Shown: piece after piece, positions 1-64,000 of the stretch
How positions within the stretch are numbered: the first letter of the stretch is position 1
Layout: each line of letters begins with the position of its first letter
Assembly: GCA_023819035.1 (NCBI GenBank)
Contig: JAMWCL010000001.1
Span: forward strand, 66,441 to 130,440
DNA: 64,000 nt
Origin: Candidatus Omnitrophota bacterium
Lineage (GTDB): Bacteria > Omnitrophota > Gorgyraeia > Gygaellales > Profunditerraquicolaceae
Direction: 5' to 3'
Translations under genes and position numbers: made by a program
The notes under the pieces: model-generated
What the model was told of the DNA's origin: nothing
Database searches by the model: none
What the model saw: only the letters and a program-made list of their open reading frames with translations

Positions 1-510
1 ATCCTCCAATTCAGTATAAGTAGGATTAAGAATAAAATTATTTTTTATCCTGCCTACCCGACAACAACCCAGAGGACCATTGAAGGGGATATCTGAAATA
101 GATAAGGCTGCAGATGCACCGATTACGGAAATGACATCCGGATCATTTTCTCCATCGCTAGATAAGACAATGGCCATAATTTGAACCTCATTAAATATAC
201 CTTTAGGGAAAAGGGGTCTTATAGGCCGGTCAATAAGGCGAGCGGTTAAGATCTCATTTTCGGATGGTTTGCCTTCTCTCTTAAAGAATCCTCCAGGGAT
301 TCTACCTGCAGCATAGGTTTTTTCTTGATATTCTACTGTCAAAGGAAAAAAATCCTTATCTTCCTTGGGCTCCTTTGACATACAACAGGTAACCAGCACT
401 ACCGTTCCCCCATATTGAACTGTGACCGAACCATTAGCCTGCCTGGCAATTCTGCCTGTTTCTAAGATTAAATCATTATTCCCAAATCTTATTTTGCTGA
501 TACTATCCAT
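1..510 (-). CDS. pnp: polyribonucleotide nucleotidyltransferase (PNPase), N-terminal part; gene continues beyond window start
   Basis: Minus-strand translation from ATG at 510..508 reads [29 protein letters not shown]..., a typical PNPase N-terminus (RNase PH-like domain). It sits immediately downstream of rpsO, as in the conserved rpsO-pnp pair. Confidence 0.8.
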
Positions 511-534
511 AGTAGGTTTTACTAAAAATAGGTT

Positions 535-804
535 TTACTTTTTTAAATGCAACTTATTTACTATCTCTTCGTATCTTTTGATATCCTTATTCTTAAGATA
601 ATTTAAGAATTTTCTCCGTCTACCCACAAGGACAAGCAGACCGCGTCGAGAACTGAAATCTTTTTTATGGCGCTTAAAATGTTCGGTAAGATTATTAATT
701 CTTTCTGTCAAAAGGGCAATCTGCACCTCTGCAGATCCCGTATCTCTACTGTGGATTTTAAAAGCATCGATGATTTTTCTCTTTTTTTCTTGCAGTAACT
801 CCAA
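535..804 (-). CDS. rpsO: 30S ribosomal protein S15
   Basis: 89 aa; sequence ...[35 protein letters not shown]... matches the S15 family; followed by pnp. Confidence 0.9.
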
Positions 805-878
805 TTTTACTCACCTCCTTTTTTCAAAAATTTTATTATACGCTACTTTCTTTAATAAGTCAATATTCATATCTTTAA

Positions 879-1688
879 TTATTTAGAAAGACTTGCTAAA
901 AAATCTTGAACCTTCTGTCTTAATAAAGTTTCAGATTCAAAAAAACAAAGATTATGACTACCTCGAATAGTAAAAAATTCTTTCGGTGTAGGTGCAGCCT
1001 GATAAAGCCTTTGACTCAATTTATAAGGAACAATTTCATCATCAAGACTATGGATAATAAGTTTAGGTATATTTATGGATTTTATCTTATTTATAGAATC
1101 AAAACGTACAGAAAAAACCCAATAGGGAACAAAAGGATAAATATGTCTTGCCATATCCCTTGCACAACTGAACCCGCCCTCTAAGATTAAGGCAGCCATT
1201 TTATAACGAGATGCTAAGTCAATAATCACCGCGCTTCCAATCGACTCACCATAACCGATAACCCAGGAACCAGTTATACCAGTAAAAGCCAGATGATTAT
1301 AGGCTGACTCAGCATCAAGATAAAGCCCTTTCTCCGAAGGAGAGCCTTCACTTTGGCCATAGCCCCGGTAATCAAAAATAAAGACATTACATCCTAATTG
1401 ATGAAAGAAAAGAATCTTTTCTAGACGATGACTAATATTTCCCGCATTACCATGACAAAAAAGAATAGTGTAGTTTGCACCATCAGAGGGTATAAACCAA
1501 CCATGGAGTCTTAAACCATCCTCGGTCTTAAAAAAACAATCTTTAAAATTAAGACCAACATCTTTGGGAAAAAATTCTAACTTAGCATCGGGATAGAAGA
1601 TCGCCCGCTTCTCAAGCCATCGGAAATAAATAATAAGCAAAATAAAAACAAAGATTAATAATAAGAAACTATTCGGTCTTATTACCAT
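879..1688 (-). CDS. alpha/beta-fold hydrolase with N-terminal membrane anchor
   Basis: 269 aa; N-terminal hydrophobic helix; HGNAGN oxyanion-hole-like motif; GESIGS nucleophile elbow (GxSxG). Confidence 0.7.
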   Translation of the reverse strand: MVIRPNSFLLLIFVFILLIIYFRWLEKRAIFYPDAKLEFFPKDVGLNFKDCFFKTEDGLRLHGWFIPSDGANYTILFCHGNAGNISHRLEKILFFHQLGCNVFIFDYRGYGQSEGSPSEKGLYLDAESAYNHLAFTGITGSWVIGYGESIGSAVIIDLASRYKMAALILEGGFSCARDMARHIYPFVPYWVFSVRFDSINKIKSINIPKLIIHSLDDEIVPYKLSQRLYQAAPTPKEFFTIRGSHNLCFFESETLLRQKVQDFLASLSK

Positions 1689-1758
1689 TATTATTTGCCT
1701 AATAATTTATTAATTTCTAAAATCACCGATACTTAAAAAATAAAACATTAATTCTTTT

Positions 1759-4665
1759 TTATCTTAACAGTCTAAATGAACAAATCTGATTGTAAGCACA
1801 ATAGGTGCATGATATATAAGAGGGAGTGGCAGAAAAATTAGCTTTTCTTATACCCTCAGAAACCTCTCTGATTATTTTTTTTACTTTCTCTAAATCTTGA
1901 TCTTTAACCTGGTAACTTCCAATAAGCCCAGATTCTAAGAAATAAAGCTGTACTAACTTAGGTAACTTGCCAAAAATACTTTTATAAGCAAAGGCATAAA
2001 TTAAAAGCTGTAGACTTTCCTTAGCACGTTTATCTGCTTCCTTCTGTTTATTTAATTCCGAGGTTTTAAAATCCATAATAATTGCCCCATCCTCTTTTAT
2101 ATCAATACGGTCAAATCTACCTGTAATTCTATTATTCTCAAAAAGAAAGGAAAACTCCTTCTCAACATATAAAGGTTGACTGTTGCGTTTCTTTTCTTCA
2201 TTAAAAAATCTTACCAATGTTTGCTGACCAACCCGAAAACGCTCTTGCTGATGCTCTTCATCAATAAAACCCTGTGGGATGAAGTTTTGTTTAAAGATAT
2301 CTAAAAGTTCAGATAATTCCATTTCTTTACCCATGAGTTTATATTGAAAGTACTTAGTAACCGCCTCATGCATTGCCTTACCATATATTACTGTATGATG
2401 CTCCATAATCGGCACGTGAAGAATATGCACATACATATATTTTAAAGGGCAAGTAATATAGTCATCTATCTGATAATAACTTAAATTTAAAATCTCATCC
2501 CAAGAAATCTGTTTTAATATCTTCGTCTTTAAGATCTTGACGGGTGCAAAATGTTTAATTGTTTCAAGCGGGGCGATCTTTTGACTTTCTTTTTCTATTC
2601 TTGCCTTACCTAAGGCTTCAATCACAAATTGGCTTACCTGTCTTAACCTGACCCCTCCATAATCAACTGCAGAGGTAAAATACAACTCTTCTTTCGCGCG
2701 GGTCATACCCACATAGAAAAGTCGACGCTCTTCTTGAATATGGAAATCCCCGCTAGGCAGGATTTCTTTGATTAAAGCATCAGGTAGTTCAATAGGCTGT
2801 CGGCGATGAGGAACGGGAAACTTTCCATTTACTAAATTAACTAAAAATACAACCCTAAATTCTAATCCCTTTGCTTTATGGATAGTAAGGACATTTACTA
2901 CATCATTACCTAATTCTAAATCCTGCGTTTCTGGGTCATCACCTGCTTCTATTAATAGATCCAAATGATTCACAAAATTGATTACACGGTCCTCCTTGGC
3001 TAAAAACTCGAAATCGCGGACAATATTAAAAAACTTAGCTATATTTTGAATCTTAACCTCATTTTCTAAGTTAATCTTTTTAGTCAATCTTTTTAAAAAC
3101 CCTGTTTCTGTTAAAAACTTATAAAGTAACCTTCCGGTCGTTTGCTGACGGGAAATCTCAAAGAATCTTTCCAATTCAAATAATATCTTATCGATCTTTT
3201 TACGTGAGACTTGACTTACCTCAGATAACTCAGGGATCTTATCCAGGTTTTTAAAAACCGAATAAAGAGGTTTATTCCTTATCTTGGCGTAGTGCATACA
3301 TAGACTTAAATCAAAATGATCTATGTTATAAATCTGACTATTTAGAAGATAATACAAGCTTAAAGAATTTAAAGGATCAGCCATAAATTTTAAAAAATGG
3401 ATACAAAGTTTCACCTCATCCTTAGAATAAAGACCTTGGGCACCGCTAAACTGCCAGGGAATGCCCTGCATATTCATCGCTTGGAGAAATCCTTGTGCAT
3501 CAGAATTAGAACGCACCAGAATCGCAAAATCACCAAATTTATATTTCTTGGTCTTTACCTTATTCTTAATTGTCCCTGCTACCCAATCCGCCTCAGAGGA
3601 GTGATTATCAAAATGTTTATGAATGGGAGGTAGACCCTTTTCTGATAAAGCAATGAGCTTCTTATTGATTCCTGATTTAACCTCAAAACGTTCAGGATTA
3701 TTATATTGAATAAGCTGATAGGCGCTATCAAGAATCATTTGATTTGAGCGATAATTACGGATAAGACTAATCTTTTTACTTTCGGGAAATGCCTCCATAA
3801 AATTTAAGACATTACTGTAAGCTGCTCCTCGCCAACGATAGATAGATTGATCATCGTCGGCTACGACAGTGATATTTTTATGTTCCTCAGCCAAAAGTTT
3901 TACCATCTGAAATTGAGCAAAGTTTGTATCCTGAAATTCATCTACAAGTATAAACTTAAATTGTTTCTGGTATCTTTTTAAAATAAAGGGGTGCTCTCTT
4001 AAAAGCTTTAATGCCAGATAAAACTGATTACCAAAATCAATTAAACCATGCTTTGCCAGAAGCTCCTGATACTTATTATAGGCAGAGGCAATCTCCATCT
4101 GTTTTAGTGCTTCTTCAAGCAATGCTTCATCCGATGTCTCTTTAGCTTTAAGCATTAATTGTTGTGCGTATTGATAGTATTGCTGAGGTGAGACATCCTC
4201 ATCCTTTGCTCGACTAAAAACCGAGATTAAAGCTTCGATAAAACGCGTAGGTTCGGATAAAGGCCGATAATAATTGAGAGCAAACTCAAATAGATGCTCA
4301 CGGAAAAAAACCATTGCCTCAGCACGCGTAAGAACCTGGAAATCAGGGTTTAAACCCACCTCTAAGGCATTCTCACGCAGGATTCTATCCCCAAAAGCAT
4401 GAAAGGTCATTATCCAAATATCGGTGTAACCGTAAGGGACAAGCACATCTACTCGCTCAAGCATCTGAAGGGATGCCTTATCAGTAAAGGTAAGTGCTAA
4501 AATCTCATTGGTCTTAGCTAAACCTTCCGATAAGAGCCAGGCAATCCGATGGGTAATTACAGTGGTCTTACCTGTGCCTGCTCCCGCAATGATTAACAAA
4601 GGTCCTTCCCGATGCGTAACCGCCTCTTTCTGTTCTGGGTTTAACCCCTCTAAAACATTAATCAT
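1759..4665 (-). CDS. UvrD/PcrA-like SF1 helicase fused to a C-terminal PD-(D/E)XK (RecB/Cas4-like) nuclease domain with a 4-Cys cluster
   Basis: 968 aa. Walker A AGAGTGKTT near the N-terminus; UvrD-type motifs (FILVDEFQDTN, VVADDDQSIYRWRGA). C-terminal RIDIKEDGAIIMDFKTS (D..D/ExK), QLLIYAFAY (QxxxY) and Cys residues C..CTYCAYNQIC (Cx2Cx5C plus an upstream Cys), as in AddB/AdnAB/Cas4 iron-sulfur nuclease domains. Confidence 0.75.
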   Translation of the reverse strand: MINVLEGLNPEQKEAVTHREGPLLIIAGAGTGKTTVITHRIAWLLSEGLAKTNEILALTFTDKASLQMLERVDVLVPYGYTDIWIMTFHAFGDRILRENALEVGLNPDFQVLTRAEAMVFFREHLFEFALNYYRPLSEPTRFIEALISVFSRAKDEDVSPQQYYQYAQQLMLKAKETSDEALLEEALKQMEIASAYNKYQELLAKHGLIDFGNQFYLALKLLREHPFILKRYQKQFKFILVDEFQDTNFAQFQMVKLLAEEHKNITVVADDDQSIYRWRGAAYSNVLNFMEAFPESKKISLIRNYRSNQMILDSAYQLIQYNNPERFEVKSGINKKLIALSEKGLPPIHKHFDNHSSEADWVAGTIKNKVKTKKYKFGDFAILVRSNSDAQGFLQAMNMQGIPWQFSGAQGLYSKDEVKLCIHFLKFMADPLNSLSLYYLLNSQIYNIDHFDLSLCMHYAKIRNKPLYSVFKNLDKIPELSEVSQVSRKKIDKILFELERFFEISRQQTTGRLLYKFLTETGFLKRLTKKINLENEVKIQNIAKFFNIVRDFEFLAKEDRVINFVNHLDLLIEAGDDPETQDLELGNDVVNVLTIHKAKGLEFRVVFLVNLVNGKFPVPHRRQPIELPDALIKEILPSGDFHIQEERRLFYVGMTRAKEELYFTSAVDYGGVRLRQVSQFVIEALGKARIEKESQKIAPLETIKHFAPVKILKTKILKQISWDEILNLSYYQIDDYITCPLKYMYVHILHVPIMEHHTVIYGKAMHEAVTKYFQYKLMGKEMELSELLDIFKQNFIPQGFIDEEHQQERFRVGQQTLVRFFNEEKKRNSQPLYVEKEFSFLFENNRITGRFDRIDIKEDGAIIMDFKTSELNKQKEADKRAKESLQLLIYAFAYKSIFGKLPKLVQLYFLESGLIGSYQVKDQDLEKVKKIIREVSEGIRKANFSATPSYISCTYCAYNQICSFRLLR

Positions 4666-4677
4666 CTTAATTATTCC

Positions 4678-4705
4678 TTGACAATAAATTATTTTCTAAT
4701 ATACT
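4678..4705 (+). promoter_or_regulatory. sigma70-type promoter for rpmB
   Basis: TTGACA at 4678..4683; 16-nt spacer; TATACT at 4700..4705; AAGGAG Shine-Dalgarno at 4718..4723, 6 nt before ATG at 4730. Confidence 0.4.
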
Positions 4706-4729
4706 AATTTAATCTGCAAGGAGCCAGAT

Positions 4730-4960
4730 ATGCTTAAAAAATGTACCTTTTGTGGAAAGGGCACGCTTACCGGAAAAGTGGTAACCCGTAAGGGACTTGC
4801 CAAGAGTAAAGGTGGCACGGGTAGTAAAATAGCCCGTTCCTCTAAACGCAAATTTTTCCCCAATCTCCAAAAAATGCGTATCCTTATTAACCAGCATCCT
4901 CAAACTGTTTATCTCTGCGCAAAGTGTATCAAAAAAGGCAATTTCCAAAAGATTATCTAA
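4730..4960 (+). CDS. rpmB: 50S ribosomal protein L28
   Basis: 76 aa; CxxC...CxxC zinc-ribbon; segment RKFFPNLQKMRILIN...VYLCAKCIKKG matches the L28 family; strong Shine-Dalgarno and promoter. The overlapping minus-strand ORF 4709..4948 is rejected. Confidence 0.8.
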   Translation: MLKKCTFCGKGTLTGKVVTRKGLAKSKGGTGSKIARSSKRKFFPNLQKMRILINQHPQTVYLCAKCIKKGNFQKII

Positions 4961-6644
4961 AAAATATCTCTTTTATCTCCAAAAGAAGATCTGTCCTATC
5001 CTCCCAAACGTCTAAGCCAACAGTATAAACTAAATCTAAAGAATCTGCATTTAAAAGATAGGTATTGAGACATTCCATACCAAACCCTATTGCTGGATAA
5101 GTGACCATGCCGTCAGTAACCCATAATTTTATGGTGTCCTTACCAAGTATCTGAGGCTTACTTTTTAAGCTAAGGCCACGCGTATAAAATAAAACCTGCG
5201 GATTACCCACTCCATAGGGTTGTAAACTTTCTAATTCTTTAGCTAAAGATTCATTTAAATCGGAAAGCTTTATTTCCATATCTATATCTAAACTAGGAAT
5301 TAAATCCTCACCACTAAGCCATTCATTAGCTAAACGATTAATCGTATCTTTAAAATCAAATATTTTATCTTCAGCAATTAAAAGTCCCGCTGCATGACTG
5401 TGTCCGCCAAATGTACTTAAAAATTCCTTGCATTCTAAAAGCGCTTGGAAAAGATGAAAATTCTTTATTGAACGGCCTGAACCTCTACATAAACCAGGGG
5501 TTTTAGAGATTACAATCGCGGGTCGATGAAACCTATCTACTATCTTTGAGGCAACTATCCCCAAGACGCCCTGATGCCAGTTTTCTTTAGCAAGCACAAT
5601 TACCTTATCCTCGTTAAAATTAATCTCTTTCTCAATTAAAGAGTGTGCCTCTTCTAATATCTGATTTTCTATCTTCTGACGCTGACGATTATAAAGCTCC
5701 AACCGCTCAGCTAATCTATCTGCTTCCTCTTCATCTTGACTTAATAAAAGATCTAAAGAAGTCTGCGCGGTATCTAAGCGACCACTGGCATTTATCCGAG
5801 GACCTAAAATATAACTGATCGATTCGGTATCAAGGCGCATATTTTTTAACCTACTTTTTTTCTTTAAAGCCTTAAGCCCGGGATGATTAGTTTGAGCAAG
5901 TCGAAGTAACCCTTCCTTTACCATAACGCGATTCTCACTTAACAAAGGAACCGCATCCGCTACTGTACCCAAACAGACTAGCTCTAACTTATCAAATAAG
6001 TCCTCTTCGCTTAAGGCCTGACAGAATTTATAAACTACCCCTACCCCTGCTAAATCCTTATAAGGGTAGCCGGATTCTTTAAGTTTAGGGTTAAGTATGG
6101 CTGAAGCAGTAGAAGGCCTGGTTTCATCTTTAGGTTGATGATGGTCGGTAATTATTACCTCGATATTATCTTTTCTTAACTGTTCTATTTGTTCATAATC
6201 GTTTGTGCCGCAGTCAGCAGTAATGAGAACCTTAACATTTTTCTGCTTAGCAAACTCAATAATATTTCTATTTAAACCATATCCTTCTTTGATCCGATGA
6301 GGTAAATAATAGATTACCTCTAACCCCATCCTTGAAAGGGTTTCTTTTAATATTGCCAAGGAAGTCAATCCATCGGCATCATAATCACCGAAGATCATTA
6401 CCTTAAACTTATCTTTTACTGCCTTTTTGATGAGATTGACCGCCTTAGGCATCTCGGAAAATAAATAGGAGCTTAAAAGATAATTTAACTTAGGGTTCAA
6501 GAATCTTTCTGCTTCCTCTATATCTTTTATTCCCCGGTTAATCAAAATATTAGCCATAATCTTTGAAATCTTTAAGGCCTTGGTTAATTCTTCTTGTAGC
6601 TCTAAGTTTATCGGAGCAATGTTTAAAATCTTGCGCTTATACAT
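4953..6644 (-). CDS. recJ: single-stranded-DNA-specific exonuclease RecJ
   Basis: 563 aa; DHH motifs (FGDYDADGLTS, ITDHH) and DHHA1 region (GGHSHAAG). Confidence 0.85.
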   Translation of the reverse strand: MYKRKILNIAPINLELQEELTKALKISKIMANILINRGIKDIEEAERFLNPKLNYLLSSYLFSEMPKAVNLIKKAVKDKFKVMIFGDYDADGLTSLAILKETLSRMGLEVIYYLPHRIKEGYGLNRNIIEFAKQKNVKVLITADCGTNDYEQIEQLRKDNIEVIITDHHQPKDETRPSTASAILNPKLKESGYPYKDLAGVGVVYKFCQALSEEDLFDKLELVCLGTVADAVPLLSENRVMVKEGLLRLAQTNHPGLKALKKKSRLKNMRLDTESISYILGPRINASGRLDTAQTSLDLLLSQDEEEADRLAERLELYNRQRQKIENQILEEAHSLIEKEINFNEDKVIVLAKENWHQGVLGIVASKIVDRFHRPAIVISKTPGLCRGSGRSIKNFHLFQALLECKEFLSTFGGHSHAAGLLIAEDKIFDFKDTINRLANEWLSGEDLIPSLDIDMEIKLSDLNESLAKELESLQPYGVGNPQVLFYTRGLSLKSKPQILGKDTIKLWVTDGMVTYPAIGFGMECLNTYLLNADSLDLVYTVGLDVWEDRTDLLLEIKEIFFR

Positions 6645-6651
6645 ATAAAAC

Positions 6652-8289
6652 CTACATTTTTTCAGGACAGGTTAGACCTAACAATTCCAAACCGCAGGCT
6701 AGAACTACCTGGGTTGCTTTAATTAAAGCTAATCGCGTTTTTGTAAGTTTAACATCTACTCCTAATACACGATGGCGATCATAAAATCTATGGAAAAACT
6801 CAGCTACCTCCTTAAGAAATACGGTCAAAGGATAAGGATCAAGATTATCTAAGCAGACGCTTAATACAGAATCAAATCTTACTAATTGTTTAATCAGCTC
6901 TATCTCTTCCTTCTGGGTAAGTAGGGTTAAATCTATATCTTTAAGTTTAATATCTGTATCTGGCTGTCTTAGGATACTGCAGATCCGGGCATGCGCATAT
7001 TGAATATAATAAACAGGATTTTCGGGACTTTGTTTTTTAGCGGCATCCAGGTCAAAATCTAAATGACTTGAGGTCCTCCGCATAAGAAAGAAAAATCTTG
7101 AAGCATCCCTTCCTACCTCATCCATAACCTCTCTTAGGGTTACATATTGGCCTTTTCGGGTTGACATTTCCACAGGTTTTCCATCTTTAAATAAGGTAGC
7201 TAACTGAATAATAATGATGGACAAACTATTAGGGTCTTTTCCTAATGCCTCCACCCCTGCCTTAAGTCGATTAATATATCCGTGATGGTCAGGACCCCAA
7301 AGATTAATTAACCAGCTAAAACCACGTCTATATTTATCCTGGTGATAGGCGAGATCGGGAGCTAGATATGTATAGGAACCATCGCTTTTTACTACCACCC
7401 TATCCTTATCATCACCAAAATCAGTAGATTTAAACCAAATTGCGCCCTCTTTTTCATAAATAAAACCGCGCTGCCTTAAGAAATCTAAAGCCTTTTTTAT
7501 CTTACCGCTTTTTCTTAATGCCTTCTGGCTATACCAGTAATCAAATCTTATCCCAAAATCTTCAAGATCTTTTTTGATTATCCTTAAGATATATCTTACC
7601 GCATAATCACTTAGGTTTTTTATTTTAATTTTGTTTTCCCGTAATTTTTTGGCTATATCATAAATATAATCTCCTTGATAATAATCAGAGGGGTAAGTTA
7701 TCTTTTGGCCTTCTAATTCTTTTATCTTCAACTCTACACTTTTACCGAGAATCTCAATCTGTCTACCCTCATCATTAAGATAGTACTCACGCTTTACCTT
7801 AAAACCTAAAAATGCCAGTATATTTGCTAAGGAATCCCCTACTACTGCCTGCCGTGCGTGAGCAACCGATAAGGGACCGGTGGGATTGGCACTGACAAAT
7901 TCAATAAGCACTTTCTTAGAAAGACCGATATTTTTCTTAAGGGCTTTTTTTTCTTTAATAAATATATCTTTAATTTTTTCATAAAAATATATTTTAGAAA
8001 AATAAAAATTTATAAACCCCTTCCCTTCAACCTTAACTTCTTTTATATATCCCTTTAATGGCGTATCTTCCAAATCTCTCTTAATCTCCTCCACTAAAAA
8101 CCTAGCAATCTCATTAATAGGTTTATTAATATCCTTGGTTAATTGCATAGCCACATTAGTATAAAGATCACCAAAACGACTATCTTTGGGTATCTCTAAG
8201 AGAATATTCTTTTTTTCTATATTTAATCCCAAATTAATTATTGCTTTTTTGATTATAGGAATTAATAATTCTTGGATATCCTTTACCAT
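6652..8289 (-). CDS. argS: arginine--tRNA ligase
   Basis: 545 aa; class I HIGH-like region SANPTGPLSVAHARQAVVGD; C-terminal DALR anticodon-binding-like region. Confidence 0.85.
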   Translation of the reverse strand: MVKDIQELLIPIIKKAIINLGLNIEKKNILLEIPKDSRFGDLYTNVAMQLTKDINKPINEIARFLVEEIKRDLEDTPLKGYIKEVKVEGKGFINFYFSKIYFYEKIKDIFIKEKKALKKNIGLSKKVLIEFVSANPTGPLSVAHARQAVVGDSLANILAFLGFKVKREYYLNDEGRQIEILGKSVELKIKELEGQKITYPSDYYQGDYIYDIAKKLRENKIKIKNLSDYAVRYILRIIKKDLEDFGIRFDYWYSQKALRKSGKIKKALDFLRQRGFIYEKEGAIWFKSTDFGDDKDRVVVKSDGSYTYLAPDLAYHQDKYRRGFSWLINLWGPDHHGYINRLKAGVEALGKDPNSLSIIIIQLATLFKDGKPVEMSTRKGQYVTLREVMDEVGRDASRFFFLMRRTSSHLDFDLDAAKKQSPENPVYYIQYAHARICSILRQPDTDIKLKDIDLTLLTQKEEIELIKQLVRFDSVLSVCLDNLDPYPLTVFLKEVAEFFHRFYDRHRVLGVDVKLTKTRLALIKATQVVLACGLELLGLTCPEKM

Positions 8290-8344
8290 AATTTTTATTT
8301 TGCTTTAGTAAATATATCTTAAAGGAATAATGGCAGGAAACTCA

Positions 8345-8689
8345 TTACTGGAAAGTTTTTACCCTCTCCGTGATCTTATCTCTGGAAACCCTTATCCTTT
8401 TTGCCCCAGACCATAGATGTTCTAGATCATAAAATTCTCTTTTTGGTTTATGGAAGATATGGACTATCACAGAAATATAATCCAGCACAATCCAACCCGA
8501 TTCATCATTGGTTGGAACCTTAGAAAGAGAACTTATACTATCTTTATCTAAATCTTCTTGTATAGCTTGGGCAAGGGCATTTACCTGTCTTAAGGAGGTA
8601 CCACTTAAGATAACAAAATAATCACAAAGGTTTGATACCTGGCGCATATCCAGGATCAGTACCTTCTGTGCTTTTTTGGATTTAGCCAC
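8345..8689 (-). CDS. rsfS: ribosomal silencing factor RsfS (Iojap family)
   Basis: 114 aa; DYFVILSGTSLRQVNALAQAI matches the RsfS core; GTG start. Confidence 0.8.
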   Translation of the reverse strand: MAKSKKAQKVLILDMRQVSNLCDYFVILSGTSLRQVNALAQAIQEDLDKDSISSLSKVPTNDESGWIVLDYISVIVHIFHKPKREFYDLEHLWSGAKRIRVSRDKITERVKTFQ

Positions 8690-8766
8690 CTTAGATATGC
8701 GTAAGGCTAATGCCTGCGAATCTATTGTTATCTTCCTCCCAGAATATTTATAAATATAAGTCCGCT

Positions 8767-8916
8767 TTATTCTTTCCCTAAAATCTTAAACATAGATGTT
8801 CCACAATCAGGGCATTTACCTTTTACTGCGGTTCGCTTATTCTTTAAAGTAACCTTTTGCTCATCCTTCATCTCTTTTTTCGCCTTGCATTTAACACAAT
8901 ATCCCTTCTGTGCCAT
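8767..8916 (-). CDS. small (49 aa) CxxC...CxxC zinc-ribbon protein, not in the supplied ORF track
   Basis: ATG at 8916..8914 preceded by GGAGG Shine-Dalgarno (revcomp of 8921..8925). Translation MAQKGYCVKCKAKKEMKDEQKVTLKNKRTAVKGKCPDCGTSMFKILGKE, TAA stop at 8769..8767. Two Cys pairs spaced about 24 residues apart. Confidence 0.55.
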   Translation of the reverse strand: MAQKGYCVKCKAKKEMKDEQKVTLKNKRTAVKGKCPDCGTSMFKILGKE

Positions 8917-8976
8917 CTTTCCTCCTTATTTAAGATTTTTTATAACTTATTTTTTTCTTTAAGTTAATTATGTTTA

Positions 8977-9005
8977 ATTTTACATAAGATTCTTAATCTT
9001 GTCAA
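8977..9005 (-). promoter_or_regulatory. sigma70-type promoter upstream of the small zinc-ribbon gene
   Basis: On the minus strand: TTGACA (9005..9000), 17-nt spacer, TAAAAT (8982..8977). It lies about 60 nt upstream of the ATG at 8916. Confidence 0.35.
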
Positions 9006-9180
9006 TAAGTTTCAAAAATCTGTGATGTTATAATGCCAATTTGTTAAGGTTAATTGATTGTAGAAATAGAACGCTTTTGAATAAAAAAGAATACCTACTC
9101 TATTCTGTCTAAAATTTTAACATGCTTGCTTAGGAAAGATTTAACATCTTGACCCGTAATCACATCCTTAAAAAATTTTC

Positions 9181-9705
9181 CTATTCTTGCACAACTTTAA
9201 TAACAAAACCTGCGCTATGTGCGCTCATCTCCGGTGCATACATTGACTGTAAAGTAGCAGGACCAATGCGGTATATTCCGGGTTTAGTAGGTCTCAATCT
9301 GTAACGCAAGATATACTCACCATGCGGAAGCCAACTGATGAAGAAATTAGTCAAAGAATCCCGTGGCTCCTCATAAAACCAAAGGGGATCGTATTTCCAA
9401 CCACTTAAAAGCGTCTCAGCTTCAAACCCAGCTGCTTTAAGGTCCTTAAGATGCATATATTCAAATTGGCTTCTTGTATTAATCTTAAGTTGTACTTCTA
9501 TCTGATCGCCAACCGAAACTTCTTCACCGGATTTTATGGGTTTTAGATGATAGGTATCACCTTCCTTTACTCTTCGATAAAATTTACGTTCTAATTCCAG
9601 CATACCGGGGCTTGAGGCCTCAGGGATTTGGTTTGTAGAATATGTCCATGTCATGCTGGCAAAAGCAAGACCTGGACCTTCTTTTTCAATCACAGCTTTA
9701 GACAT
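9181..9705 (-). CDS. A2M-family gene, segment 4 (C-terminal receptor-binding-like domain)
   Basis: 174 aa; C-terminal A2M-like beta-sandwich (LQSMYAPEMSAHSAGFVIKV). Confidence 0.55.
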   Translation of the reverse strand: MSKAVIEKEGPGLAFASMTWTYSTNQIPEASSPGMLELERKFYRRVKEGDTYHLKPIKSGEEVSVGDQIEVQLKINTRSQFEYMHLKDLKAAGFEAETLLSGWKYDPLWFYEEPRDSLTNFFISWLPHGEYILRYRLRPTKPGIYRIGPATLQSMYAPEMSAHSAGFVIKVVQE

Positions 9706-9729
9706 TTGTGAAGTAATCTCAAAACCCTT

Positions 9730-10614
9730 TTACTGCCAGCGTAATGGTTCATTTAGCCAGTCATCTGCTTTTACAACTTCAGAGTATGTCTTTTTTCCCC
9801 ATTTTACTCTGAACGTCTCATCGCTGGCTAAAGCACCTTTTTTGTTTAGATAATCAAGGAGGGCATAAATAGCTGCCACTGAGGCCTTAGTAGATTTCCA
9901 GACTGTTCCTTTACGGTTAAAAAGAAGCCATTGCACCATTCCGCGAATAAGTTTATCTTCAGGACGCAACTCCTGTAAAGTGCGCAAGAAAAAGGCATGT
10001 TTTTCAACGCTATCAGAATACCACACCCAAGAATATTTCTCGGGTGTCCAGTAAACACCAGCAATTGGATCCTCCCTAAATCCATCCATTGCCATATCCA
10101 ATATACTTTCAGCTTTCTTTTTGTCTCCTAAGCGAAGATAGGTAAAGCTAAGATAAGCCTTTCCCAATGGTGTCAGTGCATGGATATACCGTTCCAAAAA
10201 TACTACCCAAGACTTAGCTGCCTCATAGCCTTTTTTAGCTTGAGGAAATTCTTTTGGTGAATAGGAAGTTAAAACATATGCGGCATAAGAAACCAGAGAG
10301 AGTTCTCTCTCCTCTGCTTTTAAACTCAAAGGAATCTCTTTATTAACATATTCTAATGCTTTCTCGATTATATCCTTGGGCACCTCAACTCCATAACGCC
10401 TTGCTTCGGCTAATCCTGCAAGTACATAAAGAGTCATATAGGGATCAGGTTCTCCTCCTGGCCACCAGGGAAAGGCACCATTGGCAAGCTGGGCTGCTTT
10501 TAGTTTATTAAAGTTTATTTCTTTTTGCGCCTCAACTATCTTTGGATCAAGCAGATCAATTATTGGCCAAGGAGTAGGACGCCCTTCTGATTGCCAGACC
10601 CAAGGTGTCTCCAT
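9730..10614 (-). CDS. A2M-family gene, segment 3 (thioester-containing alpha/alpha toroid domain), ends at in-frame TAA
   Basis: 294 aa; NGAFPWWPGGEPDPYMTLYVLAGL is typical of the A2M/complement thioester domain. Confidence 0.55.
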   Translation of the reverse strand: METPWVWQSEGRPTPWPIIDLLDPKIVEAQKEINFNKLKAAQLANGAFPWWPGGEPDPYMTLYVLAGLAEARRYGVEVPKDIIEKALEYVNKEIPLSLKAEERELSLVSYAAYVLTSYSPKEFPQAKKGYEAAKSWVVFLERYIHALTPLGKAYLSFTYLRLGDKKKAESILDMAMDGFREDPIAGVYWTPEKYSWVWYSDSVEKHAFFLRTLQELRPEDKLIRGMVQWLLFNRKGTVWKSTKASVAAIYALLDYLNKKGALASDETFRVKWGKKTYSEVVKADDWLNEPLRWQ

Positions 10615-10626
10615 TAAAGTCGTCAG

Positions 10627-13600
10627 TCATCTAGGATCGTCTTTTTCCCAAGGTGGAGTGGGAGTTTTACGCTCAGGAATTTTACTCACTGCTTTCTGGA
10701 TTGCCGGATATTTTTTGTAGACCTCATTGATAATGCTTAAGGGCACATATTTATTCAATATTTGCTCAACACATTCATAAGGATACTCAATAAGAAATGG
10801 TATTGTATTCAATATACTTAAAGCAAGTTGCGGCTCAATTTGAAGCAACATTGACTCGTTAATTATGGTGGGATCATCTTTTAGAGAAATCTCTAATTTT
10901 TTTGATTCACTTCCTGACAATGAAACAAATGCAGATTCAATAAGCCTTTGTCTTGATGGAAGAATAGGTAGTTCTCTTTCCTCAGCATCAGAGAGTTTAT
11001 CGGTTACTGCTGCTACTTGCACCTTGTAAGTACTTACACCTTGGGGTATTTCGATCATCCAGTTAAAGGTGTTCAAGCTATGAGGTTCTATTTTAAAACT
11101 CTTTTTGTTGTCTTTGAGTTTTAAATTTTGATTAATATTTTCTTCGTTTTCAGTTATATCAATGAATAATTCTCCTTCAAGAAGCTGGTCTGATTCATTA
11201 TGCACAATCGCAGTTACTGTGCCTTTGTCTTTTTCTCGGAAGAAGCGTGGTAAGTCTAGCCGTACCATAAGGTCTTTTTTGGTAACCGCCTCTTCAGTTA
11301 AAGTGCCTTCTTTTACATCCTTAGTAAAGGCAAATAGTTTTATCCTCCAACTTGTTAGTTGCTCAGGAGCAATAAAGGAGAATGCACCTGTTCCATCTTT
11401 TTTTGTAACAATATGTGGCTTAAAAAAGGCAGTATCAGCAAATTCCTTTCTTGTCTCTACTTTTTTAGCCGCCTCTTCGTATTTGCCTAATTCAGCTCTA
11501 AATTCGGCTCTAACCTTTCTTACTTCCATGGGAGCAGGAGCAACTTCAACCAAAAACTCTCCTTCCTCACCCTCTACCCAAGTCTTCCAAATGCGCAGAC
11601 CAGGAAGATTGGGTTCTCTTGGCAGCTGGCGAAAGGCTTTAAGCAGTTTCTCAAGCAAACCTTCGGTAATAGGTAAATTTGCTGCATTTTGCTCCTGCAA
11701 AGCATAGGCCCAAGAAAGCGGTGTAGTTCTTAAAGCGTAAAGGCTATCCAACCAGGGATTGTGAGATTCTATGTAATATTCAAGGGAGCGGTCATACATC
11801 AGAGCAAGGACTTCAGATTTTACAGGCTGATTCTCTGCATCACTAATCTTTACTCCCCAGCTAACTTCTTCTCCGGGCTTTAACTCTTTATTAAAAGGTG
11901 TAAGAGCAACCTTTAGTCTCTTCTCTTTCCAAGGAACGGAGATTGTTGCCTGTCCATAAAGAACATCAAATTCTTTTACTCCGAACCAGCGTAAACTAAA
12001 GCCACCTTTCATCTTTTCTGTTACCGGAATTTCAATTAAGCGAACTTTTTGATTACCATCAATAAGTTGATGACTTAAGAGATGCTTTCCTGCCCAGAGT
12101 TCAATATTATATACTCCACTTCCTAATCCTGAACCAATAACAAATCTGGCTACATCTCCTATTTTGTATTCATCTTTTTCTACTAATGTAACCGAAGCAG
12201 CATTTACGGGAACTACTTCTTTTAAATTTTTTGCCACGACAAAGATTTTACTCTGTTCAACTTCTTTTCCCCATTTATCTTGAGATTTCAGAATAATTCT
12301 ATACGCACCTTGAGATAGAGATGGAATTTTTATTGTGCCTTTGCCTTCTTTATCGTGCTCAACTTTACCATTGGCTACCAATTTTTCATTTGGAACATCC
12401 TTTAATTGAACATCTAATGGTGGTATCCAATGCCAATATCCTCTGTAATCGTCTCCTAAATTTTTGGTAGGAGTATCAGCTAAAGTGAAAACTTCATAAC
12501 TACCTATCCCTGGTGCCGGAGTATCATTGATGGTTAGACATTTCGAATCAATCTCGATTTCCTCTTTTTCTAAGTAGAATCCCTTTTTCGGCTCAATGAC
12601 AAGATAAATGGAATTTTTTCCAGCTTTATAAGTCTCTTGTGCCTGGATAGTTCTTCCCCCAGAATCTCTGGCTTCAACCTCAACTATAAATTGGCTAATC
12701 TCAGGGATATTTCCTCCATAGGTTTGAGAAGGAGTAGGAGTAAAAGGAATAGCAAAATTATCTTGGCTATCGGTCTTGAGCTCACCAGTAGCAATCTCTT
12801 GGGCATACTCAGGGTATTCTCTAAACCAATAACGATAACACCAAGGAATATAAGTTTGCCGTTTAATGCGATATTTAATTGGTGCATCAGGGACTGGTCC
12901 TCCAAAATAATATGTAACCTTTCCTTCAATCTTTACTTGCTCATTATACTTCCAGGCTTCAACAGCAGGTTTTAGGACAATCTCAAATTCTGGTCTTTTA
13001 TATTCTTCCACAGAAAAATAAATACTTGAGCTATTTTCAAAAAGACCATCTTTACATCGAGCACTTAATCTGTATTCACCAAGTAATCTTCCTTTAGGTA
13101 TCTCAAAATTTATATCTGCACTACCAAATTCATTGAGTGAAACATCTTCAGTAAAAAACTCCTCATCATTTGGGTCATAAGCAGAGAAAGTTACAGATTG
13201 CTTATCGCCTAAAGTCCTAAATCCCTCAGACGTTCTCCAAACTATAACTACCTTTGCTTGCACCTTATCTTGCGGTCGGTATATCGGTCTATCTGTTTCG
13301 ATAAAGAGCTCTATTGGACTAGGAGAGGAGTAACTGAGATATTGACTGCGGCTCCAATAAGAAAAGGACTTTTTAGATTTAGCAAGAGGGTCCACATTAT
13401 AATGATTATAAGCACCAGGAGAAACACTAACTGGTAAGGATAAAGAAGTAAATCCTTCTTTATCGGTCTTAAGATTAAAATAATAATCTCTCTTTGAGGA
13501 TTGAGATAAATATGTCCAAACATCTAAGTCTACATTTCCTATAGGTTTTCCTGTTTTGGCATTTAAAGTATAGAAATGAAAACCTTCATCACTAATTTTG

Positions 13601-13869
13601 TTAAAACCTTTGCCCTCGATAAAATCATAATAAGCATCTTGTGTCTTGGTAGTAAATCCGGCTGTGCCAATAAGAACAAAATCAGTAACATTGAGAAAAC
13701 AAGCTGAAAGAAGGGAACTGCCTATTTTAAATGAATCATCTGCACAGGCTAAAACTAAATAAATTCCTGTCTCTAATTCTGGTGGACTTACTTTCTGGGT
13801 AATCGATGCATAATCACCAATATCACCAGTTTTGATATTCCATTCTTTATAAGGAGTCTTTTCTGACAA
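10627..13869 (-). CDS. A2M-family gene, segment 2 (MG domains through CxEQ thioester), ends at in-frame TGA
   Basis: 1080 aa. The ORF track's start is a TTG inside a continuous frame. A2M MG-domain motifs and CVEQ thioester site are present. Confidence 0.6.
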   Translation of the reverse strand: MSEKTPYKEWNIKTGDIGDYASITQKVSPPELETGIYLVLACADDSFKIGSSLLSACFLNVTDFVLIGTAGFTTKTQDAYYDFIEGKGFNKISDEGFHFYTLNAKTGKPIGNVDLDVWTYLSQSSKRDYYFNLKTDKEGFTSLSLPVSVSPGAYNHYNVDPLAKSKKSFSYWSRSQYLSYSSPSPIELFIETDRPIYRPQDKVQAKVVIVWRTSEGFRTLGDKQSVTFSAYDPNDEEFFTEDVSLNEFGSADINFEIPKGRLLGEYRLSARCKDGLFENSSSIYFSVEEYKRPEFEIVLKPAVEAWKYNEQVKIEGKVTYYFGGPVPDAPIKYRIKRQTYIPWCYRYWFREYPEYAQEIATGELKTDSQDNFAIPFTPTPSQTYGGNIPEISQFIVEVEARDSGGRTIQAQETYKAGKNSIYLVIEPKKGFYLEKEEIEIDSKCLTINDTPAPGIGSYEVFTLADTPTKNLGDDYRGYWHWIPPLDVQLKDVPNEKLVANGKVEHDKEGKGTIKIPSLSQGAYRIILKSQDKWGKEVEQSKIFVVAKNLKEVVPVNAASVTLVEKDEYKIGDVARFVIGSGLGSGVYNIELWAGKHLLSHQLIDGNQKVRLIEIPVTEKMKGGFSLRWFGVKEFDVLYGQATISVPWKEKRLKVALTPFNKELKPGEEVSWGVKISDAENQPVKSEVLALMYDRSLEYYIESHNPWLDSLYALRTTPLSWAYALQEQNAANLPITEGLLEKLLKAFRQLPREPNLPGLRIWKTWVEGEEGEFLVEVAPAPMEVRKVRAEFRAELGKYEEAAKKVETRKEFADTAFFKPHIVTKKDGTGAFSFIAPEQLTSWRIKLFAFTKDVKEGTLTEEAVTKKDLMVRLDLPRFFREKDKGTVTAIVHNESDQLLEGELFIDITENEENINQNLKLKDNKKSFKIEPHSLNTFNWMIEIPQGVSTYKVQVAAVTDKLSDAEERELPILPSRQRLIESAFVSLSGSESKKLEISLKDDPTIINESMLLQIEPQLALSILNTIPFLIEYPYECVEQILNKYVPLSIINEVYKKYPAIQKAVSKIPERKTPTPPWEKDDPR

Positions 13870-13935
13870 ATATGATTTAAGCCAGGAATTTGCCCCATAC
13901 CAATTGAGGTTAAATATATTAGACCAGCCTTCAAA

Positions 13936-15192
13936 TCACTCATAAGCACTACCGTATTCTTTCGCCCGGAAACTAATAAATTCGTCTTTAAGCTCTTCAG
14001 GGGTTACCTGGTAAATACGGAAATAGACTGACTTAAGATTCTTTGTCGTGATAGTAAAGGCATCATTAGCAGGAGGCATAACCGTTTTTGCTTTAAGACT
14101 AAGTTGAGGTATCTGGATCTTTAAACGTAGAGCCTCAGCATAACGACTTCCATGAGTACCCGGAAAATCCCTTTCTATTTTCTCACATAATCTTACCGCC
14201 TCAGCTAACTTGTTAGCATCCTTCAATATTACCGCAGTCTCATAGCCTGCTTCTGCTTTAGCTTCGCTTGTTTTAAATTTTTCCATCCATTTAAGAAGAA
14301 TATTCTTAGCGCGTTCTTTGTATTCCTGCAAATCTTTATCCTCATATAAAGTTTTATCTTCAGTTAACTCTCTTAAATCAAATAAATTGGGATATTTTAA
14401 AGGAAGCAAAATTCGTTTTATCTTCCACCTTTCAGCTGCTTCAAAACGGCCTTTTTGGCTAAATCTGTTTGCTTCTTCCAAAAGTTGCGCTGCAGTTAAT
14501 GCCGGCGAATCATCTAAATTAACTGACTGTTTAAATTCTTCAACTAAAAGTAAGTCTGCCTTAGGTTTAAATGCCCCTTCACTTAAATTTGGAGCCTCTA
14601 CATTTAACAGAAAATTAGTCCAGCTTAAAATCAAATAATCAAACAGGGTAGGATACATGCCAAAATCAATATCTTTAATATCAAGAAAATATTCTTCCTT
14701 TCTTATATCCATCATTACAAGTTCATTTCGCAATTCCCAAAGCTGTTTGTAAGCTTTTCTAATTTCACCTTTTATCTCATCAGGGGTTAAGCGGAAAACA
14801 CTACCCTCCTCCCCATCTATGACATTACCTCTTAGGAGAGATGAATACCGCATTAAAAAATTCCTAAGTATCTCGGCTTTAAGAATTAGGATATGTGCAC
14901 GATGTGGCATTGTTTGGGGCACAGGTGTAGAAATCAATTTTTCTGCTGCTTCCCCATAGCGGAAAAGATGGATCAAAGACTCGCAGATTCTAAAAAATGC
15001 CTTCCAGCGTATCTCAGTATCAGTAGCCTCCTTATTAAATACCAGTTCATACTCCTTCAACGCTTCCTGAAATATCCCTTTATCAAACAATTCATCGGCC
15101 TTTTTTATGTCAGAAGCCAAACTAATTTCCTTAAGCAAAAGACCTAAAAATAATCCTAGCATAACATATTTACAAATTTTTCTCATCGGCAC
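13936..15192 (-). CDS. A2M-family gene, segment 1 (signal peptide plus helical N-terminal region), ends at in-frame TGA
   Basis: 418 aa. N-terminal signal peptide MRKICKYVMLGLFLGLLL. The likely true start is the internal ATG (MRK...), which has an AAAGAG Shine-Dalgarno. In frame with the next segment. Confidence 0.5.
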   Translation of the reverse strand: MPMRKICKYVMLGLFLGLLLKEISLASDIKKADELFDKGIFQEALKEYELVFNKEATDTEIRWKAFFRICESLIHLFRYGEAAEKLISTPVPQTMPHRAHILILKAEILRNFLMRYSSLLRGNVIDGEEGSVFRLTPDEIKGEIRKAYKQLWELRNELVMMDIRKEEYFLDIKDIDFGMYPTLFDYLILSWTNFLLNVEAPNLSEGAFKPKADLLLVEEFKQSVNLDDSPALTAAQLLEEANRFSQKGRFEAAERWKIKRILLPLKYPNLFDLRELTEDKTLYEDKDLQEYKERAKNILLKWMEKFKTSEAKAEAGYETAVILKDANKLAEAVRLCEKIERDFPGTHGSRYAEALRLKIQIPQLSLKAKTVMPPANDAFTITTKNLKSVYFRIYQVTPEELKDEFISFRAKEYGSAYE

Positions 15193-15227
15193 TCTTTTAT
15201 AGGGAATTGCTACTATCTAATTTTTAA

Positions 15228-16232
15228 CTAAAAAGGGGGTGTGGGATATTCTTCTTCTATCTCACCAACGATCTCTTCCAAAAGATCCTCTAAGGTGACC
15301 AAACCCAAGGTTTTCTTATTTTCATCTACTACAATCGCAATCTGGATCTTTTTTAGTTGAAATTCTTTTAAAAGCTCATTAACCCGCATCTTGTAGGACG
15401 CATAGTAAGCTGGACGCACAAGGTCAGAGGTTAAAAATAAGTTCTTATCCCTTATGGTATAAAGGAGATCGCGGGCATAGATTATACCTACAATATTATC
15501 AATAGACTCTTCGTATACCGGTAAGCGCGCATGCCCTTCCTCCACAAAGATATCTAGTAGTTGTTGAGGTACCACTTTTATATTTACCGCAATCATCCTT
15601 TCCTTAGGTACCATCACATCCACTACCCTTGTATCCCCAAATTCAAAGATGCGATGAAGCATTCTTCTTGCTTCCTCACTTAAAACACCCTCTTCCTTAC
15701 CCACCTCAATCATTGTCCTTAATTCTTCTTCGGTTATAAGCGGAGACCTCTTTACCGGACCGATCCTTAATATTTTTAAAATAAAATTACCGGTTGAGGT
15801 GAAAATAAAGATAAAGGGATAAAATAACTGGATAAATCTTTCCATAAAAGGAGCGGTAAAAACAGCAATCTTTTCTGTATGCTTGGTAGCTAATATCTTA
15901 GGGGTTATCTCACACATAATAAGCACAAAAAAGGTTGAACTAAACGTAGCAATAACTACACCCCAATGATAACCAAACCACCTTACAAATATTGCGGTTA
16001 CAATTGCAGAGATAGCGATATTTACAAAGTCATTACCGATTAATATAGCAGCGATAAATCTATCCAGTTTAGTAAGTAAATGCTGAATCGAATAAGCCTT
16101 CTTTATCCCTTTATCAATCATATGCCTTAGCTTTATTTTACTTAAACCAATTATCGCGGTTTCCGAAGCTGAAAAGAAAAATGAGAAAATAGATAAGATA
16201 AATAAAAGTATTAATAAGGCTAAGATATTCAT
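15228..16232 (-). CDS. CNNM/HlyC-CorC family membrane transporter (DUF21 + CBS pair + CorC_HlyC domain)
   Basis: 334 aa; N-terminal TM helices, CBS-pair region, C-terminal transporter-associated domain. Confidence 0.75.
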   Translation of the reverse strand: MNILALLILLFILSIFSFFFSASETAIIGLSKIKLRHMIDKGIKKAYSIQHLLTKLDRFIAAILIGNDFVNIAISAIVTAIFVRWFGYHWGVVIATFSSTFFVLIMCEITPKILATKHTEKIAVFTAPFMERFIQLFYPFIFIFTSTGNFILKILRIGPVKRSPLITEEELRTMIEVGKEEGVLSEEARRMLHRIFEFGDTRVVDVMVPKERMIAVNIKVVPQQLLDIFVEEGHARLPVYEESIDNIVGIIYARDLLYTIRDKNLFLTSDLVRPAYYASYKMRVNELLKEFQLKKIQIAIVVDENKKTLGLVTLEDLLEEIVGEIEEEYPTPPF

Positions 16233-16241
16233 TATTTAATT

Positions 16242-17516
16242 TTAAAAAGAGAGTTTCTTAAGAATCTCTTCCTCTTTATCCTTTAAAGGCCCGATAAGAG
16301 CAAGTTTCAGTCTTTCCTGTTTAAAGAGAAGCTTAGCCACCTCTCTTATCTGCTGGGGTGTGATTTTTTCTAACTGCTTAACTGTATCTTCGAAAGTATA
16401 TATCCTATCCAAGGTAGTAAGCATCTCACCTACCCAGAGCATATTATCTAAGGTATCTTCCAGGGTAAGCATTAATTGTCCGAGGTAGAACTCTTTTGCC
16501 CGCTTAAATTCATTATCGCTTACCAGGCTTTCTTTTATCTTCTTTAACTCTTTTAAGATTAATTCTATCGCCTGTATTACCTTCTGGTTATCAACCCCTG
16601 CATGCACAACGAATGCTCCCGTATCGTAGAAACGCTTTAATTGTGTACCAATCTCATAAGCCAAGCCTCTTTTTTCTCTTAATTCATTAAAGAGACGACT
16701 GGACATATTGGCTCCTAAGATAATATGCAATAAAGATAAAGCATATCTCAAAGGATGGTTTCTTTTTAAACCATAAAATCCTAATGCTAAATGCGTCTGT
16801 TCTGTTTCTTTGGGAAGTAATTTTAATCTAGGTTCATTAAGGTTTTGGTCTGCTTTTTTAAAAGTACTATTTTTACCCGCAATAAAAAAGGAAAATCTTT
16901 CCTCTACCATCTTTATAAATTTATCTTGGTTAAGATTGCCCACCGCACTTACTGTAATATTTTTAGGATTATAATAATCATTCTTAAAGCGGAGGAGATC
17001 TTTTCTTTGTATTCTGGTTACTGACTCCATAGTCCCTACTACGGGCATACCTAAGGGATGCCTTGGCCAAAGTAACTCATTTAAAAGTTCATGCACATAA
17101 AGCTGGGGTAGATCCTTATACATCTTTATCTCTTCTAATATCACGGTTCTTTCCTTTTCAATATCCTGGGGTTCTAAAAGAGCATCTATAACCATATCAG
17201 AAAGGATATCCAGGGCAGTCTTTATATAATCTGAGGGTAACCTAACCAGATAACAGGTTAATTCTTCAGAGGTAAATCCATTTAAAGAGCCACCTACACC
17301 CTCAATTGATTCTTTAATTCTTTGACAAGAATATTTTTTTGTACCTTTAAAAGCGAGATGTTCGAAGAAATGGGAGATACCCTTAAACCCTGCTTCTTCA
17401 TACCTTCCGCCCACCTTTATCCAGATACCTAAAGCCACTGATTTCATGGCGGGCATATTAGAAGTAACAATCCTTAAATGGTTATTTAATGTTGTTATTA
17501 TATATTCCTGCTTCAT
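16242..17516 (-). CDS. M16 family (pitrilysin-like) zinc peptidase
   Basis: 424 aa; inverted zinc-binding motif HFFEHLAFKG (HxxEH). Confidence 0.75.
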   Translation of the reverse strand: MKQEYIITTLNNHLRIVTSNMPAMKSVALGIWIKVGGRYEEAGFKGISHFFEHLAFKGTKKYSCQRIKESIEGVGGSLNGFTSEELTCYLVRLPSDYIKTALDILSDMVIDALLEPQDIEKERTVILEEIKMYKDLPQLYVHELLNELLWPRHPLGMPVVGTMESVTRIQRKDLLRFKNDYYNPKNITVSAVGNLNQDKFIKMVEERFSFFIAGKNSTFKKADQNLNEPRLKLLPKETEQTHLALGFYGLKRNHPLRYALSLLHIILGANMSSRLFNELREKRGLAYEIGTQLKRFYDTGAFVVHAGVDNQKVIQAIELILKELKKIKESLVSDNEFKRAKEFYLGQLMLTLEDTLDNMLWVGEMLTTLDRIYTFEDTVKQLEKITPQQIREVAKLLFKQERLKLALIGPLKDKEEEILKKLSF

Positions 17517-18301
17517 CTTCCTTTAAGAGTCTCAACAAATTTAATAACCTTTTTGAGTAAATATTTTTTATCAAGGTTGTCCTTAATCTTTTTGATAATT
17601 GCACTGCCCACAATTACCCCGTCAGCAAATTGATATATTTGTTTAACCTGCGAAGGATTAGAGATACCAAAACCTACACATACGGGTTTAGAGGTATATC
17701 TCTTAATTAATCTTAGATTTTTAATCAAATCTGAAGCTAAGATATTCCGCGGTCCGGTAACCCCGGTTAAAGAAATATAATAGATAAATCCCTTTGCTAA
17801 TCTTAGAATAAATCTTAGGCGCTTTAGGGTAGTGGTAGGAGCAACAAAAAGTATGGTATCTAAGCCTTCTTTCTCCGCTTCTCTGATAAAAGCTCTACCC
17901 TCCTCAACAGGAAGGTCAGGGACAATTAAACCATCTACCCCGCACTGTCTTGCTTTTTTAAAGAACCTCTTTTGTCCAAAGCAGAATATAGGATTGTAAT
18001 AGGACATAAGACAGATAGGAATCTGGATATCTCTGCGCACCCTTTTTACTAAATCTAATATATTGTTAAGATTAGTTTTTTTCTTTAAAGCAATTTCAGA
18101 AGCTTCTTGAATTATCGGACCATCCGCTAAAGGATCAGAAAAAGGAACCCCTAACTCTAAGATATCCACCCCTATCCTATCGAATTCAAAGATCAATCTT
18201 TTGGTTAATTTTAAATCCGGATAGCCTGCAGTAATAAAAACAATAAAAGCCTTTTTGCCCTTTCTTTTTAACTCTCTAAACTTAACCTCTATCCTGTTCA
18301 T
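17513..18301 (-). CDS. trpA: tryptophan synthase alpha chain
   Basis: 262 aa; TrpA TIM-barrel motifs (GVDILELGVPFSDPLADGP). Confidence 0.85.
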   Translation of the reverse strand: MNRIEVKFRELKRKGKKAFIVFITAGYPDLKLTKRLIFEFDRIGVDILELGVPFSDPLADGPIIQEASEIALKKKTNLNNILDLVKRVRRDIQIPICLMSYYNPIFCFGQKRFFKKARQCGVDGLIVPDLPVEEGRAFIREAEKEGLDTILFVAPTTTLKRLRFILRLAKGFIYYISLTGVTGPRNILASDLIKNLRLIKRYTSKPVCVGFGISNPSQVKQIYQFADGVIVGSAIIKKIKDNLDKKYLLKKVIKFVETLKGR

Positions 18302-19479
18302 TATAATCTTAATTTATTGGCTACAATATAGGTATCCTTATCTCCCCTTCCAGAAAGACAGACAACAATAACAGAATCTTTTTTTATTCTTTTGCTAAGT
18401 ATCTTTAAATAATATATCGCATGTGCTGGCTCAAGGGCAGGGATTATTCCTTCGGTCTGGGAAAGTAATCTAAAACCTTCTAATGCCTGCTGATCATTCA
18501 CTGCGACATAACTTGCCCTACCAATCCTTTTATAGTAAGCATGCTCTGGACCTACCCCCGGATAATCTAAGCCAGCAGCGATAGAATGGGCTGTCTTAAT
18601 CTGACCAAATCTATCTTCTAAAAGATCAGATTTTGAACCATGTAAGATCCCCGGTCTTCCTGCCACTAATGTAGCAGCATGCCTTCCTGAACTTAATCCT
18701 AATCCGGCAGCTTCTACCCCAATGAATTTTACCTCTTTATCTTTAAAAAAAGGATAAAAAAGCCCCATGGCATTACTGCCTCCCCCTACACAAGCAATCA
18801 GATAATCAGGAAGCCTTTTTTCTTTTTCTAAGATTTGTTTTTTTGTTTCTTTACCAATTACCGATTGAAAGTCCCTGACTATCATCGGATAAGGATGGGG
18901 GCCTGCTACACTTCCGATAATATAATGGGTAGTGACTACATTAGTAACCCAGTCACGAATCGCCTCATTCATGGCATCCTTTAAAGTCTTTGAGCCTGTA
19001 TTTACCGCTAAAACATTCGCTCCTAACAATCTCATCCTGAAGACATTAAGTCTTTGGCGCTCAATGTCGTGCGCACCCATATAGATATCGCATCTTAAAC
19101 CAAAAAGGGCAGATACCGTAGCGGTAGCTACACCATGCTGACCTGCTCCAGTCTCAGCAATGATGCGCGATTTTTTCATCCTTAAAGCCAAAAGAACCTG
19201 ACCTAAGGTATTATTTATTTTATGGGCGCCGGTATGAAGTAAATCCTCCCTTTTAAGATATACCCTCACCCCCAAGTATCTACTTAAATTTTTTGCAAAA
19301 TATAAGGGTGTCGGCCTTCCCGCATATTCTTTAAGATAATAATTAAGCTCCTGAATAAATCCTTTATCACGTCTTGCCTTTTTATATTCTTTCTCTAATT
19401 CCTCTAAAGCATACATTAATGTCTCAGGAACGAATCTTCCCCCAAATTCACCAAAATGACCTTTCTTATCCGGTAACAT
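18301..19479 (-). CDS. trpB: tryptophan synthase beta chain
   Basis: 392 aa; PLP-lysine region [17 protein letters not shown]. Confidence 0.9.
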
Positions 19480-19487
19480 AAAAACCC

Positions 19488-20114
19488 TTATATTTTAATT
19501 GCCTTTACTGCCTTTATGAATCTTATAATCTTATGCGGATCTTTCTTGCCTGGCTTTATCTCTAAAGAACTTGAGACATCTACCCAGTCAGGTCTAATAA
19601 GCTTTATTGCTTCTTTTACATTTCTTAGATCTAAGCCTCCCGATAAAAAGATAGGTTTTCTAATCTTGTCTCTAATTGCCTTTAATAAATCCCAATTAAA
19701 ATGCTTACCCGTTCCTCCCGATTTAGATTTTACAAAGGTATCAAATAGGTAGGCAGAGGTATTATAACTTAAGATCTCCGATAAATCTATGCGGTCTTTT
19801 ATCCTAAATGCCTTAATCACCGGATAATCTTTAAATTGCTGGCAAAACCGGGGAGATTCATCTCCATGAAACTGCAGGAGATCAAGCTTGCAAATCCTGG
19901 CAATATCCTTTATTATCTTTTCTTTGGCATTTACAAATACCCCAATCTTTTTAATCTTTTTAGGTAGGTTTCTAATTATCTGCTTTGCCCTTTGGGCAGA
20001 GATATAACGTGGGCTCTTTTTATAGAAGATAAATCCTAAGGCATGGCAACCCGCATTAATTGAGGTTAAGGCATCCGATAAATTAGTTATTCCACATATC
20101 TTTATCTTTACCAT
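19488..20114 (-). CDS. trpF: phosphoribosylanthranilate isomerase
   Basis: 208 aa; [10 protein letters not shown]... typical TrpF start. Confidence 0.8.
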
Positions 20115-20896
20115 CCCATAAGTTCCTCTATTCTTCTTCTTATATCCTCTGCTTCCATAATTGCTTCACCAATTAATACTGCATTTACTCCTAAGAGCTT
20201 CAAAAATAAAACATCCTGGTGGGTTCTTATTCCGCTTTCTACTACTACCACCTTATCCTTGGGGATTAAGGGATAAAGCCTTTCCGTAGTTTTTAGATCA
20301 ACCTCTAAGGTATGTAGATCCCGATTATTTATCCCGATTAAAGAAGCTTTTAAGGATAAAACCTTCTTTAATTCTTTTTCATCATGAACCTCAACGAGGG
20401 TCTCAAGACCAATCTCTTTAGCTAAATCCATTAATTCTTTTAACCTCTCTTTTGATAAAACAGTAGCGATTAAAAGTACCGCATCCGCACCATAGAAGCG
20501 CGATTCATATATCTGATATGGCTCAAGGATAAAATCTTTCCTAAGCATAGGTAATTTTATCTCTTTTTTAATCTCTGCTAAGGTTAAGATACTTCCTCCA
20601 AAATAATCCTCTTCCGTTAATACCGAGATCGCCTGAACACCTGCGTCTTGATAGATTCTAGCAATCTCTAATGGATTAAAGTTATTGCGGATTATTCCTT
20701 TGGAAGGGGATTGTTTTTTAATCTCAGCGATTAAAGAGATAAAATGGGGCTTTAAGATCGCTTTAATAAAAGGGTTAGTAGGCTTAAGCTCCTTAATCCT
20801 TTCCTTTAATTCCTCCTCAGGTAAATTCTGTTTAGCTAAAATGATCCTTTCTTTTTTCTTGATAATTATCTCTTTTAAAATATCCTTTTTTTTCAT
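20108..20896 (-). CDS. trpC: indole-3-glycerol-phosphate synthase
   Basis: 262 aa; IAEIKKQSPSKG, LRKDF motifs. Confidence 0.85.
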   Translation of the reverse strand: MKKKDILKEIIIKKKERIILAKQNLPEEELKERIKELKPTNPFIKAILKPHFISLIAEIKKQSPSKGIIRNNFNPLEIARIYQDAGVQAISVLTEEDYFGGSILTLAEIKKEIKLPMLRKDFILEPYQIYESRFYGADAVLLIATVLSKERLKELMDLAKEIGLETLVEVHDEKELKKVLSLKASLIGINNRDLHTLEVDLKTTERLYPLIPKDKVVVVESGIRTHQDVLFLKLLGVNAVLIGEAIMEAEDIRRRIEELMGW

Positions 20897-21475
20897 TTAT
20901 ACCTTTAAAAAATTAGCTAAAATATCAAGTCCTGATCTGGTCAAGATTGATTCGGGATGAAACTGTAGCCCCCATACAGGATAATCTTTATGCTTTAAAC
21001 CCATAATCTCATCATCCTTAGTCCAGGCAGTGATCTGAAGGATTTTAGGAAGGCTATTTTTCTCGACAATAAGAGAATGATATCGTGTTGCCTCAAAAGG
21101 ATTGGGTATTCCTTTAAATATGGTGCGTTGATTATGATAAATAAGCGAGGTCTTACCATGCATTAATCTTTTGGCATTAATGATCCTTGCTCCAAAAACA
21201 AAACCAATTGCCTGATGTCCAAGGCAGACCCCTAATATGGGAATCCTTCCGGCAAACTCCTTTATGAGCTCGCAGGTAATCCCCGCATATTCAGGTCTAC
21301 CCGGACCAGGGGAGATAACGATCTTGTCAGGTTTTAATCTTTTTATCAGGTCTAAAGTTATCTTATTGTTTCTAAAGACCTTTGCCCTCTGTCCCAGAGA
21401 ACCTAAATATTGCACAAGATTATAGGTAAAGGAGTCGTAGTTATCAATCATCAAGATCATTCCTTCTCCCTCCAA
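20897..21475 (-). CDS. trpG: anthranilate synthase component II / class I glutamine amidotransferase (TrpG/PabA type)
   Basis: 192 aa; catalytic GVCLGHQ; a likely start at internal MILMIDNYDSF (21460) would form an ATGA overlap with the murA stop. Confidence 0.8.
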   Translation of the reverse strand: MEGEGMILMIDNYDSFTYNLVQYLGSLGQRAKVFRNNKITLDLIKRLKPDKIVISPGPGRPEYAGITCELIKEFAGRIPILGVCLGHQAIGFVFGARIINAKRLMHGKTSLIYHNQRTIFKGIPNPFEATRYHSLIVEKNSLPKILQITAWTKDDEIMGLKHKDYPVWGLQFHPESILTRSGLDILANFLKV

Positions 21476-22722
21476 AGTTTTGCCCCTAAATTCTGTAATT
21501 TTATCTCAAAATTTTCATAACCCCGCTCTAAATGATAAATCCGGGAAACCGTAGTTATCCCTTTAGCTACCAAGCCCGCTAATACCAAGGATGCGGAGGC
21601 CCTTAAATCCGAAGCCATTACCGGAGCTCCCGAAAGCAATCTTACCCCTTCAACAATCGCATGAGGTCCTTCCCTTTGGATATAGGCTCCCATCCGATTA
21701 AGCTCAGCCACATGCATAAATCGATCCGGATAGATCTTTTCCGTAATCACACTTATCCCAGGAGTAACTGCCATTAAACTCATTATCTGTGCTTGCATAT
21801 CGGTGGGAAAACCAGGATAAGGAAGGGTAGTTACATTTACAGGTTTAAGTCTTCTTTTAAAGCGAGCGCGTAAAGAACAATGATCAACTATACTTATCTG
21901 TGCCCCTGCCTCTAAAAGCTTATCGATTAACGCACCTAAGTGTTGGTAACATAAATTTTTTATAAGAATATCACCTTTAGTTATTAAGGCAGCGATCATA
22001 AATGTTCCCGCCTCTATTCTATCGGGGATTACCTGATGGCTGGCTCCGTGTAGATGTTTTACCCCTTCTATCTCAATCAGCGGTGTACCAACACCTTTGA
22101 TCTTTGCTCCCATCTTTATTAAAAACTCACCCAGATCTATCACCTCTGGCTCACAAGCAGCGGACTCAATTATTGTCCTTCCTTCTGCTAAGGTGGCTGC
22201 CATCATTACATTGGCAGTTGCTAAGACCGAAGAGCCAAATACTCCACCTAAATAGATGTGTCTTCCCTTAAGACGATTGGCCTTGGCTACCACATAACCT
22301 GATTCGATACTGATATCTGCATTTAATGCTTTTAAGCCCTTAAGATGCAAATCTACTGGCCTTATCCCAATGACACATCCACCTGGCAAAGAGACCTTTG
22401 CCCTCTTTAACTTAGCCAAAAGAGGACCTAACACACAAAAGGATGCACGCATTGTTGAGACTAATTTATAATCAGCAACAAAGTTTATTTTGCCCGTAGA
22501 GGTAACAGTAACGGTATTCTTTTCTAAGATCACCTCTTTACCTAAAGAGCGTAATATCTTTATCATTGTTTGTGTATCACGCAGATTAGGTACATTTTTA
22601 ATTATACAGGCATCATCGGTTAGGAGGGTAGCAGCAAATATCGGTAGAACCGCATTCTTTGCGCCAGAAATAGTTACCTCGCCTTTTAAGATTGTTCCTC
22701 CTTCAATAACTAATTTATCCAT
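21457..22722 (-). CDS. murA: UDP-N-acetylglucosamine 1-carboxyvinyltransferase
   Basis: 421 aa; N-terminus [23 protein letters not shown] is characteristic of MurA. Confidence 0.9.
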   Translation of the reverse strand: MDKLVIEGGTILKGEVTISGAKNAVLPIFAATLLTDDACIIKNVPNLRDTQTMIKILRSLGKEVILEKNTVTVTSTGKINFVADYKLVSTMRASFCVLGPLLAKLKRAKVSLPGGCVIGIRPVDLHLKGLKALNADISIESGYVVAKANRLKGRHIYLGGVFGSSVLATANVMMAATLAEGRTIIESAACEPEVIDLGEFLIKMGAKIKGVGTPLIEIEGVKHLHGASHQVIPDRIEAGTFMIAALITKGDILIKNLCYQHLGALIDKLLEAGAQISIVDHCSLRARFKRRLKPVNVTTLPYPGFPTDMQAQIMSLMAVTPGISVITEKIYPDRFMHVAELNRMGAYIQREGPHAIVEGVRLLSGAPVMASDLRASASLVLAGLVAKGITTVSRIYHLERGYENFEIKLQNLGAKLWREKE

Positions 22723-23509
22723 TTTTTACCTTTTTTGCTACAATCACCCGTTCAATATTATTGTAATCCTTAACGATCTTAATAACCTCGATATCCTTTA
22801 GGCCATTAAATATAGCTTCTATCGCTGGTCTTTGATTAAATCCCATCTCCATTATTAAAAAGCTGTCTTCTTCCAAATAATCAGAAGCATCCTTAATTAT
22901 CCTGCGATAGAAATCTAAACCATCCTTACCACCATCTAAAGCAATGCGTGGCTCATATTTTATCTCAGAGGCCAAGGTATCTATTTCTTTAGTAGCTATA
23001 TAAGGGGGGTTACTGACAATTAATCGATAACGCTTAAACCTTAAACAATCACTATTAAAAAGATCTGCCCTAATGAAATCTATCTCAACATTATTTAAAA
23101 TCGCATTTTCTTTAGCTACCTTTAAGGCCTCATCGGATATATCGGTGGCATCTATCTCAGCCTGGGGGAAAAATTTTGCTAAGGATATACCAATACAACC
23201 CGAACCTGTACCAAGGTCAAGAATTCTTATCTCTTTATTTTTTATCCTCTTGAGATAATTTAATGCGGTCTCAACCAAAATCTCCGTTTCTTGACGAGGA
23301 ATAAATACATAAGGGGTAAGTTTAAACTCTAATCCCATAAATTCAGTTTTACCTAAGATATATTGAATTGGCTGACCATACATCCTTCTTTTTAATATGG
23401 CGGCAAGCAGAGAAGACCTATCTTTTTTAAGAATTAGCTCTCTATTCTCATACAGATAGAATCTGTCGCAGTTTAAAATCTCTGTAAATAGGATCTCGGT
23501 CTCATTCAT
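22715..23509 (-). CDS. prmC: release factor glutamine N5-methyltransferase (HemK/PrmC)
   Basis: 264 aa; SAM-binding [10 protein letters not shown] and catalytic NPPY (VSNPPYI). Confidence 0.85.
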
Positions 23510-24560
23510 TTTTATTAATATCCAGCTGGGTCATAAGAGCATCAATTAGCTCATCCAAATCCCCATCAAGAATTGTATCTAGTTTATATAAAGTTAAATT
23601 AACGCGATGGTCAGTTACTCTGTGCTCAGGAAAGTTATAGGTTCTAATCTTCTCACTTCTCTGACCAGAACCAATCTGAGCTCTTCTTGTTTGGGAGATC
23701 CTTTCAAACTCCTCCTTCTGTTTCATCTCCAAAAGACGCGCTCTTAGAATACGCATTGCTTTATTTTTATTCTTTATTTGAGAGCGTTCATCCTGACAGG
23801 CAACCACCATTCCGGTAGGGATATGGGTAATCCTTACTGCGGAATCGGTTTTTTGCATATGTTGTCCACCTGGCCCAGAGGATCTAAAGGTATCGATTCT
23901 TAAATCCTTTGATTCAATAACCAGATCAATTTCCTTTGGTTCAATAAGCACTGCTACCGTAGCGGTAGAGGTATGGATTCTACCTTGCGCCTCAGTTGCT
24001 GGAATCCTTTGGACACGATGCACCCCACTTTCAAATTTAAGTCTTTTATAGGCATCTTTGCCTTTTACGCTAAAGACTATCTCTTTAAAACCCCCTGCTT
24101 CATTAGAACTGCAGGACATTAGCTCAACTATCCAGCCTTTTCTTGCAGAGTATCTTGTATACATTCGATATAAATCAGCAGCAAATAGTCCTGCCTCATC
24201 TCCCCCTGTGCCCTGTCTTATCTCCATTATTACATCTTTATTTAAATCTGGATCTTGACTGCTTAATCTTTTTCTTATCTCTTCTTCCAAAGATAACCTT
24301 TTTTTCTGAAGTTCATCTAACTCCCTTTTAACTAACTCTATAAATTCCTTCTCATGCTTCTCTAAAAGCACTGTTTTTAATTTCTCTAACTCTTCAGATA
24401 CTCTTTTAAACTCTCTAAATAAAAATACCTCTTCTTTTATCTGCGCCATCTCCTTGGCATAGCCCTGATATCTTTCTTTATCCGCAATAACCTCAGAAGA
24501 GGCTAAAAGTTGCTCTAATTCCTTATAATGCTGTTCTAATTTTTCTAAATACTGGTACAT
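23502..24560 (-). CDS. prfA: peptide chain release factor 1
   Basis: 352 aa; GGQ motif ([18 protein letters not shown]). Confidence 0.9.
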
Positions 24561-24563
24561 CTT

Positions 24564-24767
24564 TTATTCTTTTTTCCCATAACGCTTCATAAACCTCTCA
24601 ACCCTTCCTGCGGTATCAACAAATTTCTGTTTTCCCGTAAAAAAGGGATGACATCTTGAACATATCTCTACACGGATGTTAGGCTTGGTAGAACGGCTAT
24701 GGATCGTATTTCCGCAAGCACATACAATTACACAGTCCTGATACCTTGGATGGATATTATCCTTCAT
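24564..24767 (-). CDS. rpmE: 50S ribosomal protein L31
   Basis: 67 aa; MKDNIHP...C.C......C.RCHPF L31 zinc-ribbon pattern. Confidence 0.9.
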
Positions 24768-24789
24768 CTTAGGTTTACCTCCTTTTAAG

Positions 24790-26046
24790 TTACTGGTTCA
24801 TACTGGCAAGAAACTCCTCATTGTTCTTTGTCTTCGATAACTTCTCAATTAATAGCTCCATTGCCTCAACATTATTAAGTTCATTTAAAACCTTCCTTAA
24901 TACCCAAATCTTCTGGAGTTGCTCGGGTTTTACCAGTAACTCCTCATGACGGGTATTAGAACGTTTTATATCGATAGCGGGATAAATTCTACGCTGAAAA
25001 AGAGTTCTGTCAAGTTGTAATTCCATATTCCCTGTGCCTTTAAATTCCTCAAAGATTACCTCATCCATACGGCTTCCGGTATCAATCAACGCAGTGGCAA
25101 TTATAGTAAGACTACCCCCTTCCTCTACCGCCCTCGCTGCCCCAAAGAATCTTTTTGGTTTTTGCAGGGCATTGGAGTCTATACCTCCTGAAAGAACCTT
25201 ACCACTATGAGGCACCACCGCATTGTAAGCCCTGGCTAAGCGGGTTATACTATCCAACAGGATTACCACATCACGCTTATGCTCAACTAATCGCTTTGCT
25301 TTTTCTAAGACGATCTCCGCTACCTGCACATGCCTTTCCGGTGGTTCATCAAATGTAGAAGAGATCACCTCACCCTTGACATTCCTCTGCATATCAGTAA
25401 CCTCTTCAGGTCGCTCATCAATAAGAAGTACAATCAAGATTACATCCGGATGATTACGCATAATCACATTCGCAAGTTTCTGGAGAAGCACGGTTTTACC
25501 ACTATAAGGTTGGGCTACAATTAGACCACGTTGTCCTTTGCCAATAGGAGTAAGCAGACTCATAATCCGAATAGATATCTCATCCGCAGGACATTCTAAG
25601 TTAAATGGCTCATGAGGATATATAGGAGTAAGATTATCAAAGAGCACCTTTTCCTTTATTTCCTCGGGATTCTCAAAATTGACTGCCTCAACCTTTAAAA
25701 GGGCAAAGTACTTTTCTCCTTCTTTAGGTGGCCGGATTTGGCCACTTACCGTATCTCCTGTCCTTAAATCAAATTTTCTTATTTGAGAAGGGGAGATATA
25801 GATATCATCAGGACAAGGCAGATAATTATAATTAGGAGATCTTAAAAAACCAAACCCCTCAGGAAGAATCTCTAAAACCCCTTCCCCAAACATCAACCCC
25901 TCTTTTTCTGCCTGTGCTTGAAGGATTTTAAAAATAAGGTCTTGCTTACGCAAACCACTAAAACCATTTACATTTAATTCTTTAGCTAGGTTAGTTAACT
26001 CAGGCAGTCTCATTTCTTTTAAAACTGCTATGTTTAATTTCTCCAC
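24790..26046 (-). CDS. rho: transcription termination factor Rho
   Basis: 418 aa; N-terminal domain [14 protein letters not shown]; RecA-type ATPase domain. Confidence 0.9.
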
Positions 26047-26702
26047 CTCAACCTCCTTATTATTTTGTTTACCTGTCTTTTTGTTTTTTTAAGACTGAAT
26101 GTATTATCTATTACGAAATCTGCCATCTTAATTTTTTTAGATAAGGGCATCTGTGCCTTAATCCTTTTTAATATCTCTTCCTCTTCCATCGAGAATTTCT
26201 TCTTAATTCTTTCAATCTGGATTTTTCTGTCTATCTTCACTACGATCAATATATCTACAATCTGCGCTAATCCTGCTTCTAATAAAAGAGGAGCATCCAA
26301 AACCACTATTCCCTTTTTAAAAGAATGAAGCTTTTCTTTAACTATCTTTATTACCTTGGGATGAATGATACAATTTAACTTAAGTAAAAGCTTTTTATTA
26401 TTAAATACTATATTTGCTAATTTTTTTCGATTAATCTGTTTATTTATGTTAAGAATCTCTTTACCCAATAATCCTATTATTTTTTTATAGGCGGGGCTAC
26501 CTCTTCTTATACAACGATGGGCTAATCTATCTAAATCTATAACCTTTGCCCCATATTTTTTAAATATCCTTGCTACCGTGGTCTTTCCACTACCAAAGCT
26601 TCCGGTAATCCCAATAACCAACCTATCCTTGAGTTGCCCTTTCATATAACTGGATATATCTTTTTGCCGATTCAAACCAAGAGAAGTTACACTGCATGGC
26701 AT
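26034..26702 (-). CDS. coaE: dephospho-CoA kinase
   Basis: P-loop [13 protein letters not shown]; the true start is probably the internal MKGQLK (about 26645). Confidence 0.8.
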
Positions 26703-28011
26703 TCCTCATAAGCATAAGCCATCTTTCTTTATTCTTAAAGGTATCTATTGCTTGTTTTATAGTCTTTAATAAATCTTCTTTGGTATAATTTTCAAAAACA
26801 AAACCATTCTTTTCATTCACCGTGTCTGCTAACCCCCCTGTCTTAAATACCAAAGGTATGGTTCCGTATTTTAAACTGATCATCTGGCCTAAACCACAGG
26901 GTTCGTACCTAGAAGGCATAAGGAATATATCAGAACCTGCATATATCTTATGCGCTAAAGGGTCATCAAATTTAAGATGCAAAGATAAAATCTTAGGAAA
27001 TCTTCTGGCGATATCCTGTAAGAGCTGATGGTATTTTAAATCACCTACCCCTAAGATCACCATCTGGATCTCCATCTTAGCAATCTCCTCCATCGCTTCT
27101 AGTAAGATATCGAATCCCTTCTGTTGAGCCAATCTTGAGACTATCCCTAAAAGGGGTATCTCTTTTTTAAGGGGTAAGTTACAGATTTTTTGGAGTTCTC
27201 TTTTGTTTTTATATTTATCCTCTAAATTATTTAGAGAATAATTCGTGGTAATAAATTTATCGTTCTGGGGATTCCAAATAGAATAATCCAAACCATTCAG
27301 GATTCCAAATAAAGAATCCTTACGTTTACCTAAGACACCCTCTAAACCAAAACCAAACTCTTTAGTTTGTATCTCTTTACTATAAGTTTGACTTACTGTG
27401 CTAATTAAATCAGAAAAAACAATTCCGCCCTTTAAGATGTTTATCTTTCCATAAAATTCAAGCATATCCATATTAAAAAGCTCCCAGCTAAGACCCAATT
27501 TAGGAAACTCCTCCTTAGGAAACAATCCTTGATAACCCAGATTATGTATGGTTAAGACGGTCTTTGTATTTTTATAGAAAGGGTCATCCTTATAGAGATT
27601 TTTTAAATATACAGGAATCAAGGCAGATTGCCAATCATGACAATGAATGATATCGGGTTTAAAATCTATCTTTTTTATTAATGCTAAGGTCGCCCTACAG
27701 TAATAGGCAAATCTATCCAGATTATCCTTATAATCCCCTTTTTTATCTTGATAAAGACCATCGCGATTAAAATATTTTTGATGTTTTATAAAATAAACCT
27801 TTATGTTTTTACCGATAGTAGAATATAGGATATTACCTTTTAAGCTTTGGATGTTAAACTTAGCATCGCTAATCACCTTATACTTTGGCATCACTAAAAT
27901 TATCTGTTGATCAAGCTCCTCTAATGCCAAAGGCAAAGCTCCCAGTACATCTGCCAGACCTCCCGTCTTGGCAAAAGGCACTACCTCTGAGGCACACATT
28001 GCGATCTTCAT
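26623..28011 (-). CDS. glgA: glycogen synthase (ADP-glucose type, GT5)
   Basis: 462 aa; KTGGLADV motif near the N-terminus. Confidence 0.85.
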   Translation of the reverse strand: MKIAMCASEVVPFAKTGGLADVLGALPLALEELDQQIILVMPKYKVISDAKFNIQSLKGNILYSTIGKNIKVYFIKHQKYFNRDGLYQDKKGDYKDNLDRFAYYCRATLALIKKIDFKPDIIHCHDWQSALIPVYLKNLYKDDPFYKNTKTVLTIHNLGYQGLFPKEEFPKLGLSWELFNMDMLEFYGKINILKGGIVFSDLISTVSQTYSKEIQTKEFGFGLEGVLGKRKDSLFGILNGLDYSIWNPQNDKFITTNYSLNNLEDKYKNKRELQKICNLPLKKEIPLLGIVSRLAQQKGFDILLEAMEEIAKMEIQMVILGVGDLKYHQLLQDIARRFPKILSLHLKFDDPLAHKIYAGSDIFLMPSRYEPCGLGQMISLKYGTIPLVFKTGGLADTVNEKNGFVFENYTKEDLLKTIKQAIDTFKNKERWLMLMRNAMQCNFSWFESAKRYIQLYERATQG

Positions 28012-30548
28012 TTGATCACCTCCATATCTAACCAGTTTTTGCCTTTTTTTACCTGTACCTTTATCGGTACATCTAATTTTAAAACATTCTCCATTTTATC
28101 CTTTACCAAACTTACAAATAAATCCATCTCATTATCTGGAACATCAAACAACAATTCATCATGGATTTGAAGAATCATTTTTGTTTTAAGGTTTCTTTTT
28201 TTTATCTCACGATGTATCTGAATCATCGCTAACTTTATTAAATCACTAGCGGAGCCCTGTACAGGGGCATTCACTGCTTGACGCTGAGCAAACTGACGAA
28301 TGCTCTGATTTTTACTGTTAATCTCCGAAATGTATCTACGTCTTCCTAAGATAGTACTTACAAAACCATTCTTTTGGGCTTTTATTATCTGCTCATCTAT
28401 ATATTCTTTTACCTTAGGATACCTTACAAAATAAGCATCAATAAATCCCTGTGCTTGCTCAACCGAAATCCCCAGATCACGGCTTAAACCGTAGGCAGTC
28501 AGACCATAAATAATCCCGAAGTTTACCCTCTTGGCTATCTCACGCATAGAATCGTCTATATCTTCTTCATCCAAACCATAGATTAAAGATGCGGTAATCC
28601 GATGAATGTCTTTGTCTTGTCTAAATGTTGAAAGGAGATTCTCGTCATGACAGAGATGGGCAAGAATCCTCAGTTCTATCTGGGAGTAATCACAGGATAA
28701 AAGAAAACTATCCTGATTAAAGCAGACTATCGCACGTCTAATATTTCTTCCGATCTCTGTCTTTATAGGGATATTTTGAAGATTAGGATTGCTTGAACTG
28801 AGCCTTCCTGTCTCTGTGCCCGTTTGATTAAAAAATGTATGAACTCTATTAGTGTAAGGATCAATCAGATTGGGCAAAACATCAACATAGGTAGTTTTTA
28901 ATTTAGTTAATTGCCGATATTCAAGTAATAGTTGAGGTAATCGATGGTAAGCAGAAAGGCTCTTTAAGACCTCTTCATCAGTAGAAGGTCCGGTCTTACT
29001 TTTCTTAACTATGGGTAGCTTCAGTCTCTCAAAGAGTATCTCTCTTAATTGCTTGGGTGAATTAAGGTTAAATTGACAACCGCTTAAAATATAGATCTCA
29101 TCAATTAATTTTATTAATTTCTTCTCGATCTTTTGAGAAAGTTCCTTAAGCATCTGGGTATCTAAACTTATACCCGTTAACTCCATCTCTGCCAAAACCT
29201 CAACCAAAGGCATCTCTAAATCCATAAAAAGTTTAAAGAGAGCTTTTTGTTTAAGTTCCTTTTCTAATATGGGCTTCAGTTCTAAGATTAGTTCGATAGC
29301 AGTCTTGTTATTTAAAGATCCCATTCCTGTTTTACCCAGATAATCCCAGGCAAGAGTATTTAAGCTATAGTCATTTTTGCTGGGGTTAAGAAGATAACCG
29401 GCGATCATGGTATCAAAATACAATCCTTTTAAATCTATTCCCTCTTTCGCTAAAGATACCATCATCCTTTTTAAATCGTGACCTATCTTTTTTATCTGAG
29501 GATTAGTTAATATCTCCTTAAGATAATTAGGATTATCCTTGATTTGAAAAAATCTATCTTCTGTATAAAAGATAAGCTCTTTTGTACTAAAACCATATAA
29601 AAATAACTCATTGGTAGATTTTAAAATCTTTTTTATAAATTCTTCTTCAAGTGATAAAACCAGAGGTTGATTTTCCTTTTTTTCTTCTTGAAGTGGAAGA
29701 TTTTTAAGGAGGGTTTTAAATTCAAGATAATTAAAGATCTTAAATAACTCCTGATAATCCGCCTTACTAATTTTTAAATCCTCGGGTTCTAGGTCTATCT
29801 GTAGATCATCCTTTAAGGTCACCAATTGTTGATTTAATCTTATTTTTTCAATACTATTTTTAATTGCCTCTTTTATCCTCTCTTTTTTTATCTTATCAAT
29901 ATTACTTAATAAATCCTTTAAACTTCCGAAGGTTCTAATTAGCTCTACCGCGGTTTTCTCTCCAATACCTGAGACGCCGGGGATATTATCCACATCATCC
30001 CCCATTAAGGCAATGATATCAACTATCCTTTCCGGCTCCACCCCAAAGCGTTCTGAGATCTTTTTACGGTCATAAAGTATCCCTGCCTCTTTATAAGGGC
30101 TAAATACTACAGTATTTTCATCTACTAACTGAAGTATATCTTTATCTGAACTTATAATGGTAACAAAAAAATTCTTATCCTTGGCTTTCTTAACCAAGGT
30201 AGCAATTATATCATCTGCCTCATAACCTTCTTTCTCAATGATCCTGATCCCATAATTAGATACGATCCTTTTTATGAAGGGTATCTGACTAGACAGTTCA
30301 TCCGGCATGGGTGGACGTTGAAGTTTATATTCAGCAAATTTCTCCTGCCTAAAGGTTTTTCGGGAAACATCAAAGCAGACCCCGAAAAATTGTGGTTTTT
30401 CATTCTTCAGAATCTTATTTAACATATTCACAAATCCATATATAGCATTAGTAGGTTGTCCAAAAGAGGTAAATAGTCCCTTTAAAGCATAAAATGCCCG
30501 ATAACAAAAAGCAGTAGCATCCACTAAATATATCTTCTTTTTATTCAT
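28008..30548 (-). CDS. polA: DNA polymerase I
   Basis: 846 aa; 5' nuclease N-terminus; family A polymerase motifs (DYSQIELRILAH, QVHDELLFD with Q in place of the usual first residue). Confidence 0.9.
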   Translation of the reverse strand: MNKKKIYLVDATAFCYRAFYALKGLFTSFGQPTNAIYGFVNMLNKILKNEKPQFFGVCFDVSRKTFRQEKFAEYKLQRPPMPDELSSQIPFIKRIVSNYGIRIIEKEGYEADDIIATLVKKAKDKNFFVTIISSDKDILQLVDENTVVFSPYKEAGILYDRKKISERFGVEPERIVDIIALMGDDVDNIPGVSGIGEKTAVELIRTFGSLKDLLSNIDKIKKERIKEAIKNSIEKIRLNQQLVTLKDDLQIDLEPEDLKISKADYQELFKIFNYLEFKTLLKNLPLQEEKKENQPLVLSLEEEFIKKILKSTNELFLYGFSTKELIFYTEDRFFQIKDNPNYLKEILTNPQIKKIGHDLKRMMVSLAKEGIDLKGLYFDTMIAGYLLNPSKNDYSLNTLAWDYLGKTGMGSLNNKTAIELILELKPILEKELKQKALFKLFMDLEMPLVEVLAEMELTGISLDTQMLKELSQKIEKKLIKLIDEIYILSGCQFNLNSPKQLREILFERLKLPIVKKSKTGPSTDEEVLKSLSAYHRLPQLLLEYRQLTKLKTTYVDVLPNLIDPYTNRVHTFFNQTGTETGRLSSSNPNLQNIPIKTEIGRNIRRAIVCFNQDSFLLSCDYSQIELRILAHLCHDENLLSTFRQDKDIHRITASLIYGLDEEDIDDSMREIAKRVNFGIIYGLTAYGLSRDLGISVEQAQGFIDAYFVRYPKVKEYIDEQIIKAQKNGFVSTILGRRRYISEINSKNQSIRQFAQRQAVNAPVQGSASDLIKLAMIQIHREIKKRNLKTKMILQIHDELLFDVPDNEMDLFVSLVKDKMENVLKLDVPIKVQVKKGKNWLDMEVIK

Positions 30549-30599
30549 TAACTAACACATGGAAACAATTGGGGTAGGGAAAATAAAAGTTGTGGTTTC

Positions 30600-31367
30600 T
30601 TATTTTGATAACAATCTTGCCCGTACTTTTTCGATGAACCTTTTAATCTCAGAATTAGTAGGATCTAGCTGTAAAGCATCGATTGCTTTCTTTAAGGCAG
30701 TGACATTATCAGCCTTATTATAACTTATCTGGGCTTGCCTAAAATAAAACTTAGCAAGTTCTTTATCATCCTCCCGCTGAATCGCCCTTTCTCCTAAGAT
30801 GTCCTTTACTAGCTCAGTTACCTCAGATTCTTTTAAGATACTATTTGAGGAAATCCCCTTAATCTTAGCAATATCTTTAAGACGTTGCTTAGCCTTCTGG
30901 GTCCAGGGGTCGCTAGAAGAACCCAATTTTACACGCTTTTCCCAGTAAAAGGCTGCCTTATCTAAATCCCGCTTTTTCTCGTAGAGTAAGGCTAAATTTG
31001 AGTAGGGGCTTAAATAGTAAGGATCAATCTGAATAGCCTTAAGGTAACTCTCCTCTGCTTGTTCAACCATATTCATGGCTTCATATATTATCCCTAAATC
31101 ATTATAGACTACCGCATAACCAGGATCTAATTCCTGTGCCTTGCGATAAAAACTTAAAGCCTTCTCTAAATCACCCCGCTGTTGTAATTCCAATCCTTGC
31201 TCCCGATAGAGCCTTGCCTGCTTCTGTAATAAAGGGAGTTTTTCGCTCTTTGGTTGTTCGGCAAGCTGTTCATTTTTGCCTTGGGAAAAGATTAAAGGAG
31301 TATAACTAAAAGTAAGAATTATTATAAGAAGAACCTCTGAAAATCTCTTCCAAAAAGATAGGCCCAT
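30600..31367 (-). CDS. secreted TPR-repeat protein
   Basis: 255 aa; signal peptide; repeated LxxAxxxYxxAxxxxPxxxxAxxxLG TPR units. Confidence 0.6.
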   Translation of the reverse strand: MGLSFWKRFSEVLLIIILTFSYTPLIFSQGKNEQLAEQPKSEKLPLLQKQARLYREQGLELQQRGDLEKALSFYRKAQELDPGYAVVYNDLGIIYEAMNMVEQAEESYLKAIQIDPYYLSPYSNLALLYEKKRDLDKAAFYWEKRVKLGSSSDPWTQKAKQRLKDIAKIKGISSNSILKESEVTELVKDILGERAIQREDDKELAKFYFRQAQISYNKADNVTALKKAIDALQLDPTNSEIKRFIEKVRARLLSK

Positions 31368-31422
31368 CTTTCGTCAGAGAGTATTATACATTATAGCCAT
31401 AAACAGTCAAGAAAAAAATATC

Positions 31423-33603
31423 TTATATCAAAGGCTCCAAAGAAAGCACAGGATGTTCTACTTTCTTTAAAAAATCTAAGAGTTCCTCTAATGATACCGC
31501 TTTGGTCTCATCGGCAATCTTATCCAATAAATCTGGAATACCTAATTCCTGTGCACGTTGGTTAATCCGCTCCTCTAAAGCCTGCTTTAATTCCTTGGGC
31601 ATCCAGACTACCCGTTTAAGCCCTCCCTCTGCTAAGATAAATTTTTTACTCGTAATGTATAACCTGCCTATCCCTAAAAATCCTGGTGTCTGAACCCCTC
31701 CTCCTACAGAACCTGCTAATGTAGTAAAGGTCATTCCCAAGGGGGTCATTCCCGTATAATCACGACTCACAATCATCACCCCGTTTGTTTCCGGTATTAT
31801 TGCCACAATACACTCAAAGCAACCACAAGAAGACTGAGGTGAATCCATCAGTGAATACATGCTTACCTTCTGAATGGTTTTATTAGATTTTTGATATACA
31901 AAATCATTGATACTCTTCCATTGTCCAAGCTTTTCATCAAGTATCGGACCTTTTTGTATAGGTTGATTTGGCCCAGAGGGCATAATCTCATAGGAAGCCT
32001 TGGCATCTAACCAAGAATATGCCCCACATAGACCTAAACGTTCAGGGGTAATGATACAAACATGATTGGGAGCAAAGGACTGGCATAAAAGGCAAGAATA
32101 AAAGGTATCCACCGCCTCATCACTCATTCCGCTAATACGTTCATCGCGTTCAGTAAATGTTTTTTTGGCTTCTTCCAGAAGCCTCTGTACATCCTCCTGT
32201 TTTGTGTAAAGCTTAACCTGAACCTTATCTACAATTGCACCGTATTCCTGATGAAGCATAGCATGCAGGATAATCCCTATATGCTTAAGCCGGAAGCCTT
32301 TATTAAAGGCATCCTTACTTATTCTAATCCAGTTCATATCTCGCTGGCCGATATGCATAAGCCCCATCGCATAGTTTATAAAACGATGAACCTGACGCTC
32401 TAATATGGGTTCAAAATCCTTCTGCATCTTTCTTCCATAGACCTCGACAATAATTGCTAAGGGCATAGAATATTTATCCTTTTCTAACTCATCGATATCC
32501 GGACCAAATAGCTCAATCTTGCCATCCTCTACCTCTTCCGATTTTCTGGTTACCAGATACTCAAAAGAAAGACTACTTTTGCCTCCAAATTCTACATAGA
32601 GATTCTCTTTTCTTACCCGCTCTCCTTCAAAAGCAGCTGCATAAGGCACAGGGATAGGTATTTGTGTAACCTTGACCTTTATCCCCCTTACCTCAATACA
32701 CCGAGAAACTATCTTCTTATAATCTAACTCCTTAACCAATGCCTCGTAGGTAGTTATCCCTGAAGGTTTTATCTGCGGTATATCCGTATCCGCAATAATC
32801 GGAAATCCCATACTTATTGCTCCTGCACCGGTGGCATACTTTATCTCATCAACCTCACCTAAAACCAAACCAAAAGCAAATACACGTTCTTTAGTATATA
32901 AAAGACATTTTTGCGCCTGCCCCGGCTTAATCCCTCCAAAGGTTAATGCGGAGCGGATAGCCCAGTTTAAAGGATAGATTGCAGAAAGGGTATCCCTACC
33001 ATAAGGCACAATATAATTATCCCAGCCCATCTGGACATTCTCCTCTAAAAGCTGATCAATAATTGAGCGACCGTTAACTGAAGAACCTACAAAGACTAAG
33101 ATATTTCTTCCCTGGAGCTGTCTTACTATATCTACAGCAATCTGATTATTTGGGGCAGCCCCTAATATCGCTGCAAACCCCGGCATGCGACCATCAACTA
33201 ACTGGATACCCAAAGAACGCATAATTGTATCCGTAAAAAATCCCTGGCAATCCTTCTGTGGTTCTTCTCTATAAAGATAGCGTAAAGCCATAATAATCTC
33301 TTCACAGAGCAAAGTGGCAATACCTGCATTTAAAGTATCCCCTAAATAAGGAAGCCAAATCCTTTCTGTAGGTAGATTAGGTAATAAAGATTTAGCATGT
33401 TCTAAAATCGGCACAACCTCCTTTAATCTCTCTACCTTCAGCCCTAATAATGCATTTGCCATAGGAAGATAAAAAGCAGTCTCAGGAAAACCTATCTTCT
33501 GCTCTTGACCTTTTTCTTTAATTGCCTTATCTAAAAATTCCTTTGCCTGGTTAAAAATAACCCACGCACCTTTGATTGCTGAGCTTGCCACCAATTTAGA
33601 CAT
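31423..33603 (-). CDS. acsB: acetyl-CoA synthase (CODH/ACS complex A-cluster subunit, AcsB/CdhC type)
   Basis: 726 aa; A-cluster Cys-Gly-Cys motif SSCGCFEC with upstream Cys ligands (CLLCQSF, CIITPERLGLCG). Confidence 0.85.
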   Translation of the reverse strand: MSKLVASSAIKGAWVIFNQAKEFLDKAIKEKGQEQKIGFPETAFYLPMANALLGLKVERLKEVVPILEHAKSLLPNLPTERIWLPYLGDTLNAGIATLLCEEIIMALRYLYREEPQKDCQGFFTDTIMRSLGIQLVDGRMPGFAAILGAAPNNQIAVDIVRQLQGRNILVFVGSSVNGRSIIDQLLEENVQMGWDNYIVPYGRDTLSAIYPLNWAIRSALTFGGIKPGQAQKCLLYTKERVFAFGLVLGEVDEIKYATGAGAISMGFPIIADTDIPQIKPSGITTYEALVKELDYKKIVSRCIEVRGIKVKVTQIPIPVPYAAAFEGERVRKENLYVEFGGKSSLSFEYLVTRKSEEVEDGKIELFGPDIDELEKDKYSMPLAIIVEVYGRKMQKDFEPILERQVHRFINYAMGLMHIGQRDMNWIRISKDAFNKGFRLKHIGIILHAMLHQEYGAIVDKVQVKLYTKQEDVQRLLEEAKKTFTERDERISGMSDEAVDTFYSCLLCQSFAPNHVCIITPERLGLCGAYSWLDAKASYEIMPSGPNQPIQKGPILDEKLGQWKSINDFVYQKSNKTIQKVSMYSLMDSPQSSCGCFECIVAIIPETNGVMIVSRDYTGMTPLGMTFTTLAGSVGGGVQTPGFLGIGRLYITSKKFILAEGGLKRVVWMPKELKQALEERINQRAQELGIPDLLDKIADETKAVSLEELLDFLKKVEHPVLSLEPLI

Positions 33604-34861
33604 AGAGATTCTCCTTTTGATTTACTAAATCCATAATCTCTGGATAACCAAAATTTTCATTAAGGAGCTTATCCTTTAAACTACTGATATTTATCCTCTC
33701 TCTAATTAATCTTAGAAAGACCCCGCTATTTCTAATATCTCCTACTAAGACTGCACCTACTAAATAGTTATCTTTTAAGATAAGCTTCTTATAGATATTT
33801 TGCTTTTCATCCAAGAACTTTATCTCTTCAAAATTAGGATCATCCTCCTTTATCTTAAATATCCCTAATGAGACGACTGCCAGACCAAAGAATTCTAAGG
33901 AATTCATCCCTAAAGAGCCTTGATATTTTAAACCTTGGCCCGTCATATTCTGACCCGCAACCCTTCCCTGTTCTACCGCAATTGGCCAGAGTGCATTTAC
34001 CGAAGGCGCATTTAGGACTAAATCGAACCCCTCACAAACATCCCCAGCAGTATAAATATTAGGGATATTTGTCTGAAGAAACTCGTTAGCAATGATTCCT
34101 TCTCTAACATTAATGGGTGTATCTTTTACTAAATCTGTGTTAGGAGATACTCCCTTTGCAACAATTACTAAGGAACAGCCAATCACCTTTCCTGAATCTA
34201 ACTTTATCGCCTTTAGCTCTCCATCACCAATGATCTCGACTGCATCTTGACCAAAAATCAACTCAATACCATTCTCTTCTATTTTTTTCTGAACAAAACC
34301 CGCTGCTTTATAATCAAGCATCTGGGATAATACCTGTTTAGACTTTACGATTAGCTTCACCTCAATATTTCTTTTCTTTAAAGCATAAGCTGCCTTAAGC
34401 CCAATAAGACCTCCTCCTAAGATACAAGCATTCTTTGCTACCGGAAGTATCTTTTCAATTTCCTTAACATCCTTTATAGTGCGGAAGCCAAAGACATTTC
34501 TTTTCTTAATCCCCGCCAGATGAGGAAACTTGGGTGAAGCACCCGTAGCAATAAGTAAGGAATCATAACTAAGTTGAGATTTATCCTCTAAGATAATTCG
34601 ATTCCTCTTGGGTTCAACACGCATAACCTTTCTATTTAAGCGAAGTTCTATATTATTTTCTTTGTAGAAACTTTCTGAGCGATATAATAATTTCTCCTCC
34701 CTGACCTGCCCGGCTAGATAATAAGAAATAAGACAACGGTAATAACTGGGGTAGTCCTCATCGGAAATAACGATTATCTTCGATGTCTTATCTACCTTAC
34801 GAATCGCTTCTACTGCTGAGATCCCTGCTGCCGAATTGCCGATAACTACTAATTGTTTCAT
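33596..34861 (-). CDS. FAD-dependent NAD(P)-disulfide oxidoreductase family protein (CODH-associated FNOR/Nox-like)
   Basis: 421 aa; N-terminal Rossmann VVIGNSAAG; second dinucleotide fold ILGGGLIGLKAA; Nox-like Cys in SYYRCLISYY. Confidence 0.75.
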   Translation of the reverse strand: MKQLVVIGNSAAGISAVEAIRKVDKTSKIIVISDEDYPSYYRCLISYYLAGQVREEKLLYRSESFYKENNIELRLNRKVMRVEPKRNRIILEDKSQLSYDSLLIATGASPKFPHLAGIKKRNVFGFRTIKDVKEIEKILPVAKNACILGGGLIGLKAAYALKKRNIEVKLIVKSKQVLSQMLDYKAAGFVQKKIEENGIELIFGQDAVEIIGDGELKAIKLDSGKVIGCSLVIVAKGVSPNTDLVKDTPINVREGIIANEFLQTNIPNIYTAGDVCEGFDLVLNAPSVNALWPIAVEQGRVAGQNMTGQGLKYQGSLGMNSLEFFGLAVVSLGIFKIKEDDPNFEEIKFLDEKQNIYKKLILKDNYLVGAVLVGDIRNSGVFLRLIRERINISSLKDKLLNENFGYPEIMDLVNQKENLYV

Positions 34862-35295
34862 GCTTCTTCCTTCCAGATAACTGCACCAGTTGGGCAGGCA
34901 CTTACACAGGCAGGCTCATCCTTATCTTTACATTTATCACAACGTAAAGGAAGTTTAGTCTTAATATTTGGTCTTATCGCTCCATACGGACAGACCATTA
35001 CACACATCCAACAGCCTACACAACTGCTCTCATCATGTAAAACCATACCTTTTTCTTTATCATAAGTTAAAGCTCCTGCCATACAAGCATCTACACACTT
35101 GGGTTCTCTACAGTGTCGACAGGAGACAGGGTAATTATTCCCTTTAGAAAAAAGGACTTTTTTTCGAGGAAGCGAGGGGTCTTCTTTATTTATCTCCTTA
35201 AAAAGCTCTCCGGTTAAAGAATGTGTTAAGGCACAGGCGAACTCACAGGACTTACAACCTAAACATTTCTTAACCTCATAATAAAGTTGCTTCAT
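34858..35295 (-). CDS. cooF: 4Fe-4S ferredoxin, CooF-like electron-transfer subunit
   Basis: 145 aa; four Cys clusters (CLGCKSCEFAC, CRHCREPKCVDAC, CVGCWMCVMVCP, CDKC...CVSACP). Confidence 0.75.
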   Translation of the reverse strand: MKQLYYEVKKCLGCKSCEFACALTHSLTGELFKEINKEDPSLPRKKVLFSKGNNYPVSCRHCREPKCVDACMAGALTYDKEKGMVLHDESSCVGCWMCVMVCPYGAIRPNIKTKLPLRCDKCKDKDEPACVSACPTGAVIWKEEA

Positions 35296-35297
35296 CT

Positions 35298-37205
35298 TTA
35301 TTGATACATTAAAGGCCTTAGATGCAAAGCCTTTCTTTTTCTATCGATATGTTCGATCATAAGGGTTGCCATCTGAAGAGGATCATCGCAGAATTCAAAT
35401 CTTCCTCCCACAAAAGACTCTAAATCTTTGGTAAGATAATTAGTAAGGTTCTTGCTTCCTAAAACTGCAAAAGGGCTTGCGCCAAATACCGTGTAGACCC
35501 CCGAAGCTACAAAGTAAAATCCAATGGTAATTGCCTTCTCAGACATCCATTCGGGAGCTGCTCCCGCCGCTGGGATATCCGAAAGATCCTCTCCTAAACC
35601 ACCCTCTTGGATTATGCAGGAAGCAGCGGTTAAAATCCTTGAATTATCCACACAAGAACCCAGATGTAAAACTGGAGGAATGCCTACTGCCTCACAGATC
35701 TCCTGTAATCCTTTACCTGCGTATTCCTTAGCTGCCTCAGGTATAAGCAGACCCTGCTTTGCGCAGGCAATGGCAGAACAGCCTGTCTGCAGGACCAGAA
35801 TATCATTCTTAATAAGTTCCTTAACTAAGGTTGTATGAAAATAATCGTGGGTCTGTTTAGGATTATTACAACCCACTATCCCTGCTAACCCCCGTAATCT
35901 TCCTGAGATGATTGCTTCATTTAAAGGTTTATAGGTAGCGCGGTATCTACCACCTAAGATCTGAAAGATCACCTCTTTGGTAAAACCGGCAACTAAATCC
36001 ATCTCATATTTAGGAATATTTACCCGCTCTTTATTCCGATTTACAAAGTTTTCTATCCCTAATCTAATAATCTGCTTAGCTACCTGATAAGCCCTTTCTG
36101 GTTGAAACTCTACATGTAATACACCCGGAAACCGTGCCTTAGGATTAGTGGTGACTAACTTTGTATGATAACAGCTGGCAATATTCTGTAAAGCAGGCAT
36201 AATACACTGGACATCTACCATCATTACCTCTACCGCACCAGTAATTATGGCTAACTCCTGCTGTAAGAAATTTCCTGCAACCGGAATCCCATGACGCATT
36301 AAAACCTCATTGGCAGTACAGCAGATACCCGCCAGGTTTATCCCCTCTGCTCCATTTTCACGGGCTAACCTTAATAATTCGGGATCTTGGCTTGCCTTTA
36401 CCGCCATCTCCGAGAGTATCGGTTCATGACCATGCACTACAATATTCACATAATTTTCCTTTAAAACCCCTAAATTCACCTTTCCCCGCACAGGTTGAGG
36501 ACTTCCTAAGATTATATCTTGTAAGTCCGTAGCAATCATCGAACCACCCCAACCATCAGATAAGGCACAGCGTAAACCGGTATTTATAAGATTCTTGTAA
36601 TCATTATCTACGCCCATGGTGGTAGTATGTAATAATTCTACTATCTCACGGTCGATCCCCCGTGGACTAATCCCTAATTTTTTCCATATTTGTTGACGTT
36701 TTTTAGGTGCACGTTTTAGAAACAAAAGCTCTCCTTCCTGTTTCCCAAACTCCGCAAAAAATCTTTTTGCCAATTCCTTAGCTATCTCTTCCTTAGATTT
36801 ATTAGTATCTATCCCTAACTCCTCAGCCAAGGATTTAAACTTTTCAAGATCCAAAATATCATAATCATGGGCATGGCCTTCAGAGAATAAAGCCAAGGTA
36901 TGTACGACATCCCTTCCATGATCGGAGTGTGCAGAAGCACCCACCGCAATCTTACGCACAAGATTTCTCGCTGCAATCGTATCCGCATTCGCACCGCAGA
37001 CCCCTTCTTGAGCACCTTCGCCAAAAGGATCAATGCGACAAGGACCCATATTACAGACTGTACAACATAAGCCTAATTGCCCAAAACCACATTGTGGCTT
37101 CTGTACTTCTAATCTATCCCAAGAAGTCTTTATACTTTCCTCTCTGGCTTTCCTTAAAGCCTCTTGGGAAGCTAAATCTATAGATTTTGCCTGAATATCT
37201 GCCAT
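35298..37205 (-). CDS. cooS: anaerobic carbon-monoxide dehydrogenase catalytic subunit
   Basis: 635 aa; N-terminal B/D-cluster Cys motifs (CGFGQLGLCCTVCNMGPC); C-cluster region. Confidence 0.9.
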   Translation of the reverse strand: MADIQAKSIDLASQEALRKAREESIKTSWDRLEVQKPQCGFGQLGLCCTVCNMGPCRIDPFGEGAQEGVCGANADTIAARNLVRKIAVGASAHSDHGRDVVHTLALFSEGHAHDYDILDLEKFKSLAEELGIDTNKSKEEIAKELAKRFFAEFGKQEGELLFLKRAPKKRQQIWKKLGISPRGIDREIVELLHTTTMGVDNDYKNLINTGLRCALSDGWGGSMIATDLQDIILGSPQPVRGKVNLGVLKENYVNIVVHGHEPILSEMAVKASQDPELLRLARENGAEGINLAGICCTANEVLMRHGIPVAGNFLQQELAIITGAVEVMMVDVQCIMPALQNIASCYHTKLVTTNPKARFPGVLHVEFQPERAYQVAKQIIRLGIENFVNRNKERVNIPKYEMDLVAGFTKEVIFQILGGRYRATYKPLNEAIISGRLRGLAGIVGCNNPKQTHDYFHTTLVKELIKNDILVLQTGCSAIACAKQGLLIPEAAKEYAGKGLQEICEAVGIPPVLHLGSCVDNSRILTAASCIIQEGGLGEDLSDIPAAGAAPEWMSEKAITIGFYFVASGVYTVFGASPFAVLGSKNLTNYLTKDLESFVGGRFEFCDDPLQMATLMIEHIDRKRKALHLRPLMYQ

Positions 37206-37222
37206 CCTCCTCCTCCATCGTT

Positions 37223-38092
37223 TTATAGACCTGCGGCATCCAAAACTAAAGGGACCTTCTTATCCCAACCAATGGGCATGATATGTACCCCTTGACACAT
37301 CGACCTTAATCCTTTAATCAATCTGGCAGCAATCTCAATTGATTTCTGAGACTTATCCTTGGCTTCCTCCATCTCCTTAATTAAATCCTCGGGGACAAAG
37401 ACCCCACTAACATTTTTATTCATATAGCGTGCCATGCCCGCAGACTTTAAAAGCACGATTCCTGCTAAAATCGTAGTCTTTAGATGCTTAATCTTACTTA
37501 AAAAATTCTCAAAGACCTTAATATCGTAGACTGCCTGGGTTTGAAAAAACTCTGCCCCTGCTTCCAGTTTCTTCTCCATCTTGATAATCTGCGGTTCAAG
37601 GGGGTCTGCTCCTGGATTTACTACCGCCCCTAAACAGAATTTAGGAGGAACTCCTTCAAGTTTATTCCCTTTCATATCAAAACCCTCAGTAAGTCTTTTC
37701 GCTACCTGGAGTAACTGTACAGAATCCAGGTCAAATACCGGCTTTGCTTCTGGATGATCCCCTAAATAGGGGTGATCTCCGGTTAAGATTAAAACATTCT
37801 CAATTCCTAAGGCGGAGGCAGAAAGTAAATCGGATTGCAATGCCAACCTGTTCCTATCTCGGCAGGTCAACTGATATATCGGTTCAAATCCTTTTTGTTT
37901 AAGCAAAGCGCAGACCGCTAAAGAACCTAAACGCATAACCGAGCTCTGCAGATCGGTAACATTTATGGCATCTACCCGACCGCGCAAAAGCTCGGCATCT
38001 TCTAAGATAGTTTCGGTATGAATCCCTTTAGGTGGACCGATCTCAGAGGTAATCAAAAATTTACCTCCCATAATCTTCTCTTTAAAGCTCAT
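37223..38092 (-). CDS. metF: 5,10-methylenetetrahydrofolate reductase
   Basis: 289 aa; MetF TIM-barrel family. Confidence 0.8.
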   Translation of the reverse strand: MSFKEKIMGGKFLITSEIGPPKGIHTETILEDAELLRGRVDAINVTDLQSSVMRLGSLAVCALLKQKGFEPIYQLTCRDRNRLALQSDLLSASALGIENVLILTGDHPYLGDHPEAKPVFDLDSVQLLQVAKRLTEGFDMKGNKLEGVPPKFCLGAVVNPGADPLEPQIIKMEKKLEAGAEFFQTQAVYDIKVFENFLSKIKHLKTTILAGIVLLKSAGMARYMNKNVSGVFVPEDLIKEMEEAKDKSQKSIEIAARLIKGLRSMCQGVHIMPIGWDKKVPLVLDAAGL

Positions 38093-38135
38093 CTTATTTT
38101 TAATCCTTTCTTTCTAAGTCTTCTTCAAATTTATT

Positions 38136-38978
38136 TTATATCTGCATCCTCACTGCTTCGATTAGATTACGCATAAGCATGGTTACCGTTAAAGGGCCTA
38201 CGCCTCCAGGAACCGGGGTAATCCAAGCAGCGCGTTTCTGGGCTTCCTCAAACTCCACATCCCCTACAATCTTATCTCCTAAGCGGTTAATCCCCACATC
38301 AATCACGATAGCATCCTGCCTAATCCAATTACCCTTAATTACCCCCGCCTTACCCACTGCTACAATCAAAATCTCCGCATCTTTTACATGCTCTTCTAAT
38401 CTTCCTGCCTGAGAGGTGGCAATATGACAGACGGTAACCGTAGCAAATTTATTTAAGAGTAAAAGGCTTAAAGGCTTGCCCACTATCTCACTATGACCCA
38501 CCACCACTACTTCCTTTCCATAAAGGTCTAGCTTGATAGAATTCAATAATTCCATCACTGCGGAAGGAGTGCAAGGTAAGAGTTCAGCCTTTCCGAATAA
38601 TAATTTACCAATATTTTTTGGATGCATACCTTCCACATCTTTCTCAGGCAGGATATATTGGCTTATCTTTTTATAATCAATCTGGTTGGGGAAAGGCATC
38701 TGAATAATTATACCGTGGACAGAATTATCAGAATTTAGCTTATTAATAAATTCAATAAGCGCCTCTTCGGTGATATTCTGATTTAATCTATGTAGCTGAT
38801 AGATAACCCCCAGGCTTTCGGCAGTCTTTTGTTGAGATTTTATATATACCTCACTAGAAGAATTCTCTCCTACAAGGATACTGGCTAAAACAGGTCTAAT
38901 CTTAAGATTCTGTATCTCTTTTCTAAGCTCCTCTTTAATCCTCTCGGCAATAGGTCTACCCTCTAATAATCTTGCCAA
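38136..38978 (-). CDS. folD: bifunctional methylene-THF dehydrogenase / methenyl-THF cyclohydrolase
   Basis: 280 aa; VVVGHSEIVGKP, TPVPGGVGP motifs. Confidence 0.9.
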   Translation of the reverse strand: MARLLEGRPIAERIKEELRKEIQNLKIRPVLASILVGENSSSEVYIKSQQKTAESLGVIYQLHRLNQNITEEALIEFINKLNSDNSVHGIIIQMPFPNQIDYKKISQYILPEKDVEGMHPKNIGKLLFGKAELLPCTPSAVMELLNSIKLDLYGKEVVVVGHSEIVGKPLSLLLLNKFATVTVCHIATSQAGRLEEHVKDAEILIVAVGKAGVIKGNWIRQDAIVIDVGINRLGDKIVGDVEFEEAQKRAAWITPVPGGVGPLTVTMLMRNLIEAVRMQI

Positions 38979-39516
38979 TCTCCTCCTCCGTCTTTAACCT
39001 TATCTTCTTTATCTGTTTTAATTTCCTTTTAAATTCTTTATTTATTTTTAAAGATAAACCTTTATCTTTTAAAGACCTCAGGTTAATTAAAATATTAAAA
39101 TAGGCACTGGCAAAACCTGCTTCTAATAAGATGGCTGCTACCGCGAGGTCACTGATAAGATTGACATTTGCTTTTTTAATTAAAGTTGGGCAAAATTCTA
39201 TGCCCTTAAAACAAAGGTCAGCGGTCCTTAGCGGCACCTTTAAGGCTTTCTTTATATTTTTAGACTTATAAGCTAAAACATCCAAATCTACCAACCTTAA
39301 GAATTCCTTTCTTAAATTTTCCGAATTCCTTAAAATAAACCTTAGCTCATTTTCATATCTGGCATAGCGGGATTTCCCTAAGGTAAAATTTATCACCATA
39401 CTGATTAAAGAAACACCCAGCGCTGCCGAGAGCGCAGATGCAGAACCTCCGCCTGGGGCGGGTAATTTTGCCGAAAGATCATCTAAGTATTTTTTTAGGG
39501 TGCTATCTTTATACAT
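38956..39516 (-). CDS. fchA: methenyltetrahydrofolate cyclohydrolase (FchA / cyclodeaminase-domain protein)
   Basis: 186 aa; PAPGGGSASALSAALG, the FTCD_C / FchA signature. Confidence 0.75.
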   Translation of the reverse strand: MYKDSTLKKYLDDLSAKLPAPGGGSASALSAALGVSLISMVINFTLGKSRYARYENELRFILRNSENLRKEFLRLVDLDVLAYKSKNIKKALKVPLRTADLCFKGIEFCPTLIKKANVNLISDLAVAAILLEAGFASAYFNILINLRSLKDKGLSLKINKEFKRKLKQIKKIRLKTEEEIGKIIRG

Positions 39517-39520
39517 CTTA

Positions 39521-41215
39521 TTAAAATAAACCTACAATATTTCCTTTTTCATCTATATCAATATTCTCGCCTGCAGGATGGGTAGGTAAGCCCGGCATAG
39601 TACGCATATCTCCACATAAAGGATAAAGAAACCCCGCACCGATAGAAGCCCGGATATCTCTAACCGGTAAGATAAAATCCTTAGGCCTTCCTTTTAGATT
39701 GGGATCGTGTGATAATGAAAGATGGGTCTTTGCCATACAGATAGGCAATCTATCCCAGCCATAATCAGTATAGAGCTTAATCTTGGATTCTGCTAATTCT
39801 GAATACTGAACATCCTTAGCTCCGTAGATCTTGGTAGCAATGATCTTTATCTTTTCTTTTATGGGAATATCTAAGGGATAAAGAAATCGAAAATTCTTAG
39901 GTTGGTTTGATGCCTTAATTACTGCCTTGGCTAAATCCAAACCCCCTTTTGAACCCTTAAGCCAGACCTCGCTTATCTGACAATCATCTGCCCCTAACTC
40001 TACTGCCCTTTTCTTTACCAATTCTATCTCTTTATCAGTATCGGATGCGAATTTATTTATTGCCACTACTAAAGGAAGACCAAAGAGTTTAATATTTTCT
40101 ATATGCTTGGCCAGATTACAGATCCCTTCTTCCAAGGCAGGAAGATTTTCATTAGTTAAATCCTTATCAAGGGGTTTTCCTGCCACTACCTTAAATCTAC
40201 CACTATGTGCCTTTAAGGCACGAATAGAACAAACGATTACACAAGCATCAGGTATAAGACCACTTACCCGACATTTTATATCAAAGAACTTCTCTGCTCC
40301 ACAATCTGCTCCAAAACCTGCCTCAGTAACCACAAACTCTGATAAAGCCAAGGCTATTCTATCTGCAAGAATAGAATTATTTCCATGGGCGATATTGGCA
40401 AAAGGACCCCCATGGACAAAACAAGGGGTATTCTCAATAGTCTGAATTAAGTTCGGTTTTATGGCATCCTTTAAAAGCACTGCCATACTCCCGGCAACCT
40501 TTATATCTTCGGGGGTAACCGGCTTTCCTTCATAGGTATAGGCTAAGACAATCCTAGCTAAGCGATTACGTAAGTCCTTAAGAGACTTACTTAAAGCCAA
40601 GATGGCCATAACCTCAGAGGCTACCGTAATATCAAAACCCGAATCCCGGGGTATGCCATCATCTTCTCCACCCAAACCAATCCTTACATTCCTTAGAAAC
40701 CTATCACTTACATCAATAACCCTGCGCCAACTAATTGTTTCAGGATTAATTCTTAAGGGGTTGCCTTTAAAAATAGAGTTATCTAAATAAGCTGCGGCAA
40801 GATTATGAGCAAGACCTACTGCATGCACATCTCCCGTAAAATGCAAATTAAAATCCTCCATGGGAAGAACCTGAGAATACCCTCCACCACTGGCTCCTCC
40901 TTTTATTCCAAATACCGGACCTAATGAGGGCTGTCTTAAGCAGGTAGAGGTAAGCCTGCCTAATCTATTTAAAGCCATAGAAAGACCGATGGTGGTAACG
41001 GTCTTTCCTTCGCCTAAAGGGGTAGGGGTAATAGCGGTAACCAGGATGTATTTACCTTTTGGTCTATCCTTTATCTCATCTAAGATACCTAAATCAATCT
41101 TAGCAATATATCTTCCGTAAGGGATAATATATCTTTTATTAATCCTTAATCTTCTGGCAATCTTTTCTATGGGTTCTTTCTTTGCAGCTTGGGCAATCTG
41201 AATATCAGAAAGCAT
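39521..41215 (-). CDS. fhs: formate--tetrahydrofolate ligase
   Basis: 564 aa; TPLGEGKTTTTIGL P-loop typical of Fhs. Confidence 0.9.
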   Translation of the reverse strand: MLSDIQIAQAAKKEPIEKIARRLRINKRYIIPYGRYIAKIDLGILDEIKDRPKGKYILVTAITPTPLGEGKTVTTIGLSMALNRLGRLTSTCLRQPSLGPVFGIKGGASGGGYSQVLPMEDFNLHFTGDVHAVGLAHNLAAAYLDNSIFKGNPLRINPETISWRRVIDVSDRFLRNVRIGLGGEDDGIPRDSGFDITVASEVMAILALSKSLKDLRNRLARIVLAYTYEGKPVTPEDIKVAGSMAVLLKDAIKPNLIQTIENTPCFVHGGPFANIAHGNNSILADRIALALSEFVVTEAGFGADCGAEKFFDIKCRVSGLIPDACVIVCSIRALKAHSGRFKVVAGKPLDKDLTNENLPALEEGICNLAKHIENIKLFGLPLVVAINKFASDTDKEIELVKKRAVELGADDCQISEVWLKGSKGGLDLAKAVIKASNQPKNFRFLYPLDIPIKEKIKIIATKIYGAKDVQYSELAESKIKLYTDYGWDRLPICMAKTHLSLSHDPNLKGRPKDFILPVRDIRASIGAGFLYPLCGDMRTMPGLPTHPAGENIDIDEKGNIVGLF

Positions 41216-41231
41216 AGGAAACTTTTAAAAT

Positions 41232-41612
41232 CTAATAGAGAAAATCTGTATCTAATTCAAAGGCATTTTTGAATAAATCCAAAGAGATTAAAGGTCTCGA
41301 ATATAATATACAGACAACATCAAAGCGCACCTTCTTTTCTAAGAGATTTTTTTTCTTTAAGAATTCCAAGGCGACCTTAAAGATCTGTCTTTTTTTCTCA
41401 GGTAATATTGCTTCTTGCGGCAAACCGAACCTATCCGAATGGCGTGTTTTTACCTCTACAAAACAGATAGTATCCTTCTCCTTAGCAATAATATCAACCT
41501 CACCTAATCTGGTTTTATAATTTCTAAATAAGATCTTATAGCCTTTTTGTCTTAATAAATCCACTGCCAGATCCTCTCCCGTCCTTCCTAAGAATAATCC
41601 CTGTTTAGACAT
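41232..41612 (-). CDS. YraN family (UPF0102) endonuclease-like protein
   Basis: 126 aa; GEVDIIA...FVEVKTR pattern. Confidence 0.7.
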   Translation of the reverse strand: MSKQGLFLGRTGEDLAVDLLRQKGYKILFRNYKTRLGEVDIIAKEKDTICFVEVKTRHSDRFGLPQEAILPEKKRQIFKVALEFLKKKNLLEKKVRFDVVCILYSRPLISLDLFKNAFELDTDFLY

Positions 41613-41626
41613 GAGTATAACAATAG

Positions 41627-41989
41627 CTAAACCTTTCTCTCTTCAGCCTGTGCTTCAATCCTGGTAGCTTTTTTACCGATCTTACTTCTTAGATAGTAAA
41701 GCCTTGCCCTCTTGACCTTGCCTGAACGCACTACCTCGATACGCTCGATATTGGGGGAATATAAAGGAAAGATCCGCTCGATTCCTTCTCCATAAGAGAT
41801 CTTCCTTACCGTAAAGGTGCTTCTTATTCCACTGCCTTGCTTGGCAATGACTATCCCTTCAAAAGGATGCAGACGCACCTTATCTTGACCTTCTTCGATC
41901 CTTACCATTACCCTAACTGTATCACCTACATTAAACTTGGGGATTTCTTTTTTGGTATACTCTTGCTCAATGAGTTTTATCTTATCCAT
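41627..41989 (-). CDS. rplS: 50S ribosomal protein L19
   Basis: 120 aa; FNVGDTVRV...GEGIERIFP.. matches the L19 family. Confidence 0.9.
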
Positions 41990-41991
41990 CT

Positions 41992-42693
41992 TTAAACCTC
42001 TTTTTTATTTTTTAATAAATCCGGCCTTTTTTCTTGGGTTATCCTTACTGCCTGGGTTCTTCTCCAGGCCGCGATCTTTTTATGATCTCCTGATAAAAGC
42101 ACCTTAGGTACACACATATCTCGAAATCTTGCGGGTCGGGTATACTGAGGATATTCTAATAGACTATCCTGAAATGACTCAAAATTCAAGGAATTTTTAT
42201 CACCCAATACACCGGGAATAAGACGGACTACACAATCAACCAAGACCATCGCAGGTAACTCTCCTCCTGTAAGGATATAATCCCCGATAGAAATCTCCTC
42301 ATCCACAAGATATCTTCTTACCCGTTCATCTACTCCTTCATAATGACCGCAAATTAAAATTATATGTTTAAGTTTGGCTAACCTCTGGGCAATACCCTGA
42401 TCTAATCTTTGGCCTTGAGGAGAAAGTAGAATAACCTTTGTTTTAGCCCTTCTTGATAAATCCGAAAGAATACTCTCTACTGCCCTGAAGACTGGCTCAG
42501 GCCTCATTACCATACCCGAACCCCCACCAAATGGACGATCATCAACCTTTCTATGTTTATCTAAAGAATATTCTCTTAAATTATGAATATAGATTTTAAC
42601 CTTAGATTTTTCTTGTGCCCTTTTAATTATTGACTCGCCAAAAACCGCATCAAACATCTTAGGAAATATAGTAATAATATCAATACGCATCAT
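41992..42693 (-). CDS. trmD: tRNA (guanine37-N1)-methyltransferase
   Basis: 233 aa; SPOUT fold; [14 protein letters not shown] motif. Confidence 0.9.
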
Positions 42694-42695
42694 GG

Positions 42696-43835
<1,140 letters not shown>

Positions 43836-43868
43836 TTAAAAAAGATAGATAAAAAAGGAAAGGTTACT

Positions 43869-45365
43869 TTAAGAATCCTTCCTAAAGAAATCAGGGTTTT
43901 GCTCTAAAAGTTGAATAAAGACTTCTACCACATTAGGATCAAATTGCTTACCAATATTTTTTCTTAATTCCTCTTTAGCCTCTTCGATAGTAAGTGCTCG
44001 GGCATAAGGCCTTTCCGTAGTCATAGCATCGAAACTATCTACTACAGCAATTATACGTGCTTTTAAATCTATCTGATCCGCATTTAAACCATTAGGATAT
44101 CCTTGCCCATCATATCTTTCATGATGCTGTTGAATTAACTTAATCTCTTCCTTTAAAAAAGTTAAAGGCTTAAGCATCTCTACCGCCTTAACCGGATGAA
44201 GCCTTATCTCCTTCCATTCCTCCTCATTTAACTTCGCAGGTTTAGTAAGGATATAATCGTGGATACCAATCTTACCTAAGTCATGCAACTGACAAGCCAA
44301 TTTTATAATCTCTACTTCCGCCTTGGAAAGACCCATTGTCTCAGCCAGAAATACTGCATAACGCGTTACACGATCCGAGTGTCCTTTGGTATAATGGTCC
44401 TTAAGTTCAATGATCGAGGTAAGGGTAGAGATAACCTGCAGATAAAACCTTTCCAGACTGATATAGAGCTTGGCATTCTCAATGGCAATCGCTGCTTCTC
44501 CGGCAATACTTATAATTAACCTTAAATCTTCTTCATTAAATACTTGGCGGGAACGTTTATTATTTAGATTGATTACCCCGATCACCTTTTCTTTAAAAAC
44601 CAATGGCACGCTTATAAAAGAACCCGTATAGTATTTTTCCTCATTTTCCTTAGCAAAACGCGGATCCATTTCTATATTATCTACCAAAACCGGTATTTTA
44701 TTTTCAAAGACCCAACCCGAAATCTTATGCCCTATTTTTATCCGTGTATTCAAAATAATCTCCTCAGGTAAACCCTTTGCCGCAGCAATATAAAGTTCAT
44801 CTTTAGTTTCATCTAACAAAACAATGGAACATCTTTCTATTGCTAAAACATCACATATCCTTTCTACAAGCGTAAATAAGACCTCATCTAATTTTAAAGA
44901 AGAGGAAAGTTCTCTACCTATATCAAAAAGAAGGGTTAAATCGTTTGTCTTTTCTACTAACTTAAGCTCCATCTGAAAGAGTTTAAGGTTTTTTTCTACA
45001 ATATGTAAAAAATACTCTTGAGAAAAGGGCTTAAAGATATAATCATCTACATTAGCGATTTTTAACCTTAAGTATATATCTTCATTAAGGTTTTGATCAG
45101 AAAAAATCACGATGGTCTTAAGACCTTTTTTGCTCTCTTTAATAAGTCTAGATACCTCAATATTATCTCTGCCATCAGAAAGATTTACATCTGTTACTAC
45201 CAGATTAAAATACCTATTCTTAACTAAATCTATTGCTTCCTGTCCGCTTCGGGTGGTTACTACCTCATAACCCTCTCTTTGCAAAACCTCAGTTAAAGAT
45301 TTAAACATTATCTCATCACTACCAACCAAAAGAATGCTAAATTTATCTTTTGCAATATCATCCAT
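43869..45365 (-). CDS. response-regulator receiver - GAF - HD-GYP phosphodiesterase protein
   Basis: 498 aa; N-terminal CheY-like receiver (phospho-acceptor in VVTDVNL); central GAF domain; C-terminal HD (LHDLGK) and HHERYDGQGYP HD-GYP signature. Confidence 0.75.
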   Translation of the reverse strand: MDDIAKDKFSILLVGSDEIMFKSLTEVLQREGYEVVTTRSGQEAIDLVKNRYFNLVVTDVNLSDGRDNIEVSRLIKESKKGLKTIVIFSDQNLNEDIYLRLKIANVDDYIFKPFSQEYFLHIVEKNLKLFQMELKLVEKTNDLTLLFDIGRELSSSLKLDEVLFTLVERICDVLAIERCSIVLLDETKDELYIAAAKGLPEEIILNTRIKIGHKISGWVFENKIPVLVDNIEMDPRFAKENEEKYYTGSFISVPLVFKEKVIGVINLNNKRSRQVFNEEDLRLIISIAGEAAIAIENAKLYISLERFYLQVISTLTSIIELKDHYTKGHSDRVTRYAVFLAETMGLSKAEVEIIKLACQLHDLGKIGIHDYILTKPAKLNEEEWKEIRLHPVKAVEMLKPLTFLKEEIKLIQQHHERYDGQGYPNGLNADQIDLKARIIAVVDSFDAMTTERPYARALTIEEAKEELRKNIGKQFDPNVVEVFIQLLEQNPDFFRKDS

Positions 45366-45532
45366 ACTTATTCTCCTTATTATACTTATAACATTTTAAC
45401 AAAAGCTAATTATTTCTGCAAGAAAAATTAAAATAAAGTTAAAGTATGCGACCTTTTGTTCCTTCTACATTAGGAAGACATCCTGCTTATTTATTTGGTA
45501 AAATCAAAAGTATAAAAGAATTTTACATTATC

Positions 45533-46522
45533 TTAAATTATAAGCATAGCATCTCCATAACTATAAAAGCGATATCTCTTATCTATCGCCTCCTGATATG
45601 CTTTTTTAATAAGTTCTATCCCCGCGAAGGCACAGACTAACATAAAAAGGGTTGTGCGCGGAAGATGAAAATTGGTAATCAAACAATCAACTAACCTAAA
45701 TTGGTATCCCGGATAAATAAATAGGTCTGTATAACCTTCTTTAATCCCTAAGGAATAGCTTTCTAAGGCTCTTAAGGTAGTAGTTCCTACCGCAAAGATG
45801 CGTTTTTTATTGAAGTTTGTTTCTCTAATTAATTTTATAGTTGATTCGGGAATAGAAAAATATTCTTTATCTATTTTATGCTGAGTGATATCTTCTATTC
45901 TTACTGGCCTAAAAGTACCATAACTTATATGTAAGGTAAGATAGGCTATATTCACCTTTAAATTAATCTGTCTTATTAATCTGTGATTAAAGTGAAGTCC
46001 GGCGGTAGGAGCAGCGATTGATCCAGGATTTTTAGCATAAACGGTTTGATAGTAAATCTCATCAAGCTTCGTGGGTTGTCTTTTTATATACGGCGGTAAG
46101 GGCATCCTGCCTGCTTTATAAATCTGCTGGATATCTTTAGCTAAAAAGGTAATCTGATCCTTTGCAGTTAATATCCCCTCCAGCCTACCATTATCAAAGA
46201 TTAATCTTTCATTAATTCTTACACGTTTAGGTTTAATAAGCACATCAAATATTAAATCCTCTTTTTTTGTTAAAAGTAAGACTTCCACCTTTGCCCCGCT
46301 AGGCCGTCTTCCTACTAAACGTACCGGCAAAACCTTAGTATCATTTAAAACCAGAAGGTCTCCTTCTTGAAAATACTCGGGTAGATCTTTAAAGAGGCGG
46401 TGCTCTATCCTTTTTTCTTTACGATTTAAAACCAATAAGCGGGCAGTTATGCGTCTCCTTAAGGGATACTGAGCAATAAGCTCCTTAGGTAAAGAGTAAT
46501 CAAAATCGGATAGTCTGTACAT
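45533..46522 (-). CDS. queA: S-adenosylmethionine:tRNA ribosyltransferase-isomerase
   Basis: 329 aa; MYRLSDFDYSLPKELIAQYP N-terminus typical of QueA. Confidence 0.9.
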   Translation of the reverse strand: MYRLSDFDYSLPKELIAQYPLRRRITARLLVLNRKEKRIEHRLFKDLPEYFQEGDLLVLNDTKVLPVRLVGRRPSGAKVEVLLLTKKEDLIFDVLIKPKRVRINERLIFDNGRLEGILTAKDQITFLAKDIQQIYKAGRMPLPPYIKRQPTKLDEIYYQTVYAKNPGSIAAPTAGLHFNHRLIRQINLKVNIAYLTLHISYGTFRPVRIEDITQHKIDKEYFSIPESTIKLIRETNFNKKRIFAVGTTTLRALESYSLGIKEGYTDLFIYPGYQFRLVDCLITNFHLPRTTLFMLVCAFAGIELIKKAYQEAIDKRYRFYSYGDAMLII

Positions 46523-47654
46523 CTGTACCTGGATAATAATATCTAAGAATCTCTAAAAAACTATAACCTTGCTTAGCCATAAAATATGCTCCCCATTGAC
46601 ACATACCCACCCCATGCCCCCAACCCCTTCCTTCAAATACTACATCACGGTTTATAATCTTAAAATTAAAATTTGTGCTTTTTATAATATCAGGACCAAG
46701 GATAATTCTTAAATCCTTGGCCAAGATTTCTTTTTTTTCTTCTTTAGTTAATATTGCTAAATTATTTATCCGACCAGAAGAACTTCTTTGTAAGACTGAA
46801 ATATCCACTATTTCTTTTATATTATAACCTGCTTGATTCAATTTTTTTCTAATCTCGTTTAAAGATAATACCGCATGCCACTTAAAATGCGGAGATTCCT
46901 TACAGAAATTACAATTTATCCCCTTAAGTGGAAAAATATCTATATTCCAAACTAAAGAGGCATCTTCGGTTTTACCTCCGCAGGTAGCATGATAATAGGC
47001 AGGAAGGAGCCTACCATTATAAGTAAGCACCATCCCTTTAGTCTCTTCAACCGCCCTATTTGTACGCAGACGTTCAGATGTTCTACCACCGTAAATCTGA
47101 GAATAAACATCGCAGGTAACATCAAAATCTTGAAGTTTATTTTCTTCTCTCTTATAAAGGGCAAAACTTCGACAGGCTATGGCTTGTGCCTTTAGTGCTT
47201 CCTGTGGCCAATAGTGAGAAACCTCATGATAAAGGATACCTTTAATGTAGTCCTCTAATTCAATATGGTTTACTACTAAAAGGCGACCGTAATGGTTAAT
47301 TATTAACTCAATACTACCTCTAAAGTTACGACCGTTAATAAAGATAGCTTCTTTATCATCTGGTTTAATTAAAAGACGTTCTAAATTAAAATTTATATTA
47401 CCTAAAAGAATCCTTTTTTTATCGGTGAGTGCTGTGGTCTTTAAATCTCTGTCGCGGATTAAGAGTCTATCTGTTTTAGGATCCTTAATCTCGTAAAATC
47501 CTTTTACCTTAATGGTTACCGATGTAATATCCTGAATAATTGCTACGCGAATCAAAGGATAAGACTCAGCATAACTAAAAAAAATAGGAGAATAAAAAAT
47601 AATGATAAAAACAACAGACAAAATTACCTTTTTTAGATTTAACGTCGAGACCAT
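46500..47654 (-). CDS. SpoIID/LytB-domain protein (amidase enhancer family)
   Basis: 384 aa; N-terminal TM segment; SpoIID/LytB-like core (HYCGG-type region ATCGGKTEDASLVW). Confidence 0.7.
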   Translation of the reverse strand: MVSTLNLKKVILSVVFIIIFYSPIFFSYAESYPLIRVAIIQDITSVTIKVKGFYEIKDPKTDRLLIRDRDLKTTALTDKKRILLGNINFNLERLLIKPDDKEAIFINGRNFRGSIELIINHYGRLLVVNHIELEDYIKGILYHEVSHYWPQEALKAQAIACRSFALYKREENKLQDFDVTCDVYSQIYGGRTSERLRTNRAVEETKGMVLTYNGRLLPAYYHATCGGKTEDASLVWNIDIFPLKGINCNFCKESPHFKWHAVLSLNEIRKKLNQAGYNIKEIVDISVLQRSSSGRINNLAILTKEEKKEILAKDLRIILGPDIIKSTNFNFKIINRDVVFEGRGWGHGVGMCQWGAYFMAKQGYSFLEILRYYYPGTDVQTIRF

Positions 47655-47884
47655 AACCAGAGGATTAACGAAAGCAAGATACTAATTAATAGGGAGGTGG
47701 AAAGAGGAAAGTAAAAAATAAAATTTTTTTTCCGGATTAAGATATCTCCGGGAAGTCTGCCTAAAAAAGGAATCTTATGAGCAACCAGAAATAATAATCC
47801 CAAAAAAATCAGAATAACCCCAAAGATAATTAATGTTTTTCCGATACCCGGCATTGCTCTTTTTTTGAATATATACATCCACAA
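47639..47884 (-). CDS. DUF2905-family small membrane protein
   Basis: Two hydrophobic helices; GRLPGDILIRKKNFIFYFPLSTSLLISILLSL resembles DUF2905. The true start is probably the internal MPGIGK (about 47854). Confidence 0.5.
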   Translation of the reverse strand: MWMYIFKKRAMPGIGKTLIIFGVILIFLGLLFLVAHKIPFLGRLPGDILIRKKNFIFYFPLSTSLLISILLSLILWLWSRR

Positions 47885-48378
47885 TATCTCTGACAGTAGA
47901 TACCTTTTTGTTTTGCTTTACGCTGGGCATCTCTAAAGCCTGTGCGAAAATCCTCATAGTAAAACTTAATCCCTACCTCTTTAGCAATATCGTAACCGAT
48001 CTTTTTTAATAAATCGTGATCCTGATAAGGGCTAACTAACAAAGTGGTAGAGAAATAATCAAAATTATTAGCTTTTGCTTCAAGGGCTGTTCTCTTTAAT
48101 CTAAGGTCCCAACAGATAAGGCATCTTTTAGAAGAAGATCTCTTAAGACCAACTCTTTGAAAAAATTCACCAGGTCTATAGGAAGGATAGATAACCTTTA
48201 AATTCATCTGCTGAGCAAAATCCTCTAAAGCCATTTTTCTATTATTAAATTCTCCTAAGGGATGAATGTTGGGATTATAGAAAAACCCAACCAGGGTAAA
48301 TTTTTTTTGGGTTAGGGATTCTAAAGGATATATAAGACAGGGAGCGCAACAGATATGAAGGAATAACCTTTCCATCAA
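47830..48378 (-). CDS. queH: epoxyqueuosine reductase QueH (DUF208)
   Basis: 182 aa; HICCAPC N-terminal and YCGCIYS C-terminal Cys motifs. Confidence 0.8.
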   Translation of the reverse strand: MMERLFLHICCAPCLIYPLESLTQKKFTLVGFFYNPNIHPLGEFNNRKMALEDFAQQMNLKVIYPSYRPGEFFQRVGLKRSSSKRCLICWDLRLKRTALEAKANNFDYFSTTLLVSPYQDHDLLKKIGYDIAKEVGIKFYYEDFRTGFRDAQRKAKQKGIYCQRYCGCIYSKKEQCRVSEKH

Positions 48379-48383
48379 TAAAC

Positions 48384-49433
48384 CTAAAATAGTTCAGCCT
48401 GTTTTTCGTATTTTATACCGAAGTGTTCAAAGGCTAAACGAGTAGCCACCCGGCCGCGTGAAGTTCTTCTTAGATAACCCGCTTTTAAAAGATATGGCTC
48501 AATCGTATCTACAATCGTATCTACCTCCTCATTTAAGCTGGCAGCTAAAGACTCAATCCCGACCGGACCTCCTTCAAATGATTCTAAAAGTGTCTTTAAA
48601 ACCTTGCGATCAATCTCATCTAATCCTGCTTTATCAATTCCTAACTCATCTAAACTCTTAACCGCTACCTCCAAGGTAATCTTATTAAGTCTGGCTACTT
48701 GGGCATAATCACGGATCCTTCGCAGGAGTCGATTGGCAATACGCGGTGTACCCCGTGCACGCTGAGCTATCTCCTGCGCTGCTTCCTCCTGGATATCTAT
48801 ACCCAAGACCTTTGCGGAATGTTTAACAATCTTAGTTAATTCATCAACGCTGTAAAAATCCAAATGATAAAATATCCCGAATCGGTTCCTTAAAGGGCTG
48901 GCTAATAATCCTACCCGCGTAGTTGCTCCCACTAAGGTAAATGGCTTAAGATTAAATTTAATCGTTTTGGCGTAAGGTCCTTTATCAATTACAAAATCGA
49001 TTTGAAAGCTTTCCATTGCCGGATAAAGAAACTCCTCTACCACTTTCGAAAGGCGATGAATTTCATCAATAAATAAAACATCGCCTTTTTCTAAGTTGGT
49101 TAATATTCCAATTAAATCCCCTGCCCGTTCAATCGCCGGACCCGAGGTAGCAGTAATCTTTGCACCCATCTCATGAGCAATAATATGGGCAAGAGAGGTT
49201 TTTCCCAAACCGGGTGGACCGGAGAGTAAAACATGCTCCAAGGGTTCTTTTCTCTGTTTTGCCGCAGCTAAACAGATTTTAAGATTCTCTACAATATCGG
49301 GCTGACCAACAAATTCAGATAAACGGGTCGGTCTTAAAGAGATATTTAAAACAATCTCCTCTTCGGATTCCTCAGTATGATCAAGGATGGGTTTATCAGT
49401 TTTTAGGAGTATCTTTCTTTGTTCTTTCTTCAT
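48384..49433 (-). CDS. ruvB: Holliday junction branch-migration helicase RuvB
   Basis: 349 aa; AAA+ Walker A GPPGLGKTSLA, Walker B LFIDEIHRL. Confidence 0.9.
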   Translation of the reverse strand: MKKEQRKILLKTDKPILDHTEESEEEIVLNISLRPTRLSEFVGQPDIVENLKICLAAAKQRKEPLEHVLLSGPPGLGKTSLAHIIAHEMGAKITATSGPAIERAGDLIGILTNLEKGDVLFIDEIHRLSKVVEEFLYPAMESFQIDFVIDKGPYAKTIKFNLKPFTLVGATTRVGLLASPLRNRFGIFYHLDFYSVDELTKIVKHSAKVLGIDIQEEAAQEIAQRARGTPRIANRLLRRIRDYAQVARLNKITLEVAVKSLDELGIDKAGLDEIDRKVLKTLLESFEGGPVGIESLAASLNEEVDTIVDTIEPYLLKAGYLRRTSRGRVATRLAFEHFGIKYEKQAELF

Positions 49434-50169
49434 AAGGAATTATATTGTTTTTATTTCGGGTAATCAGTATCTCCTGAAATAATCCCTTTTGATAAGCAAT
49501 AATCTCTTTTAAACGGATTAACTCTAATATGGCAAGAAAAATTACAATTATCTCTATCTTATTTTTTGCCTTATTAAATAACTCACTAATGCTTACCGAT
49601 GTCCTAACTAAAAGAAGGTGTAAGATATCATGAATCTTTTCTTCTATAGTAAATTCATCCTTAACCACCTCATAGAACAACTCCTTAGAAATCTCTTTTA
49701 AGGCTTTGGAGAAGGCGTCAATCAAATCAAAGATACTTGCCTCAAAATAAACCTCCTCTTCCTCCTTAAACAACCCCTCTTTATCAACCAAGGCAGTAGG
49801 ACGCCTGAATACCTGCTGTTGATTAGCCTCTCTTTCCTTAAAATTATTAGCGATCTCTTTAAACCTTTCATATTCTAATAATCTTTTCACCAACTCCGCA
49901 CGAGGATCCTCTTCAGTTTGAACCAAAGTCTGCATCTCATCAGGAGGTAGAAGCATCCTTGACTTTATCTCCATTAAGGTAGCAGCCATTACCAAGAATT
50001 CTCCTGCAATATTTAAGTCAAGTAGTTGCATTAAGTTTAAATATTGCATATATTGCTCAGTAACCTCAGCTATAGGGATATCGTAGATATTGAGATGATT
50101 CTTCTTTACTAAATAAAGTAATAAATCTAAAGGTCCTTCAAAAATCTCTAATTTTATCTTATAAGCCAT
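49396..50169 (-). CDS. scpA: segregation and condensation protein A (kleisin)
   Basis: 257 aa; FEGPLDLLLYL N-terminus typical of ScpA. Confidence 0.75.
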   Translation of the reverse strand: MAYKIKLEIFEGPLDLLLYLVKKNHLNIYDIPIAEVTEQYMQYLNLMQLLDLNIAGEFLVMAATLMEIKSRMLLPPDEMQTLVQTEEDPRAELVKRLLEYERFKEIANNFKEREANQQQVFRRPTALVDKEGLFKEEEEVYFEASIFDLIDAFSKALKEISKELFYEVVKDEFTIEEKIHDILHLLLVRTSVSISELFNKAKNKIEIIVIFLAILELIRLKEIIAYQKGLFQEILITRNKNNIIPYEERTKKDTPKN

Positions 50170-51151
50170 ATTTTATCTTAAGCAAACCCCTCACCTCATT
50201 GATTGTCTTAGAGGCCACCAGGGTTGCCTTCTTTCTTCCTTCTTCTAGAATATCAAATATATGCTTTTTATTTTTACTAAGTTGGTGTCTCTTTTCTTGA
50301 TAAGGACCTAAAAAATCCGCGATTATCTTACCGAGTTGCTTTTTACATTCAGTACAACCTATCTTTGCCTTCCGACAGAGCTCTTCAATTTCATTCTTTT
50401 TTTGTCCGGCAAAGATGGTATAATAACTAAAGACATTACAGGCCTGCGGATGCCCCGCATCAGCAAGCCTTATCCTTGTAGGGTCAGTAAACATACCTGC
50501 TACCTTTTTAAGGATCTCCTCGGAAGAATCAGAGAGGGCAATATAGTTATTGTAGCTTTTGCTCATCTTACGGCCGTCTAAACCTAAAAGCCTGCTTGTC
50601 TTAGTAAGGATTGCCTGGGGTGAAGGAAAGAGCTCTTTCTTGTAAAGGTGATTAAACTTCTTAGCAATCTGCCGGGTTAATTCTAAGTGAGGAAGCTGAT
50701 CCTCACCTACCGGAACAGCCTCAGCTTTATAAAGAAGGATATCCGCTGCCTGAAGAACAGGATAACCTAAAAAACCATAGGTGCTTATATCTCGATCAGT
50801 TACCTGACGAAGCTGTTCTTTATAGGTAGGACAGCGTTCAAGCAGACCCAAGGGAGTAATCAAGGAAAAAAACATATATAACTCTAAATGTTCCTTTACC
50901 TGGGATTGAATAAATATAGTCGACTTTGCAGGCGAGATCCCAAAGGCAAGCCAGTCTAAAACATTATCTAAGATATATTCTTTAATATTTTTTGGATCCG
51001 CATACTCTGACATCAGAGCATGCCAATCCGCAACCATATAGAAGCACTCATATTCATCTTGAAGACTTACCCAGTTATCCAAGGTGCCCACAAGATGACC
51101 GAGATGCAATCTTCCGGTTGGTCGCATTCCGCTAAGGATTCTTTTCTTCAT
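50159..51151 (-). CDS. trpS: tryptophan--tRNA ligase
   Basis: 330 aa; class I HIGH (TGRLHLGH) and KMSKS. Confidence 0.9.
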   Translation of the reverse strand: MKKRILSGMRPTGRLHLGHLVGTLDNWVSLQDEYECFYMVADWHALMSEYADPKNIKEYILDNVLDWLAFGISPAKSTIFIQSQVKEHLELYMFFSLITPLGLLERCPTYKEQLRQVTDRDISTYGFLGYPVLQAADILLYKAEAVPVGEDQLPHLELTRQIAKKFNHLYKKELFPSPQAILTKTSRLLGLDGRKMSKSYNNYIALSDSSEEILKKVAGMFTDPTRIRLADAGHPQACNVFSYYTIFAGQKKNEIEELCRKAKIGCTECKKQLGKIIADFLGPYQEKRHQLSKNKKHIFDILEEGRKKATLVASKTINEVRGLLKIKYGL

Positions 51152-53241
51152 AGCTTTCTGGCAATCTTTTCTATTTGATAAGCCTCAATAATATCGCCCT
51201 CGCGAATATCTTCAAATCCAGAAAAAGTCATCCCGCATTCAAAACCTTCTACAACCTCTCTTACATCATCTTTAAACCGCTTCAAAGAAGAAAGGCTTCC
51301 CTCAAAAATAATCTGACCATTTCTAACCAAACTTACCAAAGCATTACGCGTAATCTTTCCTTTATTGACAAAACAACCTGCTACTGTGCCTGCCCGAGAT
51401 AGCTTAAAAACCCTTTTAATCTCTGCTCTACCCAAAAATACTTTTTTTAATTTTGGTTCAAGCATACCTTCTAAGGCCTGCTTAATATCACTGGATAATT
51501 CGTAGATAACATTATAAGTCCTCACATCCAAACCTTCCCTGGCGATTATCGGTTTAGCAAGGTCATCTACAGTTACATTGAATCCTAAGATAAGGGCATT
51601 AGAGGCTACTGCTAATATAGCATCCGAGGGATTTATACTTCCGACACCCGCATGAATGATATCTAATTTTATCTCGGGGGTGCTTAATTTACTTAATACC
51701 TCTTTAATCGCTTCTAATGATCCGTGTACATCTGCCTTAATGATCAATTTTAATTCTTTAAGTTTGCCTTCCTTTATCTGGGTATAAAGCTCCTCAAGAT
51801 TTATTCTTTTTGGTGACCTTATCTGAGCAAGTTTCTCTTTTTCCTGTCTAAGTTTAGCCAATTCCTTGGCCTTATGTTCGTCTTCAATCACAAAGAACTC
51901 TTCTCCTGCCTCGGGGATACCTGAAATCCCCAATACCTCTGCAGGAAAAGAAGGACCTGCTTCAGTTACCGATTGGCTTCGATCATTAAACATCGCTCTT
52001 ATCTTACCATAATATTTACCTACCACGATATTATCATTTAAATGTAGGGTTCCATTTTGCACCAGAAGCGTACAGACCGGTCCTTTGCCCGGAGAAAGCT
52101 TAGCCTCAATCACCACTCCCTTGGCTAATCGATAAGGATTTGCCTTTAATTCTAACATCTGGGCTTCTAAAAGGATCATCTCTAACAGCTCATCAATACC
52201 TACTTGGGTTTTTGCGGAGACAGCCACCGTAATTGTTTTTCCACCCCAATCTTCCGGGGTAAGTCCCAATTCAGAAAGTTGCTTCTTTACTCGCTCAATA
52301 TTTGCCTGGGGTTTATCAATCTTATTTATCGCCACAATAATAGAAACATTTGCCGCCCGTGCATGATCTATCGCTTCGATAGTTTGAGGCATCACCCCAT
52401 CATCAGCAGCCACTACCAAAACTACAATATCAGTAATACGCGCTCCCCGCGCACGCATAGCAGTAAAGGCTTCATGGCCGGGGGTATCTAAAAAGGTGAT
52501 AATACCGTGGGGAAGACATACATGATAAGCACCGATATGCTGGGTGATTCCTCCGTATTCAGACTCCGCGATCTTAGTCTTCCTTATCGCATCTAAGAGT
52601 GAGGTCTTGCCGTGATCTACATGCCCCATAAGGGTCACCACCGGAGGTCTTGGCTTTAATAACTCCAAGGGATCGGGCTGATAATGGATATGTAAGAGCG
52701 TCTCTTCCTCTGTAGGTGCCCTTTTAATTCTAAAGCCCAATCTCTGGCCTAAGCTTGCTACTATCTGCTCCTCTAAAGCCTGATTTATATTAACCATCAA
52801 ACCCATATTTATTAAATTCTTAATTAATTCCGATGGTTTTTGTTGTAACTTAATGGCTAAATCTTTTACGGAGATAGGGAAATTTAATTCCAGCTCTTTA
52901 ACCTCAGGAATTACCTTAGGAGGGGTTGGCCTTTCTAAAACTGGTAAGGTCTCCTCTTTTTTAAGGATTATTTTTTGGGGTACTATTTTTTCTTCGGTTA
53001 ATTCAGATGAGGCTAAGACTTCACGGGCAGAGGTGGAAGATAAAACAGGGGTGGCGGATTCTTCTTTTTTAATCTCTGATCTTTTGCGCGCCGACCTTAT
53101 GGGCTTAATCTTCTTTAAAGCGGGTTCTAATTTTTTAGATTTTCGGGCTATTTTTGCTTGCGTAGATTTAACTACCTTTAGCTTCTTCTCCTTAGAAGAA
53201 CGGATTTTTCTCTGGTTTTGTTTTTTATCCTTCTTAATCAT
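51148..53241 (-). CDS. infB: translation initiation factor IF-2
   Basis: 697 aa; GTPase G1 [24 protein letters not shown]. Confidence 0.9.
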
Positions 53242-53244
53242 ATC

Positions 53245-54417
53245 TTATTGATCCTTAAATAACCTCCTGGCCTCCTCAATTATCTTCTTAGCCTTTGTCT
53301 CCTTAATCCCTTTTACCTTTATTAAATCTTTAACCCCTACCCTTAGAATATCCTGGATACTACTGAAACCTGCTTCTTTTAAATTAAGGGCAAGCTTCTT
53401 GCCCACCCCGGGTATTTGCTCTAAAGAAAAGAGCTGTTCCTTCTCTGCCCCTTCTTCTTTTAAAGGTAAAAGGCGAGAGGTCTCTTTTGTCCGAATATCT
53501 AATTCCCAACCAATAAGCTTAGAGGCCAATCTTACATTCTGACCATGTTTGCCAATGGCTAAAGAAAGTTGGTCCTCCTCAACGATCACCTCTGCCTTTT
53601 GGTTTTCTTTATCTAATCTTATCTCTGATACCTTAGCCGGAGAAAGGGCTGCTTTGATGTATTCCCTAATATCTTCATTATACCGTATAATATCGATCCT
53701 TTCGCCTTGTAATTCATTGACCACATTCCTTACCCGACTGCCCCGCATACCTATACAAGCACCCGCGGAATCAACCTTATCATTCTTAGAGTAAACTGCT
53801 ATCTTGGTACGCTCTCCCGGTAGACGGGAGATAGATTTTATCTCCACGATTCCCTCATAAATCTCCGGCACCTCTAACTCAAAAAGTTTCTTTATAAAAT
53901 TAGGGTGAGTACGCGATAAGATAATCTGAGGTCCCTTGGTATCTTTTTTTACTTCAAGTAAATATGCTTGGATACGCTGTCCTTGTTTAAATTCCTCCTT
54001 GGGGGATTGTTCCCTTTTTAAAAGTATCCCTTCAGCCTTACCTAAGAGATCAACAATTATATTATCGCGTTCAAACCGATAAACTGTACCGCTAACAATC
54101 TCACCTGTTTTTGCCTGAAATTCATTATAGATTACCTCTTTTTCTGCTTCACGAATCTTCTGAATAATTACTTGACGAGCAGTAGAGGCGGCGATCCGGC
54201 CAAAATCAATGGAGGTGATCTCCTTTTTATTCTTAAAGGCACGGATCTTACCCGTCTTAGAATCAAATTCTATCTCTAACTCCTCATTTGGCTTAAGGTC
54301 GATGACCTTCTTAGCTGCGCTTAAAAGTGCTGCCTTGATCGCTTCGATTAAAATCTCTTTTTTAATACCCTTTTCTCTCTCAATCTGTTCTATTATGGCA
54401 AGTAACTCTTCACCCAT
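53245..54417 (-). CDS. nusA: transcription termination/antitermination factor NusA
   Basis: 390 aa; S1 and KH domains; tandem helix-hairpin-helix at the C-terminus. Confidence 0.9.
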   Translation of the reverse strand: MGEELLAIIEQIEREKGIKKEILIEAIKAALLSAAKKVIDLKPNEELEIEFDSKTGKIRAFKNKKEITSIDFGRIAASTARQVIIQKIREAEKEVIYNEFQAKTGEIVSGTVYRFERDNIIVDLLGKAEGILLKREQSPKEEFKQGQRIQAYLLEVKKDTKGPQIILSRTHPNFIKKLFELEVPEIYEGIVEIKSISRLPGERTKIAVYSKNDKVDSAGACIGMRGSRVRNVVNELQGERIDIIRYNEDIREYIKAALSPAKVSEIRLDKENQKAEVIVEEDQLSLAIGKHGQNVRLASKLIGWELDIRTKETSRLLPLKEEGAEKEQLFSLEQIPGVGKKLALNLKEAGFSSIQDILRVGVKDLIKVKGIKETKAKKIIEEARRLFKDQ

Positions 54418-54436
54418 GGTCTTTTTAAGGGGTTAA

Positions 54437-54904
54437 TTAACTTAAGTCTATTAACTGCTTTGCCTGAATGATCTCAGATAAAGGAAGTTGAATAGATCTT
54501 TTTTCTATCTCTATAATTACAGAATCCTCTTCCACCTTCGTAATCACCCCCACCCATTCCCTCTTTCCCTGACAGGGGTCCTTTAAAGAAACCCTTACCC
54601 TTCGGTTTATACAACGCAAAAAATCACTTTTTGTTTTTAGAGGTCGATCAAGACCGGGTGAGGAAACCTCAAGGATATAACTTTCCTTTAATATATCCTC
54701 CTCATCTAAGACTTTACTTAGCTCATTGTTAAGCTGGGCACACTCCTGTAGGGTTATACCGCCCTCAGGCTTATCTACCAGGATCCTTAAAACAAGCGTC
54801 CTTCCTTCATACCTATAAACAAGATCCACAAGCTGAAGATTTTTTTTCATAATCACCTCTTGAATAATATATCTTAACCTTTCAAAAATCTCTTGTTTAT
54901 CCAT
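54437..54904 (-). CDS. rimP: ribosome maturation factor RimP
   Basis: 155 aa; position upstream of nusA and RimP-like sequence (LEVSSPGLDRPL). Confidence 0.8.
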   Translation of the reverse strand: MDKQEIFERLRYIIQEVIMKKNLQLVDLVYRYEGRTLVLRILVDKPEGGITLQECAQLNNELSKVLDEEDILKESYILEVSSPGLDRPLKTKSDFLRCINRRVRVSLKDPCQGKREWVGVITKVEEDSVIIEIEKRSIQLPLSEIIQAKQLIDLS

Positions 54905-56168
54905 AGAGAATCTTTTTTATCCGGGCAATTACATTTTCTTTTTTCTCCAAAATCTTTTCTTTTGTTTCTCGAATCCTCAACTCAATATTCCCATTCTTTA
55001 GATATTCTTTACCAACGACGATCTGAAGCATTATCCCCAGAAGATCTGCATCCTTAAATTTTACACCCGCAGACTCATTGCGATCATCAAAAAGAGTTTC
55101 TATGCTTGTATCCTCCAGCTCTTTATGTAACCTAAAGGATAATTCCATAATCTTTTTATCCATCACATCTAAAGCCAGGATAATAACTTTATAAGGACTT
55201 ATCTCCTTTGGCCAAATGATGCCCTCAGAATCATGATGTTGTTCAATGATTGCCGGGATTAATCGTGAAACGCCTATTCCATAACAACCCATGATTACCG
55301 GCCTTTGTCTTCCTTGAGGATCAATAAAACTTACCTCTAAGGCCTGACTATACTTAGTGCCTAATTTAAAGATATGACCTATCTCAATGGCGTTATTCTT
55401 TTCTAAGTTAATTCCACATTTAGGACAACTCTGTTGGGGTTTATCTTCTTGATAACCCCTACTTAATTTACATCTTGGGCACACTAAAATCACATCCTCA
55501 CCATCTTTAGCAGGAACCATAAACTCATGGGATACCTTACCTCCCATTACCCCGGGGTCTGCTTCTACAGTAAGGAAATCCAAACCACATCTTCTGAATA
55601 TACTTACATAAGCCTGGTGCATCAGCTGATAACTTTTCTCCAGACCTTCCTCATCCTGATCAAAACTATAGGCATCCTTCATAATAAACTCACAAGCTCT
55701 AACTAAACCAAAGCGCGGCCTTATCTCATCCCGAAATTTTGTCTGTATCTGATAAAGTATTATCGGTAATTGCTTATATGAATTGAGATAGTTCTTTACC
55801 AGATCCGTAATTACCTCTTCATGTGTAGGACCCAAACAGAGCCTTCTCCCTCGGCGGTCTACAAATCTAATCATTACCTCTCCGATCTCTTTGTCTCTGC
55901 CTGTCTTTATCCACAGCTCCTGGGGTTGAAGTGCAGGAAGCAACACCTCATTTGCCCCTCGCTTATCTAATTCCTCACGAATTATTCTCTCTATGTTAGT
56001 TAATACCTTAAGCCCCAAAGGTAAATATGAATAGACCCCTGCCATCAAGAGGCGCACAAGTCCTGCCCTCAGCATAAGTCTATGACTGATCGTCTCTGCC
56101 TCTTGGGGTGATTCCTTCAAAGTAGGGATAAAAGATCTTGACCAAAGCATATAATTAACCCTTTTCAA
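54897..56168 (-). CDS. proS: proline--tRNA ligase, short form lacking the INS editing domain
   Basis: 423 aa; N-terminus aligns with bacterial ProRS (TLKESPQEAETISHRLMLRAG..., LGPTHEEVITDL, QIQTKFRDEIRPRFGL); the roughly 180-aa editing insertion of E. coli-type ProRS is absent. Confidence 0.8.
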   Translation of the reverse strand: MKRVNYMLWSRSFIPTLKESPQEAETISHRLMLRAGLVRLLMAGVYSYLPLGLKVLTNIERIIREELDKRGANEVLLPALQPQELWIKTGRDKEIGEVMIRFVDRRGRRLCLGPTHEEVITDLVKNYLNSYKQLPIILYQIQTKFRDEIRPRFGLVRACEFIMKDAYSFDQDEEGLEKSYQLMHQAYVSIFRRCGLDFLTVEADPGVMGGKVSHEFMVPAKDGEDVILVCPRCKLSRGYQEDKPQQSCPKCGINLEKNNAIEIGHIFKLGTKYSQALEVSFIDPQGRQRPVIMGCYGIGVSRLIPAIIEQHHDSEGIIWPKEISPYKVIILALDVMDKKIMELSFRLHKELEDTSIETLFDDRNESAGVKFKDADLLGIMLQIVVGKEYLKNGNIELRIRETKEKILEKKENVIARIKKILYG

Positions 56169-57414
56169 AAATCTCTAGGGGTAAATCCACTCCTTCCTTT
56201 TTAAATAAAAGATAAAATACCGGAATCACCCCGGTTGCTCTCCATCTAGGTCGTATCTTTCCTTCTGAATCAATACCTTCTTGTTCATAAACAAAAATAT
56301 CCTCTAAAACAACCTCTCCCTCTTTTATCCCGTTAATCTGGGTGATATGCGTGATCTTTCGCGACCCATCTGATAATTGTTCTTGTTGAACAATAAGATG
56401 TATAGCAGCAGCAATCTGTCGATGAATAGCTTCTAAACTAATGGATAAACCCGAAGTTAAAATCATAGTTTCAATTCTATAAATAACATCTTGAGGGGAA
56501 TTAGCATGAAGTACACAGAGAGCTCCGCGATGGCCAGAACACATTGCTTGAAGCATATCCAATGCTTCCCCGCCTCTTATTTCACCAAAGATTATCCTAT
56601 CCGGGCGCATGCGTAACGAATTCTTAAAAAGATCTCTTATAGTTATCTCACCCTTTCCTTCAATATTTGGTTGCCGGGTTTCCAATCTTACCACATGTCT
56701 CTGACTTAAAACCAATTCTGCTGTATCTTCTATGGTAATAATCCGCTCATTTTCACTAATATAAGAAGAAAGTACATTTACGGTGGTGGTTTTTCCTGCG
56801 CCAGTGGCTCCTGAGAATATTATATTAATTCTTGCTTTTATAGAAGCAATTAAAAAATCAGCCATCCGCTTATCTAAAGTGCCTAGTTGAATTAGATCTT
56901 CTGCAGACTTTATATTTCTTAAAAATTTTCTTATCGTTACAGTTGGACCGTTTAAAGCTAAAGGAGGAATAATTATATTTACCCGAGAGCCATCCTTTAA
57001 GGCAACATCAGTATAAGGATAGGATTCATCAACACGTCTTCGTGTAGGAATAAGAAACTTCTGAATAAAATACATAAGATGTTGTTCATCATCAAAAGTA
57101 ATCCCAGTAAATTCAATATTACCTTTTCTTTCTACATAAACATTATCAGGACCATTAACCATAATCTCGGTTATCTCAGGATCTCTAAGAAGCTTGTCTA
57201 TAGGACCAAAACCTAAAAAATCATTAACTATCTCATTAGTTACCTTCTCTTTCTCCGAATCCGATAAGCTTATATGCTCATGAGAAATAATTTCATCTAT
57301 TAAACGACCGATAATTGCTCTTAAATCGTGCTCTTTAAGATCGTCTCGTGAGAGCAGATTAATATACTCTGAAATTAACTTTTTTCTTATTTTATACTTT
57401 AATACTTTGCTCAT
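56155..57414 (-). CDS. CpaF/TadA-family (VirB11-like) type II/IV secretion ATPase
   Basis: 419 aa; Walker A FSGATGAGKTTT; T2SSE-type N-terminal domain; His/Asp boxes. Confidence 0.7.
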   Translation of the reverse strand: MSKVLKYKIRKKLISEYINLLSRDDLKEHDLRAIIGRLIDEIISHEHISLSDSEKEKVTNEIVNDFLGFGPIDKLLRDPEITEIMVNGPDNVYVERKGNIEFTGITFDDEQHLMYFIQKFLIPTRRRVDESYPYTDVALKDGSRVNIIIPPLALNGPTVTIRKFLRNIKSAEDLIQLGTLDKRMADFLIASIKARINIIFSGATGAGKTTTVNVLSSYISENERIITIEDTAELVLSQRHVVRLETRQPNIEGKGEITIRDLFKNSLRMRPDRIIFGEIRGGEALDMLQAMCSGHRGALCVLHANSPQDVIYRIETMILTSGLSISLEAIHRQIAAAIHLIVQQEQLSDGSRKITHITQINGIKEGEVVLEDIFVYEQEGIDSEGKIRPRWRATGVIPVFYLLFKKEGVDLPLEIFEKG

Positions 57415-58480
57415 AATTCTTTCTAATCTTTCTCCATAGTGTTTCTAAGCAATCTTTAAAAGCAACTCGTTTACCGATCTTTCCTTTTTCAAATAAAACA
57501 GCATCCCTCTGTCCAAGCGCAATCCCAATATCCGCATTTCTTGCTTCGCCTGGACCGTTAACCGCACAACCCATCACCGCAATCTTTAATAATGAAGCGT
57601 AGGCTTTAAAGTTTAAATTAGCAATTCTCTTCTCTAATTCCCTTACCATCCCAATTAAGTCTCCCTGACATCTACCACAGACAGGGCAACTGATTATTTC
57701 CGGACCAAATCTTCGAATATTTAATCCTGCTAAAATGGCTTTTGCCACTTTAACCTCTTGAACTGGGCTATCGGTCAAGGATACCCTTATAGTATCACCA
57801 ATTCCTTCTAAAAGTAAACATCCTAAGGCAATACTAGACTTGACTATCCCGTATTTAGGTAAACCGGTGGCGGTAACTCCCAGATGAAGTGGATAATCAC
57901 ATAACCTGGCTATTTTGCGATAAGCCTCGATGGTAGTTAAGATATCCGATGCCTTCAGAGATACTACCATATCGTAAAACCCGAATTTTTCCAGTACTCT
58001 AATATAATCCATAGCAAATTTTACCATATGTTGTGCCTCTCTTAATTTAGATCTATCCTTTTTAACCCTTAATGAGCCGGTATTAACCCCTATCCTTATC
58101 GGAATACCCGCGGATTTGGCTGCCTTAACTATCTCATAAATCTGTTTTTTATTATAGATATTTCCGGGATTTAATCTAATCTTATCTATCCCCTTATCTA
58201 TGGCCTCCAAGGCAAGTTTCCAGTTAAAGTGGATATCAGCAACTAAAGGAATCTTTGTTTTGGGTTTAATCTTAGCAATTGCCCAGGTATCCTGGCTATC
58301 CCTTACTGCTATCCGCACAATCTCACAACCATTCTCCTCTAATTCCCGAATCTGGCTTAATGTCTTTTCAATCTCGGAAGTCTTTACCTTAGTCATTGAT
58401 TGTAAAACAATGGGGTAACTACCACCGAGATAAATTCCTCCCACCTTTATAACCTTACTCTTGCGTCTAATTATCTTCAT
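57392..58480 (-). CDS. ispG: 4-hydroxy-3-methylbut-2-enyl diphosphate synthase
   Basis: 362 aa; Cys ligands (ISCPVCGRC, GCAVNGPGE). Confidence 0.9.
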   Translation of the reverse strand: MKIIRRKSKVIKVGGIYLGGSYPIVLQSMTKVKTSEIEKTLSQIRELEENGCEIVRIAVRDSQDTWAIAKIKPKTKIPLVADIHFNWKLALEAIDKGIDKIRLNPGNIYNKKQIYEIVKAAKSAGIPIRIGVNTGSLRVKKDRSKLREAQHMVKFAMDYIRVLEKFGFYDMVVSLKASDILTTIEAYRKIARLCDYPLHLGVTATGLPKYGIVKSSIALGCLLLEGIGDTIRVSLTDSPVQEVKVAKAILAGLNIRRFGPEIISCPVCGRCQGDLIGMVRELEKRIANLNFKAYASLLKIAVMGCAVNGPGEARNADIGIALGQRDAVLFEKGKIGKRVAFKDCLETLWRKIRKNYEQSIKV

Positions 58481-58502
58481 GTTTATCTTTTATCTAAAAA
58501 AT

Positions 58503-59567
58503 CTATCTCCCAAATAATCTTAAGAGATCATTATAAGTAGCTAAGATTAATAATGAACCAATGATAGTAAAACCTATGCGGGTAATGATTCGCTCTTCTT
58601 TAAGCGTCAAACCCCTTCCTCTCAGCCTTTCTATTAACAACAAGACAATATGACCCCCATCTAATATTGGTAAAGGTAAGAGATTAATTATAGAGATGCT
58701 TATACTTAATACCGCTATCAGATTTAAAATGGCAATTGTCCCTAATGGGGTTACCTTATGAGTAATAAATAACATACCCAGCGGACCACTTACAGATTCG
58801 CGCACAGATAATCTACCTGAGATGATTAACCATAATGCCCTATAGGTCATAGAGGTTAATTGTGCTGTCTTAAGCAAAGCCAATAAAGAGGATTTTAAAA
58901 AACCATATCTTAAAACCATCTCTTCTTCCGATGGACTAATCCCTAAGATACCTACCTTACGCTGTTGACCCAATAGGTCACTTACTTGTTTTTTCCTAAT
59001 CTCTACATATGTAGTGTATTCCTGATTATCTCTTATATAAGTAACCCTTACCCTCTTAGCATCTACCTTTGAATATATAACCCTCTGAAGCTCCTCCCAG
59101 CAGTTAACCCTCTTTCCGTCTATTTCGATAATCCTGTCCCCTGCCTTAAGCCCTGCCTCTTCTGCCCCAAAACCTTCCAATAAAGCCCCTATCTTAGTGG
59201 TACTGGCAGGATATCCTATAAAGAAGATTGCCCAGAAGAATAAAAAACCCAAAAGATAATTAAGAATAGGTCCGCATAAGATAATTATCAAACGTTGCCT
59301 TAAAGGCTTGGATAAATATTCATTGGGTTGACCCGTGTAGTCTACCACACTATCTCCTGCCAGTTTTACATATCCTCCTAAGGGTACAAGATTGATAGCA
59401 TACTCTGTATTATTTATTCTTTTTGAGAATAATCTTTTCCCAAAACCCAAAGAAAACTCCTTTACCTGAACAGCCAACCTCTTAGAGGCGAAGAAATGGC
59501 CCAATTCATGGATAAATGTTAATAAACCCAAGATAAATAAAAATACAATAAAAGAAATAAATATCAT
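58503..59567 (-). CDS. rseP: site-2 (RIP) zinc metalloprotease RseP
   Basis: 354 aa; HELGHF in the first TM helix; PDZ domain; LDGG motif. Confidence 0.8.
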   Translation of the reverse strand: MIFISFIVFLFILGLLTFIHELGHFFASKRLAVQVKEFSLGFGKRLFSKRINNTEYAINLVPLGGYVKLAGDSVVDYTGQPNEYLSKPLRQRLIIILCGPILNYLLGFLFFWAIFFIGYPASTTKIGALLEGFGAEEAGLKAGDRIIEIDGKRVNCWEELQRVIYSKVDAKRVRVTYIRDNQEYTTYVEIRKKQVSDLLGQQRKVGILGISPSEEEMVLRYGFLKSSLLALLKTAQLTSMTYRALWLIISGRLSVRESVSGPLGMLFITHKVTPLGTIAILNLIAVLSISISIINLLPLPILDGGHIVLLLIERLRGRGLTLKEERIITRIGFTIIGSLLILATYNDLLRLFGR

Positions 59568-59568
59568 T

Positions 59569-60732
59569 TTAATAAGATAGTCTTCTGATTACTCTATACG
59601 CCTCCATCCTTGCCCAATTATCCGCTTCTAAGATATCCTCTAAATCAGGGGAATCTTTATTAGCGTGTTTCTCTAAAACCCGCTTGACCACCTCGGGTAT
59701 ACAAATAAATTTTAATCTTTTCTTTAGGAATTCCTCAACACTAACCTCATTAGCAGCATTTAATACTGCTGGCATAGTGCCTAATTGTTGAGCCGCACGG
59801 TAAGCTAAAGCCAAACAGGGAAAACGCTTCAGATCCGGCCTTTCAAAATTAAAGGTTTTTAATTTAAAAAAATCTAACCTCTTTAAGTTATTGACTAATC
59901 TTTGAGGGTACGATAGGGCATGTTGGATAGGGATACGCATATCCGGAATAGATAACTGAGCAAAGATAACCCCATCTACAAACTCTACCATAGAATGAAT
60001 TACTGCTTCCGGATGTATGATCACCTTAATCTTCTCTAAGGGTACATCGAACAAGAACATTGTCTCCAAGATCTCTAAACCTTTATTCATTAAGGTTGCA
60101 GAATCCACACTATTTTTTTTACCCATCTTCCAACGCGGGTGCCTTAAGACATCCTGAATAGAAACATCCTTAAGTTGAAAACGCCTCATAAGCCTGAATG
60201 GACCGCCAGAAGCAGTAAGATAAATATTTTTTAACTTATCTTTTTCTTCTCCATTTAGACATTGCCATATACCTGATTGTTCACTATCTATAGGTATAAT
60301 CTTCACATTATTAACTTTTGCTTTATTCATAATTAGGGAACCTGCCATTACCATTGCTTCTTTATTAGCCAAAGCAATATCGATTTTACTCTCTATTGCC
60401 TTCAGTAATGGTAAAAGTGCTCCTGAACCACTTATCGCCAATACAATCTGATCTATCCTTTTATCCTTAAGCATCTGGATTAAACCTTCTTCTCCTAAAA
60501 ATAATTTTATCTTTCTAAAAGGCATGTTTGCTTTTAACTTAAGCCCTGCGTTAATATCTTTTACACCCACAAACTCTGGATGAAACTCCTTTATCTGTTG
60601 ATAAAGAATCTGAATATTAGAATTCGTACTCAAACCTAAAATAGAAAACCTCTTAGGAAAAGCCCTAATCACCTTTAAGGTATTCCTTCCAATGGAACCG
60701 GTTGAACCCAATATAACAATGCGTTTCATCAT
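59569..60732 (-). CDS. dxr: 1-deoxy-D-xylulose 5-phosphate reductoisomerase
   Basis: 387 aa; ILGSTGSIG NADPH-binding N-terminus. Confidence 0.9.
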   Translation of the reverse strand: MMKRIVILGSTGSIGRNTLKVIRAFPKRFSILGLSTNSNIQILYQQIKEFHPEFVGVKDINAGLKLKANMPFRKIKLFLGEEGLIQMLKDKRIDQIVLAISGSGALLPLLKAIESKIDIALANKEAMVMAGSLIMNKAKVNNVKIIPIDSEQSGIWQCLNGEEKDKLKNIYLTASGGPFRLMRRFQLKDVSIQDVLRHPRWKMGKKNSVDSATLMNKGLEILETMFLFDVPLEKIKVIIHPEAVIHSMVEFVDGVIFAQLSIPDMRIPIQHALSYPQRLVNNLKRLDFFKLKTFNFERPDLKRFPCLALAYRAAQQLGTMPAVLNAANEVSVEEFLKKRLKFICIPEVVKRVLEKHANKDSPDLEDILEADNWARMEAYRVIRRLSY

Positions 60733-61542
60733 CTATTTCTTCAATACAATACACATATAAGAATAAAAAACCGGAGCAGTAAAAAGTAGACTATCCATTA
60801 AATCCAAAAACCCACCCATACCCGGGAAAAAACTCCCTGAATCCTTTACCTGACAGTCACGCTTCATTAAAGATTCGGATAAATCACCTAATTGCGCCAG
60901 AATACCCAATCCTATACCTATCATCATCATATGCAGATAATCAAATTTTAAAAACTGCCTGCTTACTAATGCACCTAATCCACTAAATACTAATCCCCCC
61001 AATGCTCCTTCTACAGATTTTTTTGGACTAATATGGGGTATTAATGGTCTTCTTCCGAAACACGAACCTACAAGATAAGCCCCAATATCCCCTAATTTGG
61101 TGATTAAAAGTATGGTTAAAAAAAGACCCCTGCCATCCGGAAGGTATCTTATCCGAATTAAGAAACTGAAAAACCAAGAAACATAAAGTATCCCAAATAT
61201 AGTTGTAGAGATTCCTACAATTACACCCGAATTTTCTCTGCGTTTAAATTGCATGAGAATTAAAGCTAATAGAATAAAAACAATAAAAAGCAATTCCCAG
61301 GCTTTTGTCGGTTCAAAACGAAATACTATAGATAAAGGTATAATCATTCCAATTACAATACCAAAATATTTATATATGGTAATGCCCTTTTTCTCAAGCA
61401 TACTGAAAAATTCCCAAAGGCCACCAATTGTAAAGAACAATATCACTAAGATAAAAACCCAATCAATGTATACACCTATAAGTATTACCAAAATCAAAAA
61501 GATGGAACTAACTATTCTTCGGATTAAATTCTTCTCTGACAT
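60733..61542 (-). CDS. cdsA: phosphatidate cytidylyltransferase
   Basis: 269 aa; multi-TM; C-terminal CTP-transferase signature region (KRDCQVKDSGSFFPGMGGFLD). Confidence 0.8.
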   Translation of the reverse strand: MSEKNLIRRIVSSIFLILVILIGVYIDWVFILVILFFTIGGLWEFFSMLEKKGITIYKYFGIVIGMIIPLSIVFRFEPTKAWELLFIVFILLALILMQFKRRENSGVIVGISTTIFGILYVSWFFSFLIRIRYLPDGRGLFLTILLITKLGDIGAYLVGSCFGRRPLIPHISPKKSVEGALGGLVFSGLGALVSRQFLKFDYLHMMMIGIGLGILAQLGDLSESLMKRDCQVKDSGSFFPGMGGFLDLMDSLLFTAPVFYSYMCIVLKK

Positions 61543-61548
61543 TGTTTC

Positions 61549-62256
61549 TTAAGGAAGTCCACCAAATCTACGTTGTCTAAGTGTATAGACCTTTATTGCC
61601 TTCTCTAAATCCTCTTTTTTGAAATCTGGCCAGTATTTTTTGGGGAAATATAACTCGCTGTAGGAGATCTGCCAAAGAAGAAAATTACTCAGACGGAGCT
61701 CTCCACTTGTGCGGATTAAAAGATCCGGATCGGGAAGCCCTACGGTATAAAGATAATCCTTAAATCTTTCTATATCTAAATCTTCGAGATTTGTCTTTCC
61801 TTCAAGCACATCTTTAGCAAATCTCTTTGCCGCATCAACTATCTCTTGTTTTGCTCCATAATTTAAAGCTAACACTACCGTAAGAGCAGTATTATTCCTG
61901 GTTCTCTGTTCTACCTTACGTATCTTATTTAAGAGATATCCAGGAAGAGGCTCCTTCCTCCCAATAACCATAAACCTAATATTATTTTTATCTAACTCTT
62001 CTACTTGACGGCTTAAAAAATTATTCAAGGAACGCATAAGCATATCAACCTCTTCCTTTGGTCGACGCCAATTCTCTGTAGAAAAGGCAAATAAGGTAAT
62101 TACCTTGATTCCTAAGTCTTTAGCTGCCTTAACAATCTCTTTGATCCTTTTAATTCCTTCTCGGTGACCTATGGTACGGGGAAGACCCCTTTCCTTTGCC
62201 CACCTGCCATTGCCGTCCATAATTATCGCAACATGCAGCGGGATATTATTTGTCAT
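61549..62256 (-). CDS. uppS: isoprenyl transferase (undecaprenyl-diphosphate synthase)
   Basis: 235 aa; HVAIIMDGNGRWA signature. Confidence 0.9.
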   Translation of the reverse strand: MTNNIPLHVAIIMDGNGRWAKERGLPRTIGHREGIKRIKEIVKAAKDLGIKVITLFAFSTENWRRPKEEVDMLMRSLNNFLSRQVEELDKNNIRFMVIGRKEPLPGYLLNKIRKVEQRTRNNTALTVVLALNYGAKQEIVDAAKRFAKDVLEGKTNLEDLDIERFKDYLYTVGLPDPDLLIRTSGELRLSNFLLWQISYSELYFPKKYWPDFKKEDLEKAIKVYTLRQRRFGGLP

Positions 62257-62260
62257 ATCC

Positions 62261-63838
62261 TTATTGGTGAACTCGATAATCTATATCAGGAAAGAGATTA
62301 TCTTTATATTCAATTTCTGCTAACCAATTCTCATCAATACAATTTGCCTTTATATCTTCGTATAAACGCATAAATCTTAAAAGATGCTCCTTGGTACGTT
62401 TTACCGCATAATGATAATGTGTACCGGTTCCCATAATAAATGCCCAATCCGAGCTCTGGGCTAAGAGTAATTCTCTTAATGCTTGATTCAAGGCCCTTCT
62501 CAGCAAACCATTGGTATTGGAGAATTCCTTAGCTAACTCGGTCATCCTTTCGGAAGCCTTATGAAGATGCCGATAAATCCAATCATTGGCTCCTTGTAAC
62601 CACATCTCGTTATAACCCTTCCAGCCCCAACTCGATAGAGAAGGAGTCACTACCTGATTACGGGGATTCTCTGCTAGATACTCCGAGGGAGTAATTAGAC
62701 GAATAATATTCTGATCAAAGACTATCTTACGAATAAGAAAATCCAGCCATAACGGTCCTTCATACCACCAGTGCCCGAATAATTCCGCATCGTAAGGAGA
62801 AACAATAATCGGTTTTTTATGCATAAAATCAAAAAGATACTCTATTTGTCTTTGGCGATTGAACATAAAATTCCCCGCATGCTCGGCAGCTTTCTCCTGA
62901 GCCAGATGCGGTATATATGGCTCTTTATAATCCGTAGGCCCGGTTATCCGATAGTATTTTATCCCTGTATTTATACGTATCCCATCGGGATGAATATAAG
63001 AACGGATATACTCATAATCTAAATCGAATCCAATATCGCGATAAAACTCCCGATAGTAATAATCCCCGGGATAACCTTCAATCGAAGACCAGACTGCCTT
63101 GGAGGATTCCAAGTCTCTGCCAAAACAGGCTACGCCTGATTTACAATAAACAGGAGCAAATACCCCATATTTAGGACGCGGGGTAGCGTGTAATACCCCG
63201 TGCGCATCAACGAAGAAATACTTAAGGCCTACCTCCTTTAGTATTTCATCATAACCCGGGCTAAAACCACATTCAGGAAGCCAAATGCCTTTTGGTTTTC
63301 TACCAAATGTCTTTTCGTAATGATTTACTGCAACCTTTACCTGTGCCCTTATAGAAGGCTTAATTATCTCCATTAAAGGAAGATAACCATGGGTAGCAGC
63401 ACAGGTAATAATCTCTAATTTGCCTAAATCCTGAAAATTCTTAAAAGCAATTACTAAGTTTCGATTATACCTTTCAAAGGTATTTCTGGCTTCATAGAAT
63501 CTTGCTAAATACATAGTGGCTAAATTTTGAAACTCGGGCTGCCAACGCGTGCGCTCTACCTCCTTATGCGCTAATTCAATTAATTTATTTATATGCTTAA
63601 GATATCTTTCCTGAAGTAAAGGGTCTTCAAGCATGGAAATAAGGGTAGGGCTTAAAGACATAGTAAGGCGAAAATTAACCTTATCCCGTAGCCATCTTTC
63701 TATTACCAAGATCACAGGGATATAGGTTTCGGTGACTGCTTCGTAGAACCAATCCTCCTCTAAAAAATCTTCATATTCAGGATGACGCACATAAGGAAGA
63801 TGGCTATGAAGGACCAGACATAAATAACCCTTATTCAT
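62261..63838 (-). CDS. glycoside hydrolase family 57 protein (GH57 alpha-glucan branching-enzyme type)
   Basis: 525 aa; N-terminal LVLHSHLPYVRHPE; catalytic regions WLPECGF and HGYLP typical of GH57. Confidence 0.8.
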   Translation of the reverse strand: MNKGYLCLVLHSHLPYVRHPEYEDFLEEDWFYEAVTETYIPVILVIERWLRDKVNFRLTMSLSPTLISMLEDPLLQERYLKHINKLIELAHKEVERTRWQPEFQNLATMYLARFYEARNTFERYNRNLVIAFKNFQDLGKLEIITCAATHGYLPLMEIIKPSIRAQVKVAVNHYEKTFGRKPKGIWLPECGFSPGYDEILKEVGLKYFFVDAHGVLHATPRPKYGVFAPVYCKSGVACFGRDLESSKAVWSSIEGYPGDYYYREFYRDIGFDLDYEYIRSYIHPDGIRINTGIKYYRITGPTDYKEPYIPHLAQEKAAEHAGNFMFNRQRQIEYLFDFMHKKPIIVSPYDAELFGHWWYEGPLWLDFLIRKIVFDQNIIRLITPSEYLAENPRNQVVTPSLSSWGWKGYNEMWLQGANDWIYRHLHKASERMTELAKEFSNTNGLLRRALNQALRELLLAQSSDWAFIMGTGTHYHYAVKRTKEHLLRFMRLYEDIKANCIDENWLAEIEYKDNLFPDIDYRVHQ

Positions 63839-63918
63839 TTTTTTCTAATTTAAGCCTCATAATGCTATAGTCTCCTAAAGAATTTAAATACTTTAAAAAG
63901 ACTATAACATTAATAACA

Positions 63919-64000
63919 TTACTTGGTCTCCTTGGTCACAATGGGGGTAATGGTGCGTTCTTCTAATTTATCTGCAGAAACCCCTCGGACAGGTATAACC
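63919..64000 (-). CDS. C-terminal 26 codons of an unidentified upstream gene (partial)
   Basis: Open minus-strand frame ...VIPVRGVSADKLEERTITPIVTKETK ending at TAA (63921..63919). Too short to identify. Confidence 0.3.
   Translation of the reverse strand, partial: VIPVRGVSADKLEERTITPIVTKETK

Follow-up and report, generated by a model that had tools for sequence, protein, structure and literature searches.

The known systems closest to the locus described below are bacterial alpha-2-macroglobulins (A2Ms). Type I includes Escherichia coli YfhM/ECAM and Salmonella Sa-A2M (PDB 4ZIQ, 5A42, and 4U48; PMC4498604, PMC5764988). Type II is represented by Pseudomonas aeruginosa MagD and E. coli YfaS and by the mag operon (PMC5764988, PMC3735191). 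The locus considered here lies in a 64,000-nucleotide stretch of a Candidatus Omnitrophota contig, referred to below as the window, and holds an A2M-family gene whose single reading frame is crossed by three in-frame stop codons. As argued below, it is probably an accessory A2M gene that was inactivated recently and is now a pseudogene.

One Interrupted Reading Frame

A sequence-only reading of this DNA had described four ORFs (13936..15192, 10627..13869, 9730..10614, and 9181..9705). Retranslation returned exactly these coordinates in one common frame, and the sense segments separating each stop from the start listed after it (FEGWSNIFNLNWYGANSWLKSY, LTTL, and KGFEITSQ) were likewise as claimed. 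The frame as a whole is as follows.

9181..15192, minus strand: whole interrupted A2M-like frame, from translation and end-to-end alignment to ~2000-residue homologues

It spans 2004 codons including the final TAG, with stops only at codons 419, 1522, 1821, and 2004 and no frameshift across its length; the likely true start is the ATG at 15186. Single proteins of 2000–2040 residues align with the concatenated frame over its entire length at identities of up to 82%, and P0123, the protein of the closest relative, L001, a Tibetan hot-spring metagenome-assembled genome (MAG), reaches 91.6%. The four-ORF arrangement therefore did not arise by chance.

Most of the comparison comes from other Omnitrophota MAGs. 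Approximately 90 relatives are single ORFs of ~2000 residues, uninterrupted in ∼56 full-length proteins and ∼35 DNA loci, and none is natively encoded as four genes. One locus, L033 (CP070807.1), was left out, as its record consists of short pieces joined by runs of 100 Ns. The GenBank entry for the interrupted copy gives three or four separate proteins (MCM8800464-66); the correct annotation would be one pseudogene. Exact look-up of pieces 2 and 3, and of the neighboring CNNM and RsfS proteins, found them on no other assembly.

Domain Architecture

That the pieces belong to one A2M-family gene carrying the motif YPYECVEQ is borne out by four Pfam matches and by a family profile, which agree on the following layout.

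15112..15186, minus strand: predicted signal peptide, MRKICKYVMLGLFLGLLLKEISLA followed by SD, read from the sequence
14113..15111, minus strand: TPR-like helical domain of ~330 residues, AlphaFold pLDDT 86.9, all-helical to residue ~358
13015..13308, minus strand: MG2 domain, Pfam PF01835, E 3.7e-17
11782..12183, minus strand: A2M bait-region domain (A2M_BRD), Pfam PF07703, E 5.9e-9
11170..11433, minus strand: A2M domain, Pfam PF00207, E 5.1e-18
9793..10875, minus strand: thioester domain, approximate limits from the family profile, cut by stop 2
10762..10773, minus strand: CVEQ thioester motif, within YPYECVEQ at 10762..10785
9229..9600, minus strand: C-terminal bacterial MG10 domain (bMG10), Pfam PF17973, E 2.1e-25

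The order of MG, bait-region, and A2M domains is canonical, and together with the CxEQ motif and the C-terminal MG10 domain it places the gene in the A2M/thioester-containing protein superfamily. The Cys, Glu, and Gln of CVEQ are each at least 90% conserved in 31 homologues. A single-sequence phmmer search did not reach the bacterial A2M structures; the family profile aligns to residues 1184–1332 of the YfhM/ECAM thioester domain (E 1e-19) and matches TEP1, CD109, human A2M, and C3/C4/C5. The TPR-like domain, which has weak TPR matches to LGN, LapB, and BamD, is specific to this ~2000-residue subfamily. Inspection by eye of the N terminus, MRKICKYVMLGLFLGLLLKEISLASD, revealed no lipobox Cys (L-x-x-C).

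An intact gene would thus encode a secreted or periplasmic thioester-type A2M of ~2000 residues, composed of a signal peptide, a TPR-like domain, MG domains, a bait region, the CVEQ thioester domain, and MG10. Such a protein probably traps proteases.

Probable Insertion into a Conserved Block

The position of the gene is new here and was missed by the sequence-only reading. Four relatives share the gene order trp-M16-CNNM-DUF5679-RsfS-ArgS-RecJ-L28-UvrD; CNNM and DUF5679, the genes that border the A2M gene in the window, have no such gene between them in these relatives.

15228..16232, minus strand: CNNM/CBS "hemolysin family" gene, upstream insertion border, directly next to DUF5679 in relatives
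8767..8916, minus strand: DUF5679 zinc-ribbon gene, downstream insertion border, from gene order in relatives

These relatives are rather distant (ArgS ∼64% identical). The arrangement suggests a lineage-specific insertion into the block, with gain favored over loss by parsimony only. DUF5679 has kept a promoter-like site of its own (TTGACA-17-TAAAAT at 9005..8977), similarity to L001 extends from the ATG to 9 nt past the stop, and no target-site duplication or flank similarity was found at the borders. Foreign composition is marginal: GC3 is 0.29 compared with 0.337 ± 0.038, and the codon-usage distance lies slightly above that of other long genes. Two further ideas about the borders were rejected. 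The 334-residue CNNM is shorter than ∼420-residue models, but all Omnitrophota homologues have 330–345 residues, so it was not truncated by the insertion; and 8290..9180 hides no broken gene, as it holds RsfS and DUF5679 just as in relatives.

Comparison of the genes flanking 43 A2M loci gave no shared gene family. The large TPR-A2M gene is widespread in Omnitrophota, with a different neighborhood in every genome, and is best regarded as a movable and dispensable accessory gene. Damaged copies in at least two other lineages, with frameshifts in L022 and an internal deletion in L031, fit a dispensable gene, which the A2M gene here appears to be as well.

Ancestral Codons of the Three Stops

Alignment to homologues, which had been proposed as the way to find the codons that the stops replaced, gave a direct answer. 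L001 is intact and reads CGA, CGA, and GAA where the interrupted copy has its stops, so that each stop represents one GC>AT base substitution (C>T for stops 1 and 2, G>T for stop 3).

13936..13938, minus strand: stop 1, TGA, codon 419; CGA (Arg) in the closest intact copy, C>T
10627..10629, minus strand: stop 2, TGA, codon 1522; CGA in the closest intact copy, C>T
9730..9732, minus strand: stop 3, TAA, codon 1821; GAA in the closest intact copy, G>T transversion

Both TGA codons thus have one of the origins that had been suggested, CGA, and the TAA derives from GAA rather than CAA. Similarly, the proposed transition bias from G/C to A/T holds in direction for all three stops and fails for the third change, which is a transversion. 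Every other locus compared has sense codons at all three positions. Stop 1 falls in a column that is variable in the family (Arg in 19 of 56 homologues), whereas the column of stop 2, inside the thioester domain 45 codons past CVEQ, is Arg in 55 of 56. Stop 3 lies past the thioester domain and ahead of the C-terminal MG10 domain, in a column occupied by Glu in 27 homologues, Lys in 22, and Gln in 3. Stops that lie in frame at sense positions of intact orthologues are the pattern of a nonsense-type pseudogene.

The standard genetic code that had been assumed is in use. Among 53 large ORFs in the window, 33 end in TAA, 10 in TAG, and 10 in TGA. The gene trpA (17513..18301) ends in TGA; apart from the A2M gene, TGA terminates 8 genes of the window, several of them in ATGA stop-start overlaps.

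The proposed history would begin with a gene-sized insertion between CNNM and DUF5679 in this Omnitrophota lineage, followed by three independent single-base GC>AT substitutions (CGA>TGA, CGA>TGA, and GAA>TAA). Translation ending at stop 1 would yield the signal peptide and TPR-like domain followed by just a few strands of the first MG domain; with all later domains missing, no protease-trapping protein would be possible.

Selection and Timing

The gene had been described as decaying, yet no decay is visible in its substitutions. Branch changes amount to 44 missense and 47 synonymous (N:S) in the interrupted gene and 60 and 59 in an intact sibling, against a neutral expectation of ∼2.9:1. Relaxed selection is therefore not seen in the interrupted gene, as its N:S equals that of the sibling. 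If the stops are real, the absence of a rise toward the neutral ratio makes inactivation recent, and a model built on the N:S counts gives a maximum likelihood estimate of ∼17 neutral substitutions since that event. Continued function would account equally well for this absence of relaxation.

Three nonsense changes without a single indel had also seemed unusual for a decaying gene. Modeling removes this difficulty: given the neutral time allowed by N:S, the probability of at least two further nonsense changes is ∼0.18 and that of no frameshift is 0.2–0.57. A smaller oddity is that the gene contains only eight CGA codons and two of them became stops, which plain random decay does not predict. 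Under the measured spectrum, two of three stops on CGA has a post hoc probability of ∼0.002–0.006. CpG hypermutability was considered as the cause, and the measured excess of only 2-fold is insufficient.

Alternative Explanations

The strongest competitor, although rather unlikely, is an assembly or population artefact, in which the consensus was built from minority or mixed-strain variants or from damage-type errors (C>T by deamination, G>T by oxidation), so that the three stops never occur together in one cell or the dominant genotype is intact. Several observations are compatible with this. The source is a MAG, a sibling contig of the same batch has a k-mer coverage of only ∼1.08, and the data probably come from an Illumina/SPAdes study (PMC10066038), whose short reads cannot phase stops 0.9–3.3 kb apart. 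Moreover, all three changes match the classic types of damage exactly, and the A2M gene otherwise appears fully conserved. However, general sequencing error is excluded by the finding that none of the ∼50 other genes in the window is interrupted. An artefact would have to place its errors in the A2M gene alone, next to ∼58 kb of coding sequence free of interrupted genes, and all of them on stop-creating sites, although stops arise from only ∼5% of substitutions. The length of the contig (139,764 bp) also implies good coverage. The stops are likely to be present in cells and not merely in the assembly.

It is improbable that the gene is still functional, either as four reinitiated fragments that assemble or as a full-length protein made by read-through. 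A signature of purifying selection does extend beyond stop 1 (26 N : 29 S in segments 2–4), ATG codons follow stop 2 after 4 codons and stop 3 after 8, the pieces appear in GenBank as separate proteins, and the base after the TGA of stop 2 is C. A TGA followed by C is a leaky context in E. coli. Against this, neither stop 1 nor stop 2 coincides with a domain boundary: the former interrupts the first MG domain, and the latter lies 45 residues into the thioester domain. No Shine-Dalgarno-like sequence precedes any restart, the first possible start after stop 1 is a TTG 22 codons on, full-length product requires suppression of both TGA and TAA, and 0 of ∼90 relatives are split. Split expression or read-through, offered by the sequence-only reading as the alternative to decay, finds no positive support: the cuts lie inside domains, and two types of stop codon would need to be suppressed.

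Equally small is the chance that the stops are not lethal to the protease trap or, in a milder variant, that several selected loss-of-function alleles exist in the population and were merged by the assembler. If A2M were still made, this would explain the agreement of its N:S with that of the intact sibling.

Codon-level recoding, with in-frame TGA decoded as Arg, Sec, Trp, or Gly in the organism or in this gene, is very improbable: both TGA codons do stand at Arg positions of relatives, one of them invariant, and two changes on eight CGA codons are unlikely by chance, but TGA terminates other genes of the window, stop 3 is a TAA, the window contains no tRNA and 8000..16500 no Rfam match, the aligned residue is Arg rather than Cys, Trp, or Gly, no GTDB locus has TGA at the invariant Arg, and a literature search gave no link between Omnitrophota and stop-codon reassignment. 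JGI metagenomes gave 0 matches to TGA in the WEKDDPxR/LxTLMETPW context, a search of low power given only 10 matches for the Arg-codon control. Neither reassignment as in codes 4 and 25 nor selenocysteine insertion agrees with terminating TGA codons, Arg columns, and this lack of a tRNA or Rfam match.

A recently inactivated pseudogene remains the preferred reading of the locus. The broken gene itself has little significance beyond annotation. The subfamily to which it belongs, ∼2000-residue proteins combining TPR and thioester domains, is uncharacterized and could bear on protease defense in ultra-small, possibly host-dependent bacteria.

Comparison with Known Systems

When intact, the Omnitrophota A2M shares with type I A2Ms the multi-MG layout, bait region, A2M domain, CxEQ motif, thioester domain, and MG10, and by analogy is presumed to entrap proteases as they do. 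Sequence similarity to type I is distant only. The Omnitrophota protein is longer by about 350–400 residues, owing to its N-terminal TPR-like domain, and its signal peptide is without a lipobox Cys, whereas type I A2Ms are lipoproteins anchored in the inner membrane. Type I genes are paired with pbpC; in the flanks of 43 loci the Omnitrophota gene has no pbpC partner and no conserved neighbor. The gene studied here differs further from type I in being broken by three stops.

The likeness to type II is that of a large periplasmic A2M-fold protein, and the homologues are labeled in JGI as "YfaS (alpha-2-macroglobulin family)." Type II A2Ms, however, lack the thioester and belong to a six-gene operon, whereas the Omnitrophota A2M has kept CVEQ and its gene stands alone.

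With nonsense-disrupted bacterial pseudogenes, such as those of host-restricted or reduced genomes, the locus has in common the in-frame stops, the GC>AT direction of change, and the accessory nature of the gene. It differs from them in having no frameshift, no measurable relaxation of selection yet, and two of its three changes on the rare codon CGA.

An interrupted A2M reading frame

The alpha-2-macroglobulin (A2M)-like gene of the window is probably a recently inactivated accessory pseudogene. Translation of 9181..15192 (- strand) yields 2004 codons, with stops at codons 419, 1522 and 1821, a terminal TAG and no frameshift. The four open reading frames described in the sequence-only reading (13936..15192, 10627..13869, 9730..10614 and 9181..9705) are all present on the - strand in one common frame, and the short sense stretches that follow each stop agree with its text.

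Features of the interrupted gene
14113..15111, - strand, N-terminal TPR-like domain of about 330 aa, from the predicted structure
13938..13936, - strand, stop 1, TGA at codon 419, CGA>TGA (C>T); family column variable, Arg in 19/56
10629..10627, - strand, stop 2, TGA at codon 1522, CGA>TGA (C>T); family column Arg in 55/56
9732..9730, - strand, stop 3, TAA at codon 1821, GAA>TAA (G>T); family column Glu 27, Lys 22, Gln 3

The closest intact relative, P0123 (MCM8780819.1, 1984 aa, on JAMWDE010000048.1 of isolate QZM4_2.bins.442.Tibet), was reached by cluster look-up; its gene is 92.6-95.4% identical to the window gene in DNA and 91.6% in protein. It carries CGA, CGA and GAA at the three stop positions, and relative to these codons each stop is a one-base substitution in the GC>AT direction. 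Of the two origins proposed earlier for the TGA codons (TGG or CGA), CGA therefore holds for both, whereas the proposed CAA origin for the TAA gives way to GAA.

A search with the concatenated frame recovers 56 full-length single proteins (1986-2053 aa, 46-82% identity), mostly from Omnitrophota MAGs. Sense codons occupy the three positions in every orthologue (~30 GTDB loci and 10 JGI loci), and nothing among these proteins and loci is split into separate genes as the window A2M is. The loci are uninterrupted save two: MHGP01000011.1 (673..6775) aligns in pieces spread over three frames, which implies that it has shifted frame twice, and CAYJUK010000018.1 (10001..11517) keeps only residues ~3-86 and ~1563-1996, with ~1480 internal codons deleted. 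The 'chromosome' record of Omnitrophota bin1292 (CP070807.1) consists of 600-1000-bp pieces between runs of exactly 100 N, and its A2M fragments are out of order, making it unusable for synteny.

Family membership and predicted product

By Pfam, the long piece carries MG2, A2M_BRD and A2M, and the last piece carries bMG10. When 31 homologues are combined into a profile, it hits insect TEP1, CD109, human A2M and complement C3/C4/C5, and its region after CVEQ matches the thioester domain of Salmonella A2M and Escherichia coli YfhM/ECAM. Within these homologues the motif's C, E and Q are at least 90% conserved. Pfam and profile evidence thus agree on the A2M identity already proposed, and by every feature that can be tested in sequence the gene is a member of the A2M/TEP superfamily. 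The N-terminus resembles a signal peptide but has no lipobox; together with the domain matches and CVEQ, it indicates that the intact product would belong to a ~2000-aa subfamily of thioester-type A2Ms and would be secreted or periplasmic.

The first ~360 residues are all-helical and TPR-like in the predicted structure (pLDDT 86.9). The ~330-aa domain has no Pfam family, and its structural matches (LGN, LapB, BamD) are weak. A 181-aa open reading frame antisense to the A2M domain region (11162..11707, + strand) recurs in 26 orthologous loci; rather than a gene, it is most likely a side effect of sense-frame conservation.

Insertion between CNNM and DUF5679

The window and four relatives share the order trp genes, M16 peptidase, CNNM, DUF5679, RsfS, ArgS, RecJ, L28 and UvrD. 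The CNNM/CBS homologues come from four independent Omnitrophota lineages and are 75-78% identical. L28 lies on the opposite strand in window and relatives alike; this rpmB gene (~4725..4949, + strand) is the only opposite-strand gene noticed in the window, where all ~55 large ORFs (1..64000) lie on the - strand and GC skew is uniformly negative on the + strand.

In the four relatives (L045, L047, L048 and L050) the CNNM-DUF5679 gap spans only 61-192 bp and holds no A2M gene. The window's 6-kb A2M gene occupies exactly this gap, starting 36-41 nt past CNNM (15228..16232, - strand) and ending 264 nt before DUF5679 (8767..8916, - strand). The window's neighbours are absent from all 43 A2M loci elsewhere, which have no neighbours in common with one another. 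Upstream of the P0123 copy, for example, lies an HTH gene, and sequence similarity between this copy and the window runs from the ATG to 9 nt past the stop. The A2M-free gap and these unshared neighbourhoods mark the window A2M, on gene order, as a relocatable accessory gene and a lineage-specific insertion. With the four relatives rather remote (ArgS ~64% identical), the choice of gain over loss is one of parsimony. The insertion borders showed neither repeats nor target duplications, and composition is nearly native (GC 0.380 vs 0.374; GC3 0.29 vs 0.337 +/- 0.038).

Age and origin of the stops

Differences from P0123 were polarised with four outgroups. Derived amino-acid changes number 54 on the window branch and 83 on the intact sibling branch, and codons with a single difference give missense to synonymous counts of 44 : 47 (plus three nonsense) and 60 : 59, respectively. 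The neutral expectation for the window sequence is ~2.9 : 1, with 5.3% of substitutions creating stops. No relaxed selection is visible in these counts, including downstream of stop 1 (26 : 29), so the stops, if real, would be recent compared with the ~5% divergence that separates the gene from its intact sibling. That sibling copy lacks ~38 bait-region residues, and its SRSQYLSY stretch is replaced by a derived cluster, EYDLSFYY, which looks like a compensated frameshift.

Three nonsense changes with no indel had been considered unusual. A joint likelihood on missense, synonymous and stop counts puts the neutral phase at ~17 substitutions. Averaged across the neutral times that the counts permit, the probability of at least two more nonsense changes after the first is ~0.18. 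With indel:substitution ratios of 0.2 to 0.05, a gene would stay free of frameshifts with a probability of 0.2-0.57. The pattern is therefore unremarkable.

The CGA>TGA changes are mildly odd. The restored gene has only eight CGA codons, and CGA>TGA makes up 2.4% of nonsense paths, a share that rises to 4.6% once the measured two-fold CpG transition excess is applied. The post hoc probability of its occurring in at least two of three stops is ~0.002-0.006, a small excess beyond what the ~2x CpG elevation explains. The contexts gagCGAttt and agaCGActg have no obvious longer motif in common; a 5-methylcytosine hot spot is possible and the most economical idea.

Weighing the explanations

An assembly or mixed-population artefact is unlikely. 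It is countered most strongly by ~58 kb of neighbouring coding sequence in which no gene is interrupted; moreover, stops arise from only ~5% of random changes. The QZM4 label appears in a study based on Illumina 2x150 reads and SPAdes (Seymour et al. 2023, PMC10066038), and neighbouring accession numbers suggest that the window MAG comes from that study too. The contig of the intact sibling copy (L001/L002) has a k-mer coverage of ~1.08.

Function kept through reinitiation or read-through would accommodate the unrelaxed missense to synonymous ratio and the ATG codons four codons past stop 2 and eight past stop 3. It has little chance of being right, however: the cuts lie within domains, none of the restarts has a Shine-Dalgarno-like sequence ahead of it, two kinds of stop (TGA and TAA) must be passed, and split relatives were not found. 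Recoding of in-frame TGA is very unlikely, since TGA ends eight other window genes and TAA and TAG many more, confirming the standard code, and there is no tRNA gene in the window and no Rfam element near the A2M gene; a JGI metagenome pattern scan for TGA at the invariant Arg in conserved context returned none (the Arg-codon control, at 10 contigs, gives it low power), and a full-text search found no paper joining 'Omnitrophota', 'stop codon' and 'reassignment'.

Recent inactivation is thus the preferred reading, and nonsense disruption of a MAG gene is an ordinary phenomenon. The stop at codon 419 would by itself cut the product down to its signal peptide, its TPR-like domain and a short remnant of the first macroglobulin domain. 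GenBank lists the pieces as MCM8800464-66, from a 'Candidatus Omnitrophica bacterium' MAG in which their contig measures 139,764 bp; this annotation is to be corrected to one pseudogene rather than separate proteins. The case would mark the large Omnitrophota A2M as a mobile, dispensable gene.

Comparison with known A2Ms

When intact, the window protein would work like type I (thioester) bacterial A2Ms, and its likeness to ECAM suggests protease trapping (PMC4498604; PMC5764988). It is not of type II (MagD/YfaS), where the thioester is missing. It differs from the YfhM type in having no lipobox and no pbpC partner and in its extra TPR-like domain, an N-terminal addition of this subfamily that characterised A2Ms lack.
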